Origin: Marsupella aquatica
Taxonomy: Eukaryota > Plantae > Marchantiophyta
Direction of reading: 5' to 3'
Length of the DNA stretch: 64,000 nucleotides
Assembly: GCA_973895155.1 (NCBI GenBank)
Contig: OZ316892.1
Span: 9,590,283 to 9,654,282, forward strand
The notes under the pieces: generated by a model
What the model saw: only the letters and a program-made list of their open reading frames with translations
What the model was told of the DNA's origin: nothing
Database searches by the model: none
Position numbers and translations under genes: made by a program
Shown here: in pieces, positions 1 to 64,000 of the stretch
How positions within the stretch are numbered: the first letter of the stretch is position 1
Layout of the letters: each line of letters begins with the position of its first letter

Positions 1-1944
1 CCTTTGGTCATTGGGAAAGCTTTTGAGATGGGTATGTCAGAAGGAGGTACAGGAGGATGAAACTGCTGCAATGGAGATATTTGGAGTAGAGGTTATTTGT
101 AAGTTGGAGAAGGCACTCCCTCCCTCTTTCTTTGATGGCCAGGTTCATTTTCTCATACATTTAGTGCATGAGGTTGCAATTGCAGGCCCAGTGCATTGTC
201 GATGGATGTATTGGGTTGAGCGTTATATGGGGGTGATGAAGTCGTACGTCTCTAATCGCGCTAGGGTGGAAGCTAGCATTGCAGAGCGTCATCTTGGAGC
301 AGAGAGTATGTTTTATTGTACAAACATAGTTGCCACACTAGATCCTAACGCTCCTAGGGGATGGATACCTGAGGCAGCGCGAGAGGCGGACTATGAGGAT
401 GATAGACTCACTGGGGCATCAGGAGAGCGTCTCTTGAGCTCAGCGGAGCGTTTGCAGCTCACAACATTTATGTTGTATAATTCACCAGAGGTTGTAGGGG
501 AGTGGACAACATTTTATGAGGAGGAGAAGAAAAATAGTCGGCGACCACGATTATTTCCCAAGTTTCACCCATACATGAAGTCAAAGATGCTAGAAGTGGA
601 TGCCTTGGTGGGTATTGGGGAGAGCATATCACACTTCCCAAAGGTGACTGATAAGCTTCATACCTTGATTCATGGTCCACTACTTATAGTCACGACTCGG
701 ACAGCCATGTGGTCCAAGGGGAGACATTTTCGTGTTGAACGACTTGATGAGAAGAGGGCAGCTACACAAGATTGTGGGGTGATGGGTTGGTTCACCCAGG
801 ATTCACAGAGTAGCACATCAGACAGGAATCCCATTCGGTCCACCGTCGCCCATTATGGAAAGATTGAGGAAATCCTTACCATAAAGTACCATGCACATAC
901 TACTTTGGAGGAAGTGGTATTAAAGTGCAAATGGTTCAAGATGAATCTTGTGGGCCACAACCGGACATGTGAAGATGATGCATGCGGTTTTACCCGGTTG
1001 AAGACAACCACAAATAGTGTCATCAGCTCAAACTGGAGGTCCTCAGATCCCTTTGCATTCCCCCATCACCTTGAACAATGTTTTTACCTACCCTATCCAG
1101 ATGACTCAGATTGGTCCATTGTCATGCCATACATTCCACGATCACGATCCATCGTCCAGGATAGACCTAACGTAGTTATAGTGGAAGATACTAACATTCC
1201 CTCCACTAGTTAGATATCTAGTACATCAAAGGCGGAGCTAACCCCTACCATCTTATTTGTGGCTATTTTATTGGCATTACATATTTATCGGCATTTCATG
1301 TGTTCTCACACTCTACCATTGCATAAACTATATTGCTACAAGTATCCAGGATCAAACCATGACCACAATACAATGTCCCATTGTCAATCCCATGGAATCT
1401 ACATCGCACAGGCATCGGTACTCGGCCGGAGAACTAAACCTCTTTCCGATATTGAAAGTGACGGGACACATGCGATTCAAAACCTATCGGACACATTTTT
1501 CCGTTCCAGAAACCATCGGACCCCTCGGCAAAAATGATGAAGGAGGGGTCCGATATGCTTACCTTTGGACAACTTCCGATACTGTAACTATCGCACGTAG
1601 GTTCCAAAGCAATGTCTTTCCCAATATTATGTCCGTTGGTTTAAATATCGGACAATGTCCGTTTGTTTTTCCAACGAGCCTCAGGTCCGAGTGTAACTGC
1701 ATCGGAAGCTAAAGCCTTACTTTTGTCGTCTTTTTGCGATGCTATTAATTTCGGACATTGTTCGATAGTTCTGGTATGGGATAGTTTTTGCGAAGCATTT
1801 TCCATCGGTACATTTATTTCCGATATATCATGAATCGGAAATTACGATGGTTTTAATATCGGAAGTTGTTCGATGCGTTCGGTTTCGGATGGCTAAAAGA
1901 AGCCGCGATTTGAGTATCGGAAAGAGACCAAAAATGTACTAGTG
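1..1944 (+). mobile_element. CACTA (En/Spm) DNA transposon #1, 3' portion (left end outside the window), inserted into copia pol
   Basis: Transposase C-terminus at 11..1213. Subterminal ATCGGA/TCCGAT motifs are dense at ~1480-1925. The element ends ...aaaaatgtactagtg at 1944 (reverse complement CACTAGTACA), followed by copia coding sequence. Confidence 0.9.
11..1213 (+). CDS. CACTA TnpD-type transposase C-terminal part (DUF4218 + DUF4216-like), 5'-truncated by the window edge
   Basis: Motifs CKLEKALPPSFFD, HLVHEV, GPVHCRWMYWVERYM, NRARVEASIAE, HYGKIEEI, LKCKWF, DPFAFP..EQCFYLPYP..DWSIV. Collinear with the transposase of element #2. Confidence 0.9.
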   Translation: MGKLLRWVCQKEVQEDETAAMEIFGVEVICKLEKALPPSFFDGQVHFLIHLVHEVAIAGPVHCRWMYWVERYMGVMKSYVSNRARVEASIAERHLGAESMFYCTNIVATLDPNAPRGWIPEAAREADYEDDRLTGASGERLLSSAERLQLTTFMLYNSPEVVGEWTTFYEEEKKNSRRPRLFPKFHPYMKSKMLEVDALVGIGESISHFPKVTDKLHTLIHGPLLIVTTRTAMWSKGRHFRVERLDEKRAATQDCGVMGWFTQDSQSSTSDRNPIRSTVAHYGKIEEILTIKYHAHTTLEEVVLKCKWFKMNLVGHNRTCEDDACGFTRLKTTTNSVISSNWRSSDPFAFPHHLEQCFYLPYPDDSDWSIVMPYIPRSRSIVQDRPNVVIVEDTNIPSTS

Positions 1945-4523
1945 GAGGCTTGTGCTTCAGAGCAGAAGCATGAGTAGAATGCAGCAATGCAGAGGGAGTT
2001 GCAATCTTTGAGTGACAACAAGACATGTGAGTTGGAGCTTCCAAGAGGTTAGCAAGTGGTGGACAGCAAGTGGATTTACAAGTTGAAGGACAGTCCTTCA
2101 ATCAGAGGGTGGAGATAAGATCTACAAGGCAAGGCTTGTTGCCAAGGGATTCACTCAGGAGAAAGGAGTGGATTACAATGAGGTCTTTTCACCAGTGGCT
2201 AAGTATTCCACAATTCGGATCTTGTATCAGCTTGTTGTGTTTTTTAATCTGGTGATGGATCAGATGGATGTTGTTACTGCTTTGCTCTATGGCAACTTGG
2301 AAGAGATGATCTTCATGAGACAGCCGCTAGGCTTTATGAAGAAAGGCCAAGAGAACTTAGTTTGCAGATTGCTCAAGTCCTTGTATGGATTGAAGTAGTC
2401 TCCCAGATAGTGAAACAAGCGGTTTGATGATTTCATGCTTGCTCAAGGTTTTACAAGGATGGTGTATGATCCTTGTGTGTATACAAAATCAGTCAAGAAT
2501 GATGTATTTGGTTTCATCATTCTGGTGATCTATGTGGATGACATGCTAATTGTGGCTAAAGATCAATCTAAGGTTGACAGTCTCAAGGCAAAACTGAGTG
2601 TTGAATTCAGGATGAAGGAACTTGGTAAGGCCAAGAGGATCTTAGGGATGGAGATTTTTAGGAACTCTGATACTGGACAGTTGTGCTTGAGTCAAGGTCA
2701 GTATGTAAGGAAAATACTTGCACGATTCAACATGGAGAACTATAAGCCAGTGAGTATTCCTTTAGCTTCACACTTCAAGTTATCATCGGCTTTCTCTCCT
2801 ACGGATGTTGTGGAGAAAGGTCTGATAGCTAAGATTCCTTATGAGAAGGCAATAGGCAGTCTGATGTATTTGATGACTTGTACTAGGCCTGACTTGGCCC
2901 TAGCGATGGGCAAGGTTAGCAGATTCATGTCAAATCCAAGGAAGGTACATTGGGAAGCTGTGAAGTGGATTCTCAGGTATCTCAAGGGTACACAGGACTA
3001 TGGATTACTATTTGATAACAAATCAGATACAACGTTAGTTGGCTATGTAGATTCTGACTATGGAGGCTGTCTGGATACAAGGAGGTCTACACCCTGGGCC
3101 CTTAGTGTTACTAATACAGGGAGGACGTGCGAACAACGCAAGGGTATTTTTAATGTAATGCAAACTAATTTTTATAACAGTTTTTAAAGTAGGCAACATC
3201 CCTCTATATACATTCACCACAATATTAGTAATAAGGCAAGAATCAAATACATGTCACATAAATCTTATGCAAGGGTACCCAAAATGCCAAGTACACGCGT
3301 CACTATATGGTTGACACACATGTCATCACTTCATTTGCACACGTGTCCATATAGTAAATCAGATATTTAATTATTATCATCTTAAGGCAAGTTTGGTTTC
3401 GTTGGTCCCCTTATGGTGGAACAAATGGGTTAAGGTAGACATGTTTACCCGCATGTTTAGGAGTTAAGTGGGGAGTTGAGTAAATTTTGGGCCAGGATCT
3501 TTGGGCCCAACTTGGTTGGGAAACTGGGATTGATGGGGATCCATGGATTAATCCCACATGGACGGACAAGATTACTTTTGAATTCCCTTGAATCAAACAG
3601 CCATGTATGAGGCCAGATGTGTTTGTGTATTGAGGGAGGGGTCTCGAGCGCTCAAACAATGTTTGTTATAGTTGGTTCAGACTTTGAAGTATTATTCTTG
3701 GATTATACATATATAGTACTAATGAAAACTAGAAGTTCAGAGGCACTTTTGCGAACACTAAGACAAAACTGCAGGTCTATGTGTAAACTATAGGAAGAAC
3801 TATAATTTTCTCTCGTCCTAATTTTGTTTATCTATATAAAATATGTACCTTGAACATCGAGCATAACATACAAGTCCCCTATGAAAGATAAAGTTTTAAC
3901 TATTTCAGTATGATATTTGTAATTCTAAAAATTCAAGGGTGTTTTCAATTCCTTGAAAAACTCTATTATAATTTATAAAAGGATAAAATTTAATATGAAA
4001 AGTTAATATTTTTACATTAACAAGGGGATTTTTTTTGTGAACAAAAATATTAAGAAGAGGTACACGGGGGGTATCTGTTCTCAGGGGGGTTCACTTGATA
4101 TAGTAAGAGTGAGGGCCCAGGGGGTCTACAACTGGGTTTGTTTTTACTCTTGGAGGAGGATGTATCAATTAGAAATCTACCTTGTAGAAGTGTATATCTC
4201 AGTCTACTACAGAAGCAAAATATGTTGCAGCAGCAAAAGCGGCAAAGGAAGCTATTTGGTTAGATAAGTTGATTGCGGAGATGGGTTTAGAGCATGGCAA
4301 AATGACTCTAAACTATGATAGTCAGAGTGCTCTTCACTTGGCTGCTGACCAGGTGATGGATAGCAGGGTGAAGCACATTGATATCAGGTACCATTTTATC
4401 AAACAAGCAGTGTCTGATAAAACTTTTGAGCTAGTCAAGATTGATGGAAAGCTCAATCCTGCTGATGCCTTTACCAAAGTGATTCCTTTGGAGAGTTTCT
4501 CAAGACACCGTGCTACTTTGTAG
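1945..4523 (+). pseudogene. Decayed Ty1/copia pol (reverse transcriptase + RNase H), interrupted at 3092-4122
   Basis: RT motifs DYNEVFSPVAK, QMDVVTA, LLKSLYGLK, YVDDML, GSLMYLMTCTRPDL. RNase H motifs GYVDSD, STTEA, KHIDIRYHF, NPADAFTK. Several in-frame stops (e.g. 2396, ~4168, ~4183). Confidence 0.93.
3092..4122. mobile_element. Non-autonomous TIR DNA element (1031 bp) with 8-bp TSD
   Basis: TSD ggtctaca at 3084-3091 and 4123-4130. Imperfect TIR ccctgggccctta.t.ttacta / tagtaagagtgagggcccaggg. Removing it plus one TSD copy restores the copia ...RRSTTGFVF frame. AT-rich interior with no recognisable coding sequence. Confidence 0.9.
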
Positions 4524-4725
4524 GTTTTGCAGTTGTAGTGCAAGTAGAGTTATTTAGCAATGTGTGACTATTTATATATGAATTACTCATTCCTATTTGG
4601 CTACGGCTTAGTTCTAGTTAACCCTTAGTTAACCCTTGTGGTTTTTAGTGGTTTGGTAATTGTCTAGAACTTCCCGCTGAGGATTCCATATGGTAGCATT
4701 TAGTCCAGTCCCCAAGACAAGAGTC

Positions 4726-5064
4726 AAGGGGGAGTTTTTTAGATATTGTTCTAGTCTTGTGACTCATGAGCTAATCACAGTTAGTCTAACTCGGTTTAGG
4801 ACTTAGCTAATGTTAGCGGTTGTGCGGTTGTGCGGTTGTGCATATAGCCAGGGCTGAAGCCAGACCCTGGTGGAACTTAGGCTCATGTTTACGGAGCTAG
4901 TTGAGAGATAGGGAGAGCTTGTGCTGTGGATGCTTGGTATGGCTGGACGGCCTAGAGTGTAGTAAAGCTCTTGTGTGTTCCCGTGGATGTAGCCTCATGT
5001 GGAGGTGAACCACGTATCTCTCTGTGTTGACTATTGTGCGTTGGATGATTCATGGGCTTGCCGT
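4726..5064 (+). repeat. Copia polypurine tract and 3' LTR (left part; continues at 14797-14823 after the CACTA #2 insertion)
   Basis: PPT aagggggag at 4726-4734, ~200 bp after the RNase H stop, followed by a mutated TGTT-like start. After CACTA #2 the sequence resumes and ends in ...caccaaca (14823), a plausible LTR CA terminus. Confidence 0.65.
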
Positions 5065-6025
5065 CACTACAACATAATTGACACTTTTGCGAAGGTATTT
5101 TTGTCGACGCTCTTGTATTTCCGATGGGCGTCGCTTTGCATAATTTGCGAATCAACCCGCATCGCAATTTGCGATTCTATCCCTATCGCAAATATAATAC
5201 TTGAAGCGCATTATATCGCTAATACGTTGCGAAGTAAGTGGTTTTGCAAGTTTTACCAAAACGCGCCGAATGGAAAGGCACCTTCTGAAGACGAGAAAAT
5301 CGCTCGCCAACTCCGAAACTAACTCATGTAAATATTTGCAAAGAAGGTTGGATTGAAAATGTTTTGCGATAGTAGTTGTTTGACAAGTTTAAGAATGTCG
5401 GAGGATGGAAGATTTGCGAAACGGTGAGAATATGAAATTTATGATTGATTTTGCATCACAAGTTTGCGAAGAGTATAGTATGGAAATATTGAGAAAAGAG
5501 AAGCTTCATAGAAATTGCGAGTCCGGTGAGAGTTTGTGAGCTTCGCAAATTGTTCACAAACTAAAAATTAAGATTATTGTGAGGTGAGACAATGAAGAGG
5601 GTGGATGGTCCAATATATGGATGGGGCGGGAGGGAAGAGGAAGGGAGGATGGAGGGAGGTACAATGAAGGATGGAAAAGGGAGGGAGTACAATGGAAGAG
5701 GAAGGAGGGAGGAGAAAGAGGAAGGGAGGAGGAGGGACAAACGTACCATGGAGGAGGGAAACACGAGGGTGAGAATGAAAATTATGGAATAAGTAGGAAA
5801 TAAAGTTATATTGAGCAACAGAGGTTAGATAGAAAGTTGCATGTAAAATTCACAAGTGATCACAATAAAACAATACAATACATATGTCATGAGTATAACT
5901 CATTCAAAAGTGAATGGCAAATATAAATATAGACAATACTTTTTTTTATATCACCAAACATGAACAAATCAAATATAACATGAACAAATGTCTAGGCTGG
6001 ACCCAAGTGCATATAAATATGTCCC

Positions 6026-9000
6026 TCACACTTGGTCCTCATCGGCCTCAAGGTCATCTAGGTCTGATACAATAACATTTGGCTTCTCAGAAACAATGGA
6101 ACGAGAACGTGGCACATAGGTGATGACAATTGACCACTCGGTGTCTAAGGGGTATGGAATGTAGAAACATTGCTCCAAGTGTGATGGGAAAGCAAATGGT
6201 TCTGACGTTTGCCAATGAGATGCTTGAACACTAGTGGCACTTGTCTTCAACCGTGTAAACCCACTCTCATCTTGAAGTACAGTGCAATTTTGACCAACAA
6301 GGTTCACTTTGAACCACTTGCACTTGAAGACATATTCCTCAAACTTTGAATGGTTGTCATATGATACCACCAAGATCTCCTCTATCTTCCCATAGTGTGG
6401 CACAACATCTCTAACAATGTTCCTGTCATGGCAGCTGCTTCTGGAGTCTTGAGAAAATTCCCCTTGAACTCCACAATCAAAAGTACGACCCCTCTTCTCA
6501 TCAAGGGAAGAAACCCTAAAATTAACAAAACCCACAAATTTTTATTACACAAAAGATACCATTAATGTAATAATCATCAAAATATGACACCCATCCCTAA
6601 ATAGCCAAAACCCACATGGCCTATGGCATAAATATAGAAGCCAACATTACAGTTATGGATGTCATTAATGATAATAGAAAGTTTTTAAACAATAGAAATA
6701 ACTAATCAAAATAAGGTCTACATGAATTAATAGAGGAAGAAAGGTTAGGTACTAGTGGACCTGAAGTGTCTCCCTTGTGTCCACATAGCCGTCTTGGATG
6801 TCACCACTCTCAAAGGGCCATGAACAATGGTCCGAACGTCATCTGTGATGGTAGGAAAGTGGGACACATCTCCTCCTTGTGTCACCATGTCATCCAACTC
6901 AAGCAACTTTTGCTTCATATACTCATGCATCTTAGGAAAAATTCTTGCTCTTTGACTTGTTCTCTTGGCATTCTCATAAAACTCTCTCCATTTCTCCATG
7001 ATATTACTATTACTCAACATAAATGTTGTCAACTATGACCACTCTGTTGATGTCAACATGCGTGTTTTTGTGGCACCTGTTAAACGGTCCTCCTCCTCTT
7101 CTCTTTCCTCCATCCAAGTACGTGGACAAGTAGGATCAATGGTGGCCAAGATGTTACTACAATAAAACATACTCTCTGCTGCCAAGTATCCTGTAGCTAT
7201 GCTTCCCTCCACCCGTGCACGGTTACGTACATAAGCCTTCAACACCGCCATGTAACGCTCAAGCCAATACATCCATCTACAATGCACTGGACCTGCAATG
7301 GCAACCTCCCGCACAAGATGCACAAGTAAATGAACCTGACAATCAAAGAAGGAAGGAGGAAGGGCTTTCTCCAACTTGCATACCACCTCAGCTGCCAATA
7401 CCTCCATCCTAGGGATCTCTTCTACATATATCTCTTTTGAGCATATTCATCTCAACAAACGACCCAATGACCAGATGGCATCTTGCACTTCTTCACTCCC
7501 TATACCTATAATTGCCACTGGCAATATATGCTGCAATAGGCGATGATAGTCATGTGTCTTCAGATATCGTGGCCACTTGTGATTGTCCTCCATCCCAAAA
7601 GCTTTTCGAAGGTTGGCACCATAGCCTGTAGGAAACCGCATCTCTCCTATACGGTTCTGAAATTCACGTCTTTGGCCAACACTCAACACCCAAGGAGTAG
7701 AAGGACGATTCTCCACACCTGCGATAGGATCAGTTGTCACCCAAACATCTGGATGCAGTTCCATCTCCTCGCATGCCTCCCTAAAATTAGTGTCCTTCTC
7801 CCCATAAAAATGCTTTATCAAAGCCTTCCCCACATTTCCCTCTATGTGCATGGGGTCTAAAAGATGGCGGATCTTCAACTCAGACCAATAGGGCAAAGTG
7901 GCTAGTATACTCCACCTGGTCAAACCTGTCCTATCAAAGGTGAAGGAATGATTTGGGTCTGCCACCCTATCAGCTAGTGACTTCCAATGTGCAAAACTTG
8001 TTGCATCAGGAATTTCACGCTCATCACTAAATGGCATGTCAAAGGAGGAGAATAGAAGTGGGTCAAACCTCATCTCATGCCCCATTGATGGGAAGAAACT
8101 TTGTATGCCCAATATAAACAATCTTTCTAATCCATGAACAATATGTGGCCATGTCCTCTAAGCTTGGGCCACAAGTAGAGCAAGCTTTGTACCCCTGAGT
8201 TTGCAATCCAGAGACAAAACCAAACCCTGCTTACATAGAAGAAATCAAACCATGCAAACTTTATGTTAGGGTTGTCACATGAGAAACAACAATAGGAACT
8301 ACACATTATTGAAGGGTTGCAAATGGCATGGAAGTCATATTACCAGGATAGTCATGCATTGTCCAACAAATGATCCCTCTTAATTGAAAGACACGTGGAA
8401 AACCTCCTATAATTTTCCTGCCATCATATGCCCACACTCCATTCCATAATTTTTGAAGTTCTCCAACCAATAGTGCCAAGTAAGTGTCAAAGTTCTTCAC
8501 CTTTTTTGGACCTGGGATAATCAAAGACAATAAAAGGAACCCCTTCTTTATGGATAGCCATGGTGGGAGGTTATAATTCATGACAACCACAGGCCAAACT
8601 GATGTAGGTTGCCCCTTTCCTCCAAGTGAATGAGGGCTAACTCCATCAGATGCCAATCCTAGCCTCACATGGCGAGGATCATGTGCAAAGTCTGGCCATG
8701 TTGCCTCAATATGTTTGTGAGCAGGGGAGTCAACTGGCAATCGCATGACACCAGACTCTGATCGATGAGTCTTATGCCATACCATCAACTCTGCCAAGTC
8801 AGAACACCGATACATGTGCAACAACCGAGGAATGATGGGAAACCAACGAACAGCCTTCCTTGGCACCTTCTTTGTTAGCATGTTGGGGTCATAGCGAGGC
8901 TCATCACATGTTGTACATTGTGTCATGTTTGCATTGGCCCCATGAAATAACATGCAATCATTCACACATGTATGAACAATATGATATTCCATGCCAATAG

Positions 9001-10847
9001 ATGAGAGAACACTCTTTGCCTCCTTCCAAGTTGCTGGCAACACATTCTCAGTGGGTAACATAAGGTCATGGCAAAGTGCAAACATATAAGATAACAAGGC
9101 ATTGCTTGCCTTGTGTTTGGCCTGTAGGTTCATCAACCCCAAGATGGCTGAAAGACGACTCAAACAAGCACCCTCATAGATAGGTGTTCGGGCATGTTCC
9201 TCTGCTTCTTCCCATTGGCGTTGTCCCTCAGGGGTATGTCTTGGGCCGGCGTGGATCATTGGGGGCACCTGCCCTTCATTGGGAAGGTCATCACCAGGGT
9301 TGTCGGCACCAAACCAATCAACCATGAAGTCATCCATGGCTCTATCCTGGTCATCAATTACTTGTTCATCCGTCCGAGGTACCTCTTCATCAGGGTTACT
9401 GCTTCCACTAGCACTTGATGAGGAGTGTGACTCTGATCCATGTCCTTCTTCTGGCATACCCATTTCTCGATATGTTGCTCTCAATCTCCGTGGTAACATA
9501 TTTGGAGAGGGTCGCACATTCTAAAAACAAAGCAAACAATTGAAAGTTATATTGCAAAGAGAACACACACAAAAATGGGCTAGGGGTGTGCAAAAATGAA
9601 ATAATATTGGTTGTGGTGCAAATACAAAATGTGGCCAAAGGCCATATGTAGTGTCCTTTGATATGCAACATACCACCTATGACCCTTAACTTAACCCTAA
9701 TCCCACATAGTGAGTAAATAACTCATCCCCTGAGTTAATGGTCCTCGTCGCTACAACTAGGCAATGGTCATGATGATATGTCTGGCCATAACGTGCTGGC
9801 GGAGGACCCTCAATGAAAACCCACTCACAATTTTGCCTATGCTTAGGGCGAGTCCCCACGGTACTGTTTATGAAACCAGCAATATTCCCAGTCCGTATGG
9901 GGTCCCCATCTATGACACGCTGCTCACTATACCTTCTAGTGTTTCCATCAAAAGTATCCATGTCCAATGCATAAGTCTTCCATTCAGGGTGTTGTGCAAG
10001 GATCATGTTCCAATGTCTTCTCTTGTAGATGGGTCCACCATAAGGAAACAAAGTAGGCCCCTCTCGGCCGCGTCCACCTCTACCACTCTCGGCGTCCACA
10101 ATGATGTCCTCACAGGCAAAAACTCCATAGCCATGTCTATCCCCAAGTGTGGAAGGTTTGATAACCCAACGTCTACCCCAAACCTCTACCTCCGCACCGT
10201 AGGAAAGCTGTTGTGGCAAACCAAGAGTCTCAGGATCCCAGTCCTTGATGATAGGGACACATCTGCCAGTGAACTCACAATCACCCCACCTACCCGTAAC
10301 CACTGCCTTGTACAAATCAGTATCCCCTAGGGCCCGCCTCTTGGAACGCTTTCTCCCTCTTGGGACAATAGCCTCAACCCCAACTTCCCTAGGACTGGTG
10401 GGCCTTGCCGCTAGACCCAAGGCTTTTGAGAATGCATTGCCTATAGCATCTAGAACACCTTGTGATGGGACATAGGGTGCTTGTGCCACAGGTCTAGGCC
10501 TATTGGATACCTATTCCACCAAAACCAAAACAAACAAAAGTAGGTGTGAAATTAAAAACCTTCAACCATTGAGTAATGGGAATAGGGTAGGAAAACTAAG
10601 GCATAACACTTATAATATGAGATGAAGAAGCCCCTGCCGTATGACATCCACAACGCCCATATCTCTCAATATGTTGGGCACATATGTAAGATTTTTGGGA
10701 AACCTGACCCACACATCTGGAACATTCACAAAGTTGACGGGGTGGACCGCGAGGAGGAGGTGCGGTCGTGTGATGTTGAGGTGGAGGTGGTGTATCTTCA
10801 TCAGAGGAGGACGAGTCTGTGGTGGAGATTTCAGAAGATGAAGACAT
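6026..10847 (-). pseudogene. CACTA TnpD transposase gene (Transposase_21 + DUF4218 + DUF4216), spliced and inactivated
   Basis: Exons approx. 10847-10614, 9520-8344, ~8226-6761, 6515-6026. Motifs HTCVNDCMLF, WFPIIPRL, PRHVRLGLASDG, SVWPV..NYNLPPW, GPK, WTMHDYPG, LDPMHIEGNV, LKTHDYH. Lesions: frameshift ~8080, TGA at 7447, TAG at 7033, exon-1 donor reads ATAAGT. Confidence 0.92.
9686..10510 (-). CDS. SET-domain (lysine methyltransferase-like) exon inside the CACTA element
   Basis: Uninterrupted frame with SET signature motifs in order: VIKPS..G.HGYGVFACEDI, LFPYGGPIY, YALD, IDG...GNIAGFINS...QNC, LVVATRTINSGDELFTHY. A phase-0 acceptor (…ggaatag|GTA at 10510) is in frame with upstream exon 10847-10614. 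Confidence 0.85.
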   Translation of the reverse strand, partial: VSNRPRPVAQAPYVPSQGVLDAIGNAFSKALGLAARPTSPREVGVEAIVPRGRKRSKRRALGDTDLYKAVVTGRWGDCEFTGRCVPIIKDWDPETLGLPQQLSYGAEVEVWGRRWVIKPSTLGDRHGYGVFACEDIIVDAESGRGGRGREGPTLFPYGGPIYKRRHWNMILAQHPEWKTYALDMDTFDGNTRRYSEQRVIDGDPIRTGNIAGFINSTVGTRPKHRQNCEWVFIEGPPPARYGQTYHHDHCLVVATRTINSGDELFTHYVGLGLS

Positions 10848-11509
10848 ATCCCCTGTAACAAGATATAATTAAAATGGGCATGTTATGACCAAAACATACC
10901 ACAAAATGATATAAATCAAAGTTCCCAAATAATGATGACAAGAAACCCAAACCAAAATGACCATAGCAATAAAAAAGGTACCTTTATGAGACCCGGGCTC
11001 AGCAGTGCCAATAGGTCTTGTGGCTCTAAGATAATTAATGAACCCAATCTGAAAGTATGAGGGAAAAGCTGCAACCATTCCATGTACAGATATGTAAGCA
11101 CAATAATCTGGACCAGACAAGAACAAAAAACCCTATATACATGTCCCCTTTATACATAGTGGCAACCAAAAGTGTTAAGTACATGAAAGGAACACTTGAG
11201 CCGATCATGCAATGTTTACCTTTCAAATGCCCGGGCTCTCACAATGCATATGCATTAGTATCAAATCATCAAAAAGTGCCGCACCCTGCAAGCTATCATA
11301 TAGTCCCCTCCTTTGTTAGCAAAACCCATGCCAATCCCTTTTTGATTCATAAACCCAATGAACCTCTCTTAAACCCAAAAGGCTGCAATATAAATCTCAT
11401 GAAACCTTGCTTTGTCTTATCCAAACCTTCAACCCCAAACCGCATCCTACCTATTAAACCTAAATCTGACTTACACACAAACCCAAACCTTTCTTCAACC
11501 TTAGAGACC

Positions 11510-11640
11510 TTTCTATTTAAAAACCCCAAACCCTAAAACCCTAAACCCAAACCTTACTTATTTCTTGTAAACCAAATCCCACACCTTTATTATTTCTTCT
11601 AAACTAATGTAAACCCAAACCTTAGCCTAAACCAACACCA
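11510..11640. promoter_or_regulatory. Telo-box-like (AAACCCTA) degenerate repeats in the region between the divergent genes of CACTA #2
   Basis: aaaccccaaaccctaaaaccctaaacccaaacc and further aaaccc variants. A regulatory role is inferred. Confidence 0.4.
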
Positions 11641-12151
11641 TACATAACCCATTAACCTGAAATCTGCCTAACCCTTCAAACCCGCCTTCAACTATTATCT
11701 AACACCCAAAACATGGCCAAAAAACATTCCAAATATGAGTATAGAGGGGTCCACTTCACCTTTGAAAAAAACCCTTTCAAATGAAACCAACATTCCCCCC
11801 AGGACGAGTTGCCAATGTCTTGCGAAGCCGCTTCCTTCGCAAATACCATCACAAATTAGAATTGAGTTTTGCGAAGCTGCTGCTTTCGCACGACCTTCAG
11901 AAAAATAGAGCCCGAGAGCATTTCTGCGAGAGAGCGAAGGTGTTGCGAAGCCTTTCACGTCGCAATGGTTTCGCAAATTTGAGAAACTACATGCGAAACT
12001 AGAAGGATCGCAACTTGCGAAACGGGTTGCTTCGCAAGTCTTTCCCGCTTGTACTTTTGCACTTGGCCGCGGCGTACTCAGCGGCATTTGACAAATTTCA
12101 AGCGTAGGGAGGGAGAAGGGAGCTTGCGCGCGCTCGGGGGGTGGCTTAGCT

Positions 12152-14117
12152 ATGGATTCCAGTGGAGCAAATGGAGGTGATGGGGCAGGGGTGAGTGACA
12201 GTGGCAATGGGAATGAAGGCAATGGGGAGCAGGAGAGGAATCGATGGACCGATTTGATGGCTGAGCACCTCAATGCAGCACAGTTGAGCCACTTAGATTT
12301 GACTACACCAGCAGGGATTGCTTCTTTGAGTGCGATCTTAGGGCAAGCCTTGCAAACGGGAGTAGATGCAGGGAACATTGCAAGGGAGGAGGAGCAAAGG
12401 AGTGCAGCTCAACAGAAGGCAAGAGAGAAGAAGCGTAAGAAGGAGGAGAGGGCCAAGGCAGGAGTAGTCTCACCTGCTGCCCTAGAAAAGAAGAGGAGGA
12501 GAGAGGAACGAGATGAGATAAGTGCACAGCGGGAGGAGCAGCGAAAGAAGGAGGAAGAGAGGAAGAAGCTGCCTATGATTGCCTTGATCGAAGGCATTCC
12601 TACTGAACTGGCCTACACCGGGGCAAAGAGCACTATCAGGCTTATGGTGCACTCCAATTTTGCACGAGGAGTTGAGTGGGGGAAACTCAGCAAGGCAGAC
12701 CAGAAGAAAGTAATGAGTCAAATCAAAGATTCATTTCGAAATGGAGCAAAGATTGATGAACAGTGGCTTGCAGATAGAATCTCCAATTCAATGTCTCAAG
12801 CACGGTACCATGATAGGAAGAAGGTAAGGGCCTACCTGGCAAACTTGGAGGAGTACAGAAACGTGAGGAGGCCACTGCAATTCACTGAGGACGTGTGGAA
12901 TGCCTTTTACAAAGTGGAGGTGCAGATGAGAGCTGCCAGGAACCTTCTCTTCTAGAAGGAAATGGAAGCCAAGGCACAGAAGGCCGGGAAGTCCGACCGA
13001 GACCTCAAGGCAATGGCTGAGAAGGTGTCTCACATGCAGCACATTGTGGATGAAGTGGGGGCACCACCCCAAAAATTCATCCTTGCAGCTGAGCGAGTTA
13101 GCAAACGGCCCAAGACCACGCACAAGATGGGCCAAGGTGGACTTCCCGGCCTCAAAGCACACTTTGTGAGTGGGCCCTCTCCTCCCCTGCTTCTGTTTCC
13201 TTGCTTTCAATTGGTATCCAAACCTGCAATGCCCCCCTGCATACCTCTTGTTTCTTTCTTACGGCCTGCCTTGTACTTTAGGTCACCCTGACACATTGCG
13301 TGCCTTAGAGATTTCTCGGAATTTTTTAAAAACAGAGTTTGCGAAGCTTTTGCGATGCCGGTTGCTTTGCAAATGTTTCGCAAAGTCTATCATGGCATTT
13401 TTTAAAGTTGTAGATGCGAAGCTATTGCAAACTAACCCGCTTCGCAACTACTTCGCAAGCAGCTAATTTATTTGAATTTGCGAAGTGGGGAGTTTCGCAA
13501 GTGTGTATTATGTTTAAAAAATACCGCTAAGGGTTATTGAGCCCAGTTTTGTGTTCTAGGGTGCACCCTATTAGCACCTCCATGCATTTTTCTTGGGTTT
13601 ATAGCATATTAACCTCGATCGATTTTGGTTTTGGAATGTTTGGTTGTGGTAGTATAAGAGGTACCGCAGGAAGATAACAGCAAAAGAGATGGAGATAGGA
13701 GCTGCGCATGGAGCCAAACATCTCTTTGACTTGGTTGACGCAGAGTTGGCGACTGTAAGTGCATGTATCCCCTTCAGTTTTTCCCACCCAATCCACTTAT
13801 CTTTTCATTCCGTAAACCTAAACCAATTTGGCGTTGTGCTGTGCAAACAGGATGATGAGGATGCCAGTGATACCAGCAGCACCGATGAGAACAATGAGGG
13901 GACCACGACAAAGGGGCCCAAGGTAGGAGGGAGTAGTGGATCTGGACCAGTAGGAGGAGTTTCCCAGCAGGAGGGGGAGGAAGAGGATGAGGACGAGGAC
14001 GAGGAGGAACCAGATGTGGAGGAGCAGCCAGCACCACCTCCTGTGCCACGTCCGGATCGTCGCAAGAGGGACAAGGGGAAGAGGCCGGCGACAAGGAGTA
14101 GGAGGACCCCATTCTAG
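12152..14117 (+). pseudogene. Second CACTA ORF (TnpA/Transposase_24-like), divergent from the transposase, one premature stop
   Basis: Exons 12152-13165, 13653-13754, 13851-14117 with canonical phase-0 GT..AG joins. TAG at 12953 (probable CAG). Basic coiled-coil region, motif THKMGQGGLPGLKAHF, acidic and basic tail. Family assignment rests on resemblance only. Confidence 0.65.
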
Positions 14118-16211
14118 AGCTTGGTGGTGTAGTGCCTATGGATGCCCATTTACTTAGTGTAGTATATAGTTTTGATATCATGGGTAGTCTTATAGGGACC
14201 TAGCTTGTCATATGACACCCATCTAGGGTTTAGGAAACCCTAATTTTTGTGTACCTATCAATTTTCTATAAAGCAATTTTGATTCAGTCTGGTCTCCGTG
14301 TTGGACAACAAGACCCCAACCATAATTCAAAACTCTAAATCTAAACCCTAGCCTCAAGACATCTTGCGAAACCTATGCGAACAACCCAAATTGCATATTT
14401 ACCATACTGAAGGTATTGCAAACATTATGCAAACCACATAAGTTCACAAAAATGCGAAGCGATCTTCATGGCATAACTACCATTCACTTAATATCGCAAA
14501 CATATTACCAAACTCCTGGGATTGCAAATATTGAACTGCTTGATTATTATCGCAAGCCTCTCGCGACGCCCACAGAGTCGCTTAAATGTGAGTCCTTTGC
14601 GATTCTATTAGTGTCGCAAGTTGCGAAGGCGTTGCGAAGGTCTTGCGAAAGACCGGATGCGAACCTTTGGGCTTCGCAGTTTGCGATTCTATTGCGATGT
14701 GCGATACTTCGCAAAGGTGAGTTTTGTTTTTTGATTTCCTTTGTTGTTTGCGATGCTTTCAAGTTCGCAAAAGGTGTAGGAAGTGTTGTAGTGCGTTACG
14801 AATGTCGTCTATGCTCACCAACAACTCCCGGCCCCATACAACTCCGTTCCTCCCTCAAATGAATTCCCCACCCTTCCGTGTTGGCAGTTCTTCTCTGATC
14901 TCCCAACATTATATTGATGACGCCCTACCCCAATATCAGTGCCATCTACCAATGGTGTTCCACAAGCGTAAATTTTGATCCTTCACTTACTCTGAATTTT
15001 TTGAAATGGGTGCTCAGATGGACCAAGTAGATGAACATCTCTCCCCTCTTGGACTCTACACTTACACTTGGTAGTCTACAAACCACAGGGAACAGGAAAA
15101 GAACACTCAAAACAATTGTTCAGTAGTCTGTACAAGTTGAAGAATGTTGGCAATACAATGTTGAAAGAAATGGCGACTTTATTAATTAATGAGTAGTCCA
15201 GGGCTTCTTCACTATATAGCATATAGCATCCTAGAACATGCTTGATATTTGTCTTGTAGTGATCTGTAAGTAGGATAAAATATGAGAGTAGACCTATCTT
15301 ACTACTATAATACCCTATTGGGCCAAAAGTGGTGGGTCATCTGTTTACAACATCACTTTTGTAGGGAACCATGACAATTGGATTTATAAGCTCTTTGATC
15401 CCAGCCTTTCATTTGTCAAAACTTAGTCATGCCCTGGTAATAAATCATTGTGGGCTTGCTCCCAAAGTGAGAGCTGTATCTTGAGTTTTGAGACGTTATT
15501 ATTACCCATGATGCCTGGAGCTAATACAAGTAGAGAAAAAGCTTCATAGTGCCCCATCCAAATCTGGATGGTGCATTCTCTCTATAAGAGCACACCAAGT
15601 GATAAATCACAAAGGGCATTAAGTAGAGCCATGCTCTAGGTAAGAGAGAAGGAAAAGTTGCATGTCCAGGGCATTCACAACTCAAGAAACCTACCTAGGT
15701 GAGAGATAAGACAAGGTTGCATGTCCAGGAGTTTCACAAGTCAAGAAACCTACCTTATCTAAAACTAAACAAATCTATCTTAAGTAAAAGTAGTGTCAAG
15801 CCAAAGCATGTGAGGTCCTGTCATTATGGTCCTGCCATGTGTGGTCCGGGAAAAGCACCTTGGGCTGTTACCCTGGACACAGCCCTGAAGGAGAGACTTA
15901 TGACACTCTACCGACACCAATGAACATGCACGACTAGAACCCTAAACTCTATAAAGTGCAACATGCAATTGACATGGCCCAATGCACGTGCATTTTAGTG
16001 TATCAGACTATCTGTGCAATATTTAGTCAGTGACGGTGAGAGATTATAAGAGTACACTATTGTAGTTTGTTTGGTCCTGTCTAGTAAATTGGTCTGTTTC
16101 TTTAAGAAAGGTCATCTTTACTATAGTTTGATTTTACTCTGGACGTGGATGGACTAAACAAATTTTCCACACGGGACAAAATGAGAATTCATATGAGAGA
16201 CAGGTTCTATC

Positions 16212-16785
16212 TGAGAACCAAATGACTTTTGAGAACCGAATCTGCCAGATTGGAGTGTCTGTCCATTAAAGATTGAAATTTACATGAACTTTGGTTTCAG
16301 TATAGACTACTGTAGTCAAATTTCTCTTCATGATACTCCTATGTGATTATTCCTGTGCTCTATCAGGCTTTTTAGTGTGTTGTTCAATCTTTAGTTCTTT
16401 TACCATTGTTGGGTACTCCCAGGCCCTTTGGCTGTTGCGTATTTTGGCTCCTTGATCGTCTTGGGTTTTCCCTCACTTTCCCCCTCTATTGGGTTTTCTG
16501 CCATTTGGATCCTATATGCCTACATGACTTGGGCATGACTCTCTTTTTTGTTGGCAGCATTGTATATAAAAACCAACGTTCATATGTATTGCAATCTTTG
16601 ACAAGATGCCTGGATAGACAGTCCAATCTGGCATATTCGGTTCTCAAAAGTCATTTTGTTCTCATACATAACCCCCTCTATGGGGGTTTCTGCCTTTTGG
16701 GATCCGATATCCCTACATGACTTTGCTGTTTTGTTTTTGGCAGTATTATATATGAAAACCAACGTTCATGTATACTGCAATCTTG
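16212..16785. repeat. 54-bp inverted repeat pair interleaved with a ~115-bp direct repeat (degenerate TE remnant)
   Basis: 16212-16265 is the reverse complement of 16611-16664 (4 mismatches). ~16481-16598 resembles ~16673-16785. Confidence 0.75.
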
Positions 16786-17712
16786 TTCTCCTTAAGAGTC
16801 CAGATGGCCATGTTTTTGTTGACTCTTCTCTTGAACGTTTTTGTAAGTCAAAGCTTTTTCACAAATGGTATTTGCTGATTGTTGACGCTTTCTCTTTATA
16901 GCTTTTGTGAGTCAAAGCCTCCAACATCATATGTGTGGAGAAATGAGGTTGATATGTAGTTGTTTATACATTTTTTATCATGTAACTTATCTTGAGGATT
17001 CCAGTGGACTTAGCACTCTTTGACACCCCCAAATATGAACATTAAGTAACAAAATTAAACGATCCAACCAGAATCATTTTAAAGAATACCAAGTCACTTA
17101 TTTCTAGCAGGTCATGCCGGGTATCTACATAAACATACAATAGTTATTTTTCATTGAGGTTTTTTACCTTGAATAGGTGAATGACCATGTACTTGATTAA
17201 AACAATACTTTCTATGAACTATTTTCATTTACCAATTTTTTTTCTCAGTCAGAAATTTCCTTCCGGTTTCTATTGCGAATTAGTAATAAGATAAATGACA
17301 TCGAACAAATGTACCCACTTACTAATAATAATCTTACTAATTCTGATGTTAGATCTTAAATGAGGTAACAATCCGTTCCCAAGATATTCATAAAATTAAA
17401 TTAAATTTTGAACAGAGTAAATTCTATTGTTTACAGTCATGACTGAGATTCACAACTTGAAATTACGACACGTAACTACTCTCCAACACGTGGGAAGATA
17501 ATACCGTGATCTCCTTAATTAAAACCTGGAAGAATGAATCTCCGGTGATATTCTGCATAATCATCAGCAGTATGATTGGTTTTTTTATAATTCCCCTTTT
17601 TTATGATGTCGGTAAACACACGACGAAGACTTGACGTAGTCAAATGGCATCAACACAATAGTGTCCCGAGTCCAGTAACTTTTTCCGTTCATTGTTTATT
17701 ATTTATTCTGTG

Positions 17713-17860
17713 TAGAAGAACAGCTCGCTACACTGTTTTGCCGGCTCACTGATCATAGGTCTAGAAGAACAGCTCAGTACACTGCTTTCCTGGTCCATTC
17801 TTCAACGGTCTATAGTAGAAGAAGCTCGTTGCACTATTTTTACAGGTTCATTTGTCATAT
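17713..17860. repeat. Degenerate tandem repeat, 3 x ~50 bp
   Basis: Units start tagaagaacagctc at 17713 and 17762, with a variant at 17816. Confidence 0.7.
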
Positions 17861-18448
17861 TAGGGCGTTGCATACATTAATGGTTAGAGATGATGACTTT
17901 TGGCAAAAGCTTGTTCTTAGGGTTATGCAAAAGTTAATTTTCTCCACCAGTCTCTAAGGAATTATGGTCATGGCATTTAAACAATCTTTATGGCAAAAAG
18001 TTATGGATCACTAATTTGGTAGTCCATAACTTTTCCTGTCTAAAACCTTAATAATTAATTTAGGATCCATCAAAATTTGAGTTTTAAGACCTCCATTTAG
18101 GTCCAGAAAACAAACACCTATGTGCACTATTTTATAGGTCAATTGTTCCTCATTCTGTGGAGAAAAACTGTTACATAAACCATACAGCTCCATGCATTGT
18201 TTAGCGAGCCCAATGCCCATGTGTTACACAGAGAGCCAGGGCAAGACGTGGAGGGTGAGACAAGTTGGAGAGGCAAGGCATGGAGGGCAAGGCACAAGGG
18301 AGGCATTCATTAGGAGGTGGTTCTGCGTAAACAGGGCAAGGCATGGAGGGCGCATTGGGAGATGGTTTTGGCCTATCAGATTATTATGAAAAAAAAACAA
18401 TTTTGAGCAAACAGCTGGGATTCCTGACTGCCCCAGACAGCCATTCAT

Positions 18449-18796
18449 TTTTTATTTTTTATTTTTTAACCAAGGTGGGTGCAGAGACCCGTCCATATCA
18501 CGCAAGGGACGAAAGCCACCCAGGCAAAAAAAAATACAAACAGGGCCCTGCACCCAAGCCGAAACACCACACACACAGCACAAACCAACCCTAATCTGGC
18601 CATGGAGTCCTGAAGCACCCCCTACACAGGACAACATCACCACTCCAAGTAAATGTCTTACCGCTCTGCTGAAATCCCCTTCTAGGGCTAAATCTCAGAT
18701 GTGGCTGGATACTACCTCTATAGTCTGAATAAATCCTGCCCCTACTGTGAACCTTAGTAATGATTTTAAAAGGCTGTCTCCTACCATCCTTATTGT
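18449..18796 (-). mobile_element. Short (probably 5'-truncated) non-LTR retroposon insertion with poly(A) tail and 16-bp TSD
   Basis: T-rich tract at ~18448-18467 (A-tail on the minus strand). Flanking direct repeat ccagacagccattcat (18433-18448) / ccagatagccattcat (18797-18812). Confidence 0.75.
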
Positions 18797-18893
18797 CCAG
18801 ATAGCCATTCATAAACAGATGAATGGGCAAAATGGGCAAAATGGGCAAGGTGGGCAAGATTGGATATTATTGTGTATAAATTTCCGATTTAGT

Positions 18894-19330
18894 TTACCAT
18901 TCATGACCTCAGAGTGAAACCATGACCATAATGGTGCCCAAAACCGTTTGATATTTAAACACTGAGTAAGAATAGGCAGGGGAATCTTAGCAGAAGGAGC
19001 CTTTCCCTCCATACCATGCTATATTAAGCAAATGATCTAGAAAAGCAGCTGGGTGCACCATTTTATCGGTTGGTTGTCCATCATATCGTCACCCGGGCCG
19101 AATGGGCACGATGGGATTTTATACTGCCTAAATTAGCAATCTAGTGTAGTCTACCATTCATGGCCTACTCTTCGAGTGAAACCTTAGACCATAATGCTAA
19201 CATAGGGTAAGAATAGGCGTGGGGAATCTTGGTAGAGGCGCCCTTCCTTGCATACCGGCGCTATATTAGGCAAATTGTCTTGAGGAGCAGCTGGGTGCAC
19301 CATTTTACCGGTTGTTTGTCCATCACATCA
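18894..19330. repeat. Diverged direct duplication (~190-bp units)
   Basis: taccattcatg...gagtgaaacc...gaccataatg...gcagctgggtgcaccatttta occurs at ~18894-19090 and ~19152-19330. Confidence 0.7.
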
Positions 19331-20746
19331 TCACTCTACAAGAACAGCCCGGTACACCGGTAACGAAGAATCCCGAGAGGGACGCCCTAAGCCGGAACCA
19401 TGGTAGGGACGACGGTAGGACCGGTGATAGGGATGACGGTGCCGATGATGGTCGATTCGGAACGGTCAGGATTCAGGAGGATGGAAAGATCGGCAGCAGG
19501 GACCGCGGTAGGGGTGACGGTGAGGCTAGGATGTGGTCGGAGCGACGGTAAGGGCGATGGTAGGGGCGGAGGCAGAGGCGGCCGGAAATGTCATGTCACT
19601 GCACATCGGGATTGACGCATTCCGTGCTCGAGTACAAATTACAAAGGACGACAACTTTCGCTCACCTCTTCGTCAATTCTTCACTCTACTAGTTCACTTC
19701 GTCTCGTTCAACTCTTGTTCTTTGCCGTGCCCACATTGCACAGTAGACTTCGGCTCTCGCTGCTGCTGCGCGCTTCTGTAGTAGGAGTAGTAAATCTTCC
19801 ATGGGAGAACGCCGAGCTGTGCTGTCGAGATTTCAGACTCCGAAGACAACAGTTGTGGGGTCTCCCGGCATTTCGTCCCACCCCACGTCCTCTAGAGCAG
19901 CCCACTTTCCGTCTTTCTCGTTCGTTGTTCTCCCGAAAACGAAGGAGAGAGAGCGAGAGAGAGAGAGAGAGGAGCAGCAGGGAGGAAAAGGAAGGAATTG
20001 TTGATAGATTAAGTTGTTGTTGTCTCGCCCCGCCTTTCTTCACACCGCACCACACCACGATTGTGCCACTGGCGCACTTTCCGTGTCTCTCGTGCATCAG
20101 TCGCCCATATATGAAGGAAGGATAGGGACGAGGAGGAGGAGAAAGAGGAGGGGAAGAGAAGGTGGAAAAAGGAAAGAGAGAGAGCGGGGGTGGAGGGAGA
20201 AGAGAGACATGGGTCGTCGTAGGTGATGAATTACGTCTCCAGTTGTGAAGAGCTGATGAACGATTGATGATCAACGACCAATGCGCTTGTCTTCTCGTGC
20301 ACGAACCGTCTTCTTCGCTGCCGGATCATGATGGGCATTCCGCAATTGGGAACGGATGAGAGAGTGTAGACTGATGGCGGCTTTGGTTTGGTTTGGTTTG
20401 GTGGCAGCAGCGAGCGTGCCAGCTAGTGCGTGCGTGAGGGGGTGATGAGGTGAGTGCCAATTTCGGAGGAGTAAATGGCAGAGTGAGTGCACTTTACTAG
20501 AGTAGAGGAGAACCAAAGACCAACAGTGGGCGAAGAAAGGTCAATTGGAGTAACGAACAATCGAAGGAACAGTGATTTTGGTGGTCGTCGTCGCCATCAT
20601 CTGCACTGGAGAAGCGGACAATTTCGCAATTTCGCGTTAGTAAGAGAGTCTTAGTTTGAAGGAGAGAGAGAAAGAGATCAAACCGATCGGTTGGCCGGGA
20701 GGACCGGGAGTTGATTGAGAAAGCGATGTGACAAAGGAGGTGCAAA

Positions 20747-23700
20747 ATGGGATGCGTAGGATCCACTCTGAAACGCGTTGACGGTGAGTGAGCTCTCTCC
20801 TCGAACCGGGCTAACCCTTGATCCATTCCCCCGCACCATCTTTGCCTTTCGGTACCTCTTTCTTCATGAATTAATTGTCTTGGGGAGGTTCGCCTGCTGC
20901 TGCCCCTTTCTATGGCCAACAAGTGCTGCTGCGACGTAGGTCTTGTGGATCGTTCTTTCTTTCCTTATAATAAACGAGAAGGAATTGTGTAATCAACCTC
21001 GTTTTGAAAATTCTATTACCGCATTTGGTCCGTCCAATTCACTGAGGACCTCAGTGAGTGTCCTCAGTGAATTGATTTTGCACGGTGAAGATGATGAAAG
21101 ATGGTTGCAATCTGCGGATGATGATTGCAACTGTGGACACTCTCAAGGGCATACGGGCCGGCTGGCGGAGTGAGTACGGTGTTATCATGATCGGGTAGAT
21201 TTGACGTCAACATGTTGGCGGTTTTTCTGCCCGTTAAGAACCCGTTTAGGTGGTTAAGGTTCTGGGCAGGCAATCCGGTCGCTTTTGTGGAAATGACTGC
21301 TGTTTGAACTGCTGCCAAGGTCATTGGGAGCCATGGGGATTGTTTGGCTCGCGAAATCTCAGTAGAGTTCTTTCTTTATCTACTCCTGTCCTGTGGAGAG
21401 TAGGGACGACGGACGCAATGTGGTGATGCAGTTGGGGATGATCGATGAGTTCTTCTTCTCACCTCAAGCAGCGTTGTTTGTTCGGCAGTATGCTGCTCGA
21501 TCAAGCTCCTGGGTGCATTGAGACATGTTTGTTTCCCAAATGAACGCCATATTGTTAATGGCGAATCCAATCGGCCAGCTTCAGAAGTTTGGCATGGGAG
21601 GGGATGGTGGAAGGCAATGGAGGGCAGCTTCGAATGCCCTTTGTTTCTGATGCTACGGTCTGGAATGCCTTCAATGTAGTCATGAAAATTGAAGCCAAAA
21701 ATTGTTAGTCTATGTCAGCAAAGCGGCTTCTAGTGGGTTATGTCTTGATTGGTCTGAAAATCGGGTTTACACCCTCAACATCCAGAACATGTGAATGCAA
21801 CTGAAGTGACCTGATGGTGATACTTGATGTAGCATCTGCCGTAGCCTTTCAGCTATAAAAGCATCGAGACTTTGTTTTGATCCTATGGATGAATGAGCTC
21901 TCTGTGCTCAATTGAAGAGGCTTGCAACCGAATGACTGACGTGTTCAAGCATTTTCTGGACCTGGTTCTGTGTGGGTTTGAGGAACTGCATGTCTGCTAA
22001 TTGAAACTGCAAGGAATCATAGTGTGGCTACTAGTTTAAGTCGGATGAGATAAACTGCTCGGTTGAGTAGTTGAATTTTTCTAGGATCTTACGCTGATAC
22101 TGAATTTTATTGGTGCACGTTGGTTGCTGCTTTCTACGTCCCGATCTACAGGGCTGTTCACATCCCACGAAACCTTCCGAACACAAGTACACTCATGTAA
22201 GTATACAGTGTGGAGTTTTTTGCCTTCAATTGGAGGGAGGCATCTCTGCACGGTATGTAATACTGAGGAACTAAGATGGATTGCCCTGGTAATGGAATGG
22301 CATTCTCATTCGTACGGTAGCGAAGGTAGCACTTGGCATACCAGTTTTGCTGGGTAATCTGCAAGCTAGTCTGGTGTCGATCAATTCATCATCAGCTGCA
22401 ATTTCGTAGAAACTGGGATGCCAAAATTGTGGTGATTAAAATTCACCAATAACTACAAGTCCCAAAATAGAGAACTGCCCCGAAGATCGTTATGGGCATT
22501 TCTTCATTATCAAGAACTTTAGTTGTGTCGTGGCTTTAGTTAGAGACTAAGCGTCCTTCCACATGTTGGTATCAGGGAATCAAAAGAAGATTAAGAGGCC
22601 AAAGCCGTGGAAGCATTCAGAAGATATCACTCGAGCACAGTTGAAACAGATGCGAGATGAATTCTGGGACACAGCGCCACATTATGGGGGCCAGAAAGGT
22701 TTGTTTTCAGGACCTTCAATATTTCGTGTGAGAAAGTCATCCTTTGTCACGTTGATATTGCTTCGGATTACTAGTGGCAAATGCAAAGACAACCTGTGGT
22801 GTGGTAATTGTTATCTTTGCGGAAGTTCTAGGGTTGTCAAAGTTTCCGGCGGACGTTTCCTTCGGTTGTTTACTTTGGAGCATCGAAGTTTAGTTTCTTT
22901 GAAGGGAAGTGATTTTCCGTCGGGTTTGGACAGCTGTATCATTGCTCTCTGTAATTCAACTGAATCCATACGAACTTAGATCGAGATAAATGAATAGATT
23001 CCTTAAAGGTCTTGGCTAAGGCAGGAAAAGGAACTTTGTACTGCAAGTTGAGTTTGCTGCTCACTAGTATGCATTTGGTTTTGATACAGAAATATGGGAT
23101 GCTCTGCGAGCAGCGGCTGAAGCTGATACCAATCTTGCACAGCTCATTGTGGAAAGCGCTGGTGTCATTGTAACAGCAGAGGATTTATCCACTTGTTATG
23201 ATGAAAGAGGTACTTGAACGGTCGAGTACCAAAAATCTCTAGAATCTGTCCAGGGCATTTTGCCGTTTGCTGGGAACTTGCTATCTATGATGCGATTGGG
23301 CAAGAAGCATGTAGCTAGAATACTGCAAAATAATTGGAGTTATGGCTTGGTTATTCTATCCTATCCCGACTGAAACTTCTCCTCCCACACCAGAGTAGAG
23401 CCCCACTTCCCTTGTCAGTAGAAATATTTGATGATTGATGCATCATTATAGCAAAACATTTCAGTTCTATGCCAGGTGGCCCCACTAGGTATCTGTAGCT
23501 TTGCCACATCAAAAAGCCGATCAGTTCTGTACACTATTCCACAGTCATCATCCTTTCATGTTGAGCATTAATCTGCTCTATATCCTTTTGTATCTTGTAA
23601 CGAGAAGTGTTGGCTTGCTTTCTCATTTGAAGTTATAACTTATCGATATCATAATTGGGATGTACCTAACTTTTTTCTCTTTGAACAGGTGCCAAATACG

Positions 23701-23756
23701 ACCTACCGAAGTATGTATTGAGTGAACCTACCAATCTGAAGGAGGACGAGCAGTGA
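20747..23756 (+). CDS. Ubiquitin-domain-containing protein family member (UBTD/DC-UbP ubiquitin-binding domain), ~115 aa, probably N-myristoylated
   Basis: Exons 20747-20783, 22576-22698, 23090-23209, 23689-23756 (348 nt, all GT-AG, frame-consistent). Sequence MGCVGS...[43 protein letters not shown]...CYDERGAKYDLPKYVLSEPTNL. Confidence 0.92.
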
Positions 23757-26202
23757 GTTTCTCTATTATCTGGCGGAAATTCGCAGGGCACCCTATTCTA
23801 GATGTGAACATTGGAAGGTTGCCTGGATGTCATTGGCTTCTACCCTGCATCAACAGAATTAGATTTGTTCAGCGATGGAGGACAGATCTATTGGCCTATC
23901 CAAGTCTTATGTGCGCCCCTGGCAATGTTTGTCATTGTGAGCCATCAAGCAGAAGACACAGTTGTTTACAATCCTCTCAAGTCATCTGAGGGAAAGGGAC
24001 TCAGAAGCAGGAGCTCATTCTGAAACTCAGCCGTGGTGGACTACAACGTCTGTGTGGTTAGAAATTTCCTTGACTAAGGAAAACTAGGTGGATACGTTGC
24101 TCAAGGTGCAGCAGTTGTAACCATGAGCCCGCAGTTTTCTTGTAAAGATCCTCCATGGGGCCAGAATTGGTCCGTCAATTTTCAAGCCTTGCCCATGTAT
24201 CTTGTTTTACAACGTTGTAAATGCCTTTGTGGCATAAGATTGCCATAGAACTCTGTGCAACTTGTTTTCTGAAGCCCCAGCCACATGTGTGTGCTAGGTT
24301 TCAAGGTTGCCATTTCAGCCTGTGCCACTTGGCAAGTGAACTTATCACAAAGGATTTGGAATAAAAAATCGATCAACGCTGACTTCTGGCTGCTTTATTT
24401 TTGTCGTTTCCCTACTGATCTGCTTTTTAATGGTGTTTTGCATGAGCTCAAATCTCAGCTTGAAATCGTATGAATTGTTTTGAGATGGTTGTGGAAGTTA
24501 CTGCCTGCTTGCCTCACAGTTGTATCGACAAAGGTTATATCCCTACTTGAAGAGTGAGACCTTGATCTCGAGGTCAACATTATCTTCCCGATAGACAAAG
24601 GCTAACTCCCGCACTGGCGTCCGCACAAATCTTACATAGTTCATCTGGGAGATCGGTCTCCTTCAATCTCAATAGACAGTTCCATCCAAATACCTTCCTT
24701 GTAGAAGACTGCAAAGAACGTGAAGGGACCGATGCAAAAGTCATTCCCTATCGTTGGTGGACATTGATGGCTCGGGCTTCAAAGGCTCTCGTATTTGCTT
24801 TCCAACCTTTCCATCTCAAATCCCAGCTAGCAGTCAGATGAATTGTTTGGAGATGGTTGTCAAAGTCGTTGCCTGCTTGCTTCATGGTACTGTGGACCTA
24901 TTCTATATATGGTGCCTGCTTGAAGAGTGGGACATTGATCTTGAGATCTCAACTGTATCTTGGGGATGGACAAAGGATCTTCCCTGCTTGCTTCATAGTG
25001 CCGCATATATGTGGTCCCTTAGAACTTTCATCTTGAGACCCCAACTGGCTGTCCCACACACTTTGCGTTGTCTATCTGGGGATTCGATCTCCTGTAATCT
25101 AGTAAGAGATACGGTAGTTCCATCCACACAGCTCATGCAGGAGACACCAAAATTGTATGATGTAGTGCAAGTTATCCTTTTTTCGTCGCGTGCAGCTGAT
25201 GTCACGAGGATCTAAACCGCTCAACTGTTCACAGCATTGAGTGTGACCCACATTAATTCAGGGTGCAGCTCATGTCATGACAGCTGAAACGGTGAAACCA
25301 CTAAGTCCTGCAGGGCTGCAGTCGCCAGAATTGAAACAGTTCTACTGTTCACAGCATTGAGTGTACCCCCCACATAAATTCAGGGTGCAGCTGATGTCAT
25401 GACACTTCTAAGCATGGGCGTGGTAACTGCACATCAAACTATGACATGTAAACCATATCTCTCCATACGATGATAAATCTAGTTAATTTTTTTAAATCAA
25501 TAGGTGCAACCATCTTTTACCACATCTTGATGTGTCATTACCTGCAGGTAAAACCACTACCTGTAATAGTTTCCAGGACAACTTTCTCTACTGGAGGGCA
25601 TCCACCTTTCAGTATTTTGTCTAAGATTTTTTACTATATATTTTTATTTTAATGTGCCATAACAAGGTGTATCACTCGTCTGACTAAGGTTTTAAATTAT
25701 TTTGACACCCCTCTACATGTTTTTATCTTGCTATCCTAGAGCTCTCCTTTCCCACTATGTTTAGTTTGCAATAAAGTGCATCCACCCCTTTCAGCAAATT
25801 TTAGTGAATTTCTGTCAATTCTAGTGAATGTGAGAGAGAATTGATACTTTTGGGATGTAGACACCTTCTGCTTAAAATCCTCCACATAAGATTATTTGTT
25901 AAGCTTCCAGTTGGTATTGTCATTACCTAAGGCAAGGGAGGATCTTATGTACAGTATGTGCACAAATTTTAATTGATTTGAGAATCGTTAGGCAAGTGAT
26001 AATCTGTACCTTATGGGCACAACTTTTCAAGACTTGTGCACTTGTACTTTTCCTGGTCATTTTGTGAAATGTAATTTTAGTTGGCATGTGCTATACTTTT
26101 CCCACTCAAACCTATCAAATACTATGCAATAATCAATTACATATCACTACCAGCCAGGGACCCCCTAGCTATTTTGCTTAGCAAAGACTCAAGTAGGACG
26201 CA

Positions 26203-26414
26203 ACTATTGGCTAGCCTTAACCGGCCTCCCCCCTGGGGCCCCTTTCCCCTTGGCACAGTTGCTGGTCTGGGAGGGGCAAGAATACCTAGTTTTTTGCTCC
26301 ACACTCCCCTCACAAAAACCCAACATTTTTTGCTCTCATTTTTATCCAGGACAATGTAGCTGGGAAGGGGGGCTGAGGGGGGTACGGTGGTGGCAGGTTA
26401 AGGCTAGTCAATAG
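26203..26414. mobile_element. Possible MITE (~210 bp)
   Basis: ctattggctagccttaacc at the left and ggttaaggctagtcaatag at the right are near-perfect inverted repeats. No clear TSD. Confidence 0.45.
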
Positions 26415-26589
26415 CGACTTGCTGCATGGCAACAAGAACCCTTATGCAAGTTAATATTGACCCAAATATGAAATAGGTGGGTTGTAATTGATATTGTATG
26501 GGACACATTAGTAATAATTATGGGGTAGTTGGGGGATAGGTTAATAAAAAGTTGTTTTCTTAACACACACGACTACATCTAAAATAACA

Positions 26590-26842
26590 TTCAGTTTTTA
26601 AATACATTGCCATTAAAGATGTCTGAATTTACAATGGTGTCACTATTTTTATTTTTATTTACAAAAATGTCACGGTTTTTGTATACAGTTCTCCTGGTTA
26701 CTTTGTTAAACTTGTCATCCATATACAAAATTATGACATTTTTATAAGTATAGAAAAAATAGTGATTTTATAAATATAGAAGAAATACTGATGGTATTGT
26801 AAATTAGAAAATCTTTAATGACGAAGTAATTAAAAAATGAAG
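26590..26842. repeat. AT-rich fold-back (imperfect palindrome, ~250 bp), MITE-like
   Basis: Left arm (ttcagtttttaaatacattgccattaaagat...tttacaaaaatgtcac...ttttgtata) pairs with right arm (tatacaaaattatgacattttt...atctttaatgacgaagtaattaaaaaatgaa). Confidence 0.65.
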
Positions 26843-27774
26843 TAACATTATGCTCTTCCCTCAGGTACTGTGCAATGGGAGAATGCGCGACTGTGCAAAA
26901 CTGCAGTCCACAAAATAATGAACTACAGTACAGTCCTCAGTCCATCTTTGAACACGAGCGATTTCGCGCTGAAATCCTCGTTTGATGAAATCCCGCGCTC
27001 GCACATTTTGGGAACATACCAAAGTCCGATTCACAGAATTCGCTCAAGGAAAGGTTCTTTCTCGATTGACACGGCGGCGCACAGAAATGGGATAAATGGA
27101 GAGCTTCCGCACTGCGCATCACCTCCATCGCAAGAGCTGTGCATAACGCTCAACTTGAAACTTGACCCAGTTTGTTTTCCGCTCACTTCCTCCTCAATTT
27201 CAAAGCCACATTCGAGTCAGGGCGGGCGAAATCAATTCGGCCGGGTGTGGCCTAGATTGAAATGTTGTTAGTGTTGCTCTTCTCTTCGCCAGTTCAGAAA
27301 GATTTCATTCGATCGACAGCAGAAAGATTTCAAGATTGAGACGCCTGTGGAAGAATTGGGACATGTAGGAGGGCAATGGCTTGTGGGATTGAGGTGTTTG
27401 GAGAAACTGTAAATGGTGAGCCTTTAGGGCAGTGGCGTCACGTCAAGAGTCTTCTGCATTGGTGTGGAGTGAGCAGCTCAGTTCCGAATTCTGATTAGTA
27501 CTGTACTGTGCAGGACGTCGCAGACTATGAGATTGAGGGGCGGTGGATTGCAGAGGCTGTTTTATCGACGGGAGCGGGAGTACCTTTCAATGTAGGGGCA
27601 GGGAGTTGGAAACCTGCGAAGCAAAACAATAAATGAGATTTAGGGGGAAAACTTGGATAGGTGAAATCCGACGACCGTTGGGGAAGTACCTTCCAATGTA
27701 GGAAAGGGGTTGGAAACCAGCGCAGCAACAAGAGATGAGATTTTGAGGTGGAAGAAGTGGCAGAGGTGAATCCG

Positions 27775-29564
27775 ATGGCGTCGACCGCAGGATCGGCTCC
27801 CATAGCGACAGGATGTTACAAATGTGGTAGAACGGGTCATTGGGGAAAGGATTGTCCCTTGAAACCAGGTGGGACACCAGCCAGTGGGGGTGGGGGTGCG
27901 GGTGGAGCATCAGGTGGATTGAGTGGGGCATCCGGTGGAAGGTTTTCCAATTCAGGCAGATTTAATGGAGAAAATTCGTGGAAAGGGAATTCTTTTCAGG
28001 GTAACGCCAGTCAGGGGAACAAGAGTGTACCGAAGGAGCCTGTAAAAAAGGACCCCAGGAAGAGGCCAAAGTTGACAGCTGACTTGTTGCTTTCGGAAAA
28101 GGGATTGGGATATGTGCTCGAGAAGATGCCCGAGATGGTCACCATCAAAGCTCGTGAGGTGAGCGAGAAGCTCTTGACTCATAGTTTTCGAGGTGCCAGG
28201 ACTGATAACTGAAGAACTTACCTCTCCTGTGCAGAAATTTAATAGACGTGGAGTTGGGATCCTCACCATCTCCCCTGTTTTTTCGTGTGTCAATAATCTG
28301 TCATCTTAATGACATGGCAGGAGACAGTGGTCCGAGACTTGAAGAGTTTGCTTGAGGGCTACATGCACTGGCATTCCCTTCTGCTGCCGTATTTCAGTTT
28401 CGACCAGTTTGTGGAGAAGCTGGAGAGTGTGGGAGCCACTAAACGTGTGCGAGTAAGTGCGCAAACATCTGTTCGGACACTTCATCCAAGTTGTCTTGCC
28501 TATGGATACAATAATTAAGAGTCTAGATTGTAACAGTTCTCGATGATAATTTCGAAATAATTTGGTTATGTAGTTACAGTACGTAGTAGTTCTATCTGAT
28601 GAGCTCCTGGGGATGAAATCATTGCATTGAAGGTTTTTCAGCTTAGTGTTCCATTGTGTTTCATGTGCTCAGGTCTGCCACCGGGAGCTGCGAGATAAGA
28701 TTGTTTATGGTCAAGGATCGACAGGCGATAAGGACGTAGAAGTTGAAGCCAATGAAGGATCTTCTCCACGAGATACCCTTCCGAAGGACACCCCAGGTTG
28801 AGCTTTAGAATAATAGAATTGCCAAAGTTTTTCTACTTGCTGTTTTTCTCCATGAAGGTTTTGGTAGACTTTTTCAGGCAGCGAATTGCTGAGATATATT
28901 CCCCTCAACCAAATCCAGAAGCGCATCGAGCAAAGTAATTTCCCCAGAGTTCAATTTTTCATAGACTGTTTTGTTGTGGTCTATGTCTTTCCATTTTTGG
29001 TTTAAAGAACTTTACCAATATGAATTCGCTGTCTTTTGCAGCCGGTCCTGGGAGTGAGGTGTCCCACGGCCCTGCTGATGACATCTTCACAAATGAGGAG
29101 CCCGACTTGCCAGTGAATGAGGAAGATTTTGAAGACTTTTTCAGGCAGGGTACTGTTGAGGTAATTTCCGCTCAACCAAAACCCAGAACCACCTAGAGCA
29201 AAGAAATTTTCCCACAATGCTTCATTTTCATTGACTCCCTCCTTTCCTACGAAGTCAGTGACTCCATGTGCTGCACTTGCTGTCCACGCTTACTGAATCA
29301 TCTGGTCCCCATGCCGGTTCTCATTGGCAGACATCGGACTCTCATCCGTCCTCGACAATGGGAGGTGGTAGCGCTGCACCCGAACCCCAAAGCAATGGAT
29401 CCCCCGTGAGGAAGTTTCCCTCTTTGGACGATGAGGGTTCAACTATACCGTCAGAGGCCGCCACCAGCATCACCATCAGCGAATCAGCAGCAGTTCGAAT
29501 GGAGGCAAATCGTCTGCAAGCACTAGAGCGTGCCAGAGCTCGTCAGGCTAACGTTCACCTATAG
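27775..29564 (+). CDS. Zinc-knuckle (CCHC) Swi3/TIPIN/Csm3 replication fork protection protein
   Basis: Exons 27775-28158, 28321-28452, 28673-28796, 29042-29160, 29331-29564. CYKCGRTGHWGKDC knuckle. Swi3 domain KRPKLTADLLLSEKGLGYV...DLKSLLEGYMHWHSLLLPYFSFDQFVEKLE. Terminal RMEANRLQALERA motif. Confidence 0.9.
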
Positions 29565-32500
29565 GGGCGGCTCAGAACACTGATTCAGAACGTGTTTTCA
29601 TTTCTGCTGCTTTCTAGTGTGCCTATGCACGTCGTTTGCATTTGCTTAGCCTTCCAGGTCTCATCAGTCAGCATCTTGTAAGCAGAGATGAGAATCAAGC
29701 TGAAACGACTTATTGATTTTTCCTATGTGAGGCCCTCATCCGGATACCAAACTCAACTGGTGGAAATCTGTTTTTTAACTCCAACATCAACATGAGAGCC
29801 ACAATTGCCAAGGCATGTTGTGTGAACTCGTCATGTGTCTGATCTACAATTTATGCAGATCCATGCATGTCTGGGACTCGCTTCCATTTCGGTAGACTGT
29901 CGAGACTTGGTAGACTTGTGAATTCTGTCCCACTGCGTTCCGACTCTCTTTCTTTGAACGATGTGATTTGCTTGACATTTTCTTGAGGCAAAATTTTCCA
30001 AATACATGTTGAGGATTGTCAGGTTGCCACCACTCACAGAAGAGTTAATGTAGACTTAAAAAAACAAGCTCTCGTGGTATAACTGTGCACCAGGAATAGT
30101 CAACTGGAACGGTAGTATACACAAAAGACATGACTGCAGAGTGGTAGTATGGAAAGCAATATACTTCAACCATCCACAATGTTACATTAATAGAAAAACA
30201 TTGTAGTTCATAAGCAATTAAGTCATCAAGTGACCTGTAGAGAGCCACACTGGTACAGCTTGGGATGCCACAGTAGAACAGTTAAGGCTGCGCTAAAGTT
30301 TAGAACAGTGTTTACCTCTTGACTTCTCCATGCGATTTCCGTTTTTCTCGTATACCAGTTGAATCACAGGAAGTTTCTAGGAAATACTCTTGGAAGATAA
30401 GAGTAGACACGACAGGCCCAGTGTGGATGAGTGAGTGATGAGTCAAGATCCTGTACTGTAATTGAAGTCGCCTGGTTTGCACCGCTCTTCCTGAACTCAT
30501 CAAAGCCACATGCAATTGTGCGTACCCGGTTATAGTGGAACAACGGTGAGTTTTGTCGAGCTCGACTTTGCTTGTCGTGCAGCCGAGTTCTCAGGGCACT
30601 GTTACGGACTTGGCCCGTCCCACGGGTCTACTGGTAACCTCAGAGTCACTGTATCTACAGCTTCGTGAAAGTGCGGACCTCATGACACCCGAGATCGGAG
30701 CTGTTTTGGCGCTTGTGGGTCGGTGAAGGGTTGTGCTGACAGAACTTAGATCCCGTGTTAGTGTATAGTTTCTGTCTGTTTTCCGTTCTGTTAGCATGGT
30801 GGACCTCAAATGAAATCCGATTGGAATTTTTCCCTCCGAACAAAGCACTTTTGTAACGAACGGGTTTAGGGACGAAAGAGGCAAGGTATAAAGTGAAGAG
30901 AGCGTGGAATCCTTCTTTTCGCCGTGGACTGGGCTTATAGATACACAGATATAGTATTATCGCCAAGCAGAGAAAGAAATTGTCTACTCGGGTAGCCATG
31001 CGAGAGAGTGGAAAAGTAATTTATGGCATGCAGATATTCTCACCACTCGCCTCGTCGGAGGAGAAATTCATGCATGAGCCGCCGTGTCTTCCGTTACAAG
31101 ACACAAGAAGCTGCTTCATGACATTTGTCTTGACGGAGTGATACTCGAGGCGTGAAGGTACTTTTGGATTGAGAATCGGCCGAGATCGCCAGTTCAAAGA
31201 CAAGTGCCAAAACAGTTTGCATGAACCAGATAAGGGCCAGGCCCAACAGTGGACCAGGATGGCTGACAAAAGAATATCACCTCCTTGGAGACTCTTGTGA
31301 ATGACCAATTCGAGAGAGACCGTTTTCTTCAATGGTTAGGTCAACTGCAATTGATATTCAGTTCTCTATGGTCCATACCCTCTCCTTCTGTTACAACACA
31401 TTCCACGACAAAGCCGAGTGCCCCGCTTGTACAGATCCATTGAACAGAATTGCATTGGCTGGTGCCCGAGAAGGTCGAACAAGATCGAATGATTTGAGAA
31501 TTGAGATTAATCCCGTGTGGGGAGGGATGTCGGCGCTGCTCGAAGTGTTGCTATGGTATTGGGCAGTCTCGGTGTGCTTTACTGCTACAGGGGAAACTAA
31601 AAAGAGTGTCCCGGGATTGCAAAGAAGGTCGTGGCAGTATGACATTGCAGACCATTTCGACCAGAGATCGTCGCGGATTTCTCAAGAATTCAATACAGGT
31701 TGGCCAGTCGTCTACGGGAGTGAGGGGAATGACAGTGGAGGGTGAGATAGCAAAACCAAAAACACTGAAAGTGAAACAATTGAAAGAGATGGACGAGATG
31801 GGTTGTTCAGAGCTCAGAGCCTTGGTGTCTCCATATGTCTCGTCGGTCAGGTTGGGGAAGCAGAGCTCTAGTGGGGCCAACAATCAATCTTCAACGATTC
31901 CACGCAATGTAGCCGCGATGACTCCCATCCAGATCCACACAGTAATCAGGTTGGACTGTACAGGAAACCCAAACCTTTGTACGCAATTTTATCATCGACT
32001 AAAACAAATGCGGAATGACATCCCCATAAAAATGGAAGAGGTCAGGGAACCTGTCCAATGGAGCATAACATAAACCTCGAAAGAACTAAAGAATACGGCA
32101 CACATTGAACAAAATTTCTCGGGGTAAAAGCTCTCGAATCTTGTGCTGACGATGCAGATCATGTTGTACGACGGGCTTCGACATTCTGTTACCAACTCTG
32201 GAGTCTCGGAATAGGGGAGGACTGAGGACAACAGGAGCATCACCATGGATAACAAATCTCGTGAACTTTCCGGTGATCTGCTCCAAAAGTCTATGATGCT
32301 GCTAGAGGAGCAGAGCTGGAGCTAAAGGTGATTCTCTGGACTGTGGATATCGTGCTTTCGATGGAAAGCATTGGAGAGCTCAATCCTTCGACAATGAGTA
32401 GAACTTTGCAAGTACGTCGTACCGTACCTCAAAGTTCAACCTCGACTCTAAATTCCTGCACAATTAGTACTGCAAAGTTCATTCTCCACTCTAATTTTGT

Positions 32501-33701
32501 GCACAGTAGAGCTATACATAGAGTGGATGAAACCAGATGAGTTGTGGAACCATTTTAAGAGGTACCTGCTATTCTCCTAATCTCCTAATCTCCTAATCTC
32601 TTGTCCCAAAGAACCTTTTCTCAGACAATAATGACACACTATAATGGAGGTCAGGGCAGGGGTTCCTGTTCCAAGAAAACTCTAAAAAAAGTTTCCTGCT
32701 ACCATTGATCAGGTTTTCCTCACTTGTTGGTAATAGGTGCTCTAAGAAAGCTCAGAAAGGCTTCCCAGTTGCAGCCTGTCAAGTTTTCCTCGAGGGCTGC
32801 AAGCTAGTAAACCCAGACCAGACCGCCATTAAGCTATACATTTCTATCCTGGATCTCTAATTTCCTGCACAATAGAGTTATACATAGAGTGGCTGACACC
32901 AGATGAGTGGTCAACATTTTTAGTCTAGTACAGGGTGGCTCACTGCTTGACTTTAGATTCTAAACCCTTTGTATGTAGCTGGCCCTAAGCAATTTAGCTC
33001 TTCAAACTCCCTCAATTTCTGGGATAAAGCCTCGAGTGCAGGAACACGGGATCGTCCAGTCTTTGGGATCATCCAGTCTTTGTTTTAAGGTCGGGAGGGA
33101 ACATGGGACCATCTTGTCTTCATTTTGAAAAGGTCAGGACTTACATTTGCCAAGCTTGTCCTTGGTTTTCCACTTACAAGCATTGTCCTTGAAACAAAAT
33201 TTAGTGGATCCAGGTTATCATAATTAGTAAAAAATGTTCTTAGGAAAGTGAAAATTTTGCCCTCCCCAACCTGGTGGACACTAGTACTTTAAGAAACTGT
33301 TGAGCCTTGCAGAAAAAGGTGTTTTCAGGCACTAAATCTCCTTCAGTAATATGCTGCCTAAGAATCAAGTTAGGCCTCAAATTGAAGGGCTGCATACTCT
33401 TTTGCTTAGAAAACAGAGGTGTCAATCAAGCCCGTTTGCTTATCATCTAACATTTTATCGTACCAAATGTGTGTCTAGGCTAATCCAGAATTTTGCCATT
33501 GCCTAGCAGAAAAGAACAAGCTGCTAGAGAATCAGTTTACTAGGGCTGCAAATTAGAAGGTGGCATACATGCAAAACAACTCTCTTAAGTAGTATGCTGC
33601 CAGAAAATCAACTTAGGGCTGCAAATTGAAGGGCAAGACACTCAAGTTCTTCCTCAGGTAGGAAAATAATTGTGCAAACCTGATAAGCCCGGTAGTCACC
33701 G

Positions 33702-33899
33702 CTTTGCTTCTCCCTTGACAACATAAGAAAAACAAATTCAAGGGAAAACCACTTTGCTTCTTCCTTGACAAAATAAGGAAAACATATTCGAGGGAAAACC
33801 ACTTTGCTTCTCCCTTGACAAAATAAGAAAAAGAAATTCAAGGGGGGGAAACCACTTTACTGCTCCCTTGACAAAGAAAAACAAATTCAAGGGAAAACA
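33702..33899. repeat. Tandem array of 4 x ~50-bp units, each with an internal inverted repeat
   Basis: Units at 33702, 33752, 33802, ~33855: ctttgcttcTCCCTTGAcaa..aagaaaaacaaatTCAAGGGAaaacca. Confidence 0.85.
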
Positions 33900-35175
33900 T
33901 AATACGAAAACTTTTGATAACCCCGAGACAGGGCCCCAGTACAAAAAGATCCACTGCAAGTGATGTTTCTCGGTTTGACTAAATGCATTTCCAGGACAAA
34001 AATAATAATAAAAGAAGGATCCCGTCGCCAGAATCTCCACCCTGACCGAGAGTGGCTAACTCGACCCGATATACCTGCCCGGATATAATAAGCGCACAAG
34101 ATGCTTTCCCAAAGCCATCCCAGGCCGTAGATCGAAATGGCTTCATGATCTGGGTGGGGCAGGGCCCGGGGCAGAACATGCTGTTATCCTGCCCGGTGCC
34201 CACCATACGTGCATTATTAGTGACATGGAAGTTGCCAATCAGAAATTCAAAGTTCTGCCACGTAGTACTCTGACTGTGAGCATGAGATTGGGTCAGTGGG
34301 CCATAATTATAACACGATACAGTCAATGCAAAAGTCGGTATATTCAACAATATTTGGCAATTTAAAAAACAATAAATATATATGTATATTGTAATACCCT
34401 GGAACCAAGCATTATGGCCATGCCTCTCTGGAAAATAGTACTTTAGCTCTAGTTTTGAGGGCCTACTTTGGAAGAATTTGCTTGATGGATTCTCATAAAG
34501 GAATTGTTATTTGATGAGACTCTTGAGATTTTGGATCCCTTGATTTAAGGTCTATCAATGGTCTAGATCACTGAAGGATCTCATCAAGTAACAATTTTCA
34601 TTTTGGGTGTCCATCAAGCATATGCCTTCCTCTTATTGTCCATAATGGACTAACTTACATCGAAAGGCCTCAAAGATTTTATTTTTTCACTGTTTTGTGT
34701 CAAAAGATAAAGGAGATGTTTCACAATGTCTCGATCCAAATTTGGAGTGTGCACTGTTCTCTGCAAAGAACCAAACAGTACAAAGAGAAAATCCAAAAGG
34801 GCACTAAGGTTGGAACTTGAAGCCCAATTGTACATATTGCAAAGGACTGGTGCAATTAGTCTAATATAAGTATATGTCTACCACCAGTGCTATGTTGACC
34901 AAACCCAATAAGGTTCAACAAAAAAGACAACCCCAATGGGCTACTCTAACACTTCATTTCTGACCTTAGTGGGTTTTTTGTTACTGGATCTATATATGAA
35001 CTGTTGTATAGAACATTGTCTGAATTCCTGGGTTCTCCAAGACACAATGATTAGCATCTAAGGGTGTATCTGTCAGGAAATACTAAAAAACTCTGTTTCT
35101 ATTGGGCTTGCTTTTTGACATATTATCTTTGCTATATACAACAACCTAAAAAACGACAACCTTTTATGTATATGC

Positions 35176-35292
35176 TTATGGTCCCTCAGTGCCCCTTAAT
35201 GGGGTATTGGGGTCGACCATATGCCGACCCGCGGGAGCAGGGAGGTGTACGGGAGACCCCATACCCCATTAAGGGGCACAAAGGGACCCTAA
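35176..35292. repeat. 117-bp hairpin element (~38-bp stem) flanked by the 6-bp direct repeat ATATGC
   Basis: ttatggtccctcagtgccccttaatggggtattggggtc pairs with gaccccataccccattaaggggcacaaagggaccctaa. ATATGC at 35170-35175 and 35293-35298. Confidence 0.9.
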
Positions 35293-36119
35293 ATATGCGT
35301 TAAGGGTCGTACGGAGAAATATAAACGGCCCAGATTGAAAGGCGCGCATCCTACAGCCTGTGTGTCCGCCACCGTTCCCGTCTCTACATGCCATCTCGGC
35401 CCTCCATTCAAATTGAAGGGCCCAGATGAATTTGAGAGTGTACCTTCAGCTTACCACCCTGCGCGGCTGTCGGCTCTGCTCTTCCCGCGGAGAATCTGGG
35501 CCCTCCATGCAGGATCACACTCCTCCAAGAAAATCATGGCCCTCCATTCTGACGTCAGTCTCTAGGTGCATCTTGGCCCTCCATAGAGGGTTTCTCTTCC
35601 CGCGGCCAATCTTCACCCTCCATTCAAGGTCCTCAACCCGCGGCCAATCTCAGCCCTCTATTCAAAACTAAACGGTTTCAAATGACATCCAACGGTGCAA
35701 AGTGTTAGGGTTTAGGGCGTTGGTGGATCGTCATCCAACGGTCAACCCAGAATGGACGGCCCAGATTTCAGTGGACCAGTCGGTGATTCTGGGGCGGGCA
35801 TTACTTAGTCTGCAAAGAGTGATTCAGCATCTCACTTTTTGGAGATGTCGTCAGGCTGCAAGTTTGTCTCCGCAGCGTTGGGTGTGCGCTTGTGAAGCTG
35901 CGAGGGACTGGGTGCGGGCCGGGGTGTGCGCTTTGGCAATCTACTGCGGGCGAATGGGTGCGGGCTGCCGGTTGGAGTTTGTCAGCTTGCGCGAATGCGA
36001 GTGGATGAACTGGTTTTTACTGTTCATTGGGAGTGCGATCTCAGCTTCGAAGTTGTCTGGTTTTTCTGTCGACTACATTTGGATGTATACTGCGCTATTA
36101 TATTTGAATGTCTTTTGAT

Positions 36120-36240
36120 AGCTTCTGTTGAATCAGTTGAATGCCCGGTTGAATGCCGCATTATGCAGAATCAGTCAAATGTTGTTTTATGTAGAATCAG
36201 TCGAATGCCGCTTTATGCAGAATCAGTCGAATGCTCAATG
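36120..36240. repeat. Short degenerate tandem repeats (gaatcagtcgaatgc)
   Basis: Four to five copies of gaatcagt(c/t)(g/a)aatg. Confidence 0.7.
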
Positions 36241-36833
36241 CTTATGCTTATGGTCGTGATTCACTCTATCACAGTTCAGGCTTAAGAACTGATTTGGTTG
36301 TTGGTATTTTTCATGTTCAGGATTTTAATTCTCCCTCGAGCCTCCTTCTCGAGATTTCATTGTAAGTTGAGGTAATTTTGGTTTGCGTAGCTACGAACGC
36401 CAGCGGTTATTGTAGGAGAACAAGAGGCTCGATGTGCGACTGATCATTATTCTGAACGTCTCCCGCTCAAATATCTGTAGAATGCTCGTTGAAGCCATAA
36501 TCGATCGAAGGCTCAGACATGCCAGGTTTACCCGAAGTACTAACATACTTCTTAGCTTCCTGCAGTTTTCTGTGTATTGACGTTGCGGTTGAAGGCTCAT
36601 CAAAATGTCGCCAAAACTATCCCGAGGTTTGTTGCCCATTTTCTTGCATTTGTTGTTGTTTTCACTCGTGGTAAGCCGCTTCTTTGTCGCCATTTGTCTC
36701 CATAAGATCGTCTTCTGCCACTAAGCTGTACAGCCGGTCAAGGCTTCGTTTCGGCTCACTGAACGATTTTCTTACGTTGAAACCAGACTTGGACAAGGAT
36801 CAAGGACCATCATTCAGTCTCGGAATCTCGGTA

Positions 36834-38547
36834 ATGGCATCCGATGGGGCAGTCGCTGGCGGAACAATCTTTGATCTAGTAGGCGAAACTTCATCCGGTG
36901 CCTATTCTTGCTCAGTTTCAGAATCAGACATCCATAATCTGAATTGGGACCCGGATGTTATTGCACTTGAGTATTTGATTTCGCAGCAGCTCACAGTGAA
37001 TCTTCCAAACGGAACTTCTTGTGAGCTCTTACCTGAAGATGCAGAGTTTCAGCGGACCCTTTCCGAGGGTGGTAGTAATCCGAGTGCTGCAGTTGATCGA
37101 TGGGCTGCAAATCGGCTTAGTAAGTTCCGTGAGTTTAAAGGGTGGAACGCTACACTTCCGTTCATGGAAATGCCTGGCCGAGACTGTGTGATGCTATTGA
37201 CAAAGTTCTTTGAACAGGTTTGCAAGAAGGATGGTAAGCTTTATCCCTCACAGACCTTGATGGGTCTTTACCGTGCGTTTCACCGTATTTTGCGGAAGAA
37301 ACAGGAGAAGCGTGTGGTTGAGACAGGTAAGGAAGAGCGAGTGTTTGACATGCGATCTTCACCTCTCTTCAAGCCAGTGGCTGTGGCTTGTGTGTTAGCA
37401 ATGGAGTGTTCGAAGAAGGCAGGCGCTAATGTGCCGAGGAAGAAAGCCTCTGTCATTACTTTTGCAGATGAGGCCACCATATTGGCCCATTCAAGTACCT
37501 CTGTCTCACACTCGCGAGGCCTACAGAGGAGGGCAGTTTTCTTTTTACTGAATCGGTTTTGTATTCATGGCGGTAAAGAACTGTATAATCTTATGAAGGC
37601 TGACTTTATCTTTGCAACTGATGTGCATGGTGATTTTGTGAAGTACGACGAGCGCCTTAGCAAGAACTATAGAGTGAGTATGGATCGATATCAGGAGGAG
37701 CATTTCAGACCTGCTGTGATTAACTATGACCTTGATGTGGTAAATACATTTCGGATGTTAATACATCATTTGCCTGTAAGTGCAACATTTCTGTTTTACC
37801 AATGCATTGACCACCCGCGGACGCATGCATGGTACTCAACGTCGAGACTTGGTGAGAAGACCCTTGGCTCTTGTCTGAAAGTGTTGCATCAAGAGGCTGG
37901 TCTCGGTATTGATGGTGTCTCTAACAAAACTGGACGCACCACTTGTATCTCTCGGATGGGAGCTGAGGGTGTTCCACCAAAGGTTGGGATGAAGATCTCA
38001 GGACACAAAAGCAAGGGTGCGTATGAGAGGTATGACCGCAACACAGAGGCTAAAGTGCAAGCTGCACTCAGATGTGCCTCGGACGGGACTGCTTATCCTG
38101 AGACAATGACTTTGGAGACAACAAAGGGCAAGAGGGCACTTATTGATGGCGAGAAGCGCGAAGATGTGTCTGGGGCTACTGTTTCTGTAGTGGATGAGCC
38201 ACTGCCTAAGAAACTGAAGGACGGAACCAAGTTGCTTGCTTCTGAAGGTAATAAAGTAGGTTGACTTGTTCATGCATACTTTTGCTTGGTTCTTTAATAA
38301 TTGAATATAACTTCTTCTTTTTCTTGTCTCGGTGAGTGCAGGTGCTGATTCTGCAGAGTCCAGCTTGCCTTCTGTGATAGAAGTGGAGCCCACTCTCCTT
38401 CAGCCAGTAGTCGAGCCGGTTATGGAGGTGTCGGCTAGTGAAGAAGTTGTCACACCAGCTGTGAACTTTGAGCTTGTGGCACCTGCTGCTGAACGGGGCC
38501 TGAGCACAGTGGACAATGATCTTTCGACGTGTTTTGTGGAAGAGTAA
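36834..38547 (+). CDS. Tyrosine recombinase, DUF3504/Crypton type (ZMYM/KCTD1/QRICH1-related domain), probably mutated
   Basis: LLTKFFEQVCKKDGKLYPSQTL..LYRAFHRIL; RFCIHGGKELYNL (catalytic R position reads H, CAT at 37566); SKN; WYSTSRLGEKTL; SNKTGRTT; KISGHKS....ERY. Phase-1 intron 38248-38341. First ATG at 36834 within ORF 36684..38264. The TAA at 38545 may be premature, since an NCTMNGCSF motif follows at ~38700 in another frame. Confidence 0.85.
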
Positions 38548-40299
38548 AAGGATACTGACTTAGATGTTTTCTTTGAGTCCATGGATTGGGATGCTTTAAG
38601 TTGTTCGGACCCAAGATTTAAGGGCATTGCTCGCCTGCCAAATATAGCCATTGTTAATCCAGTAATGAATACTGTTTTGAAAATATTAAGGCATTGACGA
38701 ATTGCACCATGAATGGCTGCAGTTTCAGCCTCAACTTTGGTCCTCATGGAGGGGGACCCCCGAGAGGTGGAGAGGGAGGAGGACCATCCTCTGGACTGTC
38801 ATTAAACATATGAGGCATTATTGGCAGTAAACTAGGCACATATTAGCCTGTGAGGCATTGTAGATAGAGTTAGCATTCATAGATTGTAGATACTTATAGA
38901 CAACACTTCCATATTCTAGATTACACTAGACGTTGGATTGGTGCCAGTGTATAGAAGGACATTCTTTCGACAATTAATTGTTGTCAAGAACTGCCTTCTG
39001 GGCATTCTCATTTTTCTGACTCTCTAGAGTCACTTCACTGTAACTCTTGATTTACATATGAATAAAGTTTTATTCCCCGCCGTGGGATTCTCCCTTCTGA
39101 ATTACTTGCGTATCCATAAATGTTGGGCGTATAAATACACCCCAAATACGACCATAAATAATGAAATATAAAGCTGCCTACATGGCAAGCTCTGGTAAGC
39201 CGAGAGGCATTAAAATAACCCCACGACCGTTAACGTAATATCTAATGTGAACAAACAGCATACACCCTTGGAGATGCGCTTAGCAAGTTCTACTTCAAAC
39301 ACACGAAGTGACATTGGCCACTTTGGCCCATAAGGGAAAAATGGAAAAAAAATCTTAAAACATACACTGCCCGCTCCCCCATCATTGCCGATTCACCGAT
39401 GGGGAGGGGAACGGGCCGACGGGGCAGAGGCAAGCAAGCCGCAAACGGCATCCGGGACTGCGGATAATCTTGCCTGCCCGTGGATTCCGGGCTGCGGCAA
39501 TGTGGACGCAGGAGGTTGGACCGTTGGACGTTGACGGCAGGCTCTGACGGTGTATATATAACGCGTAGTTCCCGCGGCATGGAGTGATAAGGGACCCACC
39601 AGCGTTCTGAGTTTTTGTCTTTTTGACCATCCCCGAATCGCATTCCTCTCGGTTGCCCGTGCCCGTGCCCGTGCCTCTGGAGAATGGCATGCCTTGGGGC
39701 AGACAGTGGATACACGGGCATCTGCTACGGACTCATCATGCAATGGCCACCCCATGGCATGCCATGTCAGGTGGAATCTGCTTCATGCCTTCGTGTCCGT
39801 TGGGGCCGTACAACCGTAATCGGGAGTCATCGTACCACCGGGAGATTTGGTCATTTGCCTTTTGGTACATTTTTTTCCCTCCTATAGTAACCCCTTTCTT
39901 GTGCCTTTTTCCTTGCCTCGAAAGGCGCACTTTAGGCCCAACTCGCATGTCAATAGGCCCTTTGTTTTGGTGTCCTCCGTTTCAAACATGGCATAAAAAA
40001 TATGCATGGAAAGTATTGTGGAGATACCCCATAGTCCGCAGGGATTATGCCCTAAAAGTTGCACAACCAAGGGCAAGGGCCAGAAAACTTCCAGCCCTTG
40101 CAGATCCCGTCTTTTGCATTCCATATCAAACAGAATGTCCTGCATAGTCTGTAGTGAGCAATGAAAGAGAGGGAATCTAGGGCAAAAACAAGATCTACTT
40201 TTCCCAAATAGTTTGCAAGTGCTTAGGGCCAACTGCTTCAGGGCTACATACATGCAAGTTGGGTATTAGTCATAAGAAATGTAAAACCCAATAAAACAG

Positions 40300-42351
40300 G
40301 TCAAGGACAAAAAACTGATGAGGACCATACACATTTGGTCATGAGGGTGAAACGCGTAACAGGTACACGGAACAGAACCTAGTAACTCCCACACAAGAAA
40401 AAGTAAAGATCTGTCGTAAACATGAGAGGAGACTCAATCTCCAGTGGAAGAAATCCAGCAAAAACTTAGATCTTAGACACTAAACCCCAGACAAAGATCC
40501 ACAGAAAGGACACTTATAAGCGTTTGGATAGAGGGGAAAATGGAGCAAGCTTATTGAGAAATTGCACATCAAAATATAACATGAAACCAGGAGACAAAGG
40601 TCCTCGGAGTGATTGGTTTGTATATAGTAAGTCCTTGGGCACTGTGGGCTATAAGAGCACTCCCACCAGTTGTGCCCAACCAGGAGTGAGTCTAGTGAGA
40701 CCAGTCTGTGGGCCCAGTTTCTTACTAACCACTGAATTCCAGTAAGCACACATTCATGCAACACAGCCCCCCAAGACTAATTGAAGACTGTGGTCATCCT
40801 TCTCACTTCTGATCAAATGTCTCTGGAGCTTCTCTAGCGAGTGCACTTGACATTCAAACCATAGTGGCAGTTTTGGGTGAGTATGAAAGGCAGGAAGGCT
40901 AGGGAAGCTCATCCCAAAACTAAATGTTTTGGTGCCTTGTCAGCTCTCAAAACTCCCCGATGGCGTTTGGTGTGCACCTGTGGGAGTCGTCTAATGCCCC
41001 CCCATAATGAGGGGTTTATGGTTGCTGTCCATGATCACTTGTGACTTTTATTCACTAAAGAAAACTAGACACTCACTTCTAATTCTAAAGATGGACTCCA
41101 GACCAAACTTCTCTTAGATGAATTTAAATAAATGAAAATCCCTTGAATGAAGGAACCAAAGTTTATAAATGTGTGGAACAAATCTCCATCTTGATCTCAA
41201 ATTCTAGACTATAAAAGTACTCCACATCATCATTTACATGGGCCCACTACTTGCAATGCAGATAAGTAGACACCATACCTAAATGGGCCCCAGTTCTGGA
41301 CAAGACAAGCCAATTGTAACCGGTATCACTCATTACATGGTCCAGATCACTTAAATCTTAAAGTGAATAGACATAAGAAATTGGCCCCAAGGTCTTGCAT
41401 GTAAAGTCATCATCAGCTCAAGTTTTGAGGGTCTATTCTCCTCATTCATGCCCACGTCTTAAACAGAAAGTGTTTCATTACTTTTGGGTTTTTCTCTTTT
41501 CTTTAGCCTTGAAGACAAACCCCAATTTCATACAAATTCAGATTCTGAGAATGACCAGTGTAGATTTTAGCACAAATTTAGTAAGTTGCCAATTTTAAAT
41601 TTATTCAAAACTTTGCCACTCTTTTCTGTCACTTATTAAGTTCTCACGTGGACAATTAACCCAACTCATTCGACGGTCAAGAACACACACCGTGCATTTC
41701 CTTGAAGCTAACTTGGCTTAAACGAGGCTCAATTCAAACTCAGCCAATTCCACATTCAAACCCCTCCAATTGTTTTTCCAGTTGAATCTCCCATCCTGCT
41801 TGTCATATTCTCTTCTCAACACAAAACTAGTTCACAAAGAAACGGTAAAACAGCTTTTAAGTACTTTGCCACTAAAGTTGTCTTGAATATATATATATAT
41901 AGGGCTGGAAAAGGACTGTGGGAGGGACACTGTTGTTTCAATCCAAAACTTTCCTGAAAGTTAGCAATGCCCGAGCAAGTTTGCCATTTACTGATTCTAT
42001 CGTAACTGTTGAGTAAATGACCGTTACTCATTAGACATGTGCAACATTTAACAAACATAAGCATTCAAAATGGGACTCAAGTGGGTCACCTCACAAGAGG
42101 CCACGTCCACGAGAACACACAAGATAACCTTATTGAGCTCTAATACCAATTAGTCTCCACAGACTAAGCTCTCTCTATCTCTCAATTGTTTCCGTAACAA
42201 TGAACCATGGTTCCACTCACTAACTCAGTCCTGCTAGTGATGGGGCTAATGAATATAGTAGTAACACATCTAACCCTAACCAAGCACTTGACCATGGTTA
42301 GTCTAATTGTGGTTACATGTTAACTCTAGACCAAAGACAACATGCCTAACA
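40300..42351 (-). mobile_element. Highly decayed LTR retrotransposon remnants (probably Ty3/gypsy, possibly two elements)
   Basis: Minus-strand tRNA-iMet-type PBS TGGTATTAGAGC at 42148-42137 following a ~200-bp TGTT-starting segment (42351-42151). Minus-strand PPT-like TTGGGGGGCTG followed by TGTTG at ~40774-40759. The two putative LTRs do not match well and no intact ORF remains. The left boundary is approximate. Confidence 0.45.
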
Positions 42352-42685
42352 CTGACCTCTTGCAATAGACATTGGGCCAAAATGTCAGCCAAATATTGAA
42401 AAATGCTGCGGAAAACCCAATACCGAGTCCAATACAGTGACAACATTTGACAGAATCACTAACATAATCTTTGAGAAAAATAGAGGGAGACAAGTGTGGC
42501 AACATTTGTAATGTTCAGTTCTTTACTACATTACCACTATTGTTGCCTGGAATTACAATACCACTGTTAGTTTTAGTATTTAGAATACTGCCATGGTTCT
42601 TGGATATGGCTACCTTGATGAACTGGTATTCAATGTAACCTTCTTTGTTGTATTGTATCTACAATGTAAAACCGTGGCAGTACCA

Positions 42686-42858
42686 TAAATATTAAGAAGA
42701 ATACAGTGCAATATTGTAATTCAAGATAACTTTAGTGGCAAAGTATTTAAAAGTTCCTAAATATTAAGAAGAATACAATGCAATATTGTAATTCAAGACA
42801 ACTTTAGTGGCAAAGTATTTAAAAGTTCCTAAATATTAAGAAGAATACAATGCAATAT
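42686..42858. repeat. Tandem repeat, 2.4 x 72 bp, with an inverted partial copy at ~41854-41889
   Basis: taaatattaagaagaatac...aagttcc restarts at 42686, 42758 and 42830. Confidence 0.85.
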
Positions 42859-45800
42859 CAAAATTGTCTTGAATGACAATATCAAAATGAGAAACAAACT
42901 CACATTTGTGTGAAGAAAGATTTATCCAAAAATTACAATTTGTGTTTGTGAATTTTTTAGGGCTGCAACCTTGAGCTGGAGGTGGAGGTGGAGGTAGGTA
43001 CTGGAGTGTGCAGGAGAGGTATTGGAGGTAGGAATAGTGGTAAGCTGCCAAGAATGCCATTTTGCGTCGAGCTGGGAAGCTGTCACTGTGTTCCTTGGAA
43101 AATTATCAAAAGTGAATGAGTTAGGGAAAGCCTTTCAGGAAAGGTTTTTGAGTTTAGGGTTCCTCTGGCATTCATTCAGGTGAACTCCCAACAAGATGGG
43201 CTCTACAGGGTTTTGAGGATAGGAGTTTTCTAAATAAAACCTGTCTTCAGCAATTTTATGCTAGACAGCATTGCGGGGACTTTTCATTTTTAATGAGTGA
43301 GCATTGAAATTTCATTCAGGCAACTAAGATCAGTTTTTATTTTTTGAAAAAGTCCTACATCTTTTGTGGATTTATGTTTTTATGTTTGTCAAAAAGCTCA
43401 CAAAAACCCACGGAAAACTAGGGGGACCAAAAAGGCAACAACTTTAAGAATCCAAAAGCCGGCAAAGCAAGTTAAATCTAATCAGTAAAGAGAATGAGAG
43501 GATGAGCAACCCTAAAACAAAAAGGGTCTAAAAAGCCTACACAACAGGAAAGCCAAAGGACTAAAGCAAGAAGAGGGTTGGGTGGATCAAACCCAAAAAG
43601 ACCCAAAGTGACAGGTAACAGTCCGAGTAAGCAAAATCTAAGTGGATTCAGGCTTAGAGCAGTCCTCGTGTCATATAAACTAAATAAGCCTAACTAAGTA
43701 TCCTTCTTCCCAGCCTGAAAGAATATAAATGGCTCTAAGGCCCAACTTGCATGTGAAGGGTCCTTCCAAAAATGGCCCTCAACTTGAGTAGTGTGCTGAT
43801 ATGAATGAGTGAGACTCATCTGGTAGTACCCCCTCATGCACCAGGCCTGACGGTATAGATTGTGGGGTCCCAAGGGCAAGGACCATAAAGTTTCCAGCCC
43901 TTGCAGGTCCCGACCCTTTGCAAAGAATGAACACTTATTGCAAAATCTTTCATAATTGAAAAGCAGAGAACCAGATTTGTGTCAAATGGACTGTCATGGA
44001 AGCGCTACATTCCTTGAAAGTAGCGTGAGCTGAAAGGGCCTCATGCTTGAGGGTTGTCACATGCGAGTTGGCCCTAAGAGCGACTTCCAACAATAAGCTG
44101 TGAATCAGGGCAGGACAGCTAGCATGAAAGCCATGGATTATTGATTAGAAATAATTGTGGATTATGCAAGTCTGTGTAACATTTTGTCCACAGTGTCCAC
44201 ACTTCTATCAGCCTGCCCATCATTTTGTGGACTGTTGCCTGAAAATAGTCCCCATATAAACACGAAACAAGTATGACCTTTCTTGAGAGATTTTCTTGGT
44301 GGCACCCCAAACCAAAAACTCAACCAGACCCCAAAAGTATGTTGTAATGGGTTCATGGGCCAAAATCAAGCACTATTGTCCTGTGAACCTTTTAGACCCA
44401 TTGGGAGTCTCACGAGGAAGGGTTACCCAGGATGCCCTGTGTTTTTGCAAGCAAAATGTCTGGCCCCATTGGACCCAATGTTGAGACATTGCACTAGACA
44501 CTTCACTAGCATTTTGGGAGAGGGTTTAGGGTGCTCTGAAGCTGCAATGTGCTGCGGGGATATGATCGTTTGTGCTTCCATTTAGGGCTATACATAGGCA
44601 GAGCAGGGGGCAGATTCGCTACTGGTCAGCTCCATGTAAGCTTCTACTTGGAGTGTTGAGCCAGATAAACATGGGGGTGCACCCCCAAAAAAATTCAAGA
44701 AGGAAAACCAGTGGGACAAAGAGAACACAAAATCCCAGGTTACCTTCTTTAGTACCTCCCTTGTTGCTTCTTAGGTCTGGCCTCTTCAACTTGTGTCACT
44801 TTAAGTACAAGTGAACAAAGTCGAATATCTGGCCGGACCTGTTTATTAGGGTGTCTCAAAGTTCCAAAGTTCCTGGTCACTAACTCATGAGTTACTGGTT
44901 ATCTACAGAACCCTTATGGACTTTGGAATCAGTGAACATCTAAAACTAATTGTTCTTAACAGACATTGATAAAACATGGCCCCTAAGGAAGCTTCACAGG
45001 TTGGGTACAAAAAACGCAAAGATAAAAAATGTCACCTTCAGGACGATGAGAATAGTTACACCTTAGATGTTATAGCCAGATCCTCCTTACCCAACTCAAG
45101 AATTGACATGCCCTCAACTAGTAAACAACAGGAGACAACGGCTGAAGAGACTCCCTAGGCTAAGTTCCATCTATAACCAACCTCCCCAAAAGTTAAAAAA
45201 ATAGCTCAACAGACCCCCACATCTGCACTAAATGTATTGTTCCCCTACTGTACTAATTAAGTATAAAATGATACTGCTAAATCCCACCAGTGTGCAAATT
45301 CGCAGCAGATTTGGTTATATCACCTAGGGCTTCCCACTGGAGTAGGTAGCTTTGGACCTAAATGGGCAGGACTATGCTCAAGAAACCTCAAGGTGGCTTT
45401 AGAGTATGTGGGGCCACCTGAGAATAATTTGGACCATATCATTCATGAGTAACTCAGGGGCCCATTCAGAAGTAACGGAGGGCCCATTCAGGTATGGGGT
45501 GTCCACCAATCTTACATGGCCAGCATTGGGCCCAAGTAAATGGAGTGTGGTACTCTCTTGAGGCCGAGCGCTTATTTTGTCTATAATCTTAGACTATTAA
45601 TTTCAAGAAGTGGTCCAAATATTTTCCAAACTTTGGCTCCGTCATTCAAGGGCTGAAGAAACACCACTTTATCAGAAAGGGTGAAATAAAGTACAATGCA
45701 ATAAAAGTAAACGAGGTATTTAGATGACGAACACTTGACTCCAGAAAAAAGGGCAAATGCAAAATCCCAAAAACCTAGAAAGAGGAAAAAATAGAGACAA

Positions 45801-48800
45801 GGATTTATCACTTCAAAAGTGTGACCGATGAGCTAATGGTCTGCATTTAGTGCAATAGTCTGATGAGCTCCTTCATTCAAGGGATTTCTATTTTTTGCCC
45901 CCAATTTATGGTGGAACCCGGGTTGGACAACTTTGTCCAATTGCCATGGCTGAAGGACAACATACCATAGAAAGACCTCACTTGGAGTTTGTTGAGAATT
46001 GGAAGCCAAGGAAGAATCTCACGGAGATCACAACCTGGAGTTCCACCTCAAACCAAAGGCTGCAGCCAAGGCTATTCATTTGTTCCAGGGCAGGTGGGAT
46101 AGACTATTTCATCAGCTATGACTCTCTTAGCCCTCCAATTTTTTGAATCTCAACTGAGTAGTTGAGATGGGGCCTTTGCACATGCATCTCAGTTGCACAG
46201 CTGAGATTGACTTCATCTCGGTTGACCTTGCCAAGATAGATGTACTGAAAAAGAAAAGAAAAGAAAAACAATTTTGACAAAAACAATTTCAGTGAAATCC
46301 TGTATCCATATCCGTATTGTATCATATGGACACCTGGACATCTCCATTGACCTTGCCGACATGGGATACAGACACCCATAGTATTCCTGTTTTTTTTGGC
46401 GCCGCAACTCGGCGACCTCTCTAAGATGACATGGCAAATGATATCAGGTTGACTGATGGAGATGACTCATCTGATGAGATTACTTATCTCAAGGCAGGTC
46501 AGAGAAACCGGATGTCCAAAGTTATGAGGAAGGCAGGGCAATTTAGGTCATTTCCACTTTCAACTTAAAGAATGGGGTTTTGAGTCACCCTTGCATGATT
46601 AATACTAGCATTGGTGAGATCGTAGATTTCTTGCAGGTCTCCCTGCACATTTTTTGCCAAGATCCGAGGTTGGAAGGATTCAGGTGTGGTATGCGGCAAT
46701 TTGCACGACTACTGTACCTACCTCCATAAGAGGTTTCATAAGGAGCTGAACATGATCTTCACAGAGGTTGGGATGGAGGTTAGGCTGATCTGGTACCAAT
46801 ATTCCAGCAGTCCGCTACATGCTGGAATCATGCCACCAAGGGAGAGACTGCCAAAGGAGCTGGCCAAAGACCAAGTATGGTGTAAGAATCTTGTGCCATT
46901 GGCCATGAGGGAGCCGATGCGGATGGAGAACTTGAGCTCCAAAGAAGAAGAGGAGCCCATGGGAATACATGTTGCACACCAGGAAGAAGCACTGGCAAGA
47001 GAGTGGCGCTGGACTTGCACCAAGACCAACCCAACAGCCTACCTGGGGCAACCCAATGGCCAACATTTCCTTGGTAGCACGTGCACTGATCGAGAAGGAA
47101 GCCAAAGCAAGGGTGACTTGGGATATTGAGAGCAAGGCCAAAGCCCAGGAAATAAACCAAGACTCTTATATTTTGTTACCGCTCCGGTCCAATCAACTTT
47201 GTGCCATCAACTTCGGGTTTATGTTTTGGCACCTTTCATTTGTTGTCGCCTGCTCCGGCCTGATCGACTTTGTGTCATCAATTTCTTCCTCGTGGAGTCT
47301 TGGTTTATGTTCTGACAACACTTCTTTCCAACTGAGTCAAGTTTGTTTTGTAATAGAGTCTAAGTGTTACAGAGCCTGGTTAAGAGTCAAGATTGATAGT
47401 CTTGGTTAATGCTTTGCCCAATGCTTGTTTTCTATGAAGTAGTGGTTTATGTTTTGGCGACAATTGTTTCCAATGGATTCATGTCTGTTTAGTAATAGAG
47501 TCTAAGTGTTAAGGCAAAGCCTGGTACTTTGGATAAGAGTCAATCATGATTAATGATAGAGTCTTGGTTTAAGTTCTAGCAAACTTGGGCCGGAGTGGGC
47601 CGGGGGAGTGGGCAGCAGCATTGGGGACTTGGGCCGGAGGAGGTGACAACAAGTGATAGGTGCCAGAACATACACCTGAGGTTGATGACACAAAATTGAT
47701 CGAGCCGGAGAGGATGACAAAATGGTAGAGTATTGATTTATGTTTTGGCAAACTCTGGTTGTAGCGGGCAGGAGCATCGGGGACAGGGAAGGCCAATGAC
47801 CGGGGTCGGAGAAAAGTGAGGATCATTAACTTGTTGTAGATTTAACGCACAATCACCCATCATTGCAATATGTACTCTATGAGCAGGAAGGAAGCTTTTG
47901 GGGCCGTCTATCCAGACATTCGCAAAAGTGGAGATCCATCCAAATTTCAATTTCATAGACACTAGGTAATTTCGAGATTTAGGAATCAATCATAGCACTC
48001 TAGGATAAACAATCATAATGGTAAGTAACATTTCTGTAGAGACAACAAAAAGTATAAAAGCTAGAGGCTCGCAGGCTAAAGACGGCAACAGACATCACAA
48101 TCTGAGATGAGCATCGGACGGCTGCACACAGATGGGGGAGCTGCTCGAGTCCTCCTCTGTTTGTTTCAGTAAAAAAATTAAAGTAAGTTGTCAGAAAGCA
48201 GTCACCATGCTGATGGGATGGGATGGCATCATGGTATCGTCCGTATTGGGCGTGGATGGCTGTACGGTACAGTAACCATCATCTGAATCTTTCATGGCAT
48301 GGCATATTGGCATGGCATGGAGCGTACATAGAGTTGTTTAATTGAATATCTTGTATAATATATTAGTCTTTGGAACTTTGCGCACATCGTAACTGATACA
48401 GAAAATCTTGTGCTCGGATGGACCACCCCGTGAACCTTGAAACATAGTCGAACCAAAAAAAATGTGGGTTTACTTCAAAATAAAAACCATGGGAGTACAG
48501 AATATGTTTCTTTTGTAGTCCATCGGAGCTTCTGAGGTGGGAAACTAGATTTAACAGTACATAAACTACAATATTTGTCCCGAAATTGTTGCTACTTATG
48601 ACACGTGGTACTTACGAAACTGTACCATGGTTCGATATGATATGCTTGATGCATGACTGCATGCACCATGTCCGAGGAGGCTGTCCCAATGCGGATGGGC
48701 GGTGGTGGGCCCGACGAAACAGGAACAGCAGAAGGAAGAGGTAGGAGATGATGATGTGATGATGCCCGCGATTATGGGTGGGGCCGTGGGGGGCCCGGAA

Positions 48801-50461
48801 GGTGGGACACCGGGCAGCCGGGCAGGGCATGGGCGGGCGTGTGCCCTTGGTATGTTGTATGCCGCCGTGAGAGAGAGAAACCGTGGGAAGCGGGCAGGCC
48901 GAGCCAGAGGTCCACCGACCGTCGGATAAAGAGCCATAAACGTGGTGGTCCGTGACGGAGCCAATGGAAGCGTGCCACCAAGTCTCCGGATGTCAGGGAA
49001 CAGGCGAGTCTAGTCTGTTGTAGTCTAGTCTAGTCTAGTCTAAATGATCTAAATGAGGCTCTGCCCTCTTGAGCGGCATCCATATAAATGATTCTTTCCC
49101 CCCCGCTCGGTCCCGAGTTTCTGCACTTTGCATGCTACTGCTCGTCGTCGTCGTCTTCTTCATCGGTCGGTCCCGATGATGCGATGCTATCGGTCGGTCC
49201 ATGATGATGCGATGCTGCTGCTGCCACCCGCATGGCCGCCCGCCTGCCCTCCTTCCCGTCTCCACGAGTTTCTTAATACCTGCCCGCCAGCGTATTCTTT
49301 TAATTTTAATTGCGGAAAATTGCCAAATTTGGTCATTTTCGGCGAAAAGTAGTCACAATTGGTTTGGCTTGAATTAGCAGTTTCTTACCTAGCCAAAATC
49401 GGACGGTTGGGACAGTTCACCTTACATCTAGGGAGATGTAGGGCATACTTTTTAAATACAAAAAATTGCCACAGTTATACCCATCTTAATTCTTTTCTTG
49501 ACACTTTTGGCTTGGATTAAGCAGTTTCCCCTATACAGACCTCATTTGCCAAAATCATCCGGTTCATCTCAAATTTAGCGAGTATTTAAAAACACAAGAT
49601 CAATGTAGAGCATGTCTTGTAATTGCAACAGATCGCCAAAATCCAACCCACTTAAATTGTTGGCCATTCTTGGAAAAAACTACCTAGTGTTTGTCTTGGA
49701 TTAGCCAGTTTTCAAGACCCAATTGACCCAAATCTGACGGGTCACCTTCACCCTAGCAAGATGTAAGAGTCAAGAATTAATCTCGAAAAATGAGAGAGAA
49801 GAGACATTCTTCAGCTTCACTCTTAGGAATACATAGAATACGACTCTCGAAAAAGTACACAATACGCCGCTGCCCGGCCATAGACTGGCGACGTCTGCCC
49901 GCCCGCCTGCCCACACGAGACGAGACGAGACGGGACGGGGACAGGACAGGGGAGGAAAACAACCAGCAGGCGAAAATAATAATAACAGCAAAGAGGCAGA
50001 CCTGATTCCCCCTCCTTATTCTCGACCGACCGATCGATTCTCGCTCCCTCCATCGTCCGTCCGTTCCCTCCCTGCGCGACGGAATCCAGTGCTTTCGTTT
50101 TGGTCCCTTTCCTGTCCTTCGGCATTCCATTCCTTTTCCATTATTATTCTTCCTTTCCCTTCCTTTCGCAACCGGTCTTCTCTTCTCTTCTCTTCCCTTC
50201 GCTTCGCTTTCTGTTCTGTTCTGTTCTGTTCTCTGCGCTCTGCGCTCTCTTTTCTCCTCTCGTATCTTCTCTATTCTGCTCGCGGGCGAGCGAAGCAGCA
50301 GCAGAGGAACGGACAGGACAGCAAAAGCTTGTTTCATCATCTTCTGCTGCTTGGTGGGTGATGTTCTGCCGCGAAGAAGAAGAATGATGATGATGATGAG
50401 GAGAAGTCTGGAGTCTGTGCGTTTGGTGCGCTCTGCCGTGATGAAGAATGATGAGAACGCG

Positions 50462-50955
50462 TGAGATGAGATGAGATGAGATGAGATGAGATGAGATGAG
50501 AGAGAGGGAAGTTTTGATTTGAGAGGGAGGAGAGCGGTGGTGTGGAAGGTGGAGGAGAAGCAGAAGTGTGGATGTAGTCGTTCGAGTTGCGTTGCTGCTG
50601 CTGCTGCTGCTGGTTCGGTTCCGTTGGGTTCGGGTGTTGTTCGGAAGCTGTGGCTGGCTGCAGCCTGTGCCATTTCGATTCGAGAATTAGCTGGGCTCGA
50701 CCTCTTTGATCGTCGTTGCGTCCCGTTCGGTGGCTTCGGAGTTTTGCATCATCGTTCTTTGAATAAGCCCGGTGGGGTGTTCGTCTTGATTGAGATCGCT
50801 GGTGGTTGTGTGGGACCCCTTCGCCATCAGTTCTGGTCTCGGAGACTCGGACGCTGGTGTCACGGCAAGCGCAGGCAAGGGAAGGAGGGAGGCGTGTCAA
50901 TCTTTTCAGCGGATCACCTTTTGTGCCCATACGTAGAGTGAGAGACTGAGAGTGG

Positions 50956-51022
<67 letters not shown>
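50462..51022 (+). repeat. Microsatellites in the pBRP1 upstream/5' leader region: (TGAGA)n 50462-50500, (GCT)n ~50594-50611, (GA)n 50958-51022
   Basis: Read directly from the sequence. Confidence 0.95.
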
Positions 51023-51023
<1 letters not shown>

Positions 51024-51779
51024 ACTGACGTTGTGTCATCGGTCGTCCTCTGCATCCGTCACTATCATTGTTATCAGCGGCAGGGTGTTTGTTATCAGGC
51101 AGGTATGGGAAGAACATTCGGAGTCGGAGTGAGGAGCATTTTTTGTGTTGGGCGTTTGACAATGAGAGGCTAGGTTAGGAAACGCGAGAAGAGGCATACG
51201 GGTAGACGAAAAGAAGGAGAAGGGGGAGACAGAAGACGAGGAAGAGAAGCCAGAAGGGTTGATACCATGGGTGAGGACGAGGTAATACCTCATGGTCATG
51301 ACCGTGAGCAACGGGGTGGAAAAGCAGAGCCGTGGATTTTGGCTTGGTGCTTCTTATTACCTGAAACACTCCGGTGTTGAATAATATTTTTCGTTCTCAT
51401 CGTCATTACCAACGCCTGCATATCTCACTCTTTGCGGTTCGCTGAATTTCTGGGAGCTCGTTTGGATCTATTTCGATGCTCCTCCGTGTGCCCTCTCCTT
51501 CCATATGCGTGTGTCGGTGGTGGTGACAAAGAAGAGGATCTAATTATCGAGGAGGCTAGTCCTGAAACTATTTTATAAAGTTTGGCTGCTGTCCGAGTTT
51601 TATGTTGGAACAAACAGCAAGCAAGCATTACCACTGCAGAAGCCGTTTGGGACAATTATTAGTACGCCTCATACCGCCACTTTTATTATTAGTACTCCGG
51701 CTTCAGCCCTCTTCTTCTGTTCCTTTCATTCGGATTGGTTTCGACTTGCGCTGGAGGACGACGTCCAGAACGTGAGCCG

Positions 51780-54700
51780 ATGTCGCAGGCACTGTGTCCC
51801 TACTGCAGTGCCTCGGAAGGGCGCTGTGTGGTGCTCGGTGGAGGCCGCTTCCTCACCGAATGTAGGTCATGTGGGCGTGTTATGGAAGAGCGGCTTAGCG
51901 AGGTACACCGTTCCCCTCCACCCTGAGCTCGTCCTCTCGGATGATCATCATTACAAAGTTCTTGATTTGGAAAAAGCTCTCGATCGCATCTGAATTTGTC
52001 CCTGGTGGTTACTCATGGATAGTGGTACACCCGGTTGTCCTGCACGTCATCATTCACCCTACCAGTGCTCGAGTGACCCATCATCAAAGCTACCCAGATA
52101 ATCATAGCAACAAAGCCTGGAGCTACCCTTTCGATACTTGGTCGTGAAATTCAGTCTCAGGAACAATTTTCTGTATCACTCTTGTGGAATTTTTTTGGTA
52201 CTCCTTTGTGGCGAATGATGACCTACAATTTCCCGGTTAGATTTAATAGTTCTTTCTCAGTGTGAAACCAGACGCCATGGTACGACCTCTGCAAGGTTGG
52301 ATTCTCCATGAGAAAACTCCTTTTCCTGCCGTGAGCTCTGCCTGGGATTGCTATTCGGAGTTGGCATTATCGATTTCAGGACCCTGACAGATGCGTAGAC
52401 AAACTTGCTGAATAACAGGACGATCCAGTAATCTGCGAGAGCACTGTAGCAGAATTCCTTCATCCCAGTATTTGATGTCTGTCGTAATCGGATGAAGATT
52501 CGAATGCAAAGTAGCCCTTCTTGTAGGCCTGACGATCATGATGCGGGGCGAGATGTTTTGTCTCTTTGGGAAATGTCTGCAGCAGCAAATTAGTTTCGTA
52601 CCTTGTAAATTTATGTGCTCAAGTAGGAACAAGGTGGATGTTGAATTGACGGCGTAGAGATGTACCGTGCGCTTTTCTAAATCCACCGTTGCTCTCTTAC
52701 AGGTAGACGAACTATTTATTGAGAGGGCGCACGACGCTCCGTTGTGCATAGTAACCCCGGATTTCAGTGAGAATGAGTCTTACAAGGCACCTCCCATTGA
52801 GGATGACCCCTTCGAGAGTATCGGATTCATTACTGCCTTTTCGACGTGGTCGCTTGAGCAATGCCCCCTATTCACGGCCACAAGCACTAGTTACAGTGGG
52901 CAGTTGGCAGAGTTGGAGAGGTTACTGTCAGATTCACTCTATTCGGGTGGAGGTGCGGTGGCCACGAGTTTAGCCGGGGCGAGCATGAGCACGGTCGATA
53001 CGTTGAGAGCCTATTTTCAAATCGTCGAAGTGTCCTCAGTGTTGGGTTTGGAAAGAGATAGCTGTGACCATGCCATCCAGCTTTTCAGAGACTGTTTATC
53101 AACGACCTATCTCAGGAATCGTAACATTGAGGCCCTTGCGACTGCTGCTCTGGTGCAAGCGACAAGGGAGCAACAGGAACCTCGTACTTTACAGGTCTGT
53201 CGTTCGTTCTTATTCTGGACCTTCTCATTCCAGACGCAAGCCTCTTGAGTTTACAATTTGGTTGTTTAACGGCATTACCTACTCGATTAGCATGGTATAC
53301 ATGACCCGGAGATTCTGTAAGCCACCAAGTTTCTTAGCATGTCGATCGGATGAAATTCATGTACACGGGCTTCGATCGCTCTTGGTCAAGGATTCTCCAG
53401 TTCGAGTCATTCTGAGCAAGGTTTGGAACCACCTCTTGATGTTGCAATCAGGTTTACATTTTTGACTTGCTCGTTTATCTTTTGCAGGAAATTTCAACTG
53501 CAGCCAACATTCCACCGAAAGAAATCGCGAGGCACATGAAGGTGCTTTCTGACGCGTTGAAGCTCAGCCAACCCATCAATAGCAACTCCATTTCTGTGCA
53601 CATGCCGCGCTTTTGTAATCTTCTACAACTCAGCAAGACCACACAGGTAGAAACATGTGCGTATGGCTCTTTTGAAGGGCATGGCCCTCTTTGTTCATTC
53701 GGCTAGGATGAGACTGTTTGTTGGAGTGTTAAGCTAGATCCTTCTTATCGAGCTCTGTCAATGAGCATATCGAACTCTGCGGAATTCTTTGCACACAAGG
53801 GGAATCTGTAGCTATTCCATCAATTTTGGTCATAGATATCCTTCACCAAGAGCCATATATCTAGGTCACAGTGTAGAAGCCGGACTGCTTCACTCTAGAA
53901 GCGATTTTCTGCCTGACGGATGAGCTTCAGTACTTGTAGGGCTAATTTAGCTACTTTGTCAAGGAAACGAATGGAGACTATTTGTTGCTCAAGTGAAAAC
54001 AAATCTTTGATTATCGAGACTGAAAGACCGTCATTTCTGCGTCTTTGTTGTCAGGACCTTGCAACTCATATAGGAGAGGTGGTGATTAATAAGAGCTTCT
54101 GCACGAGGAGAAATCCGATCAGCATATCTGCTGCAGCTATCTATTTATCTTGCCAACTTGAGGATAAACGGAAGACTCAAACGGAGATCTGTAAAGCAAC
54201 CGGTCTGACGGAGGTTCGCCCCGTTTCCATGTTCATCCTAGAATGTACCTTTGACTTGAGTTGTAGCAGTGTGAAGCATGTATCTGGAATGTCTGACATC
54301 ACGGAATGACGAGTAAATTGGAAGTCTCTTTCATCCGTGCTCTGTCTGGGTGCGGATTAGCAACTCACCGTCTGGGAACTTCTCTTGGCGAGTTTGAGTA
54401 CTGTTTGAAGTTCAGATCGTAAGGCGTCACCATTGACCTTGTCTCTTCCTTTGCCAATACTGCAGGTTACTCTGCGTAAGGTATACAAGGAGCTGTTGGA
54501 AAATCTTGATGATCTGTTGCCTGCTGATTATACTCCAGCAGTCCCTCTAGAGAAGGCATTCCCAGTAACAGCTGCGGCACTGGGCCGTGTTCATGTCGCT
54601 CGAGCAGCAGCCGGTGTTGCCATGTCCGAGCCATCACTTCCCACCACACCTTACAACTCAGCAGTGAGCAATATGAGTGCTGGTATAGCTGGTGATACAA

Positions 54701-56241
54701 GCAGTGTAGTAGGGGGTTCGGTAGGAAGTTCCCCCGCACAATCCAACATGATTCGCGTTCCTGTGTCAGGCGGATCTGCCACAGACAGGGCCACAGTAGG
54801 AGTTACTTCATATAGAGGTTCCACTCCCCCAAATTCTGATGGGAGACCTGGAGTACCTTTGTTTACTGTACCTTTCAGTTCAATTGGAATCACCGGGGGG
54901 GAGGGTGTAGACAGAACACGGCTTGATGTGTCGAAGGAGATCGAGAGGGATCGCAGTGAACAACGGGAGAGGGACAAGGAAAGGGAACGAGATAGGATGG
55001 ATACGGATTATCCACCTCAAAAGAAAGCGAATATGATGCCTCCTGCTTCGCTTCCGCCAGGCTTTCGACCGTCTTTCTTTCCATTTGCTCAAGTAGATCC
55101 ACGAATTTTTCAGGAAATGAATCCGGGACTCTGGCCAGTACATTTGTATGGCGCACCTGCTATGAGGCCTGCTGAAGAGGGCACAACGTCAGCTCGAGGG
55201 AATGATAGGTCTCGGGAAGATGCAGCAGGGAACCAGGCCTTGCCCAATTCTAAACTGCCCCCCCAACAATATGTCAGTTTCATTCCAGGGATGCCAGAGG
55301 GCTTAAATCCCAACATGCAAGTCAAGATGCTTCAGCTAATGCAAGGAAGGCCGCCGGAAGGAGTTGAAAGGCAGCAAGGTGGTACATTTGAGAGGGACAA
55401 CAGGGAGTCTGAAAGGGATAGAGATCACGAGGGAGAGGCTGGCGAAAATGGGAGTCACGCCTTACCGGTATCTTCAACAAATCCAGCAGCAACTCTCCAA
55501 GCATTTGCTGCAGCCGCTGCTGCTGCTGCTGCCTCGGGGAGACAAGGACCCCCAGTCTTTGCTGGTATTCCGCCAGGATTGTGGCCGTTTCTTAGTGCAG
55601 GAGGTCCTGGTCCATATGGGATGTTCCCTCCCCAAATGGTGCAAGCACAAGGTGGTGGAGGTCTGCCACAGGGGCTTCGCCATGGAGAGCATTATACTGG
55701 TGGGGTCTCAGAAAAGAGTTTGGAAGGTCTACCACAGGGACTCCTGGCCTCAGCTGGAGCAGAAGCTTTATCGAGGATGGGAGGAGGACATGGAGCGGTA
55801 GCTGGTCAACCTGGTGGCCTTGGAGGGCAACCGGGTCATCTACCTATGCCGTGGCCAGGTGCACCATTCCACCCCCTGTTCCTTCCTGCCACTATGAATG
55901 TGGGTCCTGGTCCTGGTCCAGGTCCAGCCAGCGGCATGAGCAATGGAATAATCAGCGACTCGTCAAATGGAATGATGAAAAGAGATGGAAGTGGTGGCAG
56001 TGATGGTAATGCTAGACTTGCAGCATCTGGAGCAGGAATGAATCTGTCACAACGACCTGTAACGGACATGTTTCCCATGCTCGGCATGACCCCGGGGAGT
56101 CATGGAACCCAAGACCCTCCTGGACACCCTCCTAACACTGCTCAACGTGCTGACAACGGTGAAGCAACCACCACCTCGGTGGCCATGACAAACCAACAAC
56201 CTTCGTTTGAAAGACAAGCTCCTCATGAAAGACAGCACTGA
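51780..56241 (+). CDS. PBRP1: Plant-specific TFIIB-related protein 1 (pBrp), ~902 aa
   Basis: Exons 51780-51902, 52703-53194, 53488-53646, 54055-54213, 54466-56241 (2709 nt, all phase 0). Zn ribbon CPYC...TECRSCGRVMEER; DPFE.IGFITAFSTWSLE; cyclin folds RNRNIEALATAALVQA...EPRTLQE and FCTRRNPISISAAAIYL..QLEDKRKTQ.EICK.TGLTEVTLRKVYKELL. Confidence 0.95.
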
Positions 56242-57470
56242 CGCCTCAAGAGTTAGATTACTTTGTCAAGGAGATTATTTCCTTGCAAGTTTTAGGTCCG
56301 CAAATTGTGGAAATTGCCCTTTACCCCAACTCAATTGTATATGGTGGTGGTGAGATATATTCAGGCGGTACCCAACTAAAGTCTCTCTCATTGGTCTGCG
56401 TGTTTTGCGCACGGATTTCTGTATTCTGCTCCTCACCGGCTTGAATCTGAATCAACTTCAGATGTCATTCCCTCATCCGTCCATTCATTCATCCATTGTA
56501 TCATGTACATGTTATTGTTGGCCAGGTTATTCGCCTGTGGACTAGTGAAATCGGACATTCCCTCATTTATAAAATGTTAAGCGGCATATGGCTAGATGTT
56601 CCGTGCACAAACTCGTTGTGTTTCTATTCACATGGTTAGGAAATTCTGGTCCAGAAACGCCAGATATTATCAGAGTACACCCAAAGGGTCATTCATTATG
56701 GACAGAGAAATCGGTAGAATTAGCAACAAAGGCGGTAATGTTTTCGGCCCTCAACACCTGAGGAAAATTTTCGACTCTGAGCTATGTACATCTAGTCCAA
56801 TCTGAGGAGTTGAGTTCTGTTGAGCTCTTGAATTCATGAATGGATGTGTGATCTCAAGTGCCCTGGCCTCGGTCACCTCCATGAGAATAAATTCTTATAA
56901 GCTTTGTATGTTTGTTTCAACAGTCTGTTGCATGCTTTCGCCCTTGCAATGAATGCATAAGTCTAAGCAGATACTGTGTCAATCTCGACAAAATGAGTAT
57001 ACGGAAGTACTTGCTACATGTAATTTCCTACATTACTGTTATTAATGCTCCAAGAACGAGTCGTGCACCCTTTACCCTCGTACAGGTGTGCTGCAGAACT
57101 TCCAAGACAGTACGCAGCTTTTGTCCACATTGATGCCGAAGTACCTACCTTGGCAGTACTTCCCATCCAAGATCTGGAATTGGTTTCACAAATGAATGGA
57201 TCCGTGGTCAGGTCCGCAGGCTGAGTTGGGTACGGTATGTAATTATGGTCTGTGAAGACAAAGGGGCACCGGTTTTGGACGGGAAAAGGGGTAATTTCTC
57301 TTTTTATTATATTTTCGGAAACAGGGCCAAAAGTGCATTGAAAGGAAAAAGCCCAAAATCGGGTACATGGGCCAGTCCCAATGATGGTCAGAGAATTGAA
57401 GTTTTTCTGATGATATGATAGCACTCCCACGGGTCCGCTCACGGCCCAGCCTGGAGCGAGTTTTTGAACC

Positions 57471-57635
57471 CCCACAAAACTGGTTTTCATGATCCAATGT
57501 CTGCTCTGGCAAGTGCATTCACTCCAACTGACAGTTTTTGGTGAGTTTTTGAAGCCCACAACATTGGTTTTCATGATCCAATGTCCGCTTTGGCAAGTGC
57601 ATTCAATGCACTCCAAACTGACAGTTTTGGTGAGT
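57471..57635. repeat. Tandem duplication, 2 x ~84 bp
   Basis: cccaca..a.tggttttcatgatccaatgtc.gct.tggcaagtgcattca...actgacagtttt.gtgagt is present twice. Confidence 0.85.
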
Positions 57636-58993
57636 GTGAAAAGCGAGACGGATGGGGATGCTCATCGGAACCCTTCATGAACCCGGATGCACGCGCGAAC
57701 CTGGAATCCTTCACGAACCCGGATGTACGCACCCACCGGCTCGCTAAGCTTGCTGATGGCAGCACTGTTTAGTGTGCACTTTCGGAAGTGCTTCTGAGAG
57801 ATAAGGTTTTGAGTCCCCTATTTTTGTTTGGTTCCAGATTCGGTTTAAAGTCATTGTCTTCCAGCTACACATTACTGTAAATTTGATAGTCACCTCAGGC
57901 ATGTTTTCTGCAATGAGCGAGGCCGTTGCATGAGCGAGGCCGTTGCTGGAGCAAGATTATAAATCTTCAGATTTGACACATCATCAAAGTAGGTGTCTTT
58001 TGTGATTTGGGGTGGATCATTCCCTACACTAATCGGGACACTAGTGTGACTTCTCTCAAAGTTTGCTTGTTCACGCATATCAATCGAAGACATGATTTCG
58101 AAGATCATCGCCCTGGCTTCCCCTCCGCAACCCGCCAAACTGGCAGTCCATCCATCGCAAACAAAGGGAGTGTCCAATCACGTAGTCCAATATACACTGT
58201 TGGTTGCTTTACAAAGAGGATGCTGGTGATGTTTTCGAGGCTTTAAGTTCATGTCCTATGGGTATTTTGACTTGCCAGGTTTTAGACTATGGCCACTTGT
58301 TCTTCACTATCCAGTCCTCTGTGCGTTGCTGCCCTTGATAGGAGCAGCAGAGACTACAGATGAAATGAATTCCAAGGGTACCAGTGGATTGACCAAGAGC
58401 AAGGTGACAGTCAAAATACGTGTCTTCCTTTCTTGGCAGTCGGTTGTCATGGATGTTCCAGTATTGAAACCAAGAGGTCGAAGTCAACAATGATGTGGGT
58501 CGAGTTGCCTATGATGCTAACTGGGTTGTGAAATGTGCCCCTGCTTCAATTTTTCTTAGTATGTTCAATTAAACGCCAATCTCCTAATACAATTCCTGCC
58601 CTCCCTTTTTGGAGTGAAAATGATGTCCATCTTTGTCCGTTTGCTTCTCATTACTTTGTGTTTTAATCGTGTTACAACAAGACTTGCTAATTTCTGGAGA
58701 AGGTCAACCAGCTTCTGGACTAACAAATATAATTGATCAATTCTAGTGTGATGAATCAACTTCAACGCATAGAAGAGTACCCACGTTATGTAACAGATGA
58801 TCCCAGTTATGAAACAACGGAAGATTCACACACATGCCAATGCATTCATGTATTTGGCCCAAGCCAGCATTTACCCCGATACAGGCCAACCACAAGGAAA
58901 AAGGAGACGAGAAGAGGAATGAAAGTAAACCCGCAATTTGGCTTTATTGTCTGGAGATTTCAGAATTGTGCCCGACTGTGCAGAACAATGTGT

Positions 58994-61900
58994 TCAGGCT
59001 GAATCGGTTACAAAAGGAGCTGTTCGGAGGAGTTTTTCAAGCTCGTCATTAGCCTCTGCTTGATTTTTCCATTCCTGAAGACAACATTACAAAGGTTGCA
59101 CGCGTCAATACATTGCTATCGTTGCTGATATCCATGCTACTCCCATGTCAGAACCAAGATAGCAGAATTTACCTTTTGCAAACTTTCAACTTCCATCAAA
59201 CGCTCTATTTGTTCTGCTATAGTAGCCTGCCAACAACCAGACCAGTAAGAAGGAGTACACAATTAATGAGATTGTCAAAAACAATTCCCAAAGTCCAGAT
59301 GCACTTCGTTTCTTCCTACAGGTTGCTCGAACAAGCCAAGCAGATGAGAACTGAAGGTAAGAAATTATTTATGTTGCAGTCAATTTACTCGAAATTCAGG
59401 GCAAAGCTATCTAGGAGACATTATGCATTATTTTCCTTTCTTACACCAATTGATATTAAAGGCAGGTGGAGCAGGTATGATTGGAATCAAGCTACAGCTC
59501 TTACTTCGGGGCTAGCAGCCTCTGCTGCGAGTACATCAATGTCCATCTCCACCTCAATCTCTATCATGGATGCAACCTGTACCATTGATCAGAGGGTAAG
59601 AAAATCTTTGCTGGGTATAGAACTATTAACAGCTCCTTCCCTCCGAAAATGTCAGACTCCTGCTGTTGTGCGCTCAGGAAATATTTCAGTTCAAAGGAAA
59701 ATGCCTGTGATCAAAATAGCACCTTTGAATAGTTGTCGAGAAGCTCCAACCTCGCCGCTATCCGTTCATCAAGCCCATCTCGAGCTTTTCGAACTCGTTC
59801 TATGCGGGCACTGAAAATCCACTTCCAAAGATAAAAAGAGGATTTTGACTATGACAGATATTCAACACTGTTTGAGATTGACCCACGATAAAATCCTGCT
59901 CTACGACTTACTCTTCGAGAGCATGATCAATTCAAGGTCTAATCACTGAACGAAAGAACTCCAAGCAGATCTGGGACTATCTTACCCATAAGAAGCCTCG
60001 CCCACAGCTTCCATTTTGTTTTGAAGTTGACACATCCTGGCCAGCATTCGCACCTTTCACCAAAACGTCAAAAGACTTTACTTCAATTTCTTGCCATCCA
60101 ACCTAGACTACATTCTGTTCCAGCGTAGAATCTTAAATTAAACTAAATACCGCCCAAAGTACAATTTCGTTCAGCTAATTTCTCATTACCCTACTTTTTT
60201 CATCAACTTCTCTGCGATCCTGCTGCACTGACAAGACCTCAAACAAAACCACTAAATGGCTAATAGCTAGTTCGTGAACAAAAGTACCTCATTCGAGGCT
60301 GCCTCTGTTAATTCTTGCAGCCGTACTTGGAGCTGTTCATACTGAGCTAATAACCGTTGGCGAATAGCAATTGCATCCACAGTTCTTTGAGGAAGCTGAA
60401 ACCAAAGTCATCCATTCACAATGTTGAGCTCCATGCACCGAAGAAATTTCTTTAAGAAACAGACCCGAAACCAGTCCGACGTGAAGAGGAAAAACATATG
60501 CATGGTCCCTTCGATGGGGACATTGCTTTTAATTTGCACGTCCGTTAGCTGGGAGCAGAAGCAAGGGAAACTGACGGTCAACCCAGACCCTCTCCTACCT
60601 GATTGAGCCGAGGAAGAACGAAAGTATTCATTGCTCCACCAAAAGTCACAGCTGCAGCCGCTCCCACAGCAGCAAGACGTGGTAAAGAGGGGTCAAGTAG
60701 CCCCGAGGCTGCATCAGTACTGGCCAACAAAATTGCTATGGGAAAAATAACATTGGTATCAAATGCAGCTTTGCTGCCTGCTTTTGGTGGAGCCCTCATG
60801 AGACTTAAGACTTGTCCTGTTTTGTGATTGGTGACTGCCATAGGTTCACGGGGTTTCCAGCCTGGAGCTCGCGCATTGAAACGAATAGGCCCTAATCCAC
60901 GACCCACATTTGCTGGAGATGCCAAGACCATGGTAACCCGTTCACCCATTTGGGCAGGCACATCTGCAGATTGGGTAGCAAACCTGTGTGTTTGAGCTAA
61001 TGCATCAGGTGCTCGTACCTGCAACATGGACAACATTACATCTGTAAACTGGATAGCTGTATTAACAATATTTCTAGAATCTCTAAGAGTGCACGCTTCA
61101 CAAGAATCCCAAACGAATTAACGCTTCATTGTTTGGTTAACTCTAGGGAGTAATTGAGAATAATATAAATAGTTGTCGGTCATGGCAAAGTATGTGTTGG
61201 ACAAGAGAATCACATACCACAATAGAGTGTATTGCAGCAGGAACACGGCGATTAAGAAATGGCAGGGCCTGCAAGCTCCTGTCCCAAAAGGACGTGTCCG
61301 AGCTAAAGCAAGGAACCCAAATCGAGATATGATAAATTCGTCAGCAGATGCGTGAAGTCTCTCTACTTCTAAAGTTTGCAATAAGTTGTTCCCTCCTACT
61401 CTGTATCTTCAACAGACACAACATGCGCAATGATTGATCGTGGAATATGAAACATCAATCAAAATCTCGTTCACAAAATCCTATCACCCATCTCTACGTC
61501 TCCATCATTGCACAGATATCCATCTGATTGAAATGTAAAGCCAAGAATGCAGTCTGCGCATGTTTGTGAGTGTTTAAGAGTGCCATAACAAACTTAAAGT
61601 GACACTTCACCATACATAGTTAGATCACATGCCAGTAAAGTAAAATATCTAAAAAGGAAGGAGAGACTTCACAAACCTGATGGATTCTGACTCAGAACTC
61701 ACAATCACTCCAGACATCAACTCATATTGATACCGGCATGTCGCACACGGCACCAACTGATTTATCACAACATTATTGCAGGTCAGTACCAAAACAGTAA
61801 CTATAAGGAACCACACTGTTTGAGTTGTAGAAGGTTCAAAATTCCCAGATCCATCGAATAAACAAATTTTTTTGGCATAGAGCCGTCTGCTTTAATAGCA

Positions 61901-64000
61901 CCTGAATTCCTTGTTGTGGCTGCACAACTGCTAAAGAGGTTTTGCATATAGGACAGCTCACTACTTTTCCAAAAGACACCTGCAGACATCAAATCCGAAC
62001 ATCAAGAGAGAAACGAGTAAACCTTGAAGGCAATAATAATTTCTTCTCCTTATTATCTCGTTCCCTAAAACTGAGCAGAGTATGCTATTCAACAGTGAGA
62101 GTTTTTGTGCACGGTAGTCATGCATTGCTCTACATCAGCAGATTCTATCCATTACTTTGCGGCTACGTATCCAACAAACTTGTGAGTAATAGCAAATCAC
62201 CTCATCGCCCTGAGGAACTCCTCGGCGTCGGACATCCCCCACTATTCTTATGGCATCTGACACACGAAGAGATGCTGCTAGTCCGCGTGCAAGTACCGCA
62301 TAAGTTGTTATATGAGGCTGTGGCCAACCCCATCCCCAGTCTCGTCCTGTTTCTCTTTTTGCATCTGCTCCAATCACAGTTGACTGACATTTTTACACAT
62401 TTCAAAGTGTGATTCACAATGACTTAGCATCGATAGAAAAGTAACACTCTCACTCTTCCTAAGACTACAAATTGCAGCCTTAAATCCTCGACTCCATACG
62501 CTACATTGCTCGCAAGGCACATGACATGAGAACTCTCTCCCTATCGCCCACCGGCTTGGCTTTCTTTAGAACTAGTGAAGTCAATTTACCACGTGCTCAG
62601 TTACAGTTCTTGTGTAGGTTACCACGAGGGGAATCCGACATCCTTACATTACCGCACAATAGTCTAGTAGCAGACCTCAATTCATAAGCTTTGATTTGGT
62701 AATATGAACGTACACTAACTTTCTGAAACGTACACTAACTTTCTGAATCCATAGTCCTGGGAACGACAGTCCGTTTTCCATGGTTTCAAGGATACATTTT
62801 TGGTTACAACCTGAAAATCCTAAATCCAACACGAGAAGGCAATCCACAGCCCAGTTCCCTAAGGATTGGTTTACTAGAACAAGGATTGTTTGTTCCACTA
62901 GACGCGGACAAATATTTTCTTGGAACGGATTGCTCTGCTCAAAATTATCAACTTACTGAGCAAAATTCGATGAAATTCAATTTTCATTAAATATCTGCTA
63001 TACCAAATTTACTTCCAAAAACAACGTCAGAAGAACACTAGAAGTGTAACATTTAGGGTTCATCACTTGAACGACAATAACATCATTCCTCTTGATGGTC
63101 TCGTAGACAGTACTTCCATGGAGATTAAGACACCATTTATCTTCAAAGGAGGTCGAGAAGAAACCGGTCTTAGAACCCTGAAGTAATAACCCCTTGGAAC
63201 TTTATGACCAGCGTTTAATTTTTTGAATCCCACGGGGTTTTGGAGCATGTTGATCTCTGAAAGCCGAAGAGTACTCCAAGCACAAGGACAGTAAGAAATG
63301 CAAGTTTAAAACAAAAGTCGTGAAGGCACACCTTCCTGTCGATCAATTCGGCGCTGGAGAATGCTGCAACGCATGGAATCTAGGATTGACAAGGCAAGCT
63401 CCACATTATTCTGCCCGATGGCTGCGAGAATCATTTGGCAGCAATCTTCATTGGTAAGGACACTTCCTTTCTCTTCTGGTACCCTTTCAGCAATCAATGC
63501 CAAGACGGCATCTGCATTCTCAGTCACTGCTACCCGTCTAAGGAACCGCTCATCGAGCAGCCCTGAACCCACGGCATCGTCTGAGGATGTGGAGGTGGAG
63601 TTTCCTGGCTCACTTCTCTTCCAGCCCTTCTCACTAGAGCCTTCAGATTTCTCTTCCTTGAGTCCCTCCACGGACATCTCTGCAGCGCCTGAGCTATCCT
63701 CCTCACCCGCTCCTGGCTTCGTCCTCTCACCATCTTCTTCCCCTTGTTCTTTCCTGGATTTGGTAAGTAGTCTCTCCTCACTTGGACGTTCAAATTCCCC
63801 TTTGCCCACTGCTCTAGTCCTAACCTCGGCCTTTTTAACCAATGTGTGCTTGGTGGGCCTGTCAACACGAGTAGTAATTGGGTCAGCTCTCCGCCCAGCA
63901 GCACCCAGCACGCTGATCTCAAGCACCCACGCTTTAACCTCTTTGGACGCCCGAATTCTTCTGAATTGTGGATCTTTCCTGCTTAACCCAATCTCCAGCC
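58994..64000 (-). CDS. Conserved plant protein similar to Arabidopsis AT1G64430 (annotated PPR-superfamily); start codon lies beyond the window
   Basis: Approx. exons >64000-63332, 62366-62202, 61980-61902, 61757-61678, 61302-61217, 61019-60599, 60396-60289, 60055-59987, 59811-59723, 59576-59505, 59226-59173, 59074-58994. Motifs GLAASLRVSDA, CATCRYQYEL.SG, THRFAT...PAQ.GERVT, DAASGLLDPSLP, MLARMCQL.NK, SMIEIEVEMD.DVLAAEA, W..QAEANDE. The locus match is from recall. Confidence 0.88.

Follow-up and report, generated by a model that had tools for sequence, protein, structure and literature searches.

A broken copy of a bryophyte CACTA transposon family with a SET exon, a putative chromatin-marking lysine methyltransferase that may share its first coding exon with the transposase

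One CACTA-type DNA transposon occupies positions 5065 to 14793 of the 64-kb stretch of DNA that was analysed as a whole (the window), and it represents the only SET-bearing copy found there (n = 1; Table 1). The terminus CACTACAACA is present at 5065 on the plus strand and, inverted, at 14793 on the minus strand, and CGT flanks each end; the borders read CGT-CACTACAACA ... TGTTGTAGTG-CGT, that is, CACTA termini with a 3-base target duplication. An earlier note on this DNA had claimed a complete CACTA element with terminal inverted repeats (TIRs) and a CGT duplication, and the inverted termini with CGT on both sides bear this out. Membership in the CACTA superfamily is further documented by a TnpD transposase with the Pfam domains Transposase_21, DUF4218 and DUF4216 (present, although broken, in the window copy) and by subterminal TTGCGA/TCGCAA repeats that reach 22 to 26 per kb at both ends versus 0.16 to 0.6 per kb outside of the element. 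The 10-base terminus CACTACAACA was also reached in five sister loci, with four different flanks. Both the window element and three sister elements carry clusters of the TTGCGA/TCGCAA motif at either end, in the stretch that separates the divergent genes and within the divergent gene itself, in its 3' portion. Their positions in the window are 5065-5560, 11701-12100, 13291-13520 and 14301-14793, and the same pattern is seen in two families (sister loci L007, L009 and L028).

Table 1. Features of the SET-bearing CACTA element (window positions) and the observations that support each assignment.
Feature	Position	Strand	Observation
CGT target-site duplication (5062-5064) and left TIR from 5065	5062-5093	+	Same 10-base terminus in sister loci
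Left subterminal region	5065-5560		TTGCGA/TCGCAA, 11 copies, 22 per kb versus 0.16 per kb in the right flank
Transposase (TnpD-type) body, several exons: Transposase_21, DUF4218, DUF4216	6026-9520	-	Pfam
Spacer of 165 bases, SET stop to transposase acceptor	9521-9685	-	Length and AG acceptor kept in sister loci, sequence not
SET exon, 274 codons	9686-10510	-	Basic linker (about 1-65) poorly conserved; conserved core 66-268
Intron, 103 bases	10511-10613	-	Donor ATAAGT in the window copy, GT in sister loci
First coding exon (exon 1), 78 codons	10614-10847	-	Ser-rich start, then CxCxxC-x-HxxxYG, predicted to bind zinc
Two short non-coding conserved segments (11256-11217 and 11134-10993), likely 5'-UTR exons	10993-11256	-	Matches in L002 and L038; cover pattern of run X6
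Intergenic region of the divergent genes, likely a shared promoter	11701-12100		9 TTGCGA/TCGCAA motifs
Second, divergent gene, no Pfam family	12152-14117	+	In-frame stop at 12953-12955 in the window copy
Right subterminal region (13 motifs), right TIR to 14793, CGT 14794-14796	14301-14796	-	Motif counts, termini

The element resides in a Copia-type retroelement (RVT_2; positions 1945-5064 and 14794-14822), probably about 30 bases before the apparent end of its 3' LTR. This retroelement carries a further insert at about 3090-4150 and is host to a second CACTA insertion, the 3' part of another family (1-1944, plus strand; 57-61% protein identity to pieces of the sister locus L012), which has its own subterminal repeats and ends with TAGTG at 1944. 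Elsewhere in the window, an intact-looking frame of 529 codons (36675-38264, plus strand) weakly resembles tyrosine recombinases (Phage_integrase, E 0.007, below cut-off) and is possibly Crypton-like. Pieces of host genes are found at 22551-22979 (ubiquitin-binding domain), 27739-28212 (zinc knuckle with a weak Swi3 match) and 52658-56241 (TFIIB-related protein).

The window copy of the SET-bearing element is dead and can make neither the SET protein nor the transposase. The donor site of its first coding exon reads ATT-ATAAGT, and the suspicion voiced at the outset that this copy can probably not splice is well founded; sister loci keep a GT donor. All 17 contigs that cover positions 10613-10614 (2, 3, 8 and 4 per run, from four public runs inspected over the region 9000-11400) possess a canonical donor. 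Since this holds for the contigs of each of the four runs, donor loss is a private lesion of the window copy and no argument against the family. The SET exon had been described as an uninterrupted reading frame of about 275 codons; it is indeed open over 274 codons without a stop, but its tail is out of frame. Sister contigs from three of the four runs contain two extra bases at 9705 (the fourth run has no cover there), and the full-length relatives in our first alignment (A1) all end with ELF(T/S/A)xY-x-W, while the window protein ends with ELFTHYVGLGLS. Hence, a 2-base deletion near 9705 has shifted the frame of the last SET residues, and the terminal x-W of the family was lost. The transposase of the window copy contains two in-frame stops and one frameshift in comparison with the sister locus L012, and the divergent gene is likewise interrupted by an in-frame stop (Table 1).

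Exon 1 (read leftward from 10847 to 10614) is in phase 0 and encodes the motif CECSRC..HIERYG. The idea that this motif resembles the transposase-associated N-terminus stands only in part: a Cys/His motif is present, but the likeness to the corresponding Pfam domain (PF13963) is weak, with no Pfam match for exon 1 of the window and one match among the 12 proteins scanned (E 0.031, below cut-off). The two acceptor sites downstream of exon 1, GAATAG-GTA at 10510 for the SET exon and TTTTAG-AAT at 9520 for the transposase (whose 9520-8306 frame matches Transposase_21 with an E value of 6e-38), are both in phase 0 and in frame with exon 1, as the earlier note had stated, and this phase is kept in the sister loci. 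There, the exon 1 donor reads GT in each of 18 motif-located cases, the transposase acceptor reads AG in 22/23, and the SET acceptor reads TAATAG in 26 of 32 motif matches (TAATAA in three, other sequences in three). The spacer behind the SET stop measures about 150-160 bases in the sister loci versus 165 in the window. Introns and spacers of different families are unlike in sequence (16/40 bases before the acceptor), while their lengths and phases are kept.

From these splice signals, it is probable that one leftward transcript gives rise to two alternative products, exon 1 joined to the SET exon or exon 1 joined to TnpD. The first joint is present at the predicted junction in gene models (themselves predictions) of at least five Sphagnum species and of Calypogeia. 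A straight splice from exon 1 to the transposase was found in none of the 17 proteins recovered with a Sphagnum-type exon 1 query, and a protein search with the exon 1 sequence of the window yielded nothing. The junctions 10614-10510 and 10614-9520 are not among the joints listed for the four runs, whose contigs are of uncertain kind, and this result is neutral either way. That zero count among 17 proteins would suit an arrangement of tandem genes, in which exon 1 belongs solely to the SET gene and the transposase starts from its own methionine through a separate splice or promoter. The transposase exon has a conserved methionine as its eighth codon, from which TnpD could be translated after a 5'-UTR splice; the feeble likeness of exon 1 to PF13963 points the same way, and Arabidopsis EN/SPM families are described, in the accessible text of the source, as alternating between spliced and split-gene layouts (PMC13547354). 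We nevertheless consider tandem genes unlikely. Between the transposase acceptor and this first methionine lie seven codons that retain N-(V/I)-R-P-S with silent changes, and such protein-like conservation behind a phase-0 acceptor in three families is consistent with translation from an upstream coding exon, to the extent that seven codons can tell. Furthermore, the spacer comprises just about 160 bases, and the 9520 transposase exon is devoid of the Cys/His domain with which plant CACTA transposases normally begin. A shared exon 1 therefore remains our preferred reading. Two side observations concern this gene layout: a Logan contig protein of 423 amino acids (P0125) holds an exon 1-like Cys/His motif and SET in one frame and might stem from a spliced transcript or from an intron-less member, and an intron of the Sphagnum-like transposase (L012, 2627-2771) is apparently absent at window positions 7624-7629, where the frame runs on.

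A search with the SET frame of the window retrieved 42 proteins, among them representatives from Calypogeia fissa (71% identity), several Sphagnum species (55-82%) and Riccia sorocarpa (41%); clusters of Sphagnum SET proteins comprise up to 360 members. Exhaustive searching yielded 95 representatives with identities down to about 30%. In a tree calculated from 59 of the 72 aligned SET cores (13 short rows were dropped), the window sequence groups with the Calypogeia protein P0001 (support 99/89), which makes a bryophyte, and more narrowly a liverwort, the probable host. The Pfam families detected in the 67 relatives scanned were SET and Transposase_21 only. Three Riccia gene models (P0158, P0194, P0196) fuse SET pieces to Transposase_21; the SET part of P0194 is near-identical to those of the Riccia proteins P0118/P0120, and P0196 displays the order exon 1 motif, SET, transposase. 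The exon 1 motif also precedes SET in distant Riccia models (35-45% identity). Judged by these gene models, the exon 1-SET-transposase layout is common to lineages whose SET proteins are 35-45% identical.

Scanning of metagenome contigs uncovered 38 sister loci, which are not independent of each other since they mostly represent one Sphagnum-like family, together with a third family (L002); the sister locus L012 is 97% identical to P0004 of Sphagnum jensenii. A transposase follows the SET exon in 23 of the 24 testable loci, that is, those that include the 3' end of SET in full and extend at least 230 bases further, and the 24th (L002) ends at the acceptor. Fourteen loci were left out of this count as too short or cut: L024, L030, L033 and L034, in which unrelated DNA cuts SET in mid-gene and the rest of the locus holds no transposase, and 10 other short loci. 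Exon 1 is found upstream of SET in 17/18 loci (L020 gave no match) and the divergent gene in 10/11 (L023 gave no match). Whether the SET exon always sits at the same position of the CACTA element was a check proposed in the earlier note, and these counts answer it positively. Of the 14 loci with a complete SET exon, 4 (L001, L002, L006 and L009) keep its frame open.

We estimated selection as medians of Nei-Gojobori (NG86) values between the window and the sister loci, pairs that share one branch and are hence not independent. For SET codons 105-268, dN was 0.13 and dS 0.74, corresponding to a dN/dS of 0.175 (25 loci); the ratio was 0.24 for codons 66-268 (22 loci) and 0.45 for the linker, codons 12-65 (24 loci). 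The exon 1 motif (codons 32-78) gave about 0.18 (17 loci), the transposase 0.12 (6 loci), DUF4218 0.12 (4 loci), DUF4216 0.18 (4 loci) and the divergent gene about 0.21 (8 loci). The SET value between families thus lies close to that of the transposase. Among the sister copies themselves, dN/dS of SET amounts to about 0.8. A working gene of a mobile element would leave just such ratios, with selection acting between families and copies decaying after insertion.

The ratio of about 0.8 and the broken state of most copies would also be seen if a fragment of a host SET gene had been captured in Pack-CACTA fashion and were now decaying neutrally. This explanation is very improbable and already contradicted: the element carries its own transposase, and between families the exon is selected at a transposase-like dN/dS of 0.175 at a dS of about 0.74. 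It is located at the same position in mosses and in two liverwort genera, its splice sites are kept while the introns cannot be aligned, and none of the 67 relatives scanned contains another host SET-family domain. With a predicted SET fold (see below) and a conserved, multi-copy exon, none of the sequence-level outcomes that the earlier note had named as speaking against its proposal was obtained. We regard the SET exon as almost certainly an integral, selected gene of this CACTA family.

The translation of 10510-9686 matches the Pfam SET profile (PF00856) above cut-off (E 7.7e-6; 26.7 bits versus 22.4), and the modelled fold is that of a SET domain as well, so that the profile check advocated initially had a positive outcome. 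The structure of the core of L012, predicted with a 72-sequence alignment, reached a pLDDT of 92.5 and a pTM of 0.87; an earlier fold of the window sequence on the 32-row alignment A1 (pLDDT 51.5) was discarded. Foldseek matches of the L012 model listed for the PDB are all SET domains (best E 2.6e-7). A wide structural search (VIA) with the same model also returned SET domains only among its top matches, with Set1 as the best (Z 12.4, rmsd 2.6, 124 aligned residues), SET8, EZH2, SET7/9 and LegAS4 within about one Z unit of it, and PR-domain proteins at Z 11.2. Viral SET proteins match the model too, and the nearest feature neighbours in the Atlas include SET proteins of Nucleocytoviricota. At the sequence level, searches of solved structures with the single sequence and with A1 found no SET protein; the deeper profile A2 (72 relatives) alone succeeded, with LegAS4 of Legionella as the best match (E 1.3e-6). 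The SET fold, predicted from the model of a sister copy, is a firm call. Membership in one of the SET classes known from host plants (SUVH, ASHH, E(z), ATX and ATXR5/6) was considered and rejected, as class-specific flanking domains are missing from the 67 relatives scanned; ATXR5 matched the family profile with an E value of 0.036 only. Scans that reach only close relatives confirmed none of 12 pattern matches in viral contigs and none of 41 in prokaryote genomes.

In alignment A2, the catalytic positions are near-invariant across relatives of 30-40% identity: the glycine of the GxG motif (G62) is present in 65/66, the asparagine of motif III (N145) in 65/72 and the terminal tyrosine in 56/60 sequences. 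The F/Y switch position is filled by a small residue (T, A, V or C), and a small residue at this position permits multiple methylation. The usual histidine of the NH(S) motif is absent, with serine at this position in 69 of the 72 aligned relatives, and there is no post-SET segment, the protein ending 2-3 residues past the terminal tyrosine. This histidine and the post-SET segment are features of canonical eukaryotic SET enzymes, and catalytically dead SET/PR domains likewise lack both. Family-specific residues outside of the classic SET motifs are strongly conserved. These deviations, and the PR-domain proteins among the structural matches, would be understandable if the exon, integral and selected as it is, encoded a catalytically dead or weak binding module that serves as a reader, as a decoy for host silencing enzymes or as a dimer partner of the transposase. 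We consider this unlikely in view of the near-invariant GxG, asparagine and terminal tyrosine residues. Moreover, LegAS4 shares the signature GN-x-x-x-YIN-x-S (it reads YINFS), also has no histidine there, and yet is described as an active H3K14 trimethylase in the accessible text of PMC10653858. Hence, it is rather likely, on the strength of the model and these residues, that the product of the SET exon is catalytically active. No histone site is indicated because structural matches with different targets (H3K4, H4K20, H3K27, H3K14) tie within 1-2 Z units.

The divergent gene has no Pfam family and no Atlas match above 0.77, and it is under selection in the sister loci that retain it. From its motif likeness, it is a likely candidate for the TnpA-like accessory gene of the element, and its product for the binder of the TTGCGA clusters. 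Motifs of this kind are what TnpA-like proteins bind, according to the accessible text of a recent preprint (bioRxiv 10.64898/2026.08.24.746577).

We propose the following working for the family. The leftward transcript would start with short non-coding exons that are conserved in sister families, proceed through exon 1 into the SET exon and be read up to the stop codon there; alternatively, the SET exon would be skipped and exon 1 joined to TnpD, which would give the two products one Cys/His domain in common. The SET protein would be the likely writer that is brought to the TTGCGA sites at the element ends and the promoter. More speculatively, its targeting may be afforded by the shared Cys/His exon or by the divergent TnpA-like protein together with the TTGCGA clusters. 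That its substrate is a histone and that its effect helps the element to stay or become active has, for the whole of this chain, about an even chance in our view. Alternatively, an active methyltransferase might have another target among proteins such as the transposase, the TnpA-like protein and host factors, or might set a repressive mark that quiets the element. None of the structural matches singles out a histone site, and SET proteins are reported to methylate both histone and non-histone lysines (PMC10653858). Most of the top structural matches are histone enzymes, however, and TnpA and VANC are described as activating and hypomethylating their own elements (bioRxiv 10.64898/2026.08.24.746577), so that we rate another target as rather improbable. 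About even odds also apply to the overall proposal, namely that the window element is a defective member of a bryophyte CACTA family in whose active members a selected SET exon likely shares exon 1 with the transposase and encodes a predicted lysine methyltransferase that likely marks chromatin at the element. More tentative, and in our estimate somewhat doubtful, is the wider view that an old bryophyte CACTA clade encodes, by exon choice, its own histone lysine methyltransferase from a distinct minimal SET family, that the zinc domain shared with the transposase brings it to element ends and promoter, and that its mark opposes host silencing (catalytic anti-silencing); transfer of such elements between liverworts and peat mosses may have occurred as well.

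SETMAR, the nearest precedent named in the earlier note, is a domesticated single-copy host fusion of SET and transposase. It has SET and transposase in one locus in common with our element; here, the family is multi-copy and mobile, and a stop codon separates SET from the transposase. Closer precedents are SET genes on DNA transposons, including those of the EnSpm group. Red-algal Plavaka elements (EnSpm/CACTA superfamily) carry a SET (PF00856) accessory gene, PAG2, for which a role as chromatin modifier has been proposed in the accessible text of bioRxiv 10.1101/2025.02.11.637652. Both systems have SET as a stable accessory gene of an EnSpm-superfamily DNA transposon and a proposed role in chromatin, whereas PAG2 is described as a gene of its own in which SET and an adenine methylase are fused, part of a cassette of three genes in elements of 17-19 kb. 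In contrast, the SET exon stands alone here, within the first intron of a 9.7-kb CACTA element of the plant type (Transposase_21). SET genes are also described on HarbingerS and MuDR elements of Phytophthora (cited in PMC12730594) and on Helitrons (bioRxiv 10.1101/2025.02.11.637652). These, too, are DNA transposons that encode SET-domain proteins, but they belong to other superfamilies and hosts, and the accessible text of these sources does not describe SET as a transposase-nested exon.

With regard to gene layout, maize En/Spm and Arabidopsis EN/SPM3 are reported to obtain both TnpA and TnpD by alternative splicing of a single unit (PMC13547354; bioRxiv 10.64898/2026.08.24.746577), and TnpA to hypomethylate and activate its own family (bioRxiv 10.64898/2026.08.24.746577). 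A CACTA transposase and an accessory regulator would be produced by alternative splicing in either case, with splice signals as the basis in ours. TnpA of En/Spm, as far as described there, is a DNA-binding protein without a catalytic domain, whereas the alternative product here is predicted to adopt a SET fold, and the separate divergent gene likely encodes the TnpA equivalent. Among minimal SET enzymes, RomA/LegAS4 of Legionella, SET8, SET7/9 and giant-virus SET proteins resemble the model in fold (Z 11-12), but they are only 16-26% identical; an N-terminal extension of about 40 residues is specific to our family, which has no ankyrin or post-SET part. These comparisons gave no evidence for descent from LegAS4, SET8, SET7/9 or giant-virus SET proteins. 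No description of a land-plant CACTA element with a SET exon was found in the literature covered (outside of Repbase Reports, subscription journals and preprint supplements), and the accessible parts of PMC8616336 and bioRxiv 10.1101/2024.09.22.614159 contain nothing on a SET-bearing CACTA element. A transposon-borne SET domain has precedent, while three features are new as far as these searches reach: the occurrence in a land plant, the distinct minimal SET family and the nesting of the exon in the transposase gene.

The anti-silencing proteins of plant transposons described to date (TnpA, VANC) are DNA-binding factors whose chromatin mechanism is unresolved. A transposon-encoded enzyme would be directly testable: the domain comprises 200 residues and was modelled with confidence, intact copies are available in the records, and mosses and liverworts are tractable hosts. 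It would also serve as a test case for the SET genes that HarbingerS, MuDR, Helitron and Plavaka elements carry. Hundreds of models for a 'SET domain-containing protein' in Sphagnum and liverwort annotations are transposon exons, and they would inflate counts of host histone methyltransferases.

Two further observations bear on the history of the family. Across genes, dS values of about 0.7-1.4 separate the family of the window element, whose nearest named relative is a liverwort, from the Sphagnum-like family. Such values are low for the split between mosses and liverworts, and horizontal transfer is possible. Furthermore, P0185 and P0192 (Calypogeia), P0177 and P0184 are distant members of the SET family with long branches and other N-termini; they could be parts of other elements or domesticated copies.

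What the first reader, a model, noticed from the sequence alone, without database searches (positions are those of the whole stretch)
35170..39163. Crypton-like tyrosine-recombinase transposon in a land-plant genome
Seen: an intron-containing YR gene with the DUF3504-type N-terminal motif (F...V.KKDG..Y...TL) and C-terminal catalytic block (NKTGR...SGHKS...Y), with no RT nearby and repeat-rich flanks. Known: Cryptons are YR DNA transposons described mainly from fungi, stramenopiles and animals, and their DUF3504 domain was domesticated in ZMYM/KCTD1/QRICH1. To my knowledge they are little described in land plants. Inference: a plant Crypton lineage, either ancient or horizontally acquired. The HxxR motif reads KTGR, which may be diagnostic of the lineage. 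The first catalytic Arg reads His (CAT, probably from CGT), so this copy is likely inactive.
Basis: partly seen in the sequence, partly recalled or inferred. Interest (0 to 1): 0.85.

Follow-up and report, generated by a model that had tools for sequence, protein, structure and literature searches.

The report
Land-plant Crypton recombinase transposon lineage
This is a damaged, repeated copy of a tyrosine-recombinase gene that likely belongs to a Crypton-type DNA transposon; its relatives in liverworts, a moss, clubmosses and ferns form their own branch, and one offshoot fused to the DNA-repair protein PAXX has likely become a host gene of vascular plants.

Summary
The finding holds. Window 36675-38264 encodes a Cre/XerA-fold tyrosine recombinase. 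Its nearest relatives outside plants are DUF3504/CryptonA-type proteins. No RT lies within 32-43 kb. In four sequencing runs the ~4.1 kb stretch is repeated and diverged while nearby flanking DNA is single-copy, so it is a dispersed repeat, not a host gene. This copy is damaged (first catalytic Arg is His; stop and frameshift in the tail). Relatives from liverworts, a moss, lycophytes and ferns form one clade (100/99) with K-x-x-R in place of H-x-x-R, a variant known to work in SSV1 integrases. Nested in the clade is a PAXX + dead-recombinase fusion shared by Selaginella, Diphasiastrum and Cryptomeria, a likely ancient domestication. Ten paper searches showed no description of land-plant Cryptons; Repbase could not be checked. 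The scan earlier noted fossils of this kind in two other genomes. Mobility itself (empty site, circle) is not shown.

The parts
35153..39245 (+). Approximate extent of the repeated element; left end between about 35153 and 35176, right end between about 39215 and 39245 (neither resolved)
   Evidence: Depth in nine bins 35137-39339 is 45-187 against 15-16 in single-copy flanks in run X2; X2's single-copy contig starts at 39186; palindrome start
35153..35310 (.). 158-bp imperfect palindrome at the left end; inner arms 35176-35211 and 35257-35292 (36 bp, 89%)
   Evidence: DNA fold -50.4 kcal/mol, z -7.65, 0 of 200 shuffles as stable
35283..35310 (.). Candidate recombinase site: 11 bp + 6 bp spacer + 11 bp dyad, 8 of 11 arm positions complementary
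   Evidence: read from the sequence; the 11+6+11 layout matches dif as described in PMC8371274; function inferred
35479..35669 (+). Five degenerate 37-39 bp subterminal tandem repeats
   Evidence: family D2
36242..36257 (+). Internal copy of the left-end motif (13 bp identical to 35171-35183); lies at the end of a degenerate 26-bp repeat, may be chance
36675..38264 (+). Tyrosine recombinase reading frame; homology starts about 36807, upstream of the first in-frame ATG (36834), so an upstream exon is likely; core 37080-38090
37566..37568 (+). First catalytic position, His here, Arg in 55 of 71 relatives covering the column
37923..38033 (+). Catalytic block N-K-T-G-R (K 37926, R 37935), G-H (H 38004), Tyr nucleophile (38031, by alignment)
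38248..38341 (+). Predicted intron (GT...AG with pyrimidine tract); no RNA support
38342..38813 (+). Predicted last exon, broken in this copy by a stop (38545) and a one-base frameshift (38674) that other copies in the runs do not share; carries DWD..VNP and NC..N.C.F motifs like the tail of P0002
   Evidence: E 0.024, weak
39148..39158 (+). Right-end half-site R1, inverted relative to the left-end motif
   Evidence: rank 5 of all window positions under a matrix built from the three left half-sites
39223..39235 (+). Right-end half-site R2, 12 of 13 complementary to 35298-35310
   Evidence: 1 of 7 such 13-mer loci in the window; 0.018 expected in a 160-bp zone chosen afterwards

Best explanation
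This is a damaged copy of a dispersed ~4.1 kb repeat that encodes one Cre/XerA-fold tyrosine recombinase and no reverse transcriptase, and it is likely a Crypton-type DNA transposon of an old land-plant branch related to the DUF3504/CryptonA elements. An intact recombinase would bind the short motif repeated at both ends, cut with its tyrosine, excise the element as a circle and insert it at a look-alike site (inferred from the Crypton model, not shown here). The family's K-x-x-R would stand in for H-x-x-R, as in SSV1 integrases. This copy would need the enzyme from another copy, because its first catalytic Arg is His and its tail is broken.
For: Fold: model pLDDT 88.7; Foldseek best Cre, E 2.3e-7; XerA Z 17.6 (rmsd 10.7, 252 aligned) and Cre Z 17.5 (rmsd 12.4, 289 aligned). 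Family: 702 hits at E<=0.001; 21 of the 22 distant hits scanned pass the DUF3504 cut-off; profile-profile with them 100%, E 8.5e-46 over 333 columns; QRICH1 is the best PDB sequence hit, E 2.2e-13; Atlas top three clusters carry DUF3504 in 49-74% of members. Repeat: depth 3-12 times flank depth in X2 and raised in X1, X3, X4; contigs over the element are 86-99% identical while X2's flank contigs have 0 differences. No RT. Plant clade 100/99. KxxR in 60 of 70; active SSV1-type integrases are R..KXXR..Y (PMC8371274). Palindrome and repeated end motif. Excision and site-specific insertion were seen for CryptonF in Chlamydomonas (PMC9977147).
Against: No empty site, circle junction or aligned set of flanks was obtained, so movement is not shown. 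Summed contig depth is not a copy number (tool's warning). The left end abuts another repeat (about 34888-35146), so that boundary is blurred. Left end against reversed right end is not significant as a whole (160 of 1000 shuffles as high). No short terminal direct repeat could be fixed. The window protein fails both Pfam cut-offs; only 11 of 38 plant-clade proteins touch DUF3504 at E<=0.1. The tree holds no CryptonF/S/V, DIRS, Starship or Glomhopper rows. One of 50 relatives scanned (P0046) carries an RT domain.
Confidence: 0.8

Rival explanations
1. The recombinase gene is the remnant or passenger of another element: a DIRS/Ngaro-type retrotransposon that lost its RT, or a larger cargo element, and its spread was driven by other enzymes.
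For: Ends unresolved; a terminal hairpin and inverted motifs are not typical of described Cryptons (PMC3212892). ALOG-YR clusters also score 0.96 in the Atlas. P0046 joins the YR to an RT.
Against: No RT, RNase H or other domain in 115 frames over 11 kb. No ALOG, DUF3435 or GCR1_C among the 8 families matched by 38 relatives. ALOG structure matches weakly (Z 5.8, rmsd 4.2, 101 aligned). I read P0046 as a gene model run into a neighbouring LTR element (inference, not tested).
Confidence: 0.1
2. It is a domesticated host gene family (like QRICH1 or ZMYM) with several paralogues, not a mobile element.
For: The first catalytic Arg is missing here; domesticated members exist in the same clade.
Against: This copy has a private stop and frameshift; non-coding 5' and 3' parts are repeated along with the gene; most relatives keep R, K, R, H, Y, whereas the conserved host-like members have lost them.
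Confidence: 0.05
3. The element came recently by horizontal transfer from a fungus or animal, or is contaminant DNA.
For: The nearest named non-plant relatives are marine animals; Glomeromycota symbionts of bryophytes carry DUF3504 Glomhoppers (PMC13465315).
Against: Relatives from six plant genera of seed-free plants are much closer (37-60%) than the animal-type ones (about 24-29%); a fusion gene shared by lycophytes and a conifer is nested inside the clade; single-copy flanks match the runs. No relative in prokaryote, viral or metagenome contigs by pattern scan (close relatives only).
Confidence: 0.05

Closest known systems
CryptonA / DUF3504 elements of animals (Kojima and Jurka 2011, PMC3212892)
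   Same: Single YR, no RT, full-length homology over core-binding and catalytic domains, no folded C-terminal domain detected, short NC..N tail motif in both groups
   Different: K-x-x-R instead of H-x-x-R; about 22-29% identity; separate clade on a long branch; land-plant hosts; a left-end palindrome and inverted end motifs, where the paper found no terminal repeats in animal Cryptons
Glomhoppers (Glomeromycota CryptonA subfamily, PMC13465315)
   Same: DUF3504-type YR, intron-bearing copies, repeat-rich setting, unclear ends
   Different: Described as keeping the catalytic His; fungal hosts; not compared by sequence here (none was identified among my hits)
CryptonF-1_cRei of Chlamydomonas (PMC9977147)
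   Same: YR DNA transposon in the green lineage; source of the excision and site-specific insertion model
   Different: CryptonF carries GCR1_C, not detected here; green alga, not a land plant
QRICH1, ZMYM2-4, KCTD1, KIAA1958 (domesticated DUF3504)
   Same: Model for the PAXX fusion and for Marchantia Mp5g04240: dead YR joined to or kept as a host gene; QRICH1 is the best PDB sequence hit
   Different: The window copy is a decayed repeat, not a conserved gene; the plant fusion partner is a PAXX head, an independent event
SSV1-type archaeal integrases (PMC8371274)
   Same: R..KXXR..Y active-site variant
   Different: Viral integrases, only distant fold likeness (Z 7.7, rmsd 3.5, 131 aligned); the Lys is probably convergent (inference)

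Membership tests
Tyrosine recombinase superfamily | Core-binding plus catalytic domain of Cre/Xer fold | tested here: met
Tyrosine recombinase superfamily | R-H-R-Y tetrad intact in this copy | tested here: not met
   This copy reads H-K-R-Y; the family reads R-K-R-Y, a variant known in active SSV1 integrases
Crypton (broad sense) | YR is the only mobilising enzyme; no RT or RNase H | tested here: met
   (1 of 115 frames with a Pfam hit, the YR); holds for this copy only
Crypton (broad sense) | Dispersed repeated element | tested here: met
   copy number not measured
Crypton (broad sense) | 4-6 bp terminal direct repeats, no target-site duplication | tested here: inconclusive
   Ends unresolved; a 6-bp direct repeat flanks the inner palindrome (35170-35175, 35293-35298) but may follow from the palindrome itself
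Crypton (broad sense) | Excision as a circle and insertion by site-specific recombination | not testable with these tools
   No genome held; no empty site among the 15 of 78 joints shown
CryptonA | DUF3504-type YR | tested here: inconclusive
   Window protein below cut-off; 11 of 38 relatives hit at E<=0.1, one (P0079) above cut-off; strong profile-profile match
CryptonA | Nested within the CryptonA clade of a tree with all YR groups | not tested
   The trees hold only my search hits; the plant clade is separate from the animal-type rows, and no reference Cryptons were available
CryptonF | C-terminal GCR1_C domain | tested here: not met
   No GCR1_C hit in the window frames or in 38 relatives
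CryptonS | Conserved C-terminal region and TATGG direct-repeat termini | tested here: inconclusive
   TATGG occurs in the end motif but in inverted arrangement; no CryptonS sequence was compared
DIRS / Ngaro / ALOG-YR retrotransposons | RT-RNase H in the element | tested here: not met
Starship | DUF3435 captain and large cargo | tested here: not met
   No DUF3435 among families matched; single-copy DNA resumes about 1 kb after the frame

The most novel reading that the evidence does not exclude
Land plants have their own ancient group of K-x-x-R Cryptons, older than the split of bryophytes and vascular plants and recently mobile in this genome, which use palindromic loxP/dif-like sites at their ends. 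The group was domesticated at least twice: once in Marchantia (Mp5g04240) and once in the ancestor of vascular plants as a PAXX-recombinase fusion that would tether an end-joining scaffold to a DNA-gripping dead recombinase, a plant parallel to QRICH1/ZMYM.
Probability: 0.45. Interest if true: 0.87.

Novelty: new variant of a known kind. Interest (0 to 1): 0.72.

Why it matters
In the papers I could read, Cryptons are known from fungi, stramenopiles, animals and algae, and DUF3504 is described as an opisthokont domain. A land-plant branch with its own active-site signature extends the group to a new kingdom-level host and gives a search profile for repeats that Pfam misses. It offers a plant-native site-specific recombinase to test, with candidate sites. 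It also exposes a likely domesticated gene of more than 400 million years (age from recalled plant divergence times) that joins a repair factor to a transposon DNA-binding fold and can be knocked out in seed-free plant models.

Tried and rejected
No genome was held, so copies could not be counted or aligned. No second copy in the window. No RNA holder listed. A closer read view of the two ends was not obtained, which leaves the ends and the state of the first catalytic codon in other copies open. Pattern scans for relatives with flanks found none: metagenome contigs 0 of 93 and 0 of 67 stretches, viral 0 of 89, prokaryote genomes 0 of 57; these see close relatives only. The search for longer proteins covered only 1435-4095 aa and found none (weak). 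Long terminal inverted repeats rejected (160 of 1000 shuffles, 331 of 931 random window segments as high). Right-end hairpin not significant (z -0.96). No Rfam match. tblastn of all fetched proteins gave no convincing match outside the core. A protelomerase-like role, suggested by the Lys and the hairpin, was set aside: TelA Z 8.3 (rmsd 13.6, 263 aligned) against 17.5 for Cre and XerA. The idea that 35176-35292 is a separate mini-element flanked by a 6-bp repeat is left open: the outer arms read equally well as a decayed longer palindrome. Paper search was too loose to be of use. A tree with reference Crypton, DIRS, Starship and Glomhopper proteins was left out because no tool supplied those sequences.
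Full report
Observation. The His codon at the first catalytic position is at 37566-37568; N-K-T-G-R, G-H and the last Tyr lie at 37923-38033. Pfam alone is weak: PF00589 E 0.003-0.006 and PF12012 E 0.04-0.12, both under cut-off. The core has no intron. A GT-AG intron at 38248-38341 is predicted in the tail; the downstream exon has a stop at 38545 and a frameshift at 38674 that other copies in the runs lack, and it resembles the tail of relative P0002 weakly (E 0.024). Homology begins upstream of the first ATG, so a further 5' exon is likely. No RNA holder was listed.

What the protein is. The AlphaFold model of 37080-38090 has mean pLDDT 88.7 and matches Cre by Foldseek (E 2.3e-7), and XerA and Cre at Z 17.6 and 17.5 (rmsd 10.7 and 12.4 over 252 and 289 residues). 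An exhaustive search gave 702 proteins at E<=0.001, of which the best 150 were listed. I looked up 30 proteins by name: 16 were land plants (Calypogeia, Riccia, Marchantia, Ceratodon, Selaginella, Diphasiastrum, two Adiantum species), 3 were marine animals and 11 had no organism. A later search added Calypogeia (60% identity) and Cryptomeria. No alga, hornwort or angiosperm was among those named, but most hits were not looked up. Of 50 hits scanned, 22 were of the distant type and 21 of these pass the DUF3504 cut-off. A profile of the six closest proteins matches a profile of 23 distant ones over 333 columns (E 8.5e-46). QRICH1 is the best solved sequence. The Atlas puts DUF3504 clusters first (0.97-0.98), with unnamed fungal and diatom clusters and ALOG-YR clusters just behind (0.96-0.97), so it does not separate these groups well.

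Lineage. In a 33-row tree (near-duplicates, isoforms, short fragments, the chimeric P0121 and most distant rows left out) the 25 plant-type rows form one side of a branch with support 100/99; a quick 44-row tree agrees. Calypogeia and Diphasiastrum each appear in more than one subgroup, so several subfamilies are old. By pairwise alignment, 60 of 70 proteins outside the distant and domesticated sets have Lys where H-x-x-R has His, against 29 of 30 with His in the distant set. I drew these sets myself, partly on that motif, and many members are unnamed fragments; the tree split is the independent check. The first position is Arg in 55 of 71, so His in this copy is damage. A review lists SSV1-type integrases as R..KXXR..Y and reports catalytic work on them (PMC8371274, passages), so the Lys does not imply a dead family. 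The host is taken to be a land plant, probably a liverwort, from the nearest named relatives; this was not tested on host genes.

Is it a repeat? Five runs hold the stretch; I laid four of them, from two studies, on 30000-44000. In X2, single contigs cover 30000-34917 and 39186-41876 with 0 differences at depth 15-16, while the nine bins over the element have depth 45-187. X1, X3 and X4 are raised over the same bins. Contigs over the element range from about 86% to 99% identity, and up to 10 contigs in one run carry the same other letter. The tool warns that summed depth is no copy number, and X2 may be the assembly's own sample. Still, coding and non-coding parts are repeated together while the right flank is single-copy, which is the pattern of a dispersed element. 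None of the 15 joints shown (of 78) is an empty site. No RT or other domain occurs in 115 frames across 32-43 kb; the window's one RT hit is a Copia-type fragment 33 kb away.

Ends. They are not resolved. The left end has a 158-bp palindrome (35153-35310; z -7.65) next to another repeat family. Its right arm holds an 11+6+11 dyad (35283-35310, 8 of 11 complementary), the layout of dif sites. A matrix built from the three left half-sites ranks 39148 fifth and 39223 nineteenth in the whole window, and 39223-39235 is 12 of 13 complementary to 35298-35310. The motif and zone were chosen after inspection, other window sites score as well, and the two ends compared as wholes are not significant. I treat these as candidate binding sites only.

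Mechanism. Shown: a YR fold, a family-wide R-K-R-H-Y set, repetition, no RT, a damaged copy. Inferred: binding to the end motifs, excision as a circle and insertion at a similar site, from the Goodwin model as given in PMC3212892 (parts 1-2 of 7 and passages) and the excisions and targeted insertions seen in Chlamydomonas (PMC9977147, passages). Confidence 0.8; rivals are a DIRS-like or cargo remnant (0.1), a host gene family (0.05) and recent transfer or contamination (0.05).

Domestication. Six retrieved proteins join a different N-terminal domain to a YR that has lost the catalytic residues. That domain matches PDB 8p26 by HMM (E 2.5e-12), which Foldseek titles Arabidopsis PAXX (E 5.5e-6 on a low-confidence model); the Atlas also returns XRCC4/XLF/PAXX folds. 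Plant PAXX binds Ku and XRCC4 (10.1101/2023.05.26.542399, passages). The fusions from Selaginella, Diphasiastrum, Cryptomeria and two unnamed sources form one clade nested in the plant group. This points to one capture before lycophytes and seed plants split and sets a minimum age for the family. Synteny, selection and function are untested. Mp5g04240 is a second candidate.

What is in print. Ten searches of the held library turned up no paper describing Cryptons or DUF3504 elements of land plants, nor the PAXX fusion. I judged most papers from the search listing only. Crypton+Marchantia gave 1 paper (a red alga), Crypton+Selaginella 7, Crypton+fern genome 1, Crypton+bryophyte 6, DUF3504 19. 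The 2026 Glomhopper paper (PMC13465315, parts 1-3 of 9 and passages) calls DUF3504 widespread in Opisthokonta and names no plant element in what I read. I also read passages of PMC11630846, PMC10288648, PMC5753468, PMC4455052, PMC3537659, PMC9406493 and PMC6681497. No supplements were read; Repbase, Dfam and subscription journals could not be searched, and genome-paper repeat tables may list plant 'Crypton' fractions. UniRef already labels one Marchantia protein DUF3504 and one Selaginella protein a Tyr recombinase. Two earlier notes of this scan report fossils of the same kind in other genomes; I read them after reaching my own view, and they are not independent support.

Verdict. Real, and a new variant of a known kind: a land-plant, K-x-x-R branch of DUF3504-related Cryptons, sister to or within CryptonA (not decided). 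Interest 0.72, held down because mobility and ends are not shown and prior Repbase entries cannot be excluded, and raised by the breadth of the clade and the PAXX fusion.

Noticed in passing
proteins P0040, P0044 (Selaginella), P0056 (Diphasiastrum), P0192 (Cryptomeria), P0174, P0191 (unnamed): Conserved fusion of a PAXX head and coiled coil to a catalytically dead YR of this family. PAXX: HMM E 2.5e-12 to 8p26, Foldseek E 5.5e-6 'Arabidopsis thaliana PAXX' (low-confidence model, mean pLDDT 45). One clade 100/100 nested in the plant clade, lycophytes apart from the conifer branch; P0056 and P0192 49% identical over 527 columns. Synteny not tested.
   Followed up: partly
proteins P0017, P0181 (Marchantia Mp5g04240 and M. 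paleacea): Second candidate domestication: 95% identical between two Marchantia species; the K-x-x-R and G-H motifs are altered. UniRef labels it a DUF3504 protein.
   Followed up: partly
window 34476-34623: Hairpin-shaped repeat with very high depth in all four runs, probably a MITE.
   Followed up: no
window 34888-35146: Another repeat family abutting the element's left end, with internally deleted and duplicated copies in the runs.
   Followed up: no
window 6026-13000: Decayed CACTA-type element (Transposase_21 E 6e-38, DUF4216) that carries a SET-domain frame at 9686-10510 (E 7.7e-6).
   Followed up: no
window 41854-42825: Repeat with 35-bp terminal inverted repeats and an internal tandem duplication.
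   Followed up: no
window 2414-3187; 27739-28212; 52658-56241: Copia-type RT fragment (RVT_2); zinc-knuckle plus weak Swi3 exon; TFIIB-repeat gene with a long low-complexity tail.
   Followed up: no
window 36807-36824 and 11 relatives: A short PSF.L motif near the N-terminus recurs in the otherwise variable leader of 11 stored relatives; role unknown.
   Followed up: no
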